DNA of 43,485 nt from Gemmatimonadota bacterium (GTDB taxonomy: Bacteria > Gemmatimonadota > Gemmatimonadetes > Gemmatimonadales > GWC2-71-9), in NCBI GenBank assembly GCA_039586365.1, contig JBDHKN010000065.1:1-43485 (forward strand). The letters are read 5' to 3'. How positions within the stretch are numbered: the first letter of the stretch is position 1; every line of letters starts with the position of its first letter. Both the position numbers and the translations under genes were made by a program. The notes beneath the pieces were generated by a model. The model was not told the origin of the DNA. It ran no database searches and was given only the letters and a program-made list of their open reading frames with translations. Below are positions 1 through 43,485 of this stretch, in pieces.

Positions 1-205
1 TGGATGCTGAGTAGCCGATAGCGTGGTAGCCCGGCACGCTGCCCTAAGCACTCCAGGGATCCCTTCGCCCCTCCCCGTCCAGGCTGCATCAGATCTCAAG
101 GAAGACCATCACCCTGAGGTGTTGTCCCACGAGGGTCGGGGCTCACGGCAGCAGTCAATCACTTCGAGCGCTCGTGGCGCGGATGGCACGTATGACGTAC
201 ACTAC

Positions 206-2131
206 ATGATGCGCCAAGTCCTACTCACGAGTGTCTGTCGTCCCCTGGGGGTCCGCCACGGCGACTCCCCGAGCGTGGGGTACGAGTTGCTGCACGAACA
301 GGTGACCCGCGCCCAGGGTTTGTTCAGCCCCCGCTCTCACCATACCCAGTTCTCGCTGGAGTACATCGCCGAGAACATCGAGGCTCCCACGACGGTGCTG
401 CAGTATCCCTCTCGAAGAGAACTCGTCCGCGAGCTCAGGCGCGGGTACGAGTTCGTGGGTGTGGCGTTCGTCCTGGCCACGTACCACCGCATGAAGGAGG
501 TTGTGACTCTAGTGCGGAGATACTCGCCGCAGTCGAAGATTGTGCTGGGCGGGTATGGGACGGTGGCGCCCGACGAGCTGCTTCGACCCTTTAGCGACTT
601 TGTCTGTCGCGAGGAGGGAGTAGGCTTCATGCGGCGCCTCTTGAGCGAACCCGAGATCCCGATGCCGTACCGGCACCCGCTGATCATCAACCCGCTCCGG
701 GTGTTCGGGAAGGAAACCTCGCGGACTGGGATAGTGTTCGGCGGCCTGGGATGTCCGAACGGGTGCGACTTCTGCTGCACCTCGCATTTCTTCAAACGCA
801 AACACATCCGCCTGCTTCCTACAGGGGCCGACATCTACCAGGTGATCGAGCGCTACCTCGAGGTCGATCCCAAGCTCGCCATCCTGATCCTGGACGAGGA
901 TTTTCTGCTCAACCGTCGGCGCGCCATGGAGTTTCGGGAAGCAGTCCTCCGGGGCGGAAAACCACTCTCCATCTTTGTCTTCGCCAGCGTCCGCGCCTTG
1001 AGCCAGTACACGGTGACCGAGATTCTGGAGATGGGGATCGACGGGATGTGGATCGGTTACGAGGGAACGCGGTCAGGTTATGCGAAACAGTCGGGCCGGC
1101 CGGTCGCAGATATCTTTCGCGAGTACCGCGAGCACGGAATCAGCATCCTGGCCTCCATGATCGTGGGCTTCCCCTACCAGACGCCCGAGATCATCGCAGA
1201 GGAACTCGCGGGCCTCCTCGCACTGCGACCGGTGCTCGCACAGTTCTTGATCTACGGCCCTTGTCCCGGCACTCCATTCTACGAGCGGGTCGTCCGGGAA
1301 GGGATACTGCTGCCAGAGGTGGCCGAGGATGCCGAGCGATTCTATCGCCGGGGGACTGGGTTCCACGCGATGGTCAGCCATCCATCGATGACGTCCGAAC
1401 AGATCGAGGCTGCCCAAGAGTTTTGCTACCGGGAAGATTTCCGGAGTCTGGGACCGGTGCTGCACCGCTCGGTAGAGCGCTGGCTCGAAGGATACCTCAA
1501 GCTGCGGGAGTCGCCCAGCGCGTTGCTTCGCGCCAAGGCGGAGCTGATCGCGGCCGACCTCAGGAGAGCTTATCCCCTGTTCTTGGTGGGCAGGCTGCTC
1601 GGCCCGACAGCGCAGGTACGGAGTTGGATTGGCAGGCTCCAACAGCGGATCCATGTGGCCCTGGGAAGTCCCACCTGGAAGGAGCGTCTCCAGTCGGTGG
1701 CGGCTGTGGGCATGGGTCTCTGGACGGGACTTACGCTCAGATTGGGCCTGTTCCAGCACCCGCCGCTAGTAAGGCACACTTTCAGGATGCCGGACGCGCG
1801 TCCCGGGCGGGCTTGGAGGCGCTTGCGCCGCGGGGATCCCGCTGGGCATTCGATCCAGGTGGAGCGCCGACCCGCCTCCACGGTGTGGGTGTTCCTGGAA
1901 GGACGGCTCACGGCAGCGGCAGCCGGACGGTTCGTTGCGGATCTCCAAGCTGCCCTGGCACGCCGCAAGGATCGAGTGGTGCTGGACCTGGCCCGCCTTG
2001 CTGGCCTGGAGGACGGTGCCGTGGGTGAGCTGGTAGCGGGGCTGGCAGGCTATCGCGATCGGATCCGCGTCATTCTCCCCCGCGTGGGAGAGTTCGCGGC
2101 ACTGGCAGCGATCTTCCCGCTCTACCAGTAA
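206..2131 (+). CDS. B12-binding-domain radical SAM protein with C-terminal STAS-like domain
   Basis: CxxxCxxC motif (GCPNGCDFC), upstream cobalamin-binding-like region (KIVLGGYG, REEGV), DEDF motif. Start moved from GTG 23 to ATG 206/209 because the extra N-terminus looks non-coding. C-terminus VFLEGRL...VVLDLARL resembles STAS. Confidence 0.85.
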   Translation: MMRQVLLTSVCRPLGVRHGDSPSVGYELLHEQVTRAQGLFSPRSHHTQFSLEYIAENIEAPTTVLQYPSRRELVRELRRGYEFVGVAFVLATYHRMKEVVTLVRRYSPQSKIVLGGYGTVAPDELLRPFSDFVCREEGVGFMRRLLSEPEIPMPYRHPLIINPLRVFGKETSRTGIVFGGLGCPNGCDFCCTSHFFKRKHIRLLPTGADIYQVIERYLEVDPKLAILILDEDFLLNRRRAMEFREAVLRGGKPLSIFVFASVRALSQYTVTEILEMGIDGMWIGYEGTRSGYAKQSGRPVADIFREYREHGISILASMIVGFPYQTPEIIAEELAGLLALRPVLAQFLIYGPCPGTPFYERVVREGILLPEVAEDAERFYRRGTGFHAMVSHPSMTSEQIEAAQEFCYREDFRSLGPVLHRSVERWLEGYLKLRESPSALLRAKAELIAADLRRAYPLFLVGRLLGPTAQVRSWIGRLQQRIHVALGSPTWKERLQSVAAVGMGLWTGLTLRLGLFQHPPLVRHTFRMPDARPGRAWRRLRRGDPAGHSIQVERRPASTVWVFLEGRLTAAAAGRFVADLQAALARRKDRVVLDLARLAGLEDGAVGELVAGLAGYRDRIRVILPRVGEFAALAAIFPLYQ

Positions 2132-2150
2132 GCTTTTGACGTTCTGCGGT

Positions 2151-2170
2151 GGCCTCTCGACAGGGGGGCC
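2151..2170 (+). terminator. possible hairpin downstream of the radical SAM gene
   Basis: ggcctctc-gaca-ggggggcc stem (with G-U pairs) 20 nt after the stop; weak T tail. Confidence 0.35.
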
Positions 2171-2203
2171 GATCTCTGTGGTCCTTTCCTGCAAGAAACG
2201 CCT

Positions 2204-2424
2204 GCGATAGTGGGCTCGACCCGCGTTGTCCCCTTCCGGAGGCCAGGGCCACTGCCAAGTGAAACGGCATCAGCAGAGTATCACCAAGCCGGCAGCCGAG
2301 TCAGCTTACGCCGTCGAGACGCCACGGTCGCGGGCGACTCGGCTGCCCCCCAGAGCTGCTCGGTCTTCTCCGGCGGAGCGGCATACCAGAGGTTGAGCGG
2401 TACTCACTCGCTCCTCAGCACCTC
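2204..2424. repeat. direct repeat copy A (2204-2241 plus 2376-2424), matching 5609-5692
   Basis: 36/38 and 42/49 identity by manual alignment; includes the last 6 sense codons plus the stop of the permease. Confidence 0.9.
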
Positions 2425-5160
2425 AATCGGATCGATTCGAGTGACCCTCCGCGCGGGGAGATAACTGGCCAGTAGCGTCACAGCAAATAGCAGAGATCCA
2501 GCCAGCAGATACGTCACGGAGTCCGTGGCACTCACCCCGAAGAGGAGGGAAGACAACAGCCGCGTAGTTCCCCAAGCAACACCGAGACCGACGACTACCC
2601 CAACGGCTGCAGCGGTTGCGCCCTGCAGCAGTATGAGCCGCAGCACGCCACTTGTCGGGGCGCCTAGGGCAATCCGTATGCCCATTTCACGGTTGCGCTG
2701 TGACACAGCGTGGGCGATGACCGCGTAGAGGCCCATTGCGGAGAGGACCGTGGCAAGGATCGCAAAGACGGAGAGAACACTCACCACCAACCGCGTATTG
2801 CCCGTGGCCTGAGTTCCCAGAGCTTCCACTGTCTCGACGCCATGAATCGGAACGTTGGGGTTGAGGTCGCGGAGTTCGTTTCGTATCGCAGGCAGGATCG
2901 CAAACGGATCATTGTCGGTCCGGACGATGAACGTCGGATCAGCCAGCGGCACCTGGCGGGATGACAGGTATACCACGGGCTGTCGTCCGACGTCCGGGGA
3001 CGCGTACAGAATGTCGCTGACGACGCCCACTACCTCGGCAGTTGCGCCTTCCGACATGACGCTGTGCCCGAGGGCAAGCCGCTGCCCCAGTGAATTCTCG
3101 TTAGGGAATAGCTCACGGACCGCTGTCTCGTTCAGTATCAGAACCTGCGGAGCCTCTCGCCAATCTGTAGCGGAGAACGTGCGACCTCGCAGCAGGCGAG
3201 CCCCGACGGTTTCGAAGTAGCTGTCCTCAACTATGATGGTGCCGACCTGAAGCCTCTCGCTTTCCGGTATGTCGGGCCTGCCTTCGATGCTTTGGACCGT
3301 GCTCTGGCCGCAGAGCCCGCCAAGGGGTGGACACCCTAGGGATGCATCAGAGACTCCGGGAACGGACTGGATCCGCTCCAGGAAAGTGTGGTGAACGGCC
3401 AGCATCCGCTCGCCGTCGGCGTCATCGAGGGACAAGTGCGGACTGGCAGATTCAGCCGAGCGCGGGAGCGTGTAGGAGAACTTCAAGAGATTGGCTGAGT
3501 CTATGCCGGTGTCGACGCGCTGAAGCTTTGCCATGCTGAACATCATCAGCCCGGCACTTACTAACAGGATCAAAGCCACCGCAACCTGGCCGCTCACGAG
3601 CATGGTTTTGATGCCGAGCAGGCGCCGGCCCTCACGACCGCGGCTCGTTGCAGCGAGGGGAGCACTTAAGTCCGCGAGTTGTTTTGGCCTTGACAGCCTC
3701 ACTGCGGGAAGCAGTCCGAACAAAAGGCTCGTGACAACTGAGAGTCCTACTGCGAATAGGGCTACGCCCCAGTCCACGCCGACCTGCTCAAGGTTCAGGA
3801 ACTGGAGTTCGTTCGAGCCAGCGACCCAAGATTCCGGCGCAAGCAGCGCTAAACCCTCCGCCCCCCAAGCCGCCAGAGCGAGGCCCACCACACCACCCAT
3901 CAGGCCGACCAACAAACACTCAGTCAGACATTGCCGGGCAACCCGCCAGCGGCCCGCCCCGATTGCCAAGCGGACCGCAATCTCCCTCGTTCGTGCACTC
4001 CCCCGCACCAGGAGCAGCCCTGCCAGATTCGCGCAGACTATGAGAAGTACCAGGGCCGCCGCACTAGCAAGTAACAGCAGTGACGCCCGTGCTCTGTCGT
4101 TGCTGGCCACCGATCGAAACGGCCGAACCACCGCGACCAAATCGCCACCGGACCCGTGATCGGCCCACCTGCGGCGCATTTCCTGCGCCAAGGGTGCGAG
4201 TTGACTCTCCGCTCCCTCGATACTCGCCCCATGACGGAGTCGTCCCAACAGTGAGACCCAGTGTGCCCCGTGGTTGGTGATTCGCCATTGGTCCAGGAGC
4301 GCACCGGCAGCGGCCATAGGAAGCCACAGTCTACCCTGCCCTGTTACGCCCCGGAATCCTCGCGGCAACACACCAATGACGGTGACCCCGTGCCCGTTGA
4401 TGAAGATCTCCCTACCCAGCATACCCGGATCGCTGCCGAATCGACTACTCCAGACACCATGCCCGAGGATTGCCACCATCGAGGGTGTTGCAGCGTTTCC
4501 CTCCCCTGAGGTGAACGTGCGTCCGACGGCTGCCGAGACACCCAGCAGATGGAAGTAGTCAGGAGTCACCACCTCAGCCGCGATTCGTTCGGCATCTCCC
4601 ACACCAGTCAGAGTCACGGCCTCGACGGCGTAGCCGGCCAACGGATCCACCAGCCTGTCGGTAACATCGAGGAGCATCTCGAACTCGGGATACGACGCGC
4701 CATGGTAGGTGTAGGTCGGGTAGACGTGGGAGATGCTGGGCAGGACCAGCCGCTCTGGCTCAGGATAAGGAGGATCCGCCAAGATCGCATCCCTGAGCAA
4801 ACTGAAGATCGCACTGTTGCCACCGATCCCGACCGCGAGAATCAAGACCGCGGCCGCGGTAAAGCCCGGCGTCCTTGCAAGGCGGCGGGCCGAGTACCGC
4901 GCTTCCATCCGCACGCCGTCCCACAGTGGGTGCACGGTCGATCGTTGTCTCAGGTGGGGTGGCAGGAGCCGGAGTGCGGTGCCAATGGCCTGCCCGATGT
5001 ACCAGAGGTTTGCACGCAGCGCCCCGTTTCGACGTCTGCGTTCCCGCCACAACTCCTCGAGGTCTCCCAGCACCGCTCTGCCGTTCGGCCCGGTTGGCAG
5101 GACCAGCTCCAGCAGGACTGTCGCTGCGTGCGGTGGGCGGGGAGCGGGCCGGAGGTTCAC
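2404..5160 (-). CDS. ADOP-type duplicated MacB/FtsX ABC permease
   Basis: PGFTAAAVLILAVGIGGNSAIFS, REIAVRLAIGA and REMGIRIALGA repeats, DPIEVLRSE end. GTG start at 5160 overlaps the PadR TGA (GTGA). Confidence 0.92.
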   Translation of the reverse strand: MNLRPAPRPPHAATVLLELVLPTGPNGRAVLGDLEELWRERRRRNGALRANLWYIGQAIGTALRLLPPHLRQRSTVHPLWDGVRMEARYSARRLARTPGFTAAAVLILAVGIGGNSAIFSLLRDAILADPPYPEPERLVLPSISHVYPTYTYHGASYPEFEMLLDVTDRLVDPLAGYAVEAVTLTGVGDAERIAAEVVTPDYFHLLGVSAAVGRTFTSGEGNAATPSMVAILGHGVWSSRFGSDPGMLGREIFINGHGVTVIGVLPRGFRGVTGQGRLWLPMAAAGALLDQWRITNHGAHWVSLLGRLRHGASIEGAESQLAPLAQEMRRRWADHGSGGDLVAVVRPFRSVASNDRARASLLLLASAAALVLLIVCANLAGLLLVRGSARTREIAVRLAIGAGRWRVARQCLTECLLVGLMGGVVGLALAAWGAEGLALLAPESWVAGSNELQFLNLEQVGVDWGVALFAVGLSVVTSLLFGLLPAVRLSRPKQLADLSAPLAATSRGREGRRLLGIKTMLVSGQVAVALILLVSAGLMMFSMAKLQRVDTGIDSANLLKFSYTLPRSAESASPHLSLDDADGERMLAVHHTFLERIQSVPGVSDASLGCPPLGGLCGQSTVQSIEGRPDIPESERLQVGTIIVEDSYFETVGARLLRGRTFSATDWREAPQVLILNETAVRELFPNENSLGQRLALGHSVMSEGATAEVVGVVSDILYASPDVGRQPVVYLSSRQVPLADPTFIVRTDNDPFAILPAIRNELRDLNPNVPIHGVETVEALGTQATGNTRLVVSVLSVFAILATVLSAMGLYAVIAHAVSQRNREMGIRIALGAPTSGVLRLILLQGATAAAVGVVVGLGVAWGTTRLLSSLLFGVSATDSVTYLLAGSLLFAVTLLASYLPARRVTRIDPIEVLRSE

Positions 5161-5492
5161 CGGATCTTCTCCAGTTGTGCTTCCAATCCATCCCACAGGC
5201 CCAGCAACGCTTCCCGGTGCTCGGCCAGCGCGCGGACACCAGCAGCAGTCGGGGTCACGTACCGCTTGGGCCGACCACCCCGGCTCTCATCGGGCTCGCC
5301 AAGCGTGCAGGAAACCAGGCCCTTGTCTTCCAATCGCTGGACGGTGAGGTATACCGTGCCCGCTTGAACCTTCCGCCCAGTCCGCTCCTCGATTTCACGC
5401 ATCAGGGCCGCGCCGTAAGCGTCGTGGCGGAGGTGTAGGGCGGCGGCAAGAGTCAGGTGCTCAAACTCGCTTAGGAAAGTGCGTTCACCCAT
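5157..5492 (-). CDS. PadR-family transcriptional regulator
   Basis: AYGAALMREIEERTGR...GTVYLTVQRLEDKGLV...RGGRPKRYVTPT winged-HTH pattern; coupled to the permease. Confidence 0.92.
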   Translation of the reverse strand: MGERTFLSEFEHLTLAAALHLRHDAYGAALMREIEERTGRKVQAGTVYLTVQRLEDKGLVSCTLGEPDESRGGRPKRYVTPTAAGVRALAEHREALLGLWDGLEAQLEKIR

Positions 5493-5514
5493 TGGAAGCC
5501 TCGCGTGAGACGGA

Positions 5515-5569
5515 GCAACTCAATAATTTCATGTTGGTCAACATAAAAAATATGAGTTGCCTCTGTCAA
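5515..5569 (-). promoter_or_regulatory. sigma70-like promoter of the leftward padR, overlapped by an AT-rich palindrome
   Basis: Minus strand TTGACA (5569-5564), 18-nt spacer, TATGTT (5545-5540). Palindrome gcaactca...atgttg-gt-caacat...tgagttgc at 5515-5560. Confidence 0.6.
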
Positions 5570-5608
5570 GAGCGTGTTGTGAGTGGCTGATCCGACAGAC
5601 ACCGCGGC

Positions 5609-5692
5609 GCGATAGTGGGCTCGACCCGCGTTGCCCCCTTCCAGAGCGGCATGCCATAGGTTGAGCGCGGCTCACACGCTCCCCAGCACCTC
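5609..5692. repeat. direct repeat copy B; relic of a permease 3' end and its downstream DNA
   Basis: Contiguous version of 2204-2241 plus 2376-2424. Minus strand encodes EVLGSV* versus EVLRSE* in the intact gene. Confidence 0.9.
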
Positions 5693-5695
5693 CCC

Positions 5696-5752
5696 CTTCC
5701 CCTTGCCATTTTAGGGGAAGCCATTAACTTCCCATAAGCATCTTATGGAATA
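5696..5752 (+). promoter_or_regulatory. two tandem palindromic boxes (candidate PadR operators) over a TTGCCA-16-TAACTT promoter
   Basis: cttcccct-N9-aggggaag (5696-5720) and cttcccataag-cat-cttatggaata (5728-5752), 32 bp apart, directly before ATG 5760. Confidence 0.65.
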
Positions 5753-5759
5753 GACTGCA

Positions 5760-6101
5760 ATGGCGCGAATCGACCTGCTTCAGGGAACCCTGGATGTGCT
5801 CATCCTCAAGACCCTCAGTTGGGGTCCCCTCCACGGCTACGCGATCGCGCGGTTCATCAAACGCGCCACCAGCGAACGACTCCAGATCGAAGAGGGCGCG
5901 CTCTACCCGGCGCTCCATCGGATGGAACGCAGCGGTTGGATCGAATCAGACTGGGGCGTTTCCGAGAACAATCGGCGGGCCAAGTACTACCAACTAACGT
6001 CCAAGGGACGTAGGGCACTGCGCACCGAGTCCACCACCTGGCACAGGTACGTAGAAGCCGTTGCTATGCTGCTGGAGCTCGAGCAGCCGGAGCCAGCATG
6101 A
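5760..6101 (+). CDS. PadR-family regulator (acidobacterial TIGR03433-like)
   Basis: LLQGTLDVLILKTL...LHGYAIAR...EEGALYPALHRME...SENNRRAKYYQLT signature. Confidence 0.95.
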   Translation: MARIDLLQGTLDVLILKTLSWGPLHGYAIARFIKRATSERLQIEEGALYPALHRMERSGWIESDWGVSENNRRAKYYQLTSKGRRALRTESTTWHRYVEAVAMLLELEQPEPA

Positions 6102-8749
6102 ACCGTATTCCCGGAATCCGGCGGGTGTTCCGGATGCCCTTTCGTGGGGCAGCCGTCTATCGTGAGATAGACGAGGAACTCAACTATCACCTCGAGCGTC
6201 GCATCGACGAGCTCAAGGCCGACGGCATGGATCCCGGAGTCGCTCGCGACCGCGCCCTCGTTGAGTTCGGAGACCTCGCCGCCATCAAGAGAGCGTGCCG
6301 GGCGATCGGCAGGGGAAGAGAGCGCAGAGTGCGATTGGCGGAGGTGTTGGACACCATACTGCAGGATGTCGGCTTTGCGACGCGACAATATAGGAGGAGT
6401 CCGGGTTTCACTCTGGTCGCGACACTGACGCTCGCACTGGGAATCGGTGCGACCACCATCATTTTCAGCGTGGTGAATTCGGTACTGCTCCGACCGCTGC
6501 CGTTCGATGAGCCCGACCGGCTGGTACGGATCTGGGCAGTGACTCCGACGGGCAGACAGTTCTCGACCTCGGAGCCCAATTACCTCGACTGGCGCGAGAT
6601 GAGTCCCGTATTCGAGGCGATGGGCGCCTTCACCGAGGGCACTCTGAACCTCACCGGAGCAGGTGAGCCGAAGGAGCTGCGGAGTCTCTTCGCTTCGCAC
6701 ACGTTGCTTCCCGCCCTGGGGATAACACCGACCCTTGGCCGCGGGATCCTACCAGAAGAAGACCGGCCGGAGCGAGACCAGGCGGTCGTACTCCTAGGGC
6801 GTAGGTTCTGGGAACGCGAACTAGGCGCCGATCCGGAGATCGTGGGCCGGACGCTGACCCTCAACGACAGACCCTTCACGGTCATCGGTGTCACGCCGCT
6901 GCCCGCTGTTCTAAGAGGAAATCGCGATGTAGTGGTGCCGCTAGTGGCCGATCCGAACGGCCAGCGGGGCAATCGCTTCGTGAAGGTAGTTGCGCGGCTT
7001 GCCGCTGGTGCGTCGTTGGAGCAAGCGCGCGACGTGATGGGACGGACCGCCCAACTGCTGGCCGATGAGTATCCGGAGGCCAACGAAGGCTGGGGAGTGC
7101 GCGTGGACCCGCTCAGCGAGGTTCTCGTGGGACAGGATGTGAGCCGTGCCGTGCTCGCCCTGTTCGGAGCTGTCGGGTTCCTGCTGGTGCTGGCATGCGT
7201 GAACGTGTCGAACCTCCTCATTGCGCGTGGTACGGCCCGGCGCAGAGAGATTGCGTTGCGCGCCGCGTTGGGTGCCAACCGCGACAGGATTGTCCGCCAG
7301 CTTCTGGTCGAGAGCGCCATCCTGGCAGTGCTCGGCGCGGCGGCCGGGATGCTGCTCACTGCTTGGGCAGTCCCGATCATCAGCGTGCTTGGCCCGGGAG
7401 ACATCCCGCGGCTGGACGAAGTGAGCATCGATCGCTCAGTACTGATGTTTGCCTTGGCGGTGACCGTCGTAACCGCACTCATCTCCGGTCTCAGTCCCGC
7501 CCTGCAGGCGATCGGCAGAGATCTCCATGACCCCTTGCGGGAAGGCGGACGCGCGCTTGCGTCAGGTAGCAGGCTGCGGGATATGCTCGTGGTCGCTGAG
7601 CTGGCGCTCGCTGTGGTCCTACTGGCAGGAGCAGGGCTCATGATGCAGAGCCTGCTGCGGCTCAAAGCGGTGGATCCTGGGTTTGAGCTGGACCGTGTAC
7701 TGAGCGTAAGGGTGACGCTGCCAGGCTCCTACCCGATCGAGCAGAGGGCCGATTTCTTCGAGACCCTGCAGGAACGGGTCGATGCACTTCCCGGTGTCGC
7801 GCGCAGCGGCGCCACCTTCGTCGAGCCTCTGTCTGGCGACGATGCAACGGGAGTCGTGGCGCACGGAGACGAGGATCCCGCGACATCGAATGAATTCGTC
7901 GAGGTGCAGTTCCGGTTTGTGACGCCGGGTTTCTTCGAGACGATGCAGATCCCTGCACTGGCTGGCCGTGCGATCACCGCTATCGACCGACCCACCACCT
8001 TACCCCCCGACGTTATCAGCTTCGCCATCAGTGAGACCCTTGCAAAGAGGGTGTGGCCCAACGAGGACCCGGTTGGCAAACGACTCCACTTCGGGCGGGG
8101 GAGCGAAGCGGAGTTCGTTGTTGTCGGTGTCGTAGGTGACATACGGGACAAATACCTCGACGCCGAGCCACCACCCATGCTGTACGGTCACTACGCCGTA
8201 CAACCCATGCGATCGATGATCCTCCTGGTGAGGACGGCCACCAGCGGCGAGATCATTGCCCCCTCGATCCGGGACGAGATCAGACAACTGGCACCGAACA
8301 TTCCCATCCCCGACATTCGCCCGCTCGAGGACCACCGGTCGGAGGCAGTGGCGGCGCCACGGTTTCTCGTGCGCCTCTTCGGCCTGTTCGCTGCACTGGG
8401 GTTGGTGATGGCCGCAATGGGCGTGTACGGCATCATGACGTTCCACGTGTCACGGCGCAGTCGCGAAATTGGGATCCGTATGGCGCTCGGCGCTCAGTCG
8501 GGAAGCATCTTGCGCCTGGTACTGCGGCAGAGTCTGATGCGTGCCGGCCTCGGACTGACTGTTGGGCTGGCTGGCGCGATGGCAGTTACGCGCCTGATGG
8601 GAAGCCTGCTGTTTGAAACCGCTCCGGGCGACCCTACGACCTATCTAGGCGTCGTATCGGTCCTGGTCGCAGTCGTCTTGGCAGCTACGCTGGTGCCAGC
8701 GGTTCGGGCCATCGGCGTGGACAAGAAGGTGGTGCTGGCGGCGGAATAG
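6098..8749 (+). CDS. ADOP-type duplicated MacB/FtsX ABC permease
   Basis: EIDEELNYHLE N-terminus, PGFTLVATLTLALGIGATT, two REI.R.ALGA FtsX motifs; ATGA overlap with padR. Confidence 0.93.
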   Translation: MNRIPGIRRVFRMPFRGAAVYREIDEELNYHLERRIDELKADGMDPGVARDRALVEFGDLAAIKRACRAIGRGRERRVRLAEVLDTILQDVGFATRQYRRSPGFTLVATLTLALGIGATTIIFSVVNSVLLRPLPFDEPDRLVRIWAVTPTGRQFSTSEPNYLDWREMSPVFEAMGAFTEGTLNLTGAGEPKELRSLFASHTLLPALGITPTLGRGILPEEDRPERDQAVVLLGRRFWERELGADPEIVGRTLTLNDRPFTVIGVTPLPAVLRGNRDVVVPLVADPNGQRGNRFVKVVARLAAGASLEQARDVMGRTAQLLADEYPEANEGWGVRVDPLSEVLVGQDVSRAVLALFGAVGFLLVLACVNVSNLLIARGTARRREIALRAALGANRDRIVRQLLVESAILAVLGAAAGMLLTAWAVPIISVLGPGDIPRLDEVSIDRSVLMFALAVTVVTALISGLSPALQAIGRDLHDPLREGGRALASGSRLRDMLVVAELALAVVLLAGAGLMMQSLLRLKAVDPGFELDRVLSVRVTLPGSYPIEQRADFFETLQERVDALPGVARSGATFVEPLSGDDATGVVAHGDEDPATSNEFVEVQFRFVTPGFFETMQIPALAGRAITAIDRPTTLPPDVISFAISETLAKRVWPNEDPVGKRLHFGRGSEAEFVVVGVVGDIRDKYLDAEPPPMLYGHYAVQPMRSMILLVRTATSGEIIAPSIRDEIRQLAPNIPIPDIRPLEDHRSEAVAAPRFLVRLFGLFAALGLVMAAMGVYGIMTFHVSRRSREIGIRMALGAQSGSILRLVLRQSLMRAGLGLTVGLAGAMAVTRLMGSLLFETAPGDPTTYLGVVSVLVAVVLAATLVPAVRAIGVDKKVVLAAE

Positions 8750-9110
8750 GTTGTGCAGCACGGTGTGGAACGGACAGCGCTCGGTGATGACCCGGTACGG
8801 ATAGAGTCCTTCGTTCACCACCCCTCTCAGAAGGTCCAATACGCGTTCCTTGTCGCCAGCCTCGGCAAACGACTCCGCTAGATGGAACTTGTTGTGCGCA
8901 TCGAGTGGCGTGATATCGATGGCTTGGCGTATCTCACGAGCGACGCATCACTCATGCCTTCGATCAGGTAGCACAACTGGAGTTGGCCGAGGGTGACTTC
9001 ATCCACCTCGACTGGGTGCGGACATGTGGACGGGTTACTGGGAAGAAGGTTGAGCAGTGGGTCGCGATCGAGAGCGAGGCAACACAGCATCGGTAGCGGG
9101 CAGGGCACGC
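8750..9110 (-). pseudogene. frameshifted remnant of a TPR-type C-terminal domain
   Basis: Minus frames give ALDRDPLLNL...DEVTLGQLQLCYLIEG and, after a shift near 8945, DITPLDAHNKFHLAESFAEAGDKERVLDLLRGVVNEGLYPY...CPF, like the tail of kinase/TPR proteins. Confidence 0.55.
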
Positions 9111-9345
9111 AGCAGCTGGCGAGTGAGGCCTGTTCTCGGGAACAGTCTGATCAGTATCGTCGTTAGTATCGTGTCTTGGAGGCGAAAGACGTGAGCCCTC
9201 CCGACAGCCCGGGTTCTGCGCCGCTGTAGTTCAATGCGGGTGGTGAATTGCAGATCTCGCGGGACCGTTGTCGGTTCGCGCAAGTTTGCTTGTCGGCAAC
9301 TGCGCGGCCAGGTAGGTTCGTCAAGTCACAACTGGGAATCGTCAT

Positions 9346-11739
9346 ATGACCGATTTGCTGAGCCAAATCAAGGCAGCCTTTGCAGACCGTTACGCGATCG
9401 AGCGGGAACTGGGAAGGGGAGCCAGTGCGGTGGTGTACCTCGCGAACGACCTGAAGCACCGCCGCCAGGTTGCCATCAAGGTCCTAAACCAAGACTTGGC
9501 GCGGTCCCTCGACGTTGAACGATTCTTGCGCGAAATCGAAATGGCTGCTGGCCTCACTCACCCCAATATCCTGCCGTTGCACGACTCTGGATCGGTGGTT
9601 GGACAGTCGGCGGGTCGTACGGAAGAGTTCCTCTACTACGTGATGCCATATGTGGCTGGGGAGTCCCTGCGCGACAAACTGAATCGAGAGATACAACTAC
9701 CGGTCGAAGAGGCAACTGAGATCACCAAGTCGGTTGCCAGTGCATTGGACTACGCGCATCGCCATGACGTGATACATCGCGATATCAAGCCCGAGAACAT
9801 ACTCCTCGCAGACGGTCACGCGATTTTGGCTGACTTTGGGATCGGCAAAGCGGTCTGCGACATCTGCGACGACAGCCTTACCATGGATGGATATGTCCTC
9901 GGCACTCCCAAGTACATGAGTCCGGAACAGGCAACCGGCGAGGCAGTGGACCAGCGGACCGACATCTACAGCCTGGGGTGCGTTCTCTACGAGATGTTGA
10001 CTGGCAAGGCACCGTACGGCGGTCAAAACATTCGGGCCATGCTGGCTCGACATGCCATCACACCGATCCCATCCGTGTGCGAAGACCGACCGGAGGTTTC
10101 TGCCGCACTAGATGCTCTCGTGAGCAGGGCTATGGCGAAGGACCCTGATGACCGCTTTGCCACTGCAAGTGAGCTCACTGTCGTGCTCGACGAGGCTCGC
10201 GTCGGAGCCCAAACCGGCTCCCACGCTGCCGGGAGCAGCGCCGCTCCCGGACGTCGATTTCCTGGGCGCCGTACCGCGCTCGGAATCCTGGCAGCGGTCG
10301 TCGTCCTGTCAGGCGGACTGGGGTGGTGGTTTGCCAGACCGGACCGATCGGTCAGACCGGTCGATTCGGTGGCCGTCCTGCCATTCACCAATCTCTCGAA
10401 CGATTCCGATCAGGTCTATTTCGTGGATGGCCTTCACTATGCTTTGATCACGGAACTAGCCCAAGTCGGCGCTCTCACGGTTATCTCGCAGACCTCTGTG
10501 GCACCCTTTCGCAACACCACGAAAGGGGTTCAGGAGATCGCTGCCGAGTTGAACGTCGATGCAGTCGTAGAAGGTTCGGTGCTCCGCGCGGGAGACAGTG
10601 TCAGGATCACCGTTCAAATGGTCCAATCGCGCCCGGAACGCCAGCTGTGGGCTCAGAGCTACGAGCGGGACGTGGGCAACGTCCTGGCGCTGCAGCGCGA
10701 AGTCGTCCGATCGATCGCGAGAGAGATCGAAACCCAACTGACCCCTCAGCAATCCGCCCACTTGTCCACAGCGCCTCGCGTGGACCCGGCTGCTCTCGAC
10801 GCGTATCTGCACGGGCGCTTCTATCACGCCCGCGGAACGGTGGAGGGATTCCAGGATGCGATCGAGTTCTTTGACGAGGCGACGCGGATCGAACCGAGCT
10901 TCGGCTTGGCGCACTCGGCGCGGGCGTTGTCAATCCACCTGCTCGGTGTACATGGCGGAGGACCGCCTCAAGAAACCGAACCGAGGGCCAAGGCGGCAGC
11001 TGAGCGCGCCCTCGAGCTCGACGGTGAACTCGCGGAGGCGCGGGCCGTGTTGGCCGGTGTCCAGTCGATGTACGAATGGGATTGGGAGGCGGCCGATCGA
11101 GAGTACAGACGCGCCATCTCAACCGATCCAAACTCCGCGATAGCGCACCAATGGTATGCCTACCATCTGGCGGTGATGGGAGACCTCAACGGGGCACTCG
11201 CCGAGGCTCGCCTGGGACAGGAGTTGGACCCGCTGAACCCCATGGCCCCGGCAGTCGTGGCAGATCAACTGGTCTACGCCAGGGAGTATGAAGCCGCCAA
11301 AGCTGAACTAGAGCGGGCGGTCCAGTTGGATCCATCTTTCGATCGGGCCCGCGATCAACTCCTCGAGTGGATCCACGCATTTCAAGGCCGATATGCGGAT
11401 GCGGTGACCGTCCGTAAAGACCGGATGCGTCGCGAAGGACAACCTCAAGACGCCATTGCGGCTCTCGATGCTGTGTTCGCGTCGTCCGGCCCCGAAGGGT
11501 ACTGGCGCTGGCGCCTCGACCAGCTGCACGAGGCCTCAACGCGTCGCTACGTCGCACCGAGCGAGTTCGCCAAGAACTACGCGATGCTAGGAGATCTCGA
11601 CTCCGCGTTCGAATGGCTGGAACGTGCATTCAACGAACGAGGTGGGATGGAGTTGCTCCGCGTCTGGCCGGGCTATGATTCTCTCATCGCCGATCCGCGC
11701 TACGCAGACTTCCTAGAGCGTTTGAACTTCCCGAATTAG
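9346..11739 (+). CDS. Hanks-type Ser/Thr kinase with one TM helix, TolB-N-like domain and TPRs
   Basis: LGRGASAVVY, VAIKV, HRDIKPEN, DFG, GTPKYMSPE; SVAVLPFTNLS; TPR repeats; DPRYADFLERLNFP end. Confidence 0.95.
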   Translation: MTDLLSQIKAAFADRYAIERELGRGASAVVYLANDLKHRRQVAIKVLNQDLARSLDVERFLREIEMAAGLTHPNILPLHDSGSVVGQSAGRTEEFLYYVMPYVAGESLRDKLNREIQLPVEEATEITKSVASALDYAHRHDVIHRDIKPENILLADGHAILADFGIGKAVCDICDDSLTMDGYVLGTPKYMSPEQATGEAVDQRTDIYSLGCVLYEMLTGKAPYGGQNIRAMLARHAITPIPSVCEDRPEVSAALDALVSRAMAKDPDDRFATASELTVVLDEARVGAQTGSHAAGSSAAPGRRFPGRRTALGILAAVVVLSGGLGWWFARPDRSVRPVDSVAVLPFTNLSNDSDQVYFVDGLHYALITELAQVGALTVISQTSVAPFRNTTKGVQEIAAELNVDAVVEGSVLRAGDSVRITVQMVQSRPERQLWAQSYERDVGNVLALQREVVRSIAREIETQLTPQQSAHLSTAPRVDPAALDAYLHGRFYHARGTVEGFQDAIEFFDEATRIEPSFGLAHSARALSIHLLGVHGGGPPQETEPRAKAAAERALELDGELAEARAVLAGVQSMYEWDWEAADREYRRAISTDPNSAIAHQWYAYHLAVMGDLNGALAEARLGQELDPLNPMAPAVVADQLVYAREYEAAKAELERAVQLDPSFDRARDQLLEWIHAFQGRYADAVTVRKDRMRREGQPQDAIAALDAVFASSGPEGYWRWRLDQLHEASTRRYVAPSEFAKNYAMLGDLDSAFEWLERAFNERGGMELLRVWPGYDSLIADPRYADFLERLNFPN

Positions 11740-11865
11740 CAGACAGCGGCACTGCGTATCCCGAAACGTGCAGCCCACAACAGCGGCTGCCGTAAGAGAA
11801 TGACCACGCGAACTGAAGGATGCTCCGAGTGGCAGCCGCCAAGTCATGAGCGACAACCTATGTTT

Positions 11866-11904
11866 GGGGAGAGGGCCCTCCTTGCTGGAAGGCCCGCTCT
11901 CCCC
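11866..11904. terminator. GC-rich hairpin between convergent genes
   Basis: ggggagag-ggcc-ctcc...ggaa-ggcc-cg-ctctcccc imperfect inverted repeat. Confidence 0.45.
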
Positions 11905-11929
11905 TGTCGATCAGCAGCTTGGAGCCGCG

Positions 11930-12376
11930 TCAAGATAGGGTCGCCGTGGCAGGTTGGCTGCCCCTTTGCTGCAGCCACGCATAGCTGGTACCTAGTATGA
12001 CACCGTAGACGATGTGACCAACTAGGCTAGGGAGCATGGACTGGGCAGCAGCCAGGCTCCAGTTGACGCCGAATCCCATTCCCATGAAGAGTGGCATGAG
12101 AGTGAGTGGTCCGAGCAGCCACCAGGAGATCCCATAAACCAGGCCCGCAGAGAGTCCCGCTCCGTATCCTCCAACCGAGCGACCGAGGACAACGGCAAAG
12201 CCCGCTCCGATCAATGCGCTGTTCACCATGTGAACCGCGAATCCGACTAATGCTGACGGTTGCCCCACCATCTGGCCGATCATGGGTAGCATCCCCATCA
12301 TCCCCATCATTGCCCCGAACACCACACCACCCACCAGTCCACCCAGGGCTCCCAACTTCAGGTTTGTCGCGTTCAT
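11930..12376 (-). CDS. Met/Gly-rich integral membrane protein (about 4 TM helices), function unknown
   Basis: Hydrophobic helices, 13 Met in 148 aa, two intramembrane His; RBS gaggag upstream. Confidence 0.8.
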   Translation of the reverse strand: MNATNLKLGALGGLVGGVVFGAMMGMMGMLPMIGQMVGQPSALVGFAVHMVNSALIGAGFAVVLGRSVGGYGAGLSAGLVYGISWWLLGPLTLMPLFMGMGFGVNWSLAAAQSMLPSLVGHIVYGVILGTSYAWLQQRGSQPATATLS

Positions 12377-12500
12377 GTCATCATCTCCTCTTGGAGTTAC
12401 TCTCGGTGGGAAACACCACGGGGCGTTCCCCGCTTCTGTATGTGAGTGGCGCGAGGCAACGATTTCTTACAGTTTTGGTTCGACACGAGCAAAGGTCGCC

Positions 12501-13112
12501 GTGGCAGTGACTTACGAGTACAACGGGAGCGAACGGGAGCGTCCGGGCTTGGCCGAAGGGGTGAGGGAACGCGACCCTGAGGTGTTGCGCGAGGTCGTAC
12601 GGCGGTACTTGCCCCAAGTGCTGCGGGCGGCCAGGGCAGCCGGATTCGACAGCCACCGTGCTGAGGATGTTGCTCAGTCCACGTTCGCGACCTTCGTCGA
12701 AACCGCGCACAGGTTCGAGGGTCGATCGCAGGTAAGAACCTGGCTCTTTGGTATCCTCTACAAGAAGATCGCGGAGGCCCGGCGTGCCTCGCGCCGGGAC
12801 GACGATACGGACGACATCGACCACATGTTCGAGGCCCGTTTCAACACTGACGGAAGCTGGCTGCAGCCGCCCCGGCCGGTCGACGCGGTGGTGTACGACA
12901 AGGAGATCCGTGAGCGATTAGAGGTCTGCTTGGAGCAGGTACCTTCGAAACAGCGCATGGCTTTCGTGCTTCGTGAGGTCGAAGGCCTCGAAACGGAGGA
13001 GATCTGTAAGATCCTGGAGGTCACGCGCACTAACCTAGGAGTCCTGTTTCACCGAGTGCGCAACCGCCTTCGGGAGTGTCTGGAGGCGACAGGGATAGAG
13101 GGAGCCACCTGA
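12501..13112 (+). CDS. ECF sigma-70 factor (TIGR02943/ECF13-like)
   Basis: AEDVAQSTF, FEGRSQVRTWLFGILYKKI, F..DGSW..PP linker, AFVLREVEGLETEEICKIL...LFHRVRNRLRECLE. Start taken as GTG 12501 (or 12507). Confidence 0.92.
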   Translation: MAVTYEYNGSERERPGLAEGVRERDPEVLREVVRRYLPQVLRAARAAGFDSHRAEDVAQSTFATFVETAHRFEGRSQVRTWLFGILYKKIAEARRASRRDDDTDDIDHMFEARFNTDGSWLQPPRPVDAVVYDKEIRERLEVCLEQVPSKQRMAFVLREVEGLETEEICKILEVTRTNLGVLFHRVRNRLRECLEATGIEGAT

Positions 13113-13369
13113 TGTTTACCTGCAAGGAAGTCGCACGCCTCTTATCTATGGACGCAGCCGCGGAGGGGGCGCTATCGGATCAGCTCCGCGTCAAGCTGCA
13201 CCTCTTGTTCTGCAAGTATTGCCGCGGCTACGCCGCGCAACTGCGGGTCATCGGCGCCGCAGGCCGGGCTCTGTGGAGTGAGTGCACTGGAGAACAGGAG
13301 ACCCTTGACCGCCTCGAGGCGGAGATCCTGAAGCACAGCGACAAGTGGGTGGATTCGGATCCCTCGTGA
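13112..13369 (+). CDS. soluble zinc-binding anti-sigma factor (zf-HC2/ZAS)
   Basis: MFTCKEV...HLLFCKYC (C-x-HxxxCxxC); ATG overlaps the sigma TGA; no TM helix. Confidence 0.9.
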   Translation: MFTCKEVARLLSMDAAAEGALSDQLRVKLHLLFCKYCRGYAAQLRVIGAAGRALWSECTGEQETLDRLEAEILKHSDKWVDSDPS

Positions 13370-13441
13370 CGAGTAGAAGAATCGCAAGTTGACGAGCAAG
13401 TGGAGCTGCAGATAGGTCTGTCGACAGACGCCGAGCAGACT

Positions 13442-13536
13442 GACCTCAGCTGATCGCCGGACGGTGAGGGGATTGCCATCTGGGTTCGAACGGTGGCGAT
13501 GACGAGTTCTGGCTGATCAACGATTCTCTTCCTTGA
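13442..13536 (+). pseudogene. remnant of a TolB/PD40 beta-propeller C-terminus
   Basis: DLS*SPDGEGIAI (WSPDG with TGG changed to TGA), then frameshifted GGDDEFWLINDSLP*. Confidence 0.5.
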
Positions 13537-13721
13537 ATGATCGCGTTCAGGTGCCGCAAAGCCCAGCAGCATTAGCGTCGATTGTGGGGCTTTGTTCTTT
13601 GCGTCTGAGTCAGAACGCCTCGTTCTTTAGGGGGTGACGTTCGGAGGTTGACCCGGCTTCCCGCGAAGCCGGACAGCGGGCCATGGGAACTTCCTTCCCC
13701 CCAAGTGGTTATCTAATCAAC

Positions 13722-14903
13722 ATGCCATGTTTCAAGCTCGCCGTGAGCCTTCTCTGCGTCGGAGCCGCCACTACGGGGGGTCTGCGCGCCCAGGTGCGCG
13801 GATACTTGCCCGGCCGGGCGCCGACGCTGACGGGCAGCGGTATCGGGTTCCGTTATGGCGTTATCCTTCCGGGCCACATGACGCTGTACCGTTCAGCGGT
13901 GTCGGAAGCGCGCCACTCGGGGTGGGCCATGTTTCGGGCCGCCGCCTCACTCACGGGTGAGTTGGAGTTCGACTTCCGGACCTCCGAACGGGAGTTGCGG
14001 CAAGGACTTGGTGTGTCCCTTGTCGCCAGCACCACCCTGTTCGACCGCACGCAGTTCCACGGCTTCGGGAGCGGGCTGAACGGAGGCGAGGCCTACCAGG
14101 TGAAGCAGCATCGCCTGAGGCTGGCGCCGACCATGACCGTGTCGGCTGGTAGCCCCAACATTAGCGTGTCGTTCGGTCCGGTCCTCAAGTACACCAGCAC
14201 GCGATTCGACCGTGACGACATGGCAGTTCCCGGTCAGGTCGCTCCGTCTGCTAGCGGTGGGATTCTGTCGGCCGGATCGGGGTCACTCGAGTTGGCTGAA
14301 CCCTACGGCTTCGGCCGGTTCGGCCAGGTGGGTGGCTGGGCAGACCTCGCCATGGGCGGACCCGCCCCCGGTACTGTTCCCGCTGGCGTCAGTCTCTCAG
14401 TGGGAGCCTCGGCGTATCCTCCACTGCTCGACGTCGCAACCCCGTTCGCCGAAGTGCATGGTGAGATGGCGGGGTACGTAACCGTGAGCGTCCCAACTTC
14501 TCCCACACTCGCCCTACGGGTGGGAGGTAAGAAGTTGTGGGGCGCGGTGCCCATCAATGAAGCGGCCTTCCTAGGTGGCAGTGGTTCGCTGCGGGCGTTC
14601 GGCAGGCGGAGCCTCGCGGGCGACGCGGCAGTCTACGGTAGTGCCGAACTGCGGCTGACCGCCGGCGAAGTGACCATGTTCAAGCGTCACCTGCGGTACG
14701 GCTTCCTGGGCCTGACCGACATCGGCCGAGTGTTCTACGACGGTATCTCGTCCGACGGCTGGCTGAGCGACCTGGGCGGCGGGCTGTGGTTCGCCCCACT
14801 GGGTGGGAAAGAGGTGCTCAGCGCCGGCGTCGCACGGGGCCCCCTGGGAAGCAGGCTGTTCTTCAGAGTGGAACTCAGACCCGGCGAGCCTCAGCACCCA
14901 TAG
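13722..14903 (+). CDS. outer-membrane beta-barrel, Omp85/BamA-TamA-like C-terminal region
   Basis: Signal-peptide-like start (MPCFKLAVSLL...LRAQ), alternating beta-strands, FLGGSGSLRAF (loop-6-like), DIGRVF, GGGLWF. Confidence 0.65.
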   Translation: MPCFKLAVSLLCVGAATTGGLRAQVRGYLPGRAPTLTGSGIGFRYGVILPGHMTLYRSAVSEARHSGWAMFRAAASLTGELEFDFRTSERELRQGLGVSLVASTTLFDRTQFHGFGSGLNGGEAYQVKQHRLRLAPTMTVSAGSPNISVSFGPVLKYTSTRFDRDDMAVPGQVAPSASGGILSAGSGSLELAEPYGFGRFGQVGGWADLAMGGPAPGTVPAGVSLSVGASAYPPLLDVATPFAEVHGEMAGYVTVSVPTSPTLALRVGGKKLWGAVPINEAAFLGGSGSLRAFGRRSLAGDAAVYGSAELRLTAGEVTMFKRHLRYGFLGLTDIGRVFYDGISSDGWLSDLGGGLWFAPLGGKEVLSAGVARGPLGSRLFFRVELRPGEPQHP

Positions 14904-15100
14904 CAGCGTCGAGCGGGCCAATGCCTTCTCGAGAGCACCCTATGCAGCCAGCGAGACAGCATGTGCCCTGGCATACGGGGGAGCCAGTACTCCGATTACG
15001 AGCGCTGCAACGGCAGCCCTGCCGGATCGATGTGACGTCCCAGAAACAGGCTATTCACCGAGTACTATCACTCACGTTGGGCGACGTCGCCAGAGACGCC

Positions 15101-15235
15101 GTACCCGGCACGCGTGACCTCGTGCCAAGCTGCGAGTCGCGTGGGCGAGATGCCGATCTGGTACGCGACAGTTATGACGAAGTTCACAGTGGGGGTACCA
15201 ACGACTCCGAGTCTCTGCCATCTCCGGCACGACGT
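15101..15235 (-). pseudogene. degenerate copy of the 3' end of the TIGR04283 glycosyltransferase (direct repeat of 34764-34898)
   Basis: Ungapped 135-bp alignment, 116/135 identical; encodes RRWQRLGVVGTPTVNFVITVAYQIGISPTRLAAW. Confidence 0.92.
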
Positions 15236-15392
15236 ATCCCCACGGGCGATGACTGCTACATTCCATACAAGGCATGGGTTGTTTGGTGGGACCGTCAGTC
15301 GTGTTCTTTGCGATACGTGCACTGTTCGGCTGACAGATCTCTTTGCCATGGACCTCACGGACTCGATCTGAGCGAAGGGCAGGTGCTGAAGC

Positions 15393-15878
15393 ATGGGTAT
15401 GAAAGCCAACTCCGCTACGCCGCTGTTCCTTGTGCTTCTGTCAGCTTCCTGCTCGACAACCCCACGTGTGCCAAGTGAATCGGTGGAACCGACTACTGCC
15501 GGACTAGGGACTTTGGTGGTCGAGATCGCGGGACTGAGAACCGCAGCTGGTAAGGCTAGCGTGAGTCTCTTCGACGGCGCGGAAGGCTTTCCCCAAGACA
15601 CCACCGCCGTCTTCAAATCCGCCACGGTGCAATTGACACACCGCGAAGACGTGGCGGTCCGTTTTGAGAATCTGGGTTACGGTGATTATGCTATCGCGGT
15701 ACTGCACGACGAGAATGGCAACGGGGTGATGGACACCGGATTCCTGGGTATCCCCAGTGAAGGCTTCGGCTTCTCCAACAACCCAAGGCCTGGGTTCGGC
15801 GCCCCGTCTTTCGAAACCTGCAAGTTCAGACTCGACCGACCGGAAGTCACTTTACGATTGGAGATCCAATATTTCTGA
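15393..15878 (+). CDS. DUF2141-family lipoprotein
   Basis: Lipobox LSASC; GDYAIAVLHDENGNGVMDTGFLGIPSEGFGFSNN...PSF signature. Start 15393 or 15399. Confidence 0.9.
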   Translation: MGMKANSATPLFLVLLSASCSTTPRVPSESVEPTTAGLGTLVVEIAGLRTAAGKASVSLFDGAEGFPQDTTAVFKSATVQLTHREDVAVRFENLGYGDYAIAVLHDENGNGVMDTGFLGIPSEGFGFSNNPRPGFGAPSFETCKFRLDRPEVTLRLEIQYF

Positions 15879-15906
15879 CCCCTGTGATGGACGCTCGCAC
15901 TACCAG

Positions 15907-17136
15907 CTAGCGTCTCATTACGAGGGCTGCATTGACACCACCGAATCCGAAGGAATTGGAAAGGAGGTGCTCAACCCTCGTAGCAATACTCCCGTTGTTT
16001 ACATACTTGAGGTCACACCGCTCGTCGGGTATGCCGAGGTTGAGTGAGGTGGGTAGCAACTGGCGAAACAGGGAAGTGGCACAGATCCCGGCCTCGAGGG
16101 CACCACTCGCACCAAGCGCGTGTCCGTAGTAACCCTTCGTACCACTCACCGCCAAGCAGTTCGCGTGATCGCCGAATACCTGCTTGATGGCCAGCGTCTC
16201 GGTGCTGTCGTTGAGTGGGGTTGAAGACCCATGTGCGTTTATGTAGTCCACTTCCTCAGGACGGATTGCTGCGTCTTGCAGAGCCAGCGCCATTGCCCTA
16301 GCTGCTTCGCGCCCGTCGGGTTTGGGTGCGGTCATGTGGTGTGCGTCGTTGGTGAGTCCGTAGCCCAGTAGTTCACCGTAGATCCTTGCACCACGGGCTT
16401 CAGCCCGGTCGCGTCGCTCGAGCACCAATACTGCCGAACCTTCACTCATCACGAAGCCGTCGCGGTCGCGATCGAATGGACGTGACGCCGTTCGGGGATC
16501 GTCGTTGCGGGTGGACATGGCGCGAATGATGGTGAATGACGCGTAACAGAGCGGAGAGAGTGGTGCCTCCGATCCACCCGCCAACATGATATCGGCGTGT
16601 CCACCCCGTATGGATCTCAATGCCTCGCCGATCGCTATAGCGCCCGAAGCGCAGGACATAGCGTTGGTGGCGTTCGGACCCGTCAGACCCCATTCGATCG
16701 CGATGTTGCACGACACTGCGCCGCCGAAAACGGTCAACGCGAGATGTGACTCGACGTTCCGGAGCCCTCCCTGGCGATAGCGTTCAGCCTGTTCCTCGCC
16801 GAATGCGATGCCCCCCAACGCTGATCCCATCATCACGCCGAACCGATCGCGATTCTCTAGTGAGGGATCGATGTCGGCATCGGTGAGAGCAAGGCGGGCT
16901 GCCGCGACTCCGAGTTGGGAGAACCGGTCCAAGCGCTTGACCGAACGCCGAGATAGATGGTCCATCGGCTGGAAGTCAGGAATCTCCCCTGCGATCCTGC
17001 TGCGGAATGGCGTCGGATCGAACCGTGTGATGGTCCGCACCGCCGATTTCCGCGCACCGAGACCGGCAATCAGCTCGGTGACTCCGGTTCCGATCGGAGT
17101 AACACAGCCTATTCCGGTGATGGCGACACGCGTCAT
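15907..17136 (-). CDS. fabF: beta-ketoacyl-ACP synthase II (FabF-like ketosynthase)
   Basis: MTRVAITGIG start; catalytic Cys (NAMSCASG), His (INAHGSST), His (KGYYGHALGA); SNSFGFGG. ATGA overlap with the cyclase. Confidence 0.9.
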   Translation of the reverse strand: MTRVAITGIGCVTPIGTGVTELIAGLGARKSAVRTITRFDPTPFRSRIAGEIPDFQPMDHLSRRSVKRLDRFSQLGVAAARLALTDADIDPSLENRDRFGVMMGSALGGIAFGEEQAERYRQGGLRNVESHLALTVFGGAVSCNIAIEWGLTGPNATNAMSCASGAIAIGEALRSIRGGHADIMLAGGSEAPLSPLCYASFTIIRAMSTRNDDPRTASRPFDRDRDGFVMSEGSAVLVLERRDRAEARGARIYGELLGYGLTNDAHHMTAPKPDGREAARAMALALQDAAIRPEEVDYINAHGSSTPLNDSTETLAIKQVFGDHANCLAVSGTKGYYGHALGASGALEAGICATSLFRQLLPTSLNLGIPDERCDLKYVNNGSIATRVEHLLSNSFGFGGVNAALVMRR

Positions 17137-17588
17137 ACATGCTCCGTCTTGTGCTTCACGCCGGCCAGGGTCCGACCCGCGATCGCGTGAATAAATACAG
17201 GGCCTATTACCAGCTCCGCAGCTAGCTTGCCGATCAGCGGCCACCTGGGTCCGATCCACTCGTGGACGATCATGATGTCGACGGTCTCAGCGGCTTCCGT
17301 CAGTCGCCAGTGGACCTCCATACCCTTGGTGATACCCTTTACATGCTTGTACTCCACTCGGTGTTCGGCCGGGACCACAGTCATCTCGGATACCCACCAA
17401 GTCGGGTACTTGAACGCGCCGAATGTACGCCAGGCGGCCATCTCCACTAGTCCGCCCTGATTGTGTCGTTCGAGCATCCTGACCCACCGATAGTGCGGTA
17501 GGAACTCTGGCCAGCGCTCCACGTCACTCGCGATCTCAAAGGCTCGCGCGATCGAACCGCGCGCCGCGATCTGGTCAACCGTTCGCAT
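17133..17588 (-). CDS. SRPBCC/START-fold polyketide cyclase/aromatase-like protein
   Basis: AFEIASDVERWPEFLPHYRWV motif, 151 aa. Confidence 0.85.
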   Translation of the reverse strand: MRTVDQIAARGSIARAFEIASDVERWPEFLPHYRWVRMLERHNQGGLVEMAAWRTFGAFKYPTWWVSEMTVVPAEHRVEYKHVKGITKGMEVHWRLTEAAETVDIMIVHEWIGPRWPLIGKLAAELVIGPVFIHAIAGRTLAGVKHKTEHV

Positions 17589-18282
17589 GATGGGTTCTCC
17601 AGTACGCTACCAGTCTCCAACCCGGGCGCCGGTACACGGAAGCCTGACCAACTCCTGCGTCGGCGATCGTGCCCGCGAGCTCTTTCGCCGTGAAACCACG
17701 TCTTATCGAAAGCAACCCGTCGCGCCGAGTCACCTCGTGAAGCCGTAGCATCCGCCCAGCGAGATCGAACCCCGCCACCGCCAGGAGGGATCGTCGGAGG
17801 TCCGTGACAACGACTCCCAGTCTAGCGACCGCATCGAGTTGCTCAATGAGTGAGACCGCCTCCGGACGTGGCAAGTGATGCAGCACCATGCTCACGATTG
17901 CGATGTCTATGCTGATCGGGCGCACAGGGAGTTGGTGCAAGTCACCCACGACGGCAGTGATGCCCCTCTCACGACACATGCGCGCGGACGCCCTGTGATG
18001 GTCCAGCGCGATCGGATGCGTCAGCCTATCACCCAGCAGTCTACATACCCGCCGCGTAGCGTGCCCGCTCCCAGCGCCGATGTCCAGTATTCTGAGACGT
18101 GACGCAGCGGATTCCCCTCTCAGGAGCTTCCTGAGACCGAACTTCACGGCAGCGTGACCACCGAACAAGATGTTGGTCAGCGCGATTTCATTCAGTACAA
18201 TTTGGGCCACCGCATCGTCGAGACCGCGGGCATCCAGGGCCTCGGCCCCGGTGGGACGCAGCGGCGGTTTTTCGGCTACCAT
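17575..18282 (-). CDS. class I SAM-dependent methyltransferase
   Basis: ILDIGAGSG motif I, VLHHL, TDLRRS, DGLLSIRRGFT. ATG 18282 overlaps the upstream stop. Confidence 0.85.
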   Translation of the reverse strand: MVAEKPPLRPTGAEALDARGLDDAVAQIVLNEIALTNILFGGHAAVKFGLRKLLRGESAASRLRILDIGAGSGHATRRVCRLLGDRLTHPIALDHHRASARMCRERGITAVVGDLHQLPVRPISIDIAIVSMVLHHLPRPEAVSLIEQLDAVARLGVVVTDLRRSLLAVAGFDLAGRMLRLHEVTRRDGLLSIRRGFTAKELAGTIADAGVGQASVYRRPGWRLVAYWRTHHANG

Positions 18283-19475
18283 ACCAGCTGGCGGGTGAAT
18301 CCCGGCCGCAACACCTGCCCAGCTGGGATGAAGTCGCCGGTCACTCCCACCAGCAAATCCGCCAGATGCGGCTTCGACTGAAGGCGCCTGGCCACATGGT
18401 CGAGAGCGAACGGATGCCCGACGACCCAAGCTATGATCCGCTCAAGCATCCACTTGCCCCTGAATTCCCTGTTGCGAGCCCGGTCATAGGCTGCGAGATG
18501 CGTTGCAGTGAGCCGATCCGACTCGAGCAGGTTCGCTACCACTGACACCAGCATCTCTGCTCCCCGCAGCGCTGCGTACACTCCTTCGCCGGTAAACGGA
18601 TCGTAGAAATCCGCTGCATCTCCCACCAGCACTGCTCGCTCCGCCGATGCGCGGGTCGATGACCTGGCGAAGGGGCCCGCCCCACGTGGCGGTGCCGTAT
18701 AGTCGGCGCCCGCCAAGCGATGCTGTACCTCGGGAATCGCTTGGATCACTCGGTGGAACCAGTCGATCGGCTTGCCCCACACAGCGCGGCTATCAGCGAC
18801 TACACAGACATTGGTGAGTCCCTTCCCTACAGGCGCAAGCCCAACATATCCTCCGCGCGTCACGTGCATCTCTCCGACTGGACCCATACCAGCCACACCG
18901 TGGGCATGTGTCACCAGGGCCACTCGCTGCAGCAATCCGCGCCGAGCCAACCGGAGCTGCTTCGCGACCCGCGACTGCAAACCGTCAGCACCCACCACGA
19001 GCCGAGCGGTCACCGTGGTTCGATGTCCCTCCCGGCGCAGTTGCAGGGTTCGCGCAGACCGGGTCGGCTCACCGAGCGACTCCAGCGCAGTCCGTTCGAG
19101 CAGAGTTACTCCATTTTGCTGAGCAGCCTGTACGAGGTAATGATCCAATATGGCTCTGGGGAGGGCGATGCCCCGATCAGAGTATGCGCTGAAGCGACGA
19201 GTTGATGTGAAGTGGCCCTCAAAAGAAGTGCCGTTCGGACTCACCACTCTCATGCCCCGGAGCAGCGCCGGTCGTTCGCTGTCTAGCGCGGATGGACCAA
19301 GTAGGCTGTCCAATAGTCTGCGTGCTTCGGGGCTGACATATTCGCCACAAGGCTTCTCTCGCGGAAACGCGGCTCGGTCTAACAGCAGCACATCGGCGCC
19401 GCGATCGGCAAGCAGATTTGCCGTCGCGCTACCGGCTGGCCCGGCGCCGACAATGGCAACGTCGTAGTGGGACAT
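18276..19475 (-). CDS. FAD-dependent oxidoreductase (geranylgeranyl reductase/flavin monooxygenase-like)
   Basis: VGAGPAG Rossmann motif, FPREKPCGE, VGADG, LVGDAADFYDPFTGEG. Confidence 0.9.
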   Translation of the reverse strand: MSHYDVAIVGAGPAGSATANLLADRGADVLLLDRAAFPREKPCGEYVSPEARRLLDSLLGPSALDSERPALLRGMRVVSPNGTSFEGHFTSTRRFSAYSDRGIALPRAILDHYLVQAAQQNGVTLLERTALESLGEPTRSARTLQLRREGHRTTVTARLVVGADGLQSRVAKQLRLARRGLLQRVALVTHAHGVAGMGPVGEMHVTRGGYVGLAPVGKGLTNVCVVADSRAVWGKPIDWFHRVIQAIPEVQHRLAGADYTAPPRGAGPFARSSTRASAERAVLVGDAADFYDPFTGEGVYAALRGAEMLVSVVANLLESDRLTATHLAAYDRARNREFRGKWMLERIIAWVVGHPFALDHVARRLQSKPHLADLLVGVTGDFIPAGQVLRPGFTRQLVW

Positions 19476-19525
19476 GTTACGTTGTATATCTCAACCCGAT
19501 GAGAGTCAAGCTTGTTCCCATAACA

Positions 19526-20308
19526 ATGACCCGCTCTGTCAATTCAAGCCAGCTGCGTGACCTGAACATGCAGCAGGATCTATCGGCGCCGGCCAGCAAG
19601 CGCCGCTACGTCCGGATTCTGTTCGATACGGTGGAAAGCAGCTACGACTGGTTCACTCGGCTGTTCTCGGCTGGGATGGATGCCGCATGGAAGAAGCAGA
19701 TGGCAACCTTGCTGATTGAGAACGGGCTTACCGCAGGACGGGTGCTGGATCTGGCGACCGGCACCGGAGATCTGGTAACCCGGTTGGAGGCGCAGATCCC
19801 TGGCGCTGAAGTCATCGGAGCGGATCTTTCGCTTGGCATGGTGCGTCGGGCAAACATGCGTGCATTGCCGCGCAGACGCAGCAACGCGGTTGCCGATATG
19901 ACTACTCTGCCATACTCGTCGGGATCTATCACGGCCATCACCGCCGGATACGCCTTCCGAAATGCGCCGAACCACCCCGCTGCACTCGCAGAAGCATACC
20001 GCGTGCTTGCACCAGAAGGGTTGCTCGTCACGCTCGATTTCTACTTGCCGAAATCGCGAGTCTGGCGCCGTCTATTTCTGGGATACCTTCGTGTGGCAGG
20101 CCGGCTAGTCGGCCGCATGGTTCATGGAGTTCCCGAGGCCTACGGCTACATCGCTGCATCTCTCGAGCGATGGATGACAACTGACGACTTCTCGGCATCG
20201 CTCAATCGATCAGGATTCCAGGTGGTCGACGAACGCCTGCGGCTTGGAGGTGGAATCGCGATTCACCTTGCGAGGAAGAGGGCACAGCAACTCAGAGCTT
20301 CACTCTGA
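19526..20308 (+). CDS. UbiE/MenG-family quinone C-methyltransferase
   Basis: LFDTVESSYDWFTRLFSAGMDAAWK, VLDLATGTGD, GYAFRN, YGYIAASL. Start 19526 or 19568. Confidence 0.8.
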   Translation: MTRSVNSSQLRDLNMQQDLSAPASKRRYVRILFDTVESSYDWFTRLFSAGMDAAWKKQMATLLIENGLTAGRVLDLATGTGDLVTRLEAQIPGAEVIGADLSLGMVRRANMRALPRRRSNAVADMTTLPYSSGSITAITAGYAFRNAPNHPAALAEAYRVLAPEGLLVTLDFYLPKSRVWRRLFLGYLRVAGRLVGRMVHGVPEAYGYIAASLERWMTTDDFSASLNRSGFQVVDERLRLGGGIAIHLARKRAQQLRASL

Positions 20309-20891
20309 ACTGCTTCAAGTACTTGGTGATTCCCGCGGGCGTGCCCTCGATGGATTCCTGTCCCTCCTCCCAATTCGCGGGACACATGCGCCCATGGGTC
20401 TCGATATGGCGCAAGGCGTCAAGAACGCGGAGCGTATCCTCCATGTTGCGGCCCACATTGGGATCGTTGACCAGCTGATGGCGGACCACACCCTGACGGT
20501 CGAGCAGGAAGGTTGCACGGAGCGCCACAAAATCGTCTGCGAGCACCCCGTAATCCCGTGTGATCTGCTGCGAGACGTCCGCAACCAGCGGGAACCGGAT
20601 CGGGCCGATGCCGCCCTCCTCGATCGGGGTTCTTCTCCAGGCTTGGTGAGTGAAATGGGAGTCCACCGAAATCCCCAAGACTTCGCAATCGCGCTCACGG
20701 AACTGGTCGACTTTATGATCGGTCGCCAGTAGCTCGGTAGGGCAAACGAAGCTGAAATCCTGCGGATAGAAAATGAGCGTCACGTACTTGCCCCGCAGAT
20801 CCGCAAGCGCGAAGTCGTCCTTGAACGTGTCGTCGGGCATCACCGCCGTAGCGGTGAACAGTGGGGCCTCCTTGGTCACCAGCACGCTCAT
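20292..20891 (-). CDS. ahpC: 2-Cys peroxiredoxin (AhpC/Prx1)
   Basis: FYPQDFSFVCPTE, GRNMEDTLR, CPANW resolving Cys. Confidence 0.93.
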   Translation of the reverse strand: MSVLVTKEAPLFTATAVMPDDTFKDDFALADLRGKYVTLIFYPQDFSFVCPTELLATDHKVDQFRERDCEVLGISVDSHFTHQAWRRTPIEEGGIGPIRFPLVADVSQQITRDYGVLADDFVALRATFLLDRQGVVRHQLVNDPNVGRNMEDTLRVLDALRHIETHGRMCPANWEEGQESIEGTPAGITKYLKQFRVKL

Positions 20892-21271
20892 GTCCCGCCC
20901 GCCTCTGTCGATACGTCTTTGGCCATCTCCTGTCGAACCTCGTTCATGTCGAGCGCCTTGACCTGAGCGATGAGATCATCCAGCGAAGCCTCAGGCAGGT
21001 ATCCGGGCTGTTCCGCAATCATGATCCGATCGCGGATCACCACGAGCATCGGGATCGATGTCACGCCGAACCCTTGTTTGACATCCCTAGCTTCGTCCGC
21101 GTTCACCCGGCAGAACGCCAGGTCCGGGTGTCGCTCGGCGGCTGCTTCAAACACGGGAAGGAACTCCCGACAAGGCGGACACCAGGGCGCCCAGAAGTCG
21201 AGTAGTCCTATCGAATGTTGCTCGAGCACCCGCTCGAGATCCGACTCGTTGGTGACGGTGTGAACAGACAT
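20888..21271 (-). CDS. thioredoxin
   Basis: DFWAPWCPPC, SIP cis-Pro motif; ATGA overlap with the peroxiredoxin. Confidence 0.92.
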   Translation of the reverse strand: MSVHTVTNESDLERVLEQHSIGLLDFWAPWCPPCREFLPVFEAAAERHPDLAFCRVNADEARDVKQGFGVTSIPMLVVIRDRIMIAEQPGYLPEASLDDLIAQVKALDMNEVRQEMAKDVSTEAGGT

Positions 21272-21286
21272 GGCGGACTCAAGAAC

Positions 21287-21312
21287 GCGGGCGGGGCCGA
21301 AACCCCACCCGC
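21287..21312 (-). terminator. strong stem-loop inside the small-protein/trx/prx operon
   Basis: Minus strand GCGGGUGGGG-UUUCGG-CCCCGCCCGC followed by GUUCUU. Confidence 0.65.
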
Positions 21313-21328
21313 CGTCACTAGCTGGGGC

Positions 21329-21511
21329 TCAGCCGCCCTCAGCCATATGAATATCGCTGTGCGCGACGCAGCCTTGCTTCTTGAAATCCTCGCTCTTTGG
21401 ATCGACTTCCGCATCGCACAACCAGTACTCACCGTTATCGTCCACGTAGACCTTGATCGGCCGAGTGCCCGGCTTCAGAATTCCCTTCCCAATGTGCAGC
21501 TTGGTGTCCAT
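21329..21511 (-). CDS. 60-aa hypothetical protein with two Cys and a C-terminal Gly-Gly
   Basis: Strong RBS aaaggagagg before ATG 21511, protein-like composition, own sigma70-like promoter. Confidence 0.75.
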   Translation of the reverse strand: MDTKLHIGKGILKPGTRPIKVYVDDNGEYWLCDAEVDPKSEDFKKQGCVAHSDIHMAEGG

Positions 21512-21589
21512 CGTCCTCTCCTTTGAATCGGTGCTTCTGCTTGCTTTATTGGAATCAAACGGCTCAGCGTGAGTGCTCATACAATTGGC

Positions 21590-21618
21590 ATCCTAGACCA
21601 GTAACAGTCAGTCGTCAA
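21590..21618 (-). promoter_or_regulatory. sigma70-like promoter for the small protein-trx-prx operon
   Basis: Minus strand TTGACG-17-TAGGAT. Confidence 0.65.
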
Positions 21619-21905
21619 GGTAGAATGCTGTGCGTGATTGCCAGGGACGAATCCCTAACGGCACCGTTGTTGACCCCTTCGCACCCGGGTTGCCGCGGTG
21701 TGTGCCGCTGCAGTGCGCGAGCGAAACGCTGAGTGGCTTCGGTCGGGATCGGCGCTAACTTTCGGCGCGCCTCAGAACTGCATGCCGATCGAGCTAGTAC
21801 GGGTATCACCACCGTGTGGCTTATCCGAGGACTGTTACTCGCAGTGGTTCTCTACACGACGTGGAGCCGTAGCCGGCGGCGCGACACTTATCGACGGAGG
21901 CCGTT

Positions 21906-22334
21906 GTGCTCAAACGCGTTAGTTACATAAGCAAGTTCTCCCGCCCACTTACTAATGACGAGGTCGCTCAACTGGCGACTGACGCCGCGGAGCGGAATCG
22001 CCAATTGGGTGTGACCGGAATGCTGATGTCGAGCGGCGGGATCTTTTACCAAGTGCTCGAGGGCCCGATCGAGGCAGTTGATAGCTTGTTCCAAAAGATC
22101 GCTATCGATCCGCGCCACAAGGATGTGCTTGTACTCAGCGTCCAAGAGGAAGTGGAAGACCGGCAATTCCCGTCGTGGGCTATGAAGAAGGTCAACTTGG
22201 ATGAGGAGGCCGTAACCAGGCTGGAACCTATCAAGGCTCTGCTCGATGCCATAGTTGTGCAGCGGGAGAGCATGCAGCACTTGATGCGCGTATTGTCACG
22301 ATCGGTCTGGCAGGAGCTGATGGACGACAATTGA
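21906..22334 (+). CDS. stand-alone BLUF blue-light sensor (photoactivated adenylyl cyclase-type BLUF)
   Basis: Conserved Tyr (VSYIS), RN..GVTG.L, YQVLEG (Gln), DPRH, FPSWAM (Trp/Met); RBS ggagg. Confidence 0.93.
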   Translation: MLKRVSYISKFSRPLTNDEVAQLATDAAERNRQLGVTGMLMSSGGIFYQVLEGPIEAVDSLFQKIAIDPRHKDVLVLSVQEEVEDRQFPSWAMKKVNLDEEAVTRLEPIKALLDAIVVQRESMQHLMRVLSRSVWQELMDDN

Positions 22335-22340
22335 CAGGCG

Positions 22341-25300
22341 CTAGGAGAATTGGGTGGCGACCTCCGCCTTGCCTAGTCGCTTTGAAATGGCTGCACCCAA
22401 TTGTTGGACTTGCACCGCCCGATCAGGGAACCCTGTCTTGTGAGCGCGTTCGATAGCCAGTATCAAACACCTCACCACATCCGGCGTAAGCACTTCTGTA
22501 TCTGTCAATAGTGCCGCGGTCTGATTCAAGCTCGACTGGAAGTCATGGGCCGAACCATCGATCACGAGAGCCAAACCGAGACAACTCATCAACAGCCGAG
22601 CAACTCGCGGTACATCGAGGTCAGGGCTGCTCCGAAACTGCTCGACCTCCAAGTCGCAGCGGTCGATCGAACCCGATTCCAGAAACAGGAGCGCTCTCAA
22701 CAACCTTGGATAATGGGTCTGACGCACGAGCCCGAGTTGCTCGAACAGCTCGATGCTCTGGTCGAGTGAGAGTTCGGCATTCGTCAGCTGGCCTTCCGCA
22801 ATCTGAACCTCGGACAGGACCAGCCACGCAGCCGCCTCCACGCGGCTCATGTCCTCTCGCTGCGCAAAGGCGCGCACTCGCCGACAGAACGTCTTGGCAT
22901 GTTCTGGATCTCCTTGACACAACGCAACCCGAGCAAGGCCAAGTTGGTTTTCTGCCCAGGGAACCAGCTGGTGGATCTCCTCGTAGATTTCCTGAGCTTC
23001 GTTGAAGGTTCCCCAAGCCTGGTCCAGCAAGTCCATCTCCAACATGGCTTGCGCCTGCTCCGCCAAACACGCTGCCAGCTTATCCTTGGGTCCGGTGACA
23101 CGCAGCGTGCGTTCTGCCTCCGCAAACTCGTCAAGTGCGGCGTGCAGTCTTCCTTGGTGCTGGTTTACGCGGGCCAACACCAGATGTGCCACTCCGTCGA
23201 ATCGTTTCGTGTCAGCACTTATGGCAAGTGCTCTCACTCGATTCGCCAATCCTTCGGCTTCTTTGAGTTCTCGCCGTGTGGTGTTGATCTCTGCTCGCAA
23301 TAGCCACCCTTCCAGGCGCCGAGGATCATTGATCGGCCTGCCCAGTTCGTCCAAAGCACGGGAGTACAGCTCGAGCAGTCCGAGGGCCGCGGAGTATTCC
23401 TCCAAGCGCAAGCGCTCTCTTGCAGCCCGCAGCAGCGGACCTACCGCAGCCTCGAATTGAGTGGCCTCAAACCGATGGCGGCCGATCCGTTCGGAGTCGC
23501 CCCAATGAGGGACGGGGTGACGCTGTTCCAACATGTCCGCACACAATCGGTTGTGAGAACCCCAGCGGCCCTTTTCTCGCGCGATCCTCTCGATGCTGTC
23601 ACGCAGCATGCTGTGGCTGAAGGACCAACCACTATTCGCCATTCGGGCCATTCGGGAAGCCAACAGGGATTCCAGTACGAGAGTGGGATCCGGAATGCGT
23701 GCGAGCGAACATAGCGAGAGCCACTCGGTCATATCGACTCTGCCACCCAACACTGCTGCAAGTTCCAGTACCACCTGTATTTGAATCCGCTGAGCGACCG
23801 GAGTGGGAGATCCGATTATTCCAGCCGTACTCTCGTCCAACACGCGCTCCAACCTATGCACCCATACGGCGTGGATGTTGTCGGGAACCTCAGGTTCAAC
23901 GGCGCCAGAAAGCACGAAGCCACTGCGACCCGCTTGGAGGATCCCGCGGCCAACCCAATCCCCAACCAACTCGGTGGCGTACAGGGGGTTTGCGCCCGAA
24001 CGAGCCGAGACCCGCTCGGCCAAGTCGCCCTCGAGATACAGCATGCTGCTCACCAGCAGCCGGCTGTCTGCGGCGGAGAGAGGTTCCAAGCGTAAACACT
24101 CTGCTGCCTCTCCCAGACAGAGCTCACGCAGCAAGCCGGACGCCTCTCGTGCTTCGACCAGGAGATCGTCCCGCGCTGTGACCACGGCCATCATCGGTAT
24201 GGGCTCTACCCGCGATCTCTCCAGCACGTAGCGGGTGAAATGGAGGGCATCAACACCCCAATGCACATCATCCAGCCAAACCACAAGAGGCCTCTCACTA
24301 TACACATGGCGTAGGGCCTCGAACAGAGAACTGAAAAGCGCTGATCGAGATTGGAATTCATGAAACATCCCTGGGGTGTAGTCATCACCCAGCGAGGCAG
24401 GTCCCAGAAGCTCGGTAACAGCCCGTTGCAGTACCCGTGACTCGATTCCGGCCGACGACAAGGTGGCTGTGACACGGTCCTGCAATTCCTCTGCACTAGA
24501 GCCCAGACAAGCCCACGCTGCAGCCAGCATGTGACTGAGTTCGGATTCTCTTCCGCGAGACCGGTCGTGCTCCGCCCTGAGGCAATCGGCCAAACCCATT
24601 TCATGGGTTCGCTCACAAAACCACTCTGCCAACCGGCTCTTGCCTGCACCCGCCGATCCCTCCAAGACAACGAGCCCAGGCATCCCCCGCTCGGACACGC
24701 GTCTGAACATCTGCCACATCTGATCGCGTTCCGAATCCCGATCGACCAGCGGGACAGTTCTCAAGCCGAACAGCCGGAGACCTGTCCCAATGAGCTTGAA
24801 TGGACGCCGCTGCGGAGGGGCTGTCCTCCAATCCAACTCCGCCGCCGTGCTGAACCCAGGCAGCGATGCAGATGTGGTGGCGTAGAATCGATCGGTCTCG
24901 ACGGCGGCCCCAGACACGCCCCTGTCTCGAGTAGGAGCCGGAGTAGTCAACGATGCCAACGCAACGGTGGCGTCGGCACACCGCCTGTACCTGTTCGCGG
25001 GATTCTTTTCCAGCAGCTTCATCACCCAACTCTCGAATCCATCAGGGTAGTCTGGGTGGCAATCAAGCTCCGGAGCCCTATGCTGAATGTGTGCCAAGCC
25101 CAACTGCACCAGGTCGCGCTGCTCAAATGGAACTCGACCCGAGGCCAGCTCATACGCCACGCAACCCAGCGCGTACAGATCTGTCCAAGGGCCGAAATCA
25201 CGCCATTCACCCATGAATTGCTCGGGCGCCATGTAGGTCGGTGTACCTACGGCCGAACCGTCGGCTTCCTCGGTACGAATCTCCTTGAACGAGAACGCTA

Positions 25301-25796
25301 TGCCGAAATCGGTCAGCCGAATGGGAGACCCCGTAAGCTTGTCGGCGATGAGGATGTTGCCCGGCTTGAGGTCACGATGAGTGATGCCACGTGCGTGAGC
25401 GTGAGCAAGCCCATCAAGCACCGCCATCAGGATCTCCCTCGCCCTTGGCCAGGGGAGCGGATACTCCAGTGAATCGAGTGACCCGCGCTCAAGATACTCC
25501 ATTACCAGATAGGGGCTGCCTATGTCGAGAGCACCGGCTGACGCGCTGGATGTCTCCTCGGGCACATCGCCTATGTCGAACAAAGTGATGATGCCCGGAT
25601 GGTCAAGCTGCGCCACCGCTCGCACCTCACTGCGGAAGACCCTCCTGAAATAGTGGTCTTCCTCGCTCTTCCGCCTTATCACCTTGATCGCGACGGGGAT
25701 ATCTTGAACGACGTGCACGCCGCTCCAGATATCTCCCATCCCACCTGAAGCAATCCTTTCCAGCACTTCGAATGAGCCCAACCGGAACCCGCTCAT
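22341..25796 (-). CDS. Ser/Thr kinase fused to an AAA/STAND-like ATPase and TPR-like helical repeats
   Basis: IASGGMGDIW, VAIKV, HRDLKPGN, DFG, YMAPE; PLVDRDSE, Walker A GSAGAGKS, Walker B VVWLDD, GANPLY; helical C-terminus. Confidence 0.92.
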   Translation of the reverse strand: MSGFRLGSFEVLERIASGGMGDIWSGVHVVQDIPVAIKVIRRKSEEDHYFRRVFRSEVRAVAQLDHPGIITLFDIGDVPEETSSASAGALDIGSPYLVMEYLERGSLDSLEYPLPWPRAREILMAVLDGLAHAHARGITHRDLKPGNILIADKLTGSPIRLTDFGIAFSFKEIRTEEADGSAVGTPTYMAPEQFMGEWRDFGPWTDLYALGCVAYELASGRVPFEQRDLVQLGLAHIQHRAPELDCHPDYPDGFESWVMKLLEKNPANRYRRCADATVALASLTTPAPTRDRGVSGAAVETDRFYATTSASLPGFSTAAELDWRTAPPQRRPFKLIGTGLRLFGLRTVPLVDRDSERDQMWQMFRRVSERGMPGLVVLEGSAGAGKSRLAEWFCERTHEMGLADCLRAEHDRSRGRESELSHMLAAAWACLGSSAEELQDRVTATLSSAGIESRVLQRAVTELLGPASLGDDYTPGMFHEFQSRSALFSSLFEALRHVYSERPLVVWLDDVHWGVDALHFTRYVLERSRVEPIPMMAVVTARDDLLVEAREASGLLRELCLGEAAECLRLEPLSAADSRLLVSSMLYLEGDLAERVSARSGANPLYATELVGDWVGRGILQAGRSGFVLSGAVEPEVPDNIHAVWVHRLERVLDESTAGIIGSPTPVAQRIQIQVVLELAAVLGGRVDMTEWLSLCSLARIPDPTLVLESLLASRMARMANSGWSFSHSMLRDSIERIAREKGRWGSHNRLCADMLEQRHPVPHWGDSERIGRHRFEATQFEAAVGPLLRAARERLRLEEYSAALGLLELYSRALDELGRPINDPRRLEGWLLRAEINTTRRELKEAEGLANRVRALAISADTKRFDGVAHLVLARVNQHQGRLHAALDEFAEAERTLRVTGPKDKLAACLAEQAQAMLEMDLLDQAWGTFNEAQEIYEEIHQLVPWAENQLGLARVALCQGDPEHAKTFCRRVRAFAQREDMSRVEAAAWLVLSEVQIAEGQLTNAELSLDQSIELFEQLGLVRQTHYPRLLRALLFLESGSIDRCDLEVEQFRSSPDLDVPRVARLLMSCLGLALVIDGSAHDFQSSLNQTAALLTDTEVLTPDVVRCLILAIERAHKTGFPDRAVQVQQLGAAISKRLGKAEVATQFS

Positions 25797-25980
25797 GTTC
25801 TCAAACCCCTGACCGGAGTCAGCTTCGTCTCCTTGTCTCTTTCCAGTACTAGACTACACGCCTGAACGACCGATAGAAACACCACACATCTGGTCAGATC
25901 CATCAAGGGCTGGGACCCATCGGCCGAATAGATGGCTCGCCGTGGGCGATTCGGGCGATCTCACGTCGCTGCCGCCAGGC

Positions 25981-26032
25981 CTGAGCTGCGCCAGCTCAGC
26001 GCCGTTGACGCAGGCCTCCCGAGCGATATGAT
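25981..26032 (+). promoter_or_regulatory. tspO promoter with an upstream palindrome
   Basis: ctgagctg-cgc-cagctcag (25981-25999), then TTGACG (26005)-16-TATGAT (26027); RBS gggag at 26041. Confidence 0.6.
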
Positions 26033-26052
26033 CACTGACAGGGAGATATGTC

Positions 26053-26526
26053 ATGACCAATGCGTTGAAACTACTGGTCTCGATTGCCGTCCCACTCTCA
26101 GTGGGCGGTCTGTCCGGTTTCGCCACCGCTCGTGGTGTCCAGGACTGGTATCCCACTCTCGCCAAACCTCCGTTCAACCCTCCATCTTGGGTATTTGGTC
26201 CCGTCTGGACCCTACTGTATCTAATGATGGGTGTGGCGGCTTTTCTGGTGTGGCAGAGAGGTTGGAACAACGAAGCAGTCAGAATAGCGCTGGCGTTGTT
26301 CTTGGTGCAGCTTGTACTCAACGGGCTGTGGTCAGTCCTGTTTTTCGGGATGCAGTCGCCAGGTCTGGCCTTCGCCGAGATCATCGTACTGTGGCTGTCG
26401 ATCGGTACCACCGTGATACTGTTCTGGCGCGTCAGCCCAGTTGCAGGGAAGCTCTTGTTGCCGTATGCGGCGTGGGTCAGTTTCGCCGCGGTGCTGAACG
26501 GGTCTATTTGGATCTTGAACCGATAG
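26053..26526 (+). CDS. tspO: TspO/MBR tryptophan-rich sensory protein
   Basis: WYPTLAKPPFNPPSWVFGPVWTLLY, QLVLNGLWSVLFFG, LLLPYAAWVSFAAVLN. Confidence 0.95.
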   Translation: MTNALKLLVSIAVPLSVGGLSGFATARGVQDWYPTLAKPPFNPPSWVFGPVWTLLYLMMGVAAFLVWQRGWNNEAVRIALALFLVQLVLNGLWSVLFFGMQSPGLAFAEIIVLWLSIGTTVILFWRVSPVAGKLLLPYAAWVSFAAVLNGSIWILNR

Positions 26527-26591
26527 AACGGTTCAGCAATTGAACGATCGAACGACAACGTTCACGTAAACGATACGGCAGGTGAATCGAC

Positions 26592-26999
26592 ATGACTCTT
26601 TCGAGCCTCCTCAAGCTATACGCCGTCGCCCTCCCCACGTTCCTGGTGATCGACTTGGTCTGGTTGGGCGTTGTTGCGCGTTCGTTCTATCAGACTCAAC
26701 TCGGCCACTTGATGCGGGCCAATGTCAACTGGACAGCGGCGATGGTGTTCTACCTGTTGTTCGTGGTCGGCATCGTGGCGTTGGTGGTGTGGCCTGCTAT
26801 TGAGCGCCAGAGTCTGCTGCGTGCACTGCTGCTTGGTGCCTTGCTTGGTCTAGTCACGTACGCCGCCTACGACCTCACCAACCTCGCGATTCTGCAGGGT
26901 TTTCCGCTCATTATCGCGCTCGTTGACATGGCATGGGGCACGGTGCTGTGCGCGAGTGTCAGCGCCATCACCTACCGCATTGGGATCTGGCTGCTGTAG
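26592..26999 (+). CDS. DUF2177-family membrane protein
   Basis: FLVIDLVWLG...FY...GLVTYAAYDLTNLA...VDMAWG. Confidence 0.88.
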   Translation: MTLSSLLKLYAVALPTFLVIDLVWLGVVARSFYQTQLGHLMRANVNWTAAMVFYLLFVVGIVALVVWPAIERQSLLRALLLGALLGLVTYAAYDLTNLAILQGFPLIIALVDMAWGTVLCASVSAITYRIGIWLL

Positions 27000-27408
27000 C
27001 ACAGGTGACTTGTTGCGGGTCATGCCCCGGAGCCCGTTCCGCTAACCTCGTTTTCGAGTCTCATAAGCGTCAGCATGCCAGAGATGAACACGAGTACGAA
27101 AACCCAAGCCGATCAAGAGGCGATGGTCTTGAGTCCCGTCGATGCGGAGCTGAATGAGCCAGATCCGGCAACATTCTACCGGGGTGGTGAGAGAGGGTAG
27201 GTTGACTACCCGACGCTGGAGAGCGCAGCTGCCAGTCAGTCTCTCTCAGCAAGAGGATCATGAGCGCCCGTGCTGATCGAGCAGAAAGTGGCTGGCACTG
27301 ACACCTGTAGCCCCCTGCACATCTGCGGCCAGGGGCACACCGTAGCGCCATCCTCGTAGCCGCGCCATAATAGGCGGACACCCCATCACCATCACTTTAG
27401 GAGGGTGT

Positions 27409-28563
27409 GTGGACGCGGACTTGGCGCTAGTGGGCGGTGGTCTGGCCAACAGCCTCATCGCCTACCGGCTGTCTCAGGTGCGACCGGACCTACGAGCACT
27501 CTGGTCGTTCAATGCAGCCGACCTGACAGAGGAGCAGCACCACTGGATCGGACCCTTCGTTGAGTATAGCTGGCCCGGTTACGAGGTGAGGTTTCCTGAG
27601 TTCACCCGCTGGATAGACAGTGGCTATTTCTCTATCACCTCGCGCCGGCTGCACCAGGTTGTCGCTGATTCGTTAGGCGATCGTGTGTTGCTGAGCAGCG
27701 ACGTGGAGTCGATCAACCCTTCCGAGATCGCACTGAGAGACAGCGGGCCCATCCGGACGGCTGTCGTGATAGATGGCCGCGGACCAGTGCACAGCCCGCA
27801 TCTGGTGATTCGTTACCAGAAGTTCGTGGGTCAGGTAGTGCGGCTCGACAAGTGCCATGGACTGTCCGGCCCGATACTAATGGATGCAACCGTAGAGCAG
27901 CTCAACGGCTACCGTTTCATTTACGTGCTGCCCCTTACGGAAGACAGGGCGCTCATCGAGGATACACGCTACAGTGACTCACCGGCGCTCGAGCGAGATG
28001 ACTACGCTAGAGCAATCCAGCACTATGCCGATAGGCAGGGCTGGGGTTTGAGGGATGTCGATTGCGAGGAAGAAGGCGTCCTGCCGGTTGCTCTGTCCGG
28101 CGACATCGAGAGCTTCTGGGATGATGGGCAGCAGGGCGTTGCGCGCTCGGGGCTCCGAGCCGCACTGTTTCACCCAACAACCGGATACTCGCTACCCAAT
28201 GCGGTTCGCTTGGCCGATTATCTCGGCGGGGACATGCCACGGAGTGGTGGTGCCTTAGCCAACAGAGTGAAGCAACGATCGGTAGAGCACTGGCACAATA
28301 CCCGATTCTTCCGCATGCTGAACAGAATGCTGTTCCTGGCAGGTGAACCGTCGCAGCGATTTCGCGTATTTCAGCGTTTCTATCGGCTTCACAAATCGCT
28401 CATCGAGCGGTTCTATGCGGGTAGCCTGACATACTCTGACCAGTTCAGGTTACTGTCCGGCCGGCCTCCGGTGCCGGTCGTTCGAGCAGTGTCGGCGGTA
28501 TTCTCTTCCGGGAGAGAGGCTGAGGGACGCGATTCATCCAGCAAAGTGAGGGAGGACCAATGA
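27409..28563 (+). CDS. crtY: lycopene beta-cyclase CrtY, with an apparent in-frame deletion near the N-terminus
   Basis: LVGGGLANSLIA, YQKFVG, PILMDATVEQ, LIEDTRYSD, LFHPTTGYSLP, FFRMLNRMLF, ERFYAG, GRPPVP. Confidence 0.92.
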   Translation: MDADLALVGGGLANSLIAYRLSQVRPDLRALWSFNAADLTEEQHHWIGPFVEYSWPGYEVRFPEFTRWIDSGYFSITSRRLHQVVADSLGDRVLLSSDVESINPSEIALRDSGPIRTAVVIDGRGPVHSPHLVIRYQKFVGQVVRLDKCHGLSGPILMDATVEQLNGYRFIYVLPLTEDRALIEDTRYSDSPALERDDYARAIQHYADRQGWGLRDVDCEEEGVLPVALSGDIESFWDDGQQGVARSGLRAALFHPTTGYSLPNAVRLADYLGGDMPRSGGALANRVKQRSVEHWHNTRFFRMLNRMLFLAGEPSQRFRVFQRFYRLHKSLIERFYAGSLTYSDQFRLLSGRPPVPVVRAVSAVFSSGREAEGRDSSSKVREDQ

Positions 28564-30077
28564 CACAACCCCGCGCCGTGGTAATCGGCAGCGGCTTCGG
28601 CGGCCTCGCGCTGGCTGTGCGGCTCCAGGCCGCCGGCGTACAGACAACGGTGGTAGAGAAGAGAGACAAGCCCGGCGGCCGGGCGTACGTGTATGAGGAT
28701 GAAGGGTTCACCTTCGACGGTGGTCCGACGGTCCTTACCGCCCCGAATGCAGTAGAAGAGCTGTTCCAACTGGCCGAGCGAGACATGGGCGATTACGTAG
28801 ATCTCTTGCCGGTCATGCCGTTCTATCGACTCTGTTGGGAGGACGGCTACAGCTTCGACTACAGCAACGATCTCGACGCTACGAATGCCCAGATCGCCAA
28901 AAAGAGTCCCGATGACGTTGACGGATACGCGAGGTTTCTGAGATACGCTGAGGAAGTGTTCCAAGAGGGTTACGTGAACCTCGCCCACGAGCCGTTCCTC
29001 GACTTCTGGAGCATGATCCGGGTGGCTCCCCAACTGATTCGACTCGAGAGCTACCGCAGTGTCTACAGTATGGTCGGCAAGTTCATCCGCGACCCTCAGC
29101 TGCGTCAGGTTTACAGCTTTCACTCGTTGCTGGTCGGCGGCAATCCGTTCAAGACGTCCTCCATCTACACGCTCATCCACGTGCTGGAACGCAAGTGGGG
29201 TGTCTTCTTCCCGAGGGGAGGCACGGGCGCATTAGTTAGCGCACTGGTCAAGCTGTTCAGCGAGCTGGGCGGTGAGATCAGGCTAGGAGCACCTGTCGAC
29301 CGGATTCTCACTCAGAACGGCCGTGTCGCCGGAGTGGCCACAGCAGATGGTTGGAGCACCAGTGTCGACACGGTAGCCAGCAACGCAGACGTAGTTCACA
29401 CTTATCGCCGCCTGCTAGAGCACGAACCCCGAGCCAACGACACCACGCGGCGCCTACTCAACCGCCGCTATAGCATGTCGCTGTTCGTGATCTACTTCGG
29501 AACCCGCAAACGGCACCCTGAGCTGGCCCACCATTCGGTGTTGTTTGGAAGTCGGTATCGCGGATTGCTGGACGACATATTCGAGCGCGGTGTACTGGCC
29601 GATGACTTCTCACTCTACCTGCATGCACCGACTGTCACCGACAGCTCGTTGGCACCACCCGGCGGCGAGGCGTTTTACGTACTCTCACCAGTGCCCCATC
29701 TGGGCAAGGCCAACATCGATTGGGAAGCTGAAGGACCTCGCTACAGAGACCGCATTCTGGAGTACCTAGAGCAGCGTTACATACCGAATCTCCGACAGGA
29801 CTTGGTCACCACGCGTATTTTCACGCCCAGGGACTTCGCTCGAGTGCTGAACGGGCATCTGGGATCCGCGTTCTCCTTGGAGCCCGTGCTTACGCAGAGT
29901 GCCTACTTCCGGGTGCACAATCGTGACCCACACATCGGAGGACTGTACTTCGTCGGCGCAGGTACGCATCCAGGCGCCGGTGTTCCGGGCGTGGTCGCAT
30001 CTGCCAGAGCCACGGCAAGCCTCATACTTGCCGACGTCGGACAGGGACATCGTACCAGGAAGCATCCAGCCGAGTGA
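28560..30077 (+). CDS. crtI: phytoene desaturase
   Basis: VIGSGFGGLA, FTFDGGPTV, SLLVGGNPF, FSLEPVLTQSAYFR, VGAGTHPGAGVPGV. Confidence 0.96.
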   Translation: MTQPRAVVIGSGFGGLALAVRLQAAGVQTTVVEKRDKPGGRAYVYEDEGFTFDGGPTVLTAPNAVEELFQLAERDMGDYVDLLPVMPFYRLCWEDGYSFDYSNDLDATNAQIAKKSPDDVDGYARFLRYAEEVFQEGYVNLAHEPFLDFWSMIRVAPQLIRLESYRSVYSMVGKFIRDPQLRQVYSFHSLLVGGNPFKTSSIYTLIHVLERKWGVFFPRGGTGALVSALVKLFSELGGEIRLGAPVDRILTQNGRVAGVATADGWSTSVDTVASNADVVHTYRRLLEHEPRANDTTRRLLNRRYSMSLFVIYFGTRKRHPELAHHSVLFGSRYRGLLDDIFERGVLADDFSLYLHAPTVTDSSLAPPGGEAFYVLSPVPHLGKANIDWEAEGPRYRDRILEYLEQRYIPNLRQDLVTTRIFTPRDFARVLNGHLGSAFSLEPVLTQSAYFRVHNRDPHIGGLYFVGAGTHPGAGVPGVVASARATASLILADVGQGHRTRKHPAE

Positions 30078-30081
30078 ATCC

Positions 30082-31023
30082 GTGGATGAGGTAGCTAGCT
30101 ACAGCCGAGAGACAATCAGGAGCGGTTCGAAGAGCTTCGCGGCGGCGGCTCGACTGCTGGACAGAAGGACGCGCGAGAGCGCACACATGCTCTACGCATG
30201 GTGCCGCTACTGTGACGATCAGATCGATAGCCAGCACCTGGGGGTTGCGGTCGAAAGGCAACCCTCATCGAGCCGTAGTCGGCTAACGCGCTTGGAGCGG
30301 GAAACTCGGCGGGCGCTCGCCGGCGCACCCGTGGAGCATCCGGCTTTCGTGGCCCTCAGCCGTGTGGTGAAGCGCCATGGTATTCCGCATCGTTACCCAC
30401 TGGAGCTGCTCCAGGGATTCGCGATGGACGTGGGGCAGTGTCGCTACAACGAGCTCGAAGACACCCTGCTGTACTGCTATCACGTGGCGGGAGTGGTAGG
30501 AGTGATGATGGCCTACGTGCTGGGAGCCACGAGCAGTGATACACTGTTGCGTGCTGCGGACCTCGGCATCGCCTTCCAACTCACTAACATAGCGCGCGAC
30601 GTCATGGACGACGCACGCCGTGGTCGTATCTACCTGCCTTCCAAGTGGCTTGCGGAGGTGGGAGTGCCGTCTGCGGACATCATGCTCCCGGAGCATCGTC
30701 CGGCCGTATTCACGGTCGTGAGGGGTCTCCTGGATGAGGCGGACCGATACTATGACTCCGCCGCCAAAGGATTACCCCAACTCAGGTGGCGGGCGGCTTG
30801 GGGGATCGCTACTGCACGGACTGTCTACCGTAACATCGGGTGTGTTGTCGTCGAGCGGGGGCCTGCAGCCTGGGATCGACGCGCGGTTGTGGGCCGCGGA
30901 CGAAAGGTGTGGGGGGCTTTCCGCGGACTACTGCGAGCTGCTACCGCGGTTTCCATAGGCCGGCTGCTACCCGCCAAGCAGCGGACGGGCCTGTGGACCA
31001 AGCCGGTTCAGAACGACGCCTGA
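30082..31023 (+). CDS. crtB: phytoene synthase
   Basis: GSKSFAAA, LYAWCRYCDDQID, YCYHVAGVVG, AFQLTNIARDVMDDARRGRIYLP. GTG start at 30082 is inferred. Confidence 0.95.
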   Translation: MDEVASYSRETIRSGSKSFAAAARLLDRRTRESAHMLYAWCRYCDDQIDSQHLGVAVERQPSSSRSRLTRLERETRRALAGAPVEHPAFVALSRVVKRHGIPHRYPLELLQGFAMDVGQCRYNELEDTLLYCYHVAGVVGVMMAYVLGATSSDTLLRAADLGIAFQLTNIARDVMDDARRGRIYLPSKWLAEVGVPSADIMLPEHRPAVFTVVRGLLDEADRYYDSAAKGLPQLRWRAAWGIATARTVYRNIGCVVVERGPAAWDRRAVVGRGRKVWGAFRGLLRAATAVSIGRLLPAKQRTGLWTKPVQNDA

Positions 31024-31036
31024 GTTCGCGCCAGTC

Positions 31037-31513
31037 TCAGCCCTGCCGGGATTGGGCACGAGTCCGCGCTCGCTCCTCCCTGAGCTTCTCTAGCGGGGGC
31101 GCGTAGAGGAAACCAAAGCTCACCGCCCCATCCCGATCCTTCGTGGCATGGTGCATGTAGTGCGCCTGCACGACGCGCTGCAAGTAACCGCTCTTCGGCT
31201 TGTACCTGAGGCGAATGCGTCGATGGACCAGCACGTCATGGAACAGGAAGTAGACAAACCCGTAGGCTGTCATTCCCAAACCGATCCACAACAGAGAGTC
31301 GAACACATTGGTGCCGAGGTAGATCAGCACGATCGCCGGAATCGCGAAGAACACGGCGAAGAGATCGTTCTTCTCGAAGCGACCCTGCCTCGGCACATGG
31401 TGTGACTCATGCAACGCCCACAGGAATCCGTGCATGACATACTTGTGTGTGAAGTACGCCATCACTTCCATGCCCGCCAGGGATCCCAAGAAGAGTAGTA
31501 GGTTGAAGAGCAT
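31037..31513 (-). CDS. crtZ: beta-carotene 3-hydroxylase
   Basis: HKYVMHG, LHESHH, FEKND, HDVLVHRR, HYMHH, VSFGFL. Confidence 0.95.
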   Translation of the reverse strand: MLFNLLLFLGSLAGMEVMAYFTHKYVMHGFLWALHESHHVPRQGRFEKNDLFAVFFAIPAIVLIYLGTNVFDSLLWIGLGMTAYGFVYFLFHDVLVHRRIRLRYKPKSGYLQRVVQAHYMHHATKDRDGAVSFGFLYAPPLEKLREERARTRAQSRQG

Positions 31514-31549
31514 TGGAGGGGAGTCAATTTACCGACCAGTCAAGAGATT

Positions 31550-32656
31550 TCAAAGTGACACCAGGCGGCGGGTCAACCGCTGTGCGACCGCCAAGCCCAG
31601 GATGGCCGCAGCGACGAGTAGCCCCACCGGAAGGAGCAGGGCCGTCGTCGCCTCATCTCTCCAGAATATCGAAGTGTAGGCCTCCAGCGCCCATGCGTTG
31701 GGAGTAACCCACCCAACCTCTTGGAGTACGCGCGGCATCAGGAACCGCGGTACCATGCTGCCACCGAGCGCCGACAGGATCAGCACAGCGATGTTCGCAA
31801 AGGTCTGAGCCTGTTGCCGGGTGGTGAAGGCGGTAGTGATGGCCAGCGCCAGACCGGCAGCGGCACCGGCTGCCGCGAGAGTCGTGACGGTCCACTGCAA
31901 CCAGTGTCCGGGCACATCAACCCCATGCACCACCCACGCCACCAAGAAGATGACCCAAACCTGCACGAACCCCTGAACCACGAGATAAAGGAACTTCCCG
32001 TTCACCAGCACAACGGTTGTGCCTGGTCCCGTGACGATTCGCTCCAGCACACCAGTCTCACGTTCTTCGAACAGAGTCACTGCGCCGTGTACGGCGGACA
32101 GCAACAAGAACAGGACGGCAACAGCGCCGGCCGAGTAGGCGATGTTGTTGAGGCCCGCTGATTCCCCAGCAACGTTTTCCTCCTCAACTAGTGGACCGCG
32201 GCCGGTGACTGTTTCCATTGACATCCTGGCGTAGGCCCGCTGCACCTGTCCGGTAAGCACACCGGTCGCGACGCCGCGTGAGGGGTCACTAACCACCGTG
32301 AACGGAGCACGCGGTTCTGCCGTAATGCCATCGACCGGTTGATCTGGTGCTCGGATTACAAGCCCAACATCGGCGGTCCCGCGGCGGACCAACCTCCGCA
32401 CATCCTGATCCGAAAGGACCTCTTCCATCAGCACCAGGTCTGAACTGTCGCGTAGTAAGGCGGTCACCCGGCGCGACCACTCGCTGTTCGCCTCATCAGC
32501 CAGCGCGAGGCGCGGTCGGAAGTTCTCTCCGCTCGTGGCTGCGAATATAGACGCGAAGATCAGAAAGAACACCGCCGGCACTACGAAGCTCATTGCCAAT
32601 GCGCCACGGTCTCGCAAGAGCCGCAGAAGCATGACATGAAAGATGGCACGGCTCAC
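31550..32656 (-). CDS. ABC-2 type transporter permease
   Basis: N-terminal TM, extracytoplasmic domain, EERETGVLERI, LGGSMVPRFLMP. Confidence 0.9.
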   Translation of the reverse strand: MSRAIFHVMLLRLLRDRGALAMSFVVPAVFFLIFASIFAATSGENFRPRLALADEANSEWSRRVTALLRDSSDLVLMEEVLSDQDVRRLVRRGTADVGLVIRAPDQPVDGITAEPRAPFTVVSDPSRGVATGVLTGQVQRAYARMSMETVTGRGPLVEEENVAGESAGLNNIAYSAGAVAVLFLLLSAVHGAVTLFEERETGVLERIVTGPGTTVVLVNGKFLYLVVQGFVQVWVIFLVAWVVHGVDVPGHWLQWTVTTLAAAGAAAGLALAITTAFTTRQQAQTFANIAVLILSALGGSMVPRFLMPRVLQEVGWVTPNAWALEAYTSIFWRDEATTALLLPVGLLVAAAILGLAVAQRLTRRLVSL

Positions 32657-33600
32657 GGCTGCAGATCCCCACCAGTCAGATGAAAGAACACTCCTCTCAG
32701 TCCGGGCTCGCGGACACGCACCTCGTCAACGGTGAGCCCGGCCTGAGCCGCCTGGCCACCCAACTCGGACACTTCAGCAAACCCGCCGTTGAGGCGCCCG
32801 GTCCAAGCGGCCCCGCCTTCCACCCTCGTCAGACCTGCGTGCTCCAGAAACTCGAGTCCACGGGCTTCTGGCTCCCGTGCGAAGGTCATGATCAGTTCCT
32901 TAGCCTCGCCGAAAACACTGCGGACCAGGGATTCTGCTTCACCCTCCGCCAGAATGCGCCCGTTAGAGATGATCCCGACACGGTCGGCGAGTTCCTCCGC
33001 CTGATCTAGGTCATGCGTCGTGAGCAGTATCGCTAGTCCGTCGCGTCGCAACTCGCGGAGAAGATCGTGGATGCCCTCTCGGGCCATCAGGTCGACGCCG
33101 ACCGTAGGTTCGTCAAGCAGTAGTAGCCGTGGGTGGTGCAGGATGCCGGCTGCGATGTTCAGTCGCCGTTGCATTCCACCCGACAGATCCGCTGTCCGGT
33201 CGTCGGCTCGTTCGGTGAGTGCCATCAGCTTCAGGGCCTGATCCACAACTGTCGGAATGTCGCGTGCTGGCACCCCGCTCAAACGACCCAGCACGTCCAA
33301 GTTCTCGCGCGCCGTCAGATGGTCGTAGAGAGCGATGGATTGGGGCACCAACCCGAATAGGCTCCTGGCGGAAGCATCTGCGTGCACGTCACGACCGAGA
33401 ATGCGAATGCTGCCGGAGTCGAGCCGGATGCGCCCCGATATGGCTCTCACCAAGGTCGTCTTGCCTGCGCCGTTGTGGCCTATGAGGGCGAAGATCTCAC
33501 CGGCTTTGATAGCAAGATCGACGCCCGCGAGTGCGACCTTCGACCCGAATCGTCGTGTCGCACCCGCGACACTTAGCACCGCATCTGCAGGAATAGGCAA
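32653..33600 (-). CDS. ABC transporter ATP-binding protein
   Basis: GHNGAGKTT, LSGGMQRR, LLLLDEPT, TTHD; TTG start. Confidence 0.95.
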   Translation of the reverse strand: MPIPADAVLSVAGATRRFGSKVALAGVDLAIKAGEIFALIGHNGAGKTTLVRAISGRIRLDSGSIRILGRDVHADASARSLFGLVPQSIALYDHLTARENLDVLGRLSGVPARDIPTVVDQALKLMALTERADDRTADLSGGMQRRLNIAAGILHHPRLLLLDEPTVGVDLMAREGIHDLLRELRRDGLAILLTTHDLDQAEELADRVGIISNGRILAEGEAESLVRSVFGEAKELIMTFAREPEARGLEFLEHAGLTRVEGGAAWTGRLNGGFAEVSELGGQAAQAGLTVDEVRVREPGLRGVFFHLTGGDLQP

Positions 33601-33610
33601 AGTTGGGGGG

Positions 33611-34540
33611 TCAGTTCTCGCTCTTCATGGCCACTGATACTCCCGGAATGACCGACTGCGCCAGCGCTACGAGAGGATCACGTCTTGATCCTAGAGGGGC
33701 GAGGTCTTCGACGGCGGAGTCAAGCAGCCGGTTGGCCCAAGCCCGCGCCCGATCTGCACCCATCAATGACACCAGGGTAGCTTTCTGCGCGTCCTGATCC
33801 ACGGTCTTGCCCGCCTCGACCTCGGTATGCGAAACGTCGAGCAAGTCGTCGAACACTTGGAAAGCGAGACCGAGGTCGCGCGCAAAGTCACGTACAGCTT
33901 CCACATCTCGTTCTGGGACTCCCGCGATCCGGGCTCCAGTTTCGGCTCCCGCCACGAACAACACAGCAGTCTTGAGCATATTCGTCTTTTCCAGGGAGCC
34001 GGCGTCGCGACCGGGCCAATCCTCGAGATCGAGCATCTGCCCACCGATCAACCCGCTGCTCCCGATTGCGTCGGAGAGGAGTAGCACCAATCGAAGCCGC
34101 AGCCGGGACGTCAATCCGGGAGCCGATCCCATGACATTATAGGCGCCGCTCAGCAGCGCCATAGCGGCGAGCAGCGCGGTGTTCTCGCCAAACACTATGT
34201 GGTTGGCAGGCTGGCCACGACGCAGCCTCGCGTCGTCCATTAGAGGCAGGTCATCGAGAATGAGGGAGGCCGTGTGCACCATCTCGATGGCGCACGCAGG
34301 ATCGATTGCCGATTCCTCACGACTGCCCAGTTGGGTGGCGACCATCACCGTCAGTATCGGCCGGATTCGCTTGCCAGAGCCCAGCAGACTATAGCGCATC
34401 GCTCGATGGAGTTGTTGCGGCTCCTCATTCTCTGAGGGAATCAACTCCGTCAGGCGGTGATTCACGCGCCGACGTATTTCGGCAGCATGACTCTCTATTT
34501 CGGCGCTCGCACTACCCGCGTGGCTCCTATTGAATTGCAT
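33611..34540 (-). CDS. crtE: geranylgeranyl diphosphate synthase
   Basis: GKRIRP, HTASLILDDLPLMDDARLRRG, GQMLDL, FQVFDDLLD. Confidence 0.92.
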   Translation of the reverse strand: MQFNRSHAGSASAEIESHAAEIRRRVNHRLTELIPSENEEPQQLHRAMRYSLLGSGKRIRPILTVMVATQLGSREESAIDPACAIEMVHTASLILDDLPLMDDARLRRGQPANHIVFGENTALLAAMALLSGAYNVMGSAPGLTSRLRLRLVLLLSDAIGSSGLIGGQMLDLEDWPGRDAGSLEKTNMLKTAVLFVAGAETGARIAGVPERDVEAVRDFARDLGLAFQVFDDLLDVSHTEVEAGKTVDQDAQKATLVSLMGADRARAWANRLLDSAVEDLAPLGSRRDPLVALAQSVIPGVSVAMKSEN

Positions 34541-34754
34541 GCGTTGTCGCCCCTCATGCGGAGACTGCAGTCCGTACGAGAGACCAGCGACGGATCCCGA
34601 TACTCGGACTGCCTAGAGAATGTGGTGTGGGCAATACGATACGGCAATAGCACGAGGAAGCAGCGCTCGCAACACCTGCCTGATAACTCGACGCTTCAAC
34701 TTACAGCGTCGATGCGACGTACCCGGCGGCCGTGGCCGCAGTGAGCTCAGATTT

Positions 34755-35444
34755 TCAAGCGCGGTACCCGACACGCGTGGCCTTGTACCAAGCTGCGAGT
34801 CGTCCGGGTGAGATGCCGAGGTGGTACGCGACAGTGATGGCGAAGTTCACGACGGTGGTACGAACGACTCCGAGTCTCTGCCATCTCCGACCCGACGTCT
34901 TGGCTCGCAGCGGTAGGATAACCACTCGGCCGCGCCGTCTCATGCGCCGGACGAACTCGTAGTCCTCCATTATCGGCAATACGGCGAATCCACCGGCGTC
35001 AGCAAAGGTATCCGCCCGTACGAATATCGCCTGATCACCGTAGGGGAGCTGGCTGCGCCGAGAGCGGGTGTCCACGACCGCCTCGACAAGGCGATACTTG
35101 GCACCGCTAGCGTCGATTGCGAGTGAGAATGCGCCTGCCGCCACTCCATACTCAGAGAGCGCTTCTGCCACAGCGTCCCCGTATCCAGCCGGCAGTACCG
35201 TGTCGGCGTGCAGGAAGAGAAGAACATCGCCTGTGGCTGCCTCGGCGCCCTCGTTCATTTGCCGTGCGCGGTTTGAACCAGTCACGACTACTCGAGCGCC
35301 GGCAGACTCCGCTACAGCCACGGTATCGTCGGATGAGCCGCCGTCGACGACAATAACCTCTGTGGCTCCTCCAGCGAGTGCCGACGTCACCGCCGCCGCG
35401 ACATTTGCCGCTTCGTTCAACGCCGGTATCACAACCGAGATCAT
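34755..35444 (-). CDS. TIGR04283-family GT2 glycosyltransferase (arsenosugar-cluster type)
   Basis: ISVVIPALNE, VDGGSSD, RARQMNEGA, LFLHADT, PYGDQAIF, PIMED, TSGRRW. Confidence 0.9.
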   Translation of the reverse strand: MISVVIPALNEAANVAAAVTSALAGGATEVIVVDGGSSDDTVAVAESAGARVVVTGSNRARQMNEGAEAATGDVLLFLHADTVLPAGYGDAVAEALSEYGVAAGAFSLAIDASGAKYRLVEAVVDTRSRRSQLPYGDQAIFVRADTFADAGGFAVLPIMEDYEFVRRMRRRGRVVILPLRAKTSGRRWQRLGVVRTTVVNFAITVAYHLGISPGRLAAWYKATRVGYRA

Positions 35445-36103
35445 GTTGCAGGAATTTCCGTATCCTTCAACGATTCGTAATACCTGACATCCTCCGGTCT
35501 GTCGATGTCTCGAAGCAGCGGCAGAGTTGCTACTGAGAGACCATGGTTGTTTGCCGCACTCACGGTTGTCTCGAACACGCTCGCTGAGCCCCAGTCGATT
35601 CCTTTGAAGAGGACAGGTACCGGCGCCCGCAGTGCGATCAGATAGTAACCACCGTCCGCAGCCGGTCCGAGAGCGACGTCGTGATCAGTGAGTTGGTCGA
35701 ATGCGCTTGTGATGAGTTCCTCTGTAAGCTCGGGGCAATCAGTACCCACGAGGACCACCGGCGCGTAGCCCTCCGCAAAGGCGGTGTCGAAAGCCGCATA
35801 CATGCGCTCGCCCAGATCGCCGTCGCTCTGATCTCGGTACCCATAGTTGCCCGGAAACGCCGCGCGCATTCGATCAGCGTCGCATCCGGTGAAGTAAACG
35901 GTCAGGTCCGCGCCGAGTTCGGTTGCTGCCCTCTTTACGATGCGCAACGTTCGATCGGTGAGTTCTTGTGACAGTGCGGCAGCGCCCTCGGCACCGAGCT
36001 CTGGTATCAGGCGGGTCTTGGCTCTCCCGGCCTCAGGGTAGCGGGCAAACACGATGGCTCGTTGTCTGGAGTCATCCCGTCCTGACAGTGGCCGGTCAGC
36101 CAC
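35441..36103 (-). CDS. TIGR04282/DUF2064-family transferase (arsenosugar-cluster type)
   Basis: FARYPEAGRAKTRL, Q..GDLGERM, LVGTDCP, LGPAADGGYYLI, DIDRPED. Confidence 0.9.
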   Translation of the reverse strand: MADRPLSGRDDSRQRAIVFARYPEAGRAKTRLIPELGAEGAAALSQELTDRTLRIVKRAATELGADLTVYFTGCDADRMRAAFPGNYGYRDQSDGDLGERMYAAFDTAFAEGYAPVVLVGTDCPELTEELITSAFDQLTDHDVALGPAADGGYYLIALRAPVPVLFKGIDWGSASVFETTVSAANNHGLSVATLPLLRDIDRPEDVRYYESLKDTEIPAT

Positions 36104-36154
36104 GAGATCGGCTCGCTCGATGGGAATTCGTTAGCTGGGAGTCGCCCAACGTTA

Positions 36155-37159
36155 CTAAACCAATGCCCCGCCGCACGACGATCCCGCACCGGCCGTGCAG
36201 CCGAAACAGTGATCACCGGTCCTGATGGCGCGGCCGACAACAGTAGCCTGATCGAGACTCTCGATTCGATTGCAACCGAGGATGGGCAGGTCCAAAGCGA
36301 GGTTGAAGTCACAATCGTAGACGTTCCCGTCCCAGTCTACGCTGATTTGTTGGCGACACATTAGGTTGTCGATGGTCGCTGGGTTGAACGACTCTCTCAG
36401 CAGCGTCATGTACTCGATGCCAGAGCCTGCTGCTCTTAGCTTATCCAAGAACCGCCCGTTGGGCATGTTCGTGATCGTGAGGAGGTGCGTGAATCGTACG
36501 CCGAAACGTTCCTCGAGTTCTCGGTGATAGGTCTCCTCGAGTTCCGCTTGCTCGGGTGGTAGCGACGCACCACCAGGGTTGTAGACCAGGTCGAGCGGGA
36601 GGTCCGGTTTGACGCCGTAGCCGAGTGAGTTCAGCCGCTTGATGACCTCGACGCTCTTCTCGTACGTACCTTTGCCGCGTTGAGCCCGCACATTCTCCTC
36701 GAGATAGCATGGGAGAGATGCCACGAGACGCACGCCGAGATCTCGCAGCAACTCGGGGACGTCCTCGAGACCTGCTTGTTGTAGAACTGTCAGGTTGGAC
36801 CTCAGCCGAACAGGAATGCGCCTCTGCCGCAATGAGGACACGAACCACCTGAACTCTGGATGGAGTTCGGGTGCACCACCGGTTATCTCGACAAGACTGC
36901 ACCGTGTTCTCTCGGCGGCAGCGATAACTTCACGCATCACACGGGGATCCATGCGCTCAGTACGGGTCGGCGAGGCTCGCACGTGACAATGTCTGCATGA
37001 CTGGTTACACGCAAGACCGACATTGACCTGGATCGTCTCGACCTCACGAGCCCTCAAAGCGCCACCGCAGGCCAAGGCAAACTCGTAAGACGACCGATCT
37101 CCCTCTTCCTCGACAGCAACGGCGGTCTTGCCGTGTTCAGCGATGAGCTTGTCGGCCAC
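36155..37159 (-). CDS. arsS: arsenosugar biosynthesis radical SAM protein ArsS (TIGR04167/DUF3641)
   Basis: QVNVGLACNQSCRHCHV, ITGGAPE, ASLPCY, VYNP, LMCR, YDCDFN, HCFGCTAGAGSSCGGAL. Confidence 0.9.
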   Translation of the reverse strand: MADKLIAEHGKTAVAVEEEGDRSSYEFALACGGALRAREVETIQVNVGLACNQSCRHCHVRASPTRTERMDPRVMREVIAAAERTRCSLVEITGGAPELHPEFRWFVSSLRQRRIPVRLRSNLTVLQQAGLEDVPELLRDLGVRLVASLPCYLEENVRAQRGKGTYEKSVEVIKRLNSLGYGVKPDLPLDLVYNPGGASLPPEQAELEETYHRELEERFGVRFTHLLTITNMPNGRFLDKLRAAGSGIEYMTLLRESFNPATIDNLMCRQQISVDWDGNVYDCDFNLALDLPILGCNRIESLDQATVVGRAIRTGDHCFGCTAGAGSSCGGALV

Positions 37160-37230
37160 GTATTCTCCCTTGGAGCATCTGGATCACAGTGAAGGAGTGT
37201 GCTGGTCCCGGATTCGTATCTCGTCCGAAC

Positions 37231-38745
37231 TCAACGCCGCAGCTTGAGAAAAGCAGTGAAAGCCTGCTTCAGAAACGGAGTGAGTCTGGTGCGCATATAG
37301 CTGTCCGCGGTGTGTCGTATCGCTTCGGAGCGTGTGGGATAGGGGTGGATCACGCTCGATATCTTGCCCAGCCCAATACCGTTTTCCATCGCCAGGGTGA
37401 TTTCCGAAATCATGTCCCCGGCGTGCGACGCGACTATCGTGGCGCCGAGGATCTTGTCGCTGCCCTTTCTGGTCAGGACCTTCACGAATCCGTCCTCCTC
37501 ACCTTCGGCGATAGCACGATCGACATCCTTGAATTCCCTCCGGTAGCAGTCATATGCGATTTCGGCTTCATCCGCTTCCCGCTCCGACAGCCCAACGCGA
37601 GCGAGTTCCGGGTCTGTGTAGGTGCTCCACGGCACATTCAGACTGCTGACCTTGCCGCGGCCGAAGAAGAGGGCGTTTCGTATCACCAAACGGGCTGCCG
37701 CATCTGCAGCATGCGTGAACTTGTGTTTCAGACATACGTCGCCGGCTGCGTAGACATTCTTGTTCGTCGTGCGGAGTCGGTCATTGACGAGAACACCTCG
37801 CGGTCCATACTCGATGCCAGCCGCTTCCAGGCCGAGGCCTTCGACATTCGGCATCCGTCCAGCGCCGACGAATACGTCATCGACAGTGATCGAACTCGTC
37901 TCACCTTGGTCTTCAACCACGATTGACTTGCCGCCGGGGCGGGACTCGACTCTCTTGACCGTCGCACCGCACACGACCGAGACACCGTCACGAACCAGGG
38001 CCCGCTCAACCACACTGGCAGCATCCTCATCATCTCGCGGCAGTACCCGCGACCGCTCGAGGATTGTCACTTCCGACCCGAACCGTGCGAAAGCTTGCGC
38101 CAACTCGCATCCGATGGGACCCGCACCAATGAAGGCCATTCGGTCTGGAAGCTCGGTCAAATCGAAGACTGAAAGGTTCGTCAGAAATCCGACCTCACTG
38201 AGTCCCCCAATTCTCGGCACCCACGGACGGCCACCGGTGGCAATCGCCGCCTTCGAAAACCGCAATGTCTTCCCATCCACCTCGATGGTGGTAGGTGACA
38301 CGAATCTGCCCTCGCCAAGAAAGACATCGATGCCGAGCTTAGCGAACCGCTCCGCCGAATCGTGCTCTGCGATGCGCGACCGGATTTCGCGCAACCGCCG
38401 CATAACAGTCGGGAAATCGATCCTCGCGTCGCCAGGCGAGATGCCCGATATCCGGCTCGTGGTGGCCGCGGCTGCTGCCTTGGCAGCTGCGATCAAGCTC
38501 TTGGACGGAACACAGCCGTAGTTCAGGCAGTCGCCGCCAAGAAAATGCTTCTCGACCAGCGCGACTTTTGCTCCGAGCCCTGCTGCTCCCGCAGCGGTCA
38601 CCAGTCCCGCCGTCCCAGCCCCGATGACGGCGAGGTTGTATCTCTCCGCAGGTTGTGGGTTCTCCCAGTCTGTCGGATGGACTCTGGCCACCAGCTCCCG
38701 GTTGAACTCGTCGTCCGGCATTTGCGCGATCTCTTTGTGAATCAT
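37231..38745 (-). CDS. MerA-like pyridine nucleotide-disulfide oxidoreductase (no C-terminal Cys pair)
   Basis: IGAGTAG, GGDCLNYGCVPSK, GAGPIGCE, AAGD, IHPYPT. Confidence 0.9.
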   Translation of the reverse strand: MIHKEIAQMPDDEFNRELVARVHPTDWENPQPAERYNLAVIGAGTAGLVTAAGAAGLGAKVALVEKHFLGGDCLNYGCVPSKSLIAAAKAAAAATTSRISGISPGDARIDFPTVMRRLREIRSRIAEHDSAERFAKLGIDVFLGEGRFVSPTTIEVDGKTLRFSKAAIATGGRPWVPRIGGLSEVGFLTNLSVFDLTELPDRMAFIGAGPIGCELAQAFARFGSEVTILERSRVLPRDDEDAASVVERALVRDGVSVVCGATVKRVESRPGGKSIVVEDQGETSSITVDDVFVGAGRMPNVEGLGLEAAGIEYGPRGVLVNDRLRTTNKNVYAAGDVCLKHKFTHAADAAARLVIRNALFFGRGKVSSLNVPWSTYTDPELARVGLSEREADEAEIAYDCYRREFKDVDRAIAEGEEDGFVKVLTRKGSDKILGATIVASHAGDMISEITLAMENGIGLGKISSVIHPYPTRSEAIRHTADSYMRTRLTPFLKQAFTAFLKLRR

Positions 38746-38749
38746 GCTT

Positions 38750-39469
38750 CTAGCCTGCCGAACGGTAGGTGGCGTAGCGAGTCTCGAGATTATCGGACTC
38801 CGCTTGTTTCAGGCTCCGTCGTGCCGTCCTCACAATGAAAAATATCAGGGCGGAAACGACCGCGAGTGCGCTCAGGAGTGTCCAGGGGAGCTTCCCTTCG
38901 CGTAATGTCGTGACTAAGGCGTCGGCTCCCACGACATAGAGCACGGTTCCTGGCAACATGCACAGCCACGACCAGAACACGTAAGTGGTGAACTGCACCT
39001 TCGTCAGGCCGAAGCCGTAGTTGAGCAGATTGAATGGGAACAGCGGGACGAGCCGCGTAATGGCCACGATGATGGCTCCGTGTCGTTCTGTCATAGCATC
39101 GAGGCGCCTGAATTTGGGGCTCCTCGACAACCAGGTCGATATCGAATCACGGGCGAAATAACGCGCGATCAGGAAACACGCCGCCGCAGCAATCGTGGAA
39201 GCGACACTGACGTAGATCGAGCCCCAGGCCGCTCCGAAGATAGCTCCAGCTGCGACCGTGATCGCGAATCCCGGAATCATCGCGATGACGGCGGCAATGT
39301 AGATGACGCCGAAGACGACCGGTCCCACTGCGCCGAGCGAGACTATCCAGTCGCGCAGTGAACCCAGCCGGTCACCCAGGCCAAGAGCCTTGGCCAGCAC
39401 CATGAGGGCGACCAAGGTCGCGATCAGCGCGAGTGGTTTCACGTGGGTGCGTCGGTTCCCAACTGCCAT
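38750..39469 (-). CDS. TVP38/TMEM64 (VTT/DedA superfamily) membrane protein
   Basis: IPG..ITVAAGAIFG, FLIARYFAR, TRLVPLFPFNLLNYGFGLT; RBS ggagg...gagg. Confidence 0.92.
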   Translation of the reverse strand: MAVGNRRTHVKPLALIATLVALMVLAKALGLGDRLGSLRDWIVSLGAVGPVVFGVIYIAAVIAMIPGFAITVAAGAIFGAAWGSIYVSVASTIAAAACFLIARYFARDSISTWLSRSPKFRRLDAMTERHGAIIVAITRLVPLFPFNLLNYGFGLTKVQFTTYVFWSWLCMLPGTVLYVVGADALVTTLREGKLPWTLLSALAVVSALIFFIVRTARRSLKQAESDNLETRYATYRSAG

Positions 39470-39720
39470 GAATCCTCAGCCTCCGAGTGTGGGCGCTCTT
39501 CTGCTTGCCATACCATTGTGGGATTCGACGTCCAGCCATGAGTTCGGGCGTATGGTTCTCTCGCAGTAGCACGCCTCCTTGCCGAACCAGTACTACTGCC
39601 GCCAATAGTAGGTGACACTGGGGCGAGAGATATTACAGGTGCATGCCTGCGGGTTGCTTTGATCCATCTCCAGCTCGAGCGCTATGTAACTCGACAACCC
39701 AGCCACAACATCACAAATCC

Positions 39721-39885
39721 GTTGGGCACCGAATGTGTTCCAACTCAGCCCAACTGAGCTAAACTCAACGGATCACAGCCCCACCACGCGGTCGCCTAAG
39801 TTCTTACCTGACAATACGTAACGACACTCAACCACGCTCAACGAAGCTCAGCCAAACCCGCTATGTATGAATGAATGGGTTCAGG
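39721..39885 (+). mobile_element. possible decayed integrase attachment site (island border)
   Basis: Two triplets of 10-bp-periodic CTCA-type repeats flank an AT-rich spacer, followed by tgaatgggttcagg, which resembles a tRNA-Pro(GGG) anticodon arm missing one G. Confidence 0.4.
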
Positions 39886-40094
39886 GATCGATACCAAGGA
39901 GCAGCTAGGCGCGGCTGCCGCCCAGAAGCTGCTCAATCTCCTTGCGACGTGGCCCTGGGCCCGGTCGGCAAGGGGCACTATGGCTGCTCAGCTTGACGCA
40001 TGCACGCCCGGCCTGATATACCTCTGAACGGGAGTCCCCCTCCCCGGCGTAGGTGCCTTCCCCGCGCCGAACGACCATCTGTCGTGAGGTCAGC

Positions 40095-43000
40095 ATGCGC
40101 AGCCTAATTCGCTTCTTCGTCGTCACCGCCTTCACATTGGCGCCCGTTCTCCCGGCCGCAGCCCAGTCGTCCGCCGACGCTCCCCCCGACCCGGACCTCT
40201 ACAAGGGGCTGCATTGGCGCCACATCGGTCCCGAAGGGAACCGGTTCAGTGCGGCCGCCGGCATTCCCGGCGACCCACACACGTACTATGTGGGCGCAGC
40301 GTCGGGAGGCGTCTATAAGACCACCGACGGTGGCGTGCACTGGACGGCGGTCTTTGACGATCAGCCCGTGCAGTCCATCGGGGCCCTGGCGGTCTCGCAG
40401 AGCGATCCAAACATCGTCTGGGCCGGCACAGGCGAGGGGAAAATCCGGAGCCACATCTCCCTAGGTCAGGGCGTGTACAAGTCCACCGACGCCGGAGAGA
40501 CTTGGACCCTGATGGGGCTCGAGCAGACGGGACGCATCCCACGCCTGGTGGTGCATCCCCGGGATCCGGATATAGCGCTCGTGTGCGCCCTGGGTCACGC
40601 CTACGGCCCGCAGCAGGAACGAGGCGTCTTCCGCACCGCCGACGGGGGTGTCACGTGGCACCACGCGCTCTTCGTGGACGAAGACACGGGTTGTTCGGAC
40701 CTGGCCATGGATCCGGTGAACCCCCAGGTGCTCTTCGCCGGGACCTGGCAGCTGGAGATCCACACCTGGGGCCGCACCAGCGGTGGGCCCGGGGGCGGAC
40801 TGCACGTCTCACGGGATGGCGGGGTGACCTGGATCCGGCTCTCGGGCAACGGCCTCCCGACGAAGCCAGTGGGCAAGGTGGCCGTCGCCATCGCCCCGTC
40901 GAACAACCAGAGGGTGTACGCCATGTTCGAGACCGGCGACGGCATTCCGTGGAACGGGCAGCCGACGGAAAGCGGCCAACTGTGGCGATCGGAGGACGGG
41001 GGGCGCCGGTGGGCACTGGTGAACCGGGATCGCAACGCCATGGGGCGGGCCCACTACTACTCGCGCGTGGTGGTGGCCCCAGATGATCAGGACGAGGCGT
41101 ACTTCCTGACGGCCTCGTTTGCCCGCTCCATCGACGGAGGACTCACCTTGAACGTTGTACCCCGGGGACAGGCTCCCGGTGGGGACCACCACGACATGTG
41201 GATCGACCCCATCGATGGGGACCGGATGATCGTGGCCCACGACCAGGGCCTCTCCATTTCCATCAACCGCGGTGAGACGTGGTTCCGCCAGCGCCTCACC
41301 AACGCCCAGATGTACCACGTCACCGTGGACAACATGATCCCCTACAACGTCCTGGGAAACAAGCAGGACGAGCCCACCTACCGGGGACCGAGCAACAGCC
41401 GGAGCAGAGGGATCGCCCGGGGCATGTGGCACTCGGTGGGGGGTGGCGAGAGCGGGTGGGCGACTCCTGATCCCGAGGACCCCAACATCATCTGGTCCTC
41501 GGCCTCGGGATCCGGGATGGTCGGGGGTATCGTCGTGCGCTTCGAGGAGGACCGCCGGCAGTTCCGGAACGTGGAAGTCTGGCCCCAGCAGAGCCGCGGT
41601 CCCGCCGAGGGCGTCAGGTACCGCTTCGTATGGGACGCTCCGATCCACATATCGCCCCACGACCGCCACACCGTCTATGTCGGTAGCCAGCACGTGCATC
41701 GCACGCGGGACGATGGTCAGAGCTGGCAGGTTATCAGTCCGGACCTCACCCTCAACGACGGGAGCCGGATGGGGAGCTCGGGAGGGCTCACACCGGACAA
41801 CATCGGAGTGGAGTATGCCGGGGTGGTGTACGCCATCGCTGAATCTCCTCTGGAGCGGGGGCTGATCTGGGTGGGCACCAACGACGGGCTCGTCCAGCTC
41901 ACCCGCGACGACGGTGCTAGCTGGACCAACGTCACGGAGAATCTCCCGGACCTTCCGCCCTGGGGAGCGGTTCGGAGCATCGTGCCGTCCCGCTACGATC
42001 CCGCCACGGCCTACCTGTCTGTGGACTTCCACCAGATGAACAACCGGGATCCATACGTATACCGGACCACCGACTACGGCCGCACCTGGCGAGCCATCAC
42101 CAACGGCATTCCAAGGAGCATGCTCAGCTACGCCAAGGTCATTGCCGAGGATCGGGTCCGCCCCGGGCTCCTCTACCTGGGGACCGAGAACGCCATCTAC
42201 GTGTCCTTCGACGCTGGCGACCATTGGCAGCCGCTGCAGAACGACCTGCCCCACGCGCCGGTGTCCGGTATCGTCATTCAGGAGCACTTCAACGATCTGG
42301 TCATCTCAACCTACGGGAGGGGGTTCTGGATTCTCGACGACCTGACGCCCCTGCAGCAGTTGACGCCTGAGGTGATGTCCGCGGCAGCCCATCTCTTCCC
42401 GCCCCGGGCGGCCTACCGATTCCGTACCATCACCCCGATATCGACGACATACGACGATCCCACCACGGGCGAGGATCCGGAGTACGGCGCTGCCATCAAC
42501 TACTGGCTCAGCGCTCCGGCGGCGTCGACCCCGAAGATCACCATCCTCGACGAGGCCGGTGAGGTCGTGCGTACCCTCGACGGCACGAACGTCGCCGGCA
42601 TCAACCGCATCCACTGGGATCTCGAGGACGAGCCCAGCACTCAGGTGCAGCTCCTGACCAGGCCGATGTACGCGGAGCATATCGCGGTGGGCCCGGAAGG
42701 ACGCAACGCCCCGGGCACTTCCCGCCTGTCGCTTCTAATGCCTCCCGGAGACTACACCGTGCGGCTCACCGTGGGTGAAGTGGAGCAAACCCAGCCCCTC
42801 ACCGTACACAAGGATCCGAACTCCGGCGGGAGTGAGGTCGAGATCGACGAGCAGCTGGCCCTGCTCGAGGCCATCAAGGGAAGCATGGAGGAGGCCGCTG
42901 CAGCGGTGCATCGTATTGAAGCGGTGCGGGTGCAGCTGGCCGGGATCCGGCGGGTCGTGACGGATGAGGAGGCGGTGGCGGCGATGGATGCGCTGACCGA

Positions 43001-43292
43001 GAAGCTAGTGGACCTCGAGATGAAGCTGGTCGACCTGCGGCTAACCGGCCAGGGCCAGGACGGGGTACGCTTCGACTCCCGTCTGGTCGGGAAACTGGGG
43101 TACCTGGCCGGCGGCTTGGCTGGCGGGGACTTCAGGCCGACAGATCAGCAGGTGGAGGTGCAGGAGATCCTTGCCGGGCAGCTCCGGGAGCATCTGCGGG
43201 CTCTCGACGGTCTCATGAGCGAGGACCTCGCTGACCTCAACGCACAGCTCCGTGCCAAGGGGGTGCCGAACATCGGGGGTGGGGGAGGCTAG
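40095..43292 (+). CDS. secreted BNR/VPS10 (sortilin-like) beta-propeller glycosyl hydrolase-like protein
   Basis: Signal peptide (MRSLIRFF...AAAQ), WRHIGP, many S/T-x-D-x-G-x-T-W Asp-boxes, GGDHHDMWIDP, STYGRGFWILDD, C-terminal coiled coil. Confidence 0.88.
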   Translation: MRSLIRFFVVTAFTLAPVLPAAAQSSADAPPDPDLYKGLHWRHIGPEGNRFSAAAGIPGDPHTYYVGAASGGVYKTTDGGVHWTAVFDDQPVQSIGALAVSQSDPNIVWAGTGEGKIRSHISLGQGVYKSTDAGETWTLMGLEQTGRIPRLVVHPRDPDIALVCALGHAYGPQQERGVFRTADGGVTWHHALFVDEDTGCSDLAMDPVNPQVLFAGTWQLEIHTWGRTSGGPGGGLHVSRDGGVTWIRLSGNGLPTKPVGKVAVAIAPSNNQRVYAMFETGDGIPWNGQPTESGQLWRSEDGGRRWALVNRDRNAMGRAHYYSRVVVAPDDQDEAYFLTASFARSIDGGLTLNVVPRGQAPGGDHHDMWIDPIDGDRMIVAHDQGLSISINRGETWFRQRLTNAQMYHVTVDNMIPYNVLGNKQDEPTYRGPSNSRSRGIARGMWHSVGGGESGWATPDPEDPNIIWSSASGSGMVGGIVVRFEEDRRQFRNVEVWPQQSRGPAEGVRYRFVWDAPIHISPHDRHTVYVGSQHVHRTRDDGQSWQVISPDLTLNDGSRMGSSGGLTPDNIGVEYAGVVYAIAESPLERGLIWVGTNDGLVQLTRDDGASWTNVTENLPDLPPWGAVRSIVPSRYDPATAYLSVDFHQMNNRDPYVYRTTDYGRTWRAITNGIPRSMLSYAKVIAEDRVRPGLLYLGTENAIYVSFDAGDHWQPLQNDLPHAPVSGIVIQEHFNDLVISTYGRGFWILDDLTPLQQLTPEVMSAAAHLFPPRAAYRFRTITPISTTYDDPTTGEDPEYGAAINYWLSAPAASTPKITILDEAGEVVRTLDGTNVAGINRIHWDLEDEPSTQVQLLTRPMYAEHIAVGPEGRNAPGTSRLSLLMPPGDYTVRLTVGEVEQTQPLTVHKDPNSGGSEVEIDEQLALLEAIKGSMEEAAAAVHRIEAVRVQLAGIRRVVTDEEAVAAMDALTEKLVDLEMKLVDLRLTGQGQDGVRFDSRLVGKLGYLAGGLAGGDFRPTDQQVEVQEILAGQLREHLRALDGLMSEDLADLNAQLRAKGVPNIGGGGG

Positions 43293-43322
43293 GATTATCC
43301 CGGGCGGGAGGCGTCGCCCAAC

Positions 43323-43485
43323 CTAGCTGGTATCGAGAGGCATGCTTCGCAGGTCGTAGACCGCAACTGTCGCGGCGTCCCGACAGAATGCGTACTGCTC
43401 TCGCCCCTGGGCTGCCCTGAGAGCGCGTAGCGACTTCATCAGCATGTCGTCAGGATTTCTTATGACGTGCTCGGTCAGGCTCGCG
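43323..43485 (-). CDS. possible 3' end of a CDS running off the window
   Basis: Open minus frame ASLTEHVIRNPDD...YDLRSMPLDTS*; no recognisable motif. Confidence 0.35.
   Translation of the reverse strand, partial: ASLTEHVIRNPDDMLMKSLRALRAAQGREQYAFCRDAATVAVYDLRSMPLDTS

Follow-up and report, generated by a model that had tools for sequence, protein, structure and literature searches.

A cyclase-less PAC-type BLUF protein linked tail-to-tail to a kinase-STAND-TPR protein in Gemmatimonadota, a candidate blue-light switch in trans

Short BLUF photoreceptors can signal in trans to a separate protein, as in the pairings PixD-PixE, PapB-PapA and BlsA-Fur. For bacterial STAND kinases, we know of few whose activators have been established, and a search of the literature returned no account of light acting on the kinase-AAA_16-TPR class. 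In the available portions of PMC4844311, PapB and PixD are described as short BLUFs and phototropin as a LOV-Ser/Thr kinase. The STAND protein MalT is controlled by a separate inhibitor protein, MalY (PMC10427625, available in part). For the photoactivated adenylyl cyclase (PAC) OaPAC, the accessible sections of PMC13740344 assign roles to residues of helix alpha3 and describe Y125 as coupling this helix to the cyclase. No described pairing of a BLUF protein with a STAND kinase was found in the literature, nor in the available parts of PMC12817894, PMC5899715 and PMC13236601.

The window, by which we mean the whole stretch of 43,485 nucleotides that was analysed, comes from a Gemmatimonadota bacterium. 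An ORF check reproduced the two genes reported in the first-pass annotation: a 142-aa BLUF protein (21906-22334, plus strand) with a GTG start preceded by a GGAGG ribosome site, and a convergent 1151-aa kinase protein (22341-25796, minus strand), with 6 nt separating the two stops. The gene order described beside the kinase start, tspO-DUF2177-crtYIB, was also recovered, since the Pfam scan gave tspO, DUF2177, lycopene cyclase, CrtI-type oxidase and SQS_PSY, divergent from the kinase. Their convergent orientation precludes a common operon. A promoter and terminator scan stayed at chance level (2 versus 1.8; 6 versus 4.2). The features of the locus are the following.

21906..22334, plus strand: stand-alone PAC-type BLUF photoreceptor, core about residues 1-100 (PF04940, best PDB matches, invariant columns in 43 family members)
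22203..22322, plus strand: C-terminal output helix of the BLUF, residues 100-139 (AlphaFold2, column counts, gap-free alignment to OaPAC 1-119)
22341..25796, minus strand: Ser/Thr kinase-STAND NTPase-TPR protein, convergent with the BLUF (Pfam, AlphaFold2, Foldseek)
24942..25772, minus strand: Hanks-type kinase domain, residues 9-285 (invariant motifs in 20/20 covering orthologues)
23574..24779, minus strand: STAND module with NBD, helical domain and winged helix, residues 340-741 (motifs; boundaries from the AlphaFold2 model)
23472..23552, minus strand: orthologue-specific conserved patch at the winged helix/TPR junction, residues 749-775 (identity contrast)
22347..23399, minus strand: TPR-like solenoid of the sensor, residues 800-1150 (modelled helix pairs, conservation contrast, PF17874)
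26053..26999, plus strand: tspO (26053-26526) and DUF2177 (26592-26999), divergent from the kinase (Pfam)
27409..31513, plus strand: crtY, crtI and crtB, plus a hydroxylase on the opposite strand (Pfam)

According to its source DNA runs, the stretch occurs in estuary and marine-sediment samples, runs holding a small share of it having been left out of this habitat reading, and no RNA run was among the listed holders. Light may be scarce in such habitats.

The BLUF domain was matched by PF04940 at residues 2-94 (E 2.8e-27, 95.1 bits against a cut-off of 25), and Foldseek recognised its ferredoxin-like BLUF fold. In a phmmer search of the PDB, OaPAC came out on top (E 2.5e-31, residues 2-120 without gaps), followed by bPAC (2.6e-27), BlrB (1.3e-15) and, still weaker, PixD and AppA (1e-7 to 1e-10). 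The family profile and Foldseek ranked these relatives in the same order, so that the PAC likeness proposed in the first-pass annotation held up in three comparisons. In a tree built on the core alone, the family grouped with PAC P0164 at 99/99 while 24 ordinary BLUFs fell outside this branch, which places the protein apart from the ordinary short BLUFs. As to nesting inside the PAC clade, which would mean a secondary loss of the cyclase, the tree contained a single distinct PAC core, and monophyly of the family excluding that PAC was not rejected (p-AU 0.32). The photochemical Tyr, Gln, Trp and Met are indeed kept, as Y7, Q49, W91 and M93 were invariant in 43/43 family members along with the flavin-binding Asn N31 (residues assigned on the basis of OaPAC numbering). 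The protein had been called an orphan, which is apt as far as the lacking cyclase is concerned but not otherwise, the gene being one of a conserved family with 89 matches in Gemmatimonadota (68-100% identity). Three 207-aa "kinase" BLUF matches (P0015-17) consist of a short kinase-like fragment before a normal family BLUF and were read as extended gene calls. Viral contigs yielded no relative; all 219 plasmid records were below 60% identity, with ordinary BLUFs among the 25 matches listed, and the ESM Atlas yielded generic BLUF and kinase-AAA clusters only. A crude test of the genome's reading frames for LOV, phytochrome, photolyase and rhodopsin motifs found none.

No cyclase domain is fused to the BLUF, which stops at residue 142, and the earlier observation that no cyclase follows was borne out by tblastn (E up to 1), in which neither the window nor any of 19 related loci showed a cyclase remnant after the BLUF. 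An assembly error as the cause of this early stop was rejected, since contigs from two other DNA runs cross the junction of BLUF and kinase free of indels and the other family members stop at the same position. AlphaFold2 predicted a helix at residues 100-139 (mean pLDDT 87.6). The alpha3 dimer residues of the PACs are kept in it, P108, L112 and I116 corresponding to OaPAC P107, L111 and L115. The alignments to PACs end at residue 117-127, the PAC alpha4 handle is absent, and the family consensus has no Tyr in columns 96-142 that could be the counterpart of Tyr125. Past alpha3 the tail is family-specific, with L130, R132 and W135 invariant and Ser or Thr at position 131, beside R132, in 43/43 members. 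Despite the missing cyclase, the tail has stayed as strongly conserved as the core, which suggests that it probably still contacts something.

For the kinase protein, Pfam delimited Pkinase at 9-270, AAA_16 at 350-513 and TPR_MalT at 833-1056, and the AlphaFold2 model reached a pLDDT of 86.4 and a pTM of 0.82. Foldseek matched it to PknB and to the STAND-TPR structure 6mfv (E 2.4e-14, 762 columns, rmsd 9.3). Kinase motifs were counted in the 20 of 25 orthologues that cover the kinase domain, the other five being partial: K38, E57, D142, K144, N147, D163-F-G and P191-E192 were invariant in 20/20, and the HRD Arg was present in 17/20. In the NTPase, Walker A (G380/G385/K386) was found in 24/24 orthologues, Walker B lies at D509-D510, and D510, R542, P604 and H728 occurred in 25/25. 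The kinase and NTPase motifs are all intact. Motifs, model and Foldseek together give the STAND layout of a P-loop NBD, a helical domain with GxP, a winged helix and a repeat sensor. The MalT NCBIfam model scored just 20 on this protein against a cut-off of 537. Among distant relatives of the STAND module are proteins with class III cyclases, and both this and the architecture point to a putative place in the SWACOS clade; kinase-AAA_16-TPR proteins go by the label SWACOS-like STANDs. In FastTree, the BLUF-linked kinases formed one clade of 25 with a long stem and a support of 100. Residues 751-775 had an identity of 0.86 among the orthologues versus 0.39 in 31 distant relatives, and the patch 749-775 could be a docking site. 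Further orthologue-specific residues are scattered over the TPR solenoid (R876, S912, E913, W947, Q951, R956 and E987).

The BLUF and an orthologous kinase were arranged tail-to-tail in 17/17 other loci with readable downstream DNA, down to kinase identities of 44-54%; in an 18th genome, each gene lies at the end of a different contig. One further locus (L015, 36% identity over 68 residues) was excluded as a non-orthologue, and L011-L013 were too short for neighbour counts. Both genes occurred in identical sets of genomes, namely 8 of 301 from the family, 2 of 401 from the phylum and 1 of 181 from a second family; these samples overlap and contain 9 pair genomes in all, from 5 genera and patchy within genera. 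No genome in the three samples had only one of the two, and 16 other genomes of the phylum sample carried ordinary BLUFs and no kinase orthologue. From the protein search, 20 of 25 kinase orthologues could be associated with a family BLUF, 10 in the same locus and 10, indirectly, by a contig of equal size. Ordinary short-BLUF ancestry and unlinked homologues, the first two outcomes that the first-pass annotation had set against its own proposal, were thus not what was found. Both genes are under purifying selection (dN/dS in five comparisons 0.08-0.11 for the BLUF and 0.15-0.21 for the kinase), and their identities match across genomes (rho 0.81), which may reflect plain descent since all these genomes are kin. 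No BLUF-kinase fusion emerged from one limited search of longer proteins, its single match being a true PAC, and a 1447-aa frame in L001 was dismissed as a fusion because it crosses a 100-N gap and continues as a histidine kinase. The other window genes adjoin the pair in a few loci at most, and neither a transcription factor nor any other substrate accompanies it. The BLUF-kinase pair is a real, rare unit.

The proposal that the kinase governs the carotenoid genes fared less well. crtYIB flanks the pair in 1/16 loci, which is this window; crtI was not found in 3/9 pair genomes (84-93% complete), and in one pair genome the orthologous crt cluster lies elsewhere, behind a CarH-type box. The crt genes are therefore outside the conserved unit, and carotenoid control is not supported. 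A looser tie to photoprotection did receive some backing, as photoprotection-type genes flank the pair in 6/16 loci and are absent beside it in 10/16. A photolyase-like DPRP was present in 5/9 pair genomes versus 5/52 others, and crtI in 6/9 versus 12/52, comparisons in which kin are not independent and the controls are not random. tspO also adjoins the pair in L008 (start only, at a contig end) and G227, and tspO/DUF2177 are recurring yet unfixed neighbours. It had been noted that no LitR/CarH or CrtJ regulator is encoded nearby, which is correct for the 37 window ORFs scanned, but contig C84 of the same genome carries a CarH-like gene. A strict pattern found no CarH-type box in the window; the best profile score there was 10.8, equalled or bettered by 292 genome sites, and this is a lead only since the profile was trained on the genome's own sites.

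As the pair is tail-to-tail in every readable related locus of these uncultured sediment bacteria, light likely switches the kinase. Taken as a whole, the first-pass reading is partly supported, and we lean towards a blue-light switch made of two proteins, in which the cyclase-less BLUF would bind the kinase-STAND-TPR protein in trans and set the kinase on or off. By analogy with PACs, the BLUF would bind flavin and dimerise through alpha3, and light would shift the paired C-terminal helices of the dimer. By analogy with STAND proteins such as MalT and NLRs, the helix pair may dock on the arm/TPR sensor region, either at patch 749-775 or in the TPR groove; docking would shift the ADP/ATP switch and the oligomer state, which in turn would set trans-autophosphorylation of the kinase domains. 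That this PAC-derived photoreceptor is the dedicated input of the STAND kinase, with light gating nucleotide exchange and oligomerisation through the BLUF dimer, is a more tentative proposition to which we give slightly less than even credence. Analogy mildly favours dark-state inhibition that is released by light, with the BLUF as a MalY-like clamp. The output is probably some light-stress response rather than dedicated crt control. A complex prediction with two copies of BLUF 1-140 and kinase residues 338-1056, thus lacking the kinase domain and the C-terminal 95 residues, scored 0.00 twice; controls were not folded, and it counts neither for nor against binding.

Co-occurrence gives no direction, and the same pathway could be wired otherwise: the STAND sensor would read another signal and the kinase would phosphorylate the BLUF tail, tuning light output elsewhere, or both proteins would act on an unseen third one. 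The invariant Ser/Thr at position 131 would suit such wiring, but it could merely cap a helix and the pair has no conserved third gene next to it, and we regard this as unlikely. Passive linkage is improbable to a greater degree. Tight tail-to-tail spacing could by itself keep two genes together, and unrelated genes might have been acquired once, held by overlapping 3' ends and lost together, often within CarH-controlled light islands; overlapping stops in 10/17 loci, CarH-type boxes close to the BLUF in L001 and L010, with a weaker one in L043, and identities that follow taxonomy are in line with this. However, the stop-to-stop gap varies from -16 to +42 nt and conservation is lacking at the 3' ends, which leaves the junction able to change, while the flanking genes have been replaced repeatedly on both sides and the searched genomes include none with a single gene.

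Two other explanations would give the pair a different task. In its architecture the protein resembles STAND receptors with TPR sensors, many of them serving in defence according to the available part of PMC13581612, and PADLOC kinase models do match the kinase domain; a kinase-STAND-TPR protein acting as an NLR-like anti-phage sensor that the BLUF arms or mutes by daylight is nevertheless very improbable. Of the best 25 of 32 PADLOC matches, all lie on the kinase domain (one reaching 448) and none is an Avs model, the Pfam-scanned neighbours include no recognised defence gene except one WapI-like immunity protein in L005, and the high conservation of the TPR region would be unlike a fast arms race. 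We would give the lowest odds to a split PAC, in which the BLUF would act on an adenylyl cyclase encoded elsewhere, with the kinase as a bystander or a reader further downstream. Its PAC ancestry, the retained alpha3 and the cyclases borne by distant STAND relatives could hint at it, but the sole class III cyclase found in the genome is long and already equipped with N-terminal input domains, such a cyclase occurs in 25/26 genomes tested irrespective of a BLUF, no pair locus contains one, and OaPAC Y125 is without its counterpart in the tail.

If the BLUF is indeed the dedicated input through which light gates the STAND kinase, the kinase would be, as far as we could find, the first STAND protein under light control, and the pair would be a naturally occurring, genetically encoded light switch in two parts for the assembly of STAND proteins and for phosphorylation. 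Genomics here names a candidate lamp-switchable input, with which STAND activation and kinase oligomerisation would become testable in time. Such a switch would also mean that the sensor module of PACs can function without its cyclase, that Ser/Thr phosphorylation joins the outputs of bacterial BLUF sensors, and that light is sensed by non-model sediment Gemmatimonadota. Were the linkage merely passive, a new stand-alone PAC-type BLUF family would still remain.

Among known systems, OaPAC and bPAC, with their BLUF-alpha3-cyclase layout, are the nearest solved relatives of the BLUF by sequence and fold, gap-free over 2-120 and sharing the Y/Q/W/M residues and the three alpha3 positions. They differ in that the cyclase is absent here, the match ending at 120-127 before a family-specific conserved helix, and the putative partner is a separate gene. 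PixD, PapB and BlsA resemble it as stand-alone flavin sensors that carry C-terminal helices and would work through protein contact, but they belong to another BLUF lineage, and what they are known to pair with is a response regulator, a phosphodiesterase or repressors instead of a STAND kinase. Kinase-AAA_16-TPR proteins of Myxococcota/Deltaproteobacteria and others share the architecture at 28-36% identity, whereas the BLUF-linked kinases form a separate long-stem clade. Avs and bacterial NLR defence systems have neither a match nor a defence-island context here, as judged from the listed PADLOC matches and the Pfam neighbours. Phototropin shares the proposed outcome, blue-light flavin control of a Ser/Thr kinase, with LOV instead of BLUF, fused instead of in trans, and without a STAND switch. 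In MalT-MalY, a STAND-TPR switch can likewise be clamped by a partner protein that blocks oligomerisation, but the effector of MalT is DNA-binding whereas here it is an N-terminal kinase, and the partner here is a photoreceptor.

The first-pass annotation had described a 142-aa BLUF and an 1151-aa kinase-AAA-TPR protein with adjoining stops, and this is confirmed by the ORF coordinates and Pfam:

21906-22334, + strand: BLUF ORF, 142 aa (Pfam BLUF)
22341-25796, - strand: kinase ORF, 1151 aa (Pfam kinase, AAA_16 and MalT-like TPR)

The two stops lie 6 nt apart. Pfam places tspO, DUF2177, crtY, crtI and crtB beyond the kinase start, and a thioredoxin and a peroxiredoxin before the BLUF gene. Relatives that carry names are Gemmatimonadota, and the genome is 86% complete. 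Most of the stretch was found in two estuary metagenome runs (a third run is from marine sediment), and in two of the three examined runs the BLUF-kinase junction is spanned by contigs without indels.

Several other features of the window were recorded. A block at 15907-20308 (FabF-like synthase, SRPBCC protein, two methyltransferases, FAD oxidoreductase) also precedes the BLUF gene in locus L002 and, in part, in L008. At 9346-13112 Pfam finds another kinase-TPR gene with an ECF sigma factor gene behind it; since such kinases are very numerous in this genome, it implies no link to the pair. The product of 23-2131 is a B12-binding radical SAM protein whose C-terminus gives a weak STAS-like match in Pfam. 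Upstream of the kinase gene, a short element (25850-25909), by eye common to L003, L008 and L042, is possibly its promoter.

To follow the pair across loci, 15 loci were taken from two collection scans, one non-orthologue was dropped, and three from genomes were added to the remaining 14. In all 17 the kinase orthologue stands tail-to-tail behind the BLUF gene, with gaps of -16 to +42 nt and overlapping stops in 10. L013 and L014 seem to come from a single strain, and four of the loci coincide with genome hits. The kinase is in two frames in L045 and interrupted by a scaffold gap in L001, and in genome G227 the two genes each lie at the end of a different contig. The proposed check on co-occurrence came out in favour of the pairing: both genes were found in the same 8 of 301 genomes of the family (BLUF E <1e-60, kinase E <1e-200), the same 2 of 401 of the phylum and the same 1 of 181 of a second family, and no genome of these overlapping samples, which include the window's own, held one gene alone. 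Among the other genomes of the family sample, 5 had ordinary BLUFs and 4 weak kinase matches only. The nine carriers span five genera and are patchy within them.

Protein searches gave a similar picture. Ten of 25 kinase orthologues adjoin a BLUF and a further ten are on a contig of exactly the same length as that of a family BLUF; three are on contigs too short and two are unmatched. For several BLUFs on long contigs the protein list contains no size-matched kinase, but this list is incomplete and misses, for example, the kinase of genome G524. Five dN/dS comparisons yielded 0.08-0.11 for BLUF and 0.15-0.21 for the kinase. The pair itself is the conserved unit, a real, rare and tightly conserved sensor-kinase pair. 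Separately, proteins P0061 and P0141, a family BLUF (78% identity) and a non-orthologous kinase-STAND-TPR protein named as Deltaproteobacteria, are both on contigs of 34,219 nt, which may be one contig.

The BLUF was said to be PAC-type without a cyclase, and this stands. Among the 22 sequences of solved structures that matched, OaPAC and bPAC take the top nine ranks (E 2.5e-31 to 1e-26), followed by BlrB (E 1.3e-15), and no cyclase follows the BLUF in the window or in 19 related loci. The alignment with OaPAC is free of gaps over residues 2-120, so that OaPAC residues can be transferred: Y6, Q48, W90, M92, P107, L111 and L115, whose roles are described in PMC13740344, correspond to Y7, Q49, W91, M93, P108, L112 and I116. 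Of these, Y7 to P108 do not vary among 43 aligned family BLUFs; L112 occurs in 41 of them, and at position 116 every member has I, L or V. The PAC likeness stops at residue 117-127, and the tail beyond is family-specific and conserved (L130, R132 and W135 invariant, S/T131 in 43/43). AlphaFold2 predicts a BLUF fold with a single long helix at 100-139 (pLDDT 87.6), for which Foldseek again ranked PACs at the top. Among proteins of 78-249 aa, 89 of 92 matches had 68-100% identity, the window's own included; among longer proteins the only match was a true PAC at 40% identity, which is weak evidence against fusions. In trees that contained a single distinct PAC, family BLUFs join it and stand separate from 24 ordinary BLUFs, both with the tail (support 98/98) and on the core alone (99/99). 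Monophyly of the family to the exclusion of that PAC is not rejected (p-AU 0.32), and the family may or may not nest inside the PACs. The protein is, as judged from its sequence, a PAC-type BLUF and not a PAC.

The kinase of the pair is intact. Of 25 orthologues, 20 cover the kinase domain, and all of these share the same catalytic residues; Walker A, Walker B and three additional STAND positions are retained in 24-25 of 25. The confident structure model (pLDDT 86.4, pTM 0.82) has PknB-type kinases and the archaeal STAND-TPR protein 6mfv among its Foldseek matches. In a tree with 31 relatives (28-36% identity), of which some carry the name Deltaproteobacteria, the 25 orthologues form a single clade on a long stem (FastTree support 100). 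Residues 751-775 (identity 0.86 among orthologues versus 0.39 in relatives) and a set of orthologue-specific TPR residues are a possible binding surface.

The claim that the kinase governs carotenoid genes is not supported. Flanks could be used in 16 loci, the window among them, and only in the window do crtY/I/B genes adjoin the pair; the carotenoid link is local to the window. Photoprotection-type neighbours, among which tspO and DUF2177 are counted, occur in 6 of the 16 loci, with nothing of the kind in ten: tspO in the window, L008 and G227, a photolyase-related DPRP gene divergent from the kinase gene in L004, L010 and G227, and a desaturase with FAD oxidoreductase in L001. The LitR light-regulon includes photolyase, cryptochrome-like, SDR, FAD oxidoreductase and fatty-acid genes (PMC9758184). 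In a survey of 61 chosen, incomplete genomes with non-random controls, crtI was found in 6/9 pair genomes versus 12/52 others, and DPRP in 5/9 versus 5/52. SDR fragments seen by eye directly upstream of BLUF in L008 (~2170-2260) and L009 (~8960-9090) are perhaps leftovers of the DPRP-SDR block of L010 and L044. Beside the crt block, 34755-37159 encodes ArsS radical SAM, TIGR04282 and TIGR04283, arsenosugar biosynthesis genes above NCBIfam cut-offs. Relative to 3/3 homologues, the window's crtY (27409-28563) has an in-frame deletion of 13 residues in the flavin-binding region, around residue 31, and its lycopene cyclase may be inactive; since a contig of sequencing run X2 departs from the window sequence at 27502, the full-length crtY may exist in another strain.

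A B12-binding frame of similar size is present in 9/9 pair genomes (one under the cut-off) and 24/52 others. In the window's genome this frame, on contig C84, begins, as judged by eye, like a MerR protein, and it is accompanied by tandem 11-bp boxes of CarH form (consensus from PMC9304148). The CarH/LitR-like gene and boxes lie at C84:18400-25300 amid fasciclin-like, SRPBCC-like and NAD-binding genes (named by eye), and on contig C32 another such box stands before a desaturase gene. Boxes were also found before the crt cluster of G227, near BLUF in L001 and L010 and, weaker, in L043; none was found in the window. These findings make CarH the likelier crt regulator in the pair-bearing group, and BLUF itself may be light-induced in some genomes.

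With an intact sensor, an intact STAND kinase and strict co-occurrence in hand, we lean towards a BLUF dimer switching the kinase-STAND-TPR protein in trans. The BLUF would dimerise via alpha3, the helix after its core, and light would shift the paired tails as in OaPAC (PMC13740344). Contact of the tails with the STAND protein would bias its nucleotide (ADP/ATP) and oligomer state, in the manner of MalY acting on MalT (PMC10427625). Oligomerisation would then set trans-activation of the kinase domains.

Reversed or indirect wiring of the two proteins is unlikely, and passive linkage of the genes more doubtful still, even though the correlation of their pairwise identities (rho 0.81, 14 pairs) could come from shared descent alone. 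Light-gated defence we regard as improbable: STAND clades with and without a defence role are intermingled (PMC13581612, section 5), yet the PADLOC matches, among those listed, fall on the kinase domain. Hardly credible is a split PAC, since the only class III cyclase of the genome carries input domains of its own, and 25/26 genomes tested have such a cyclase.

Regarding the favoured switching in trans, the literature covered, largely outside subscription journals, describes neither a cyclase-less PAC-type BLUF family nor a pairing of BLUF with a STAND protein or a Ser/Thr kinase, and no paper combined 'STAND ATPase' with BLUF; these proteins may appear in the supplements of PMC13581612 and PMC4844311. 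Short BLUF proteins made up 64% of BLUF proteins in a 2014 survey (PMC4844311), and stand-alone BLUFs signalling by contact are a known type.
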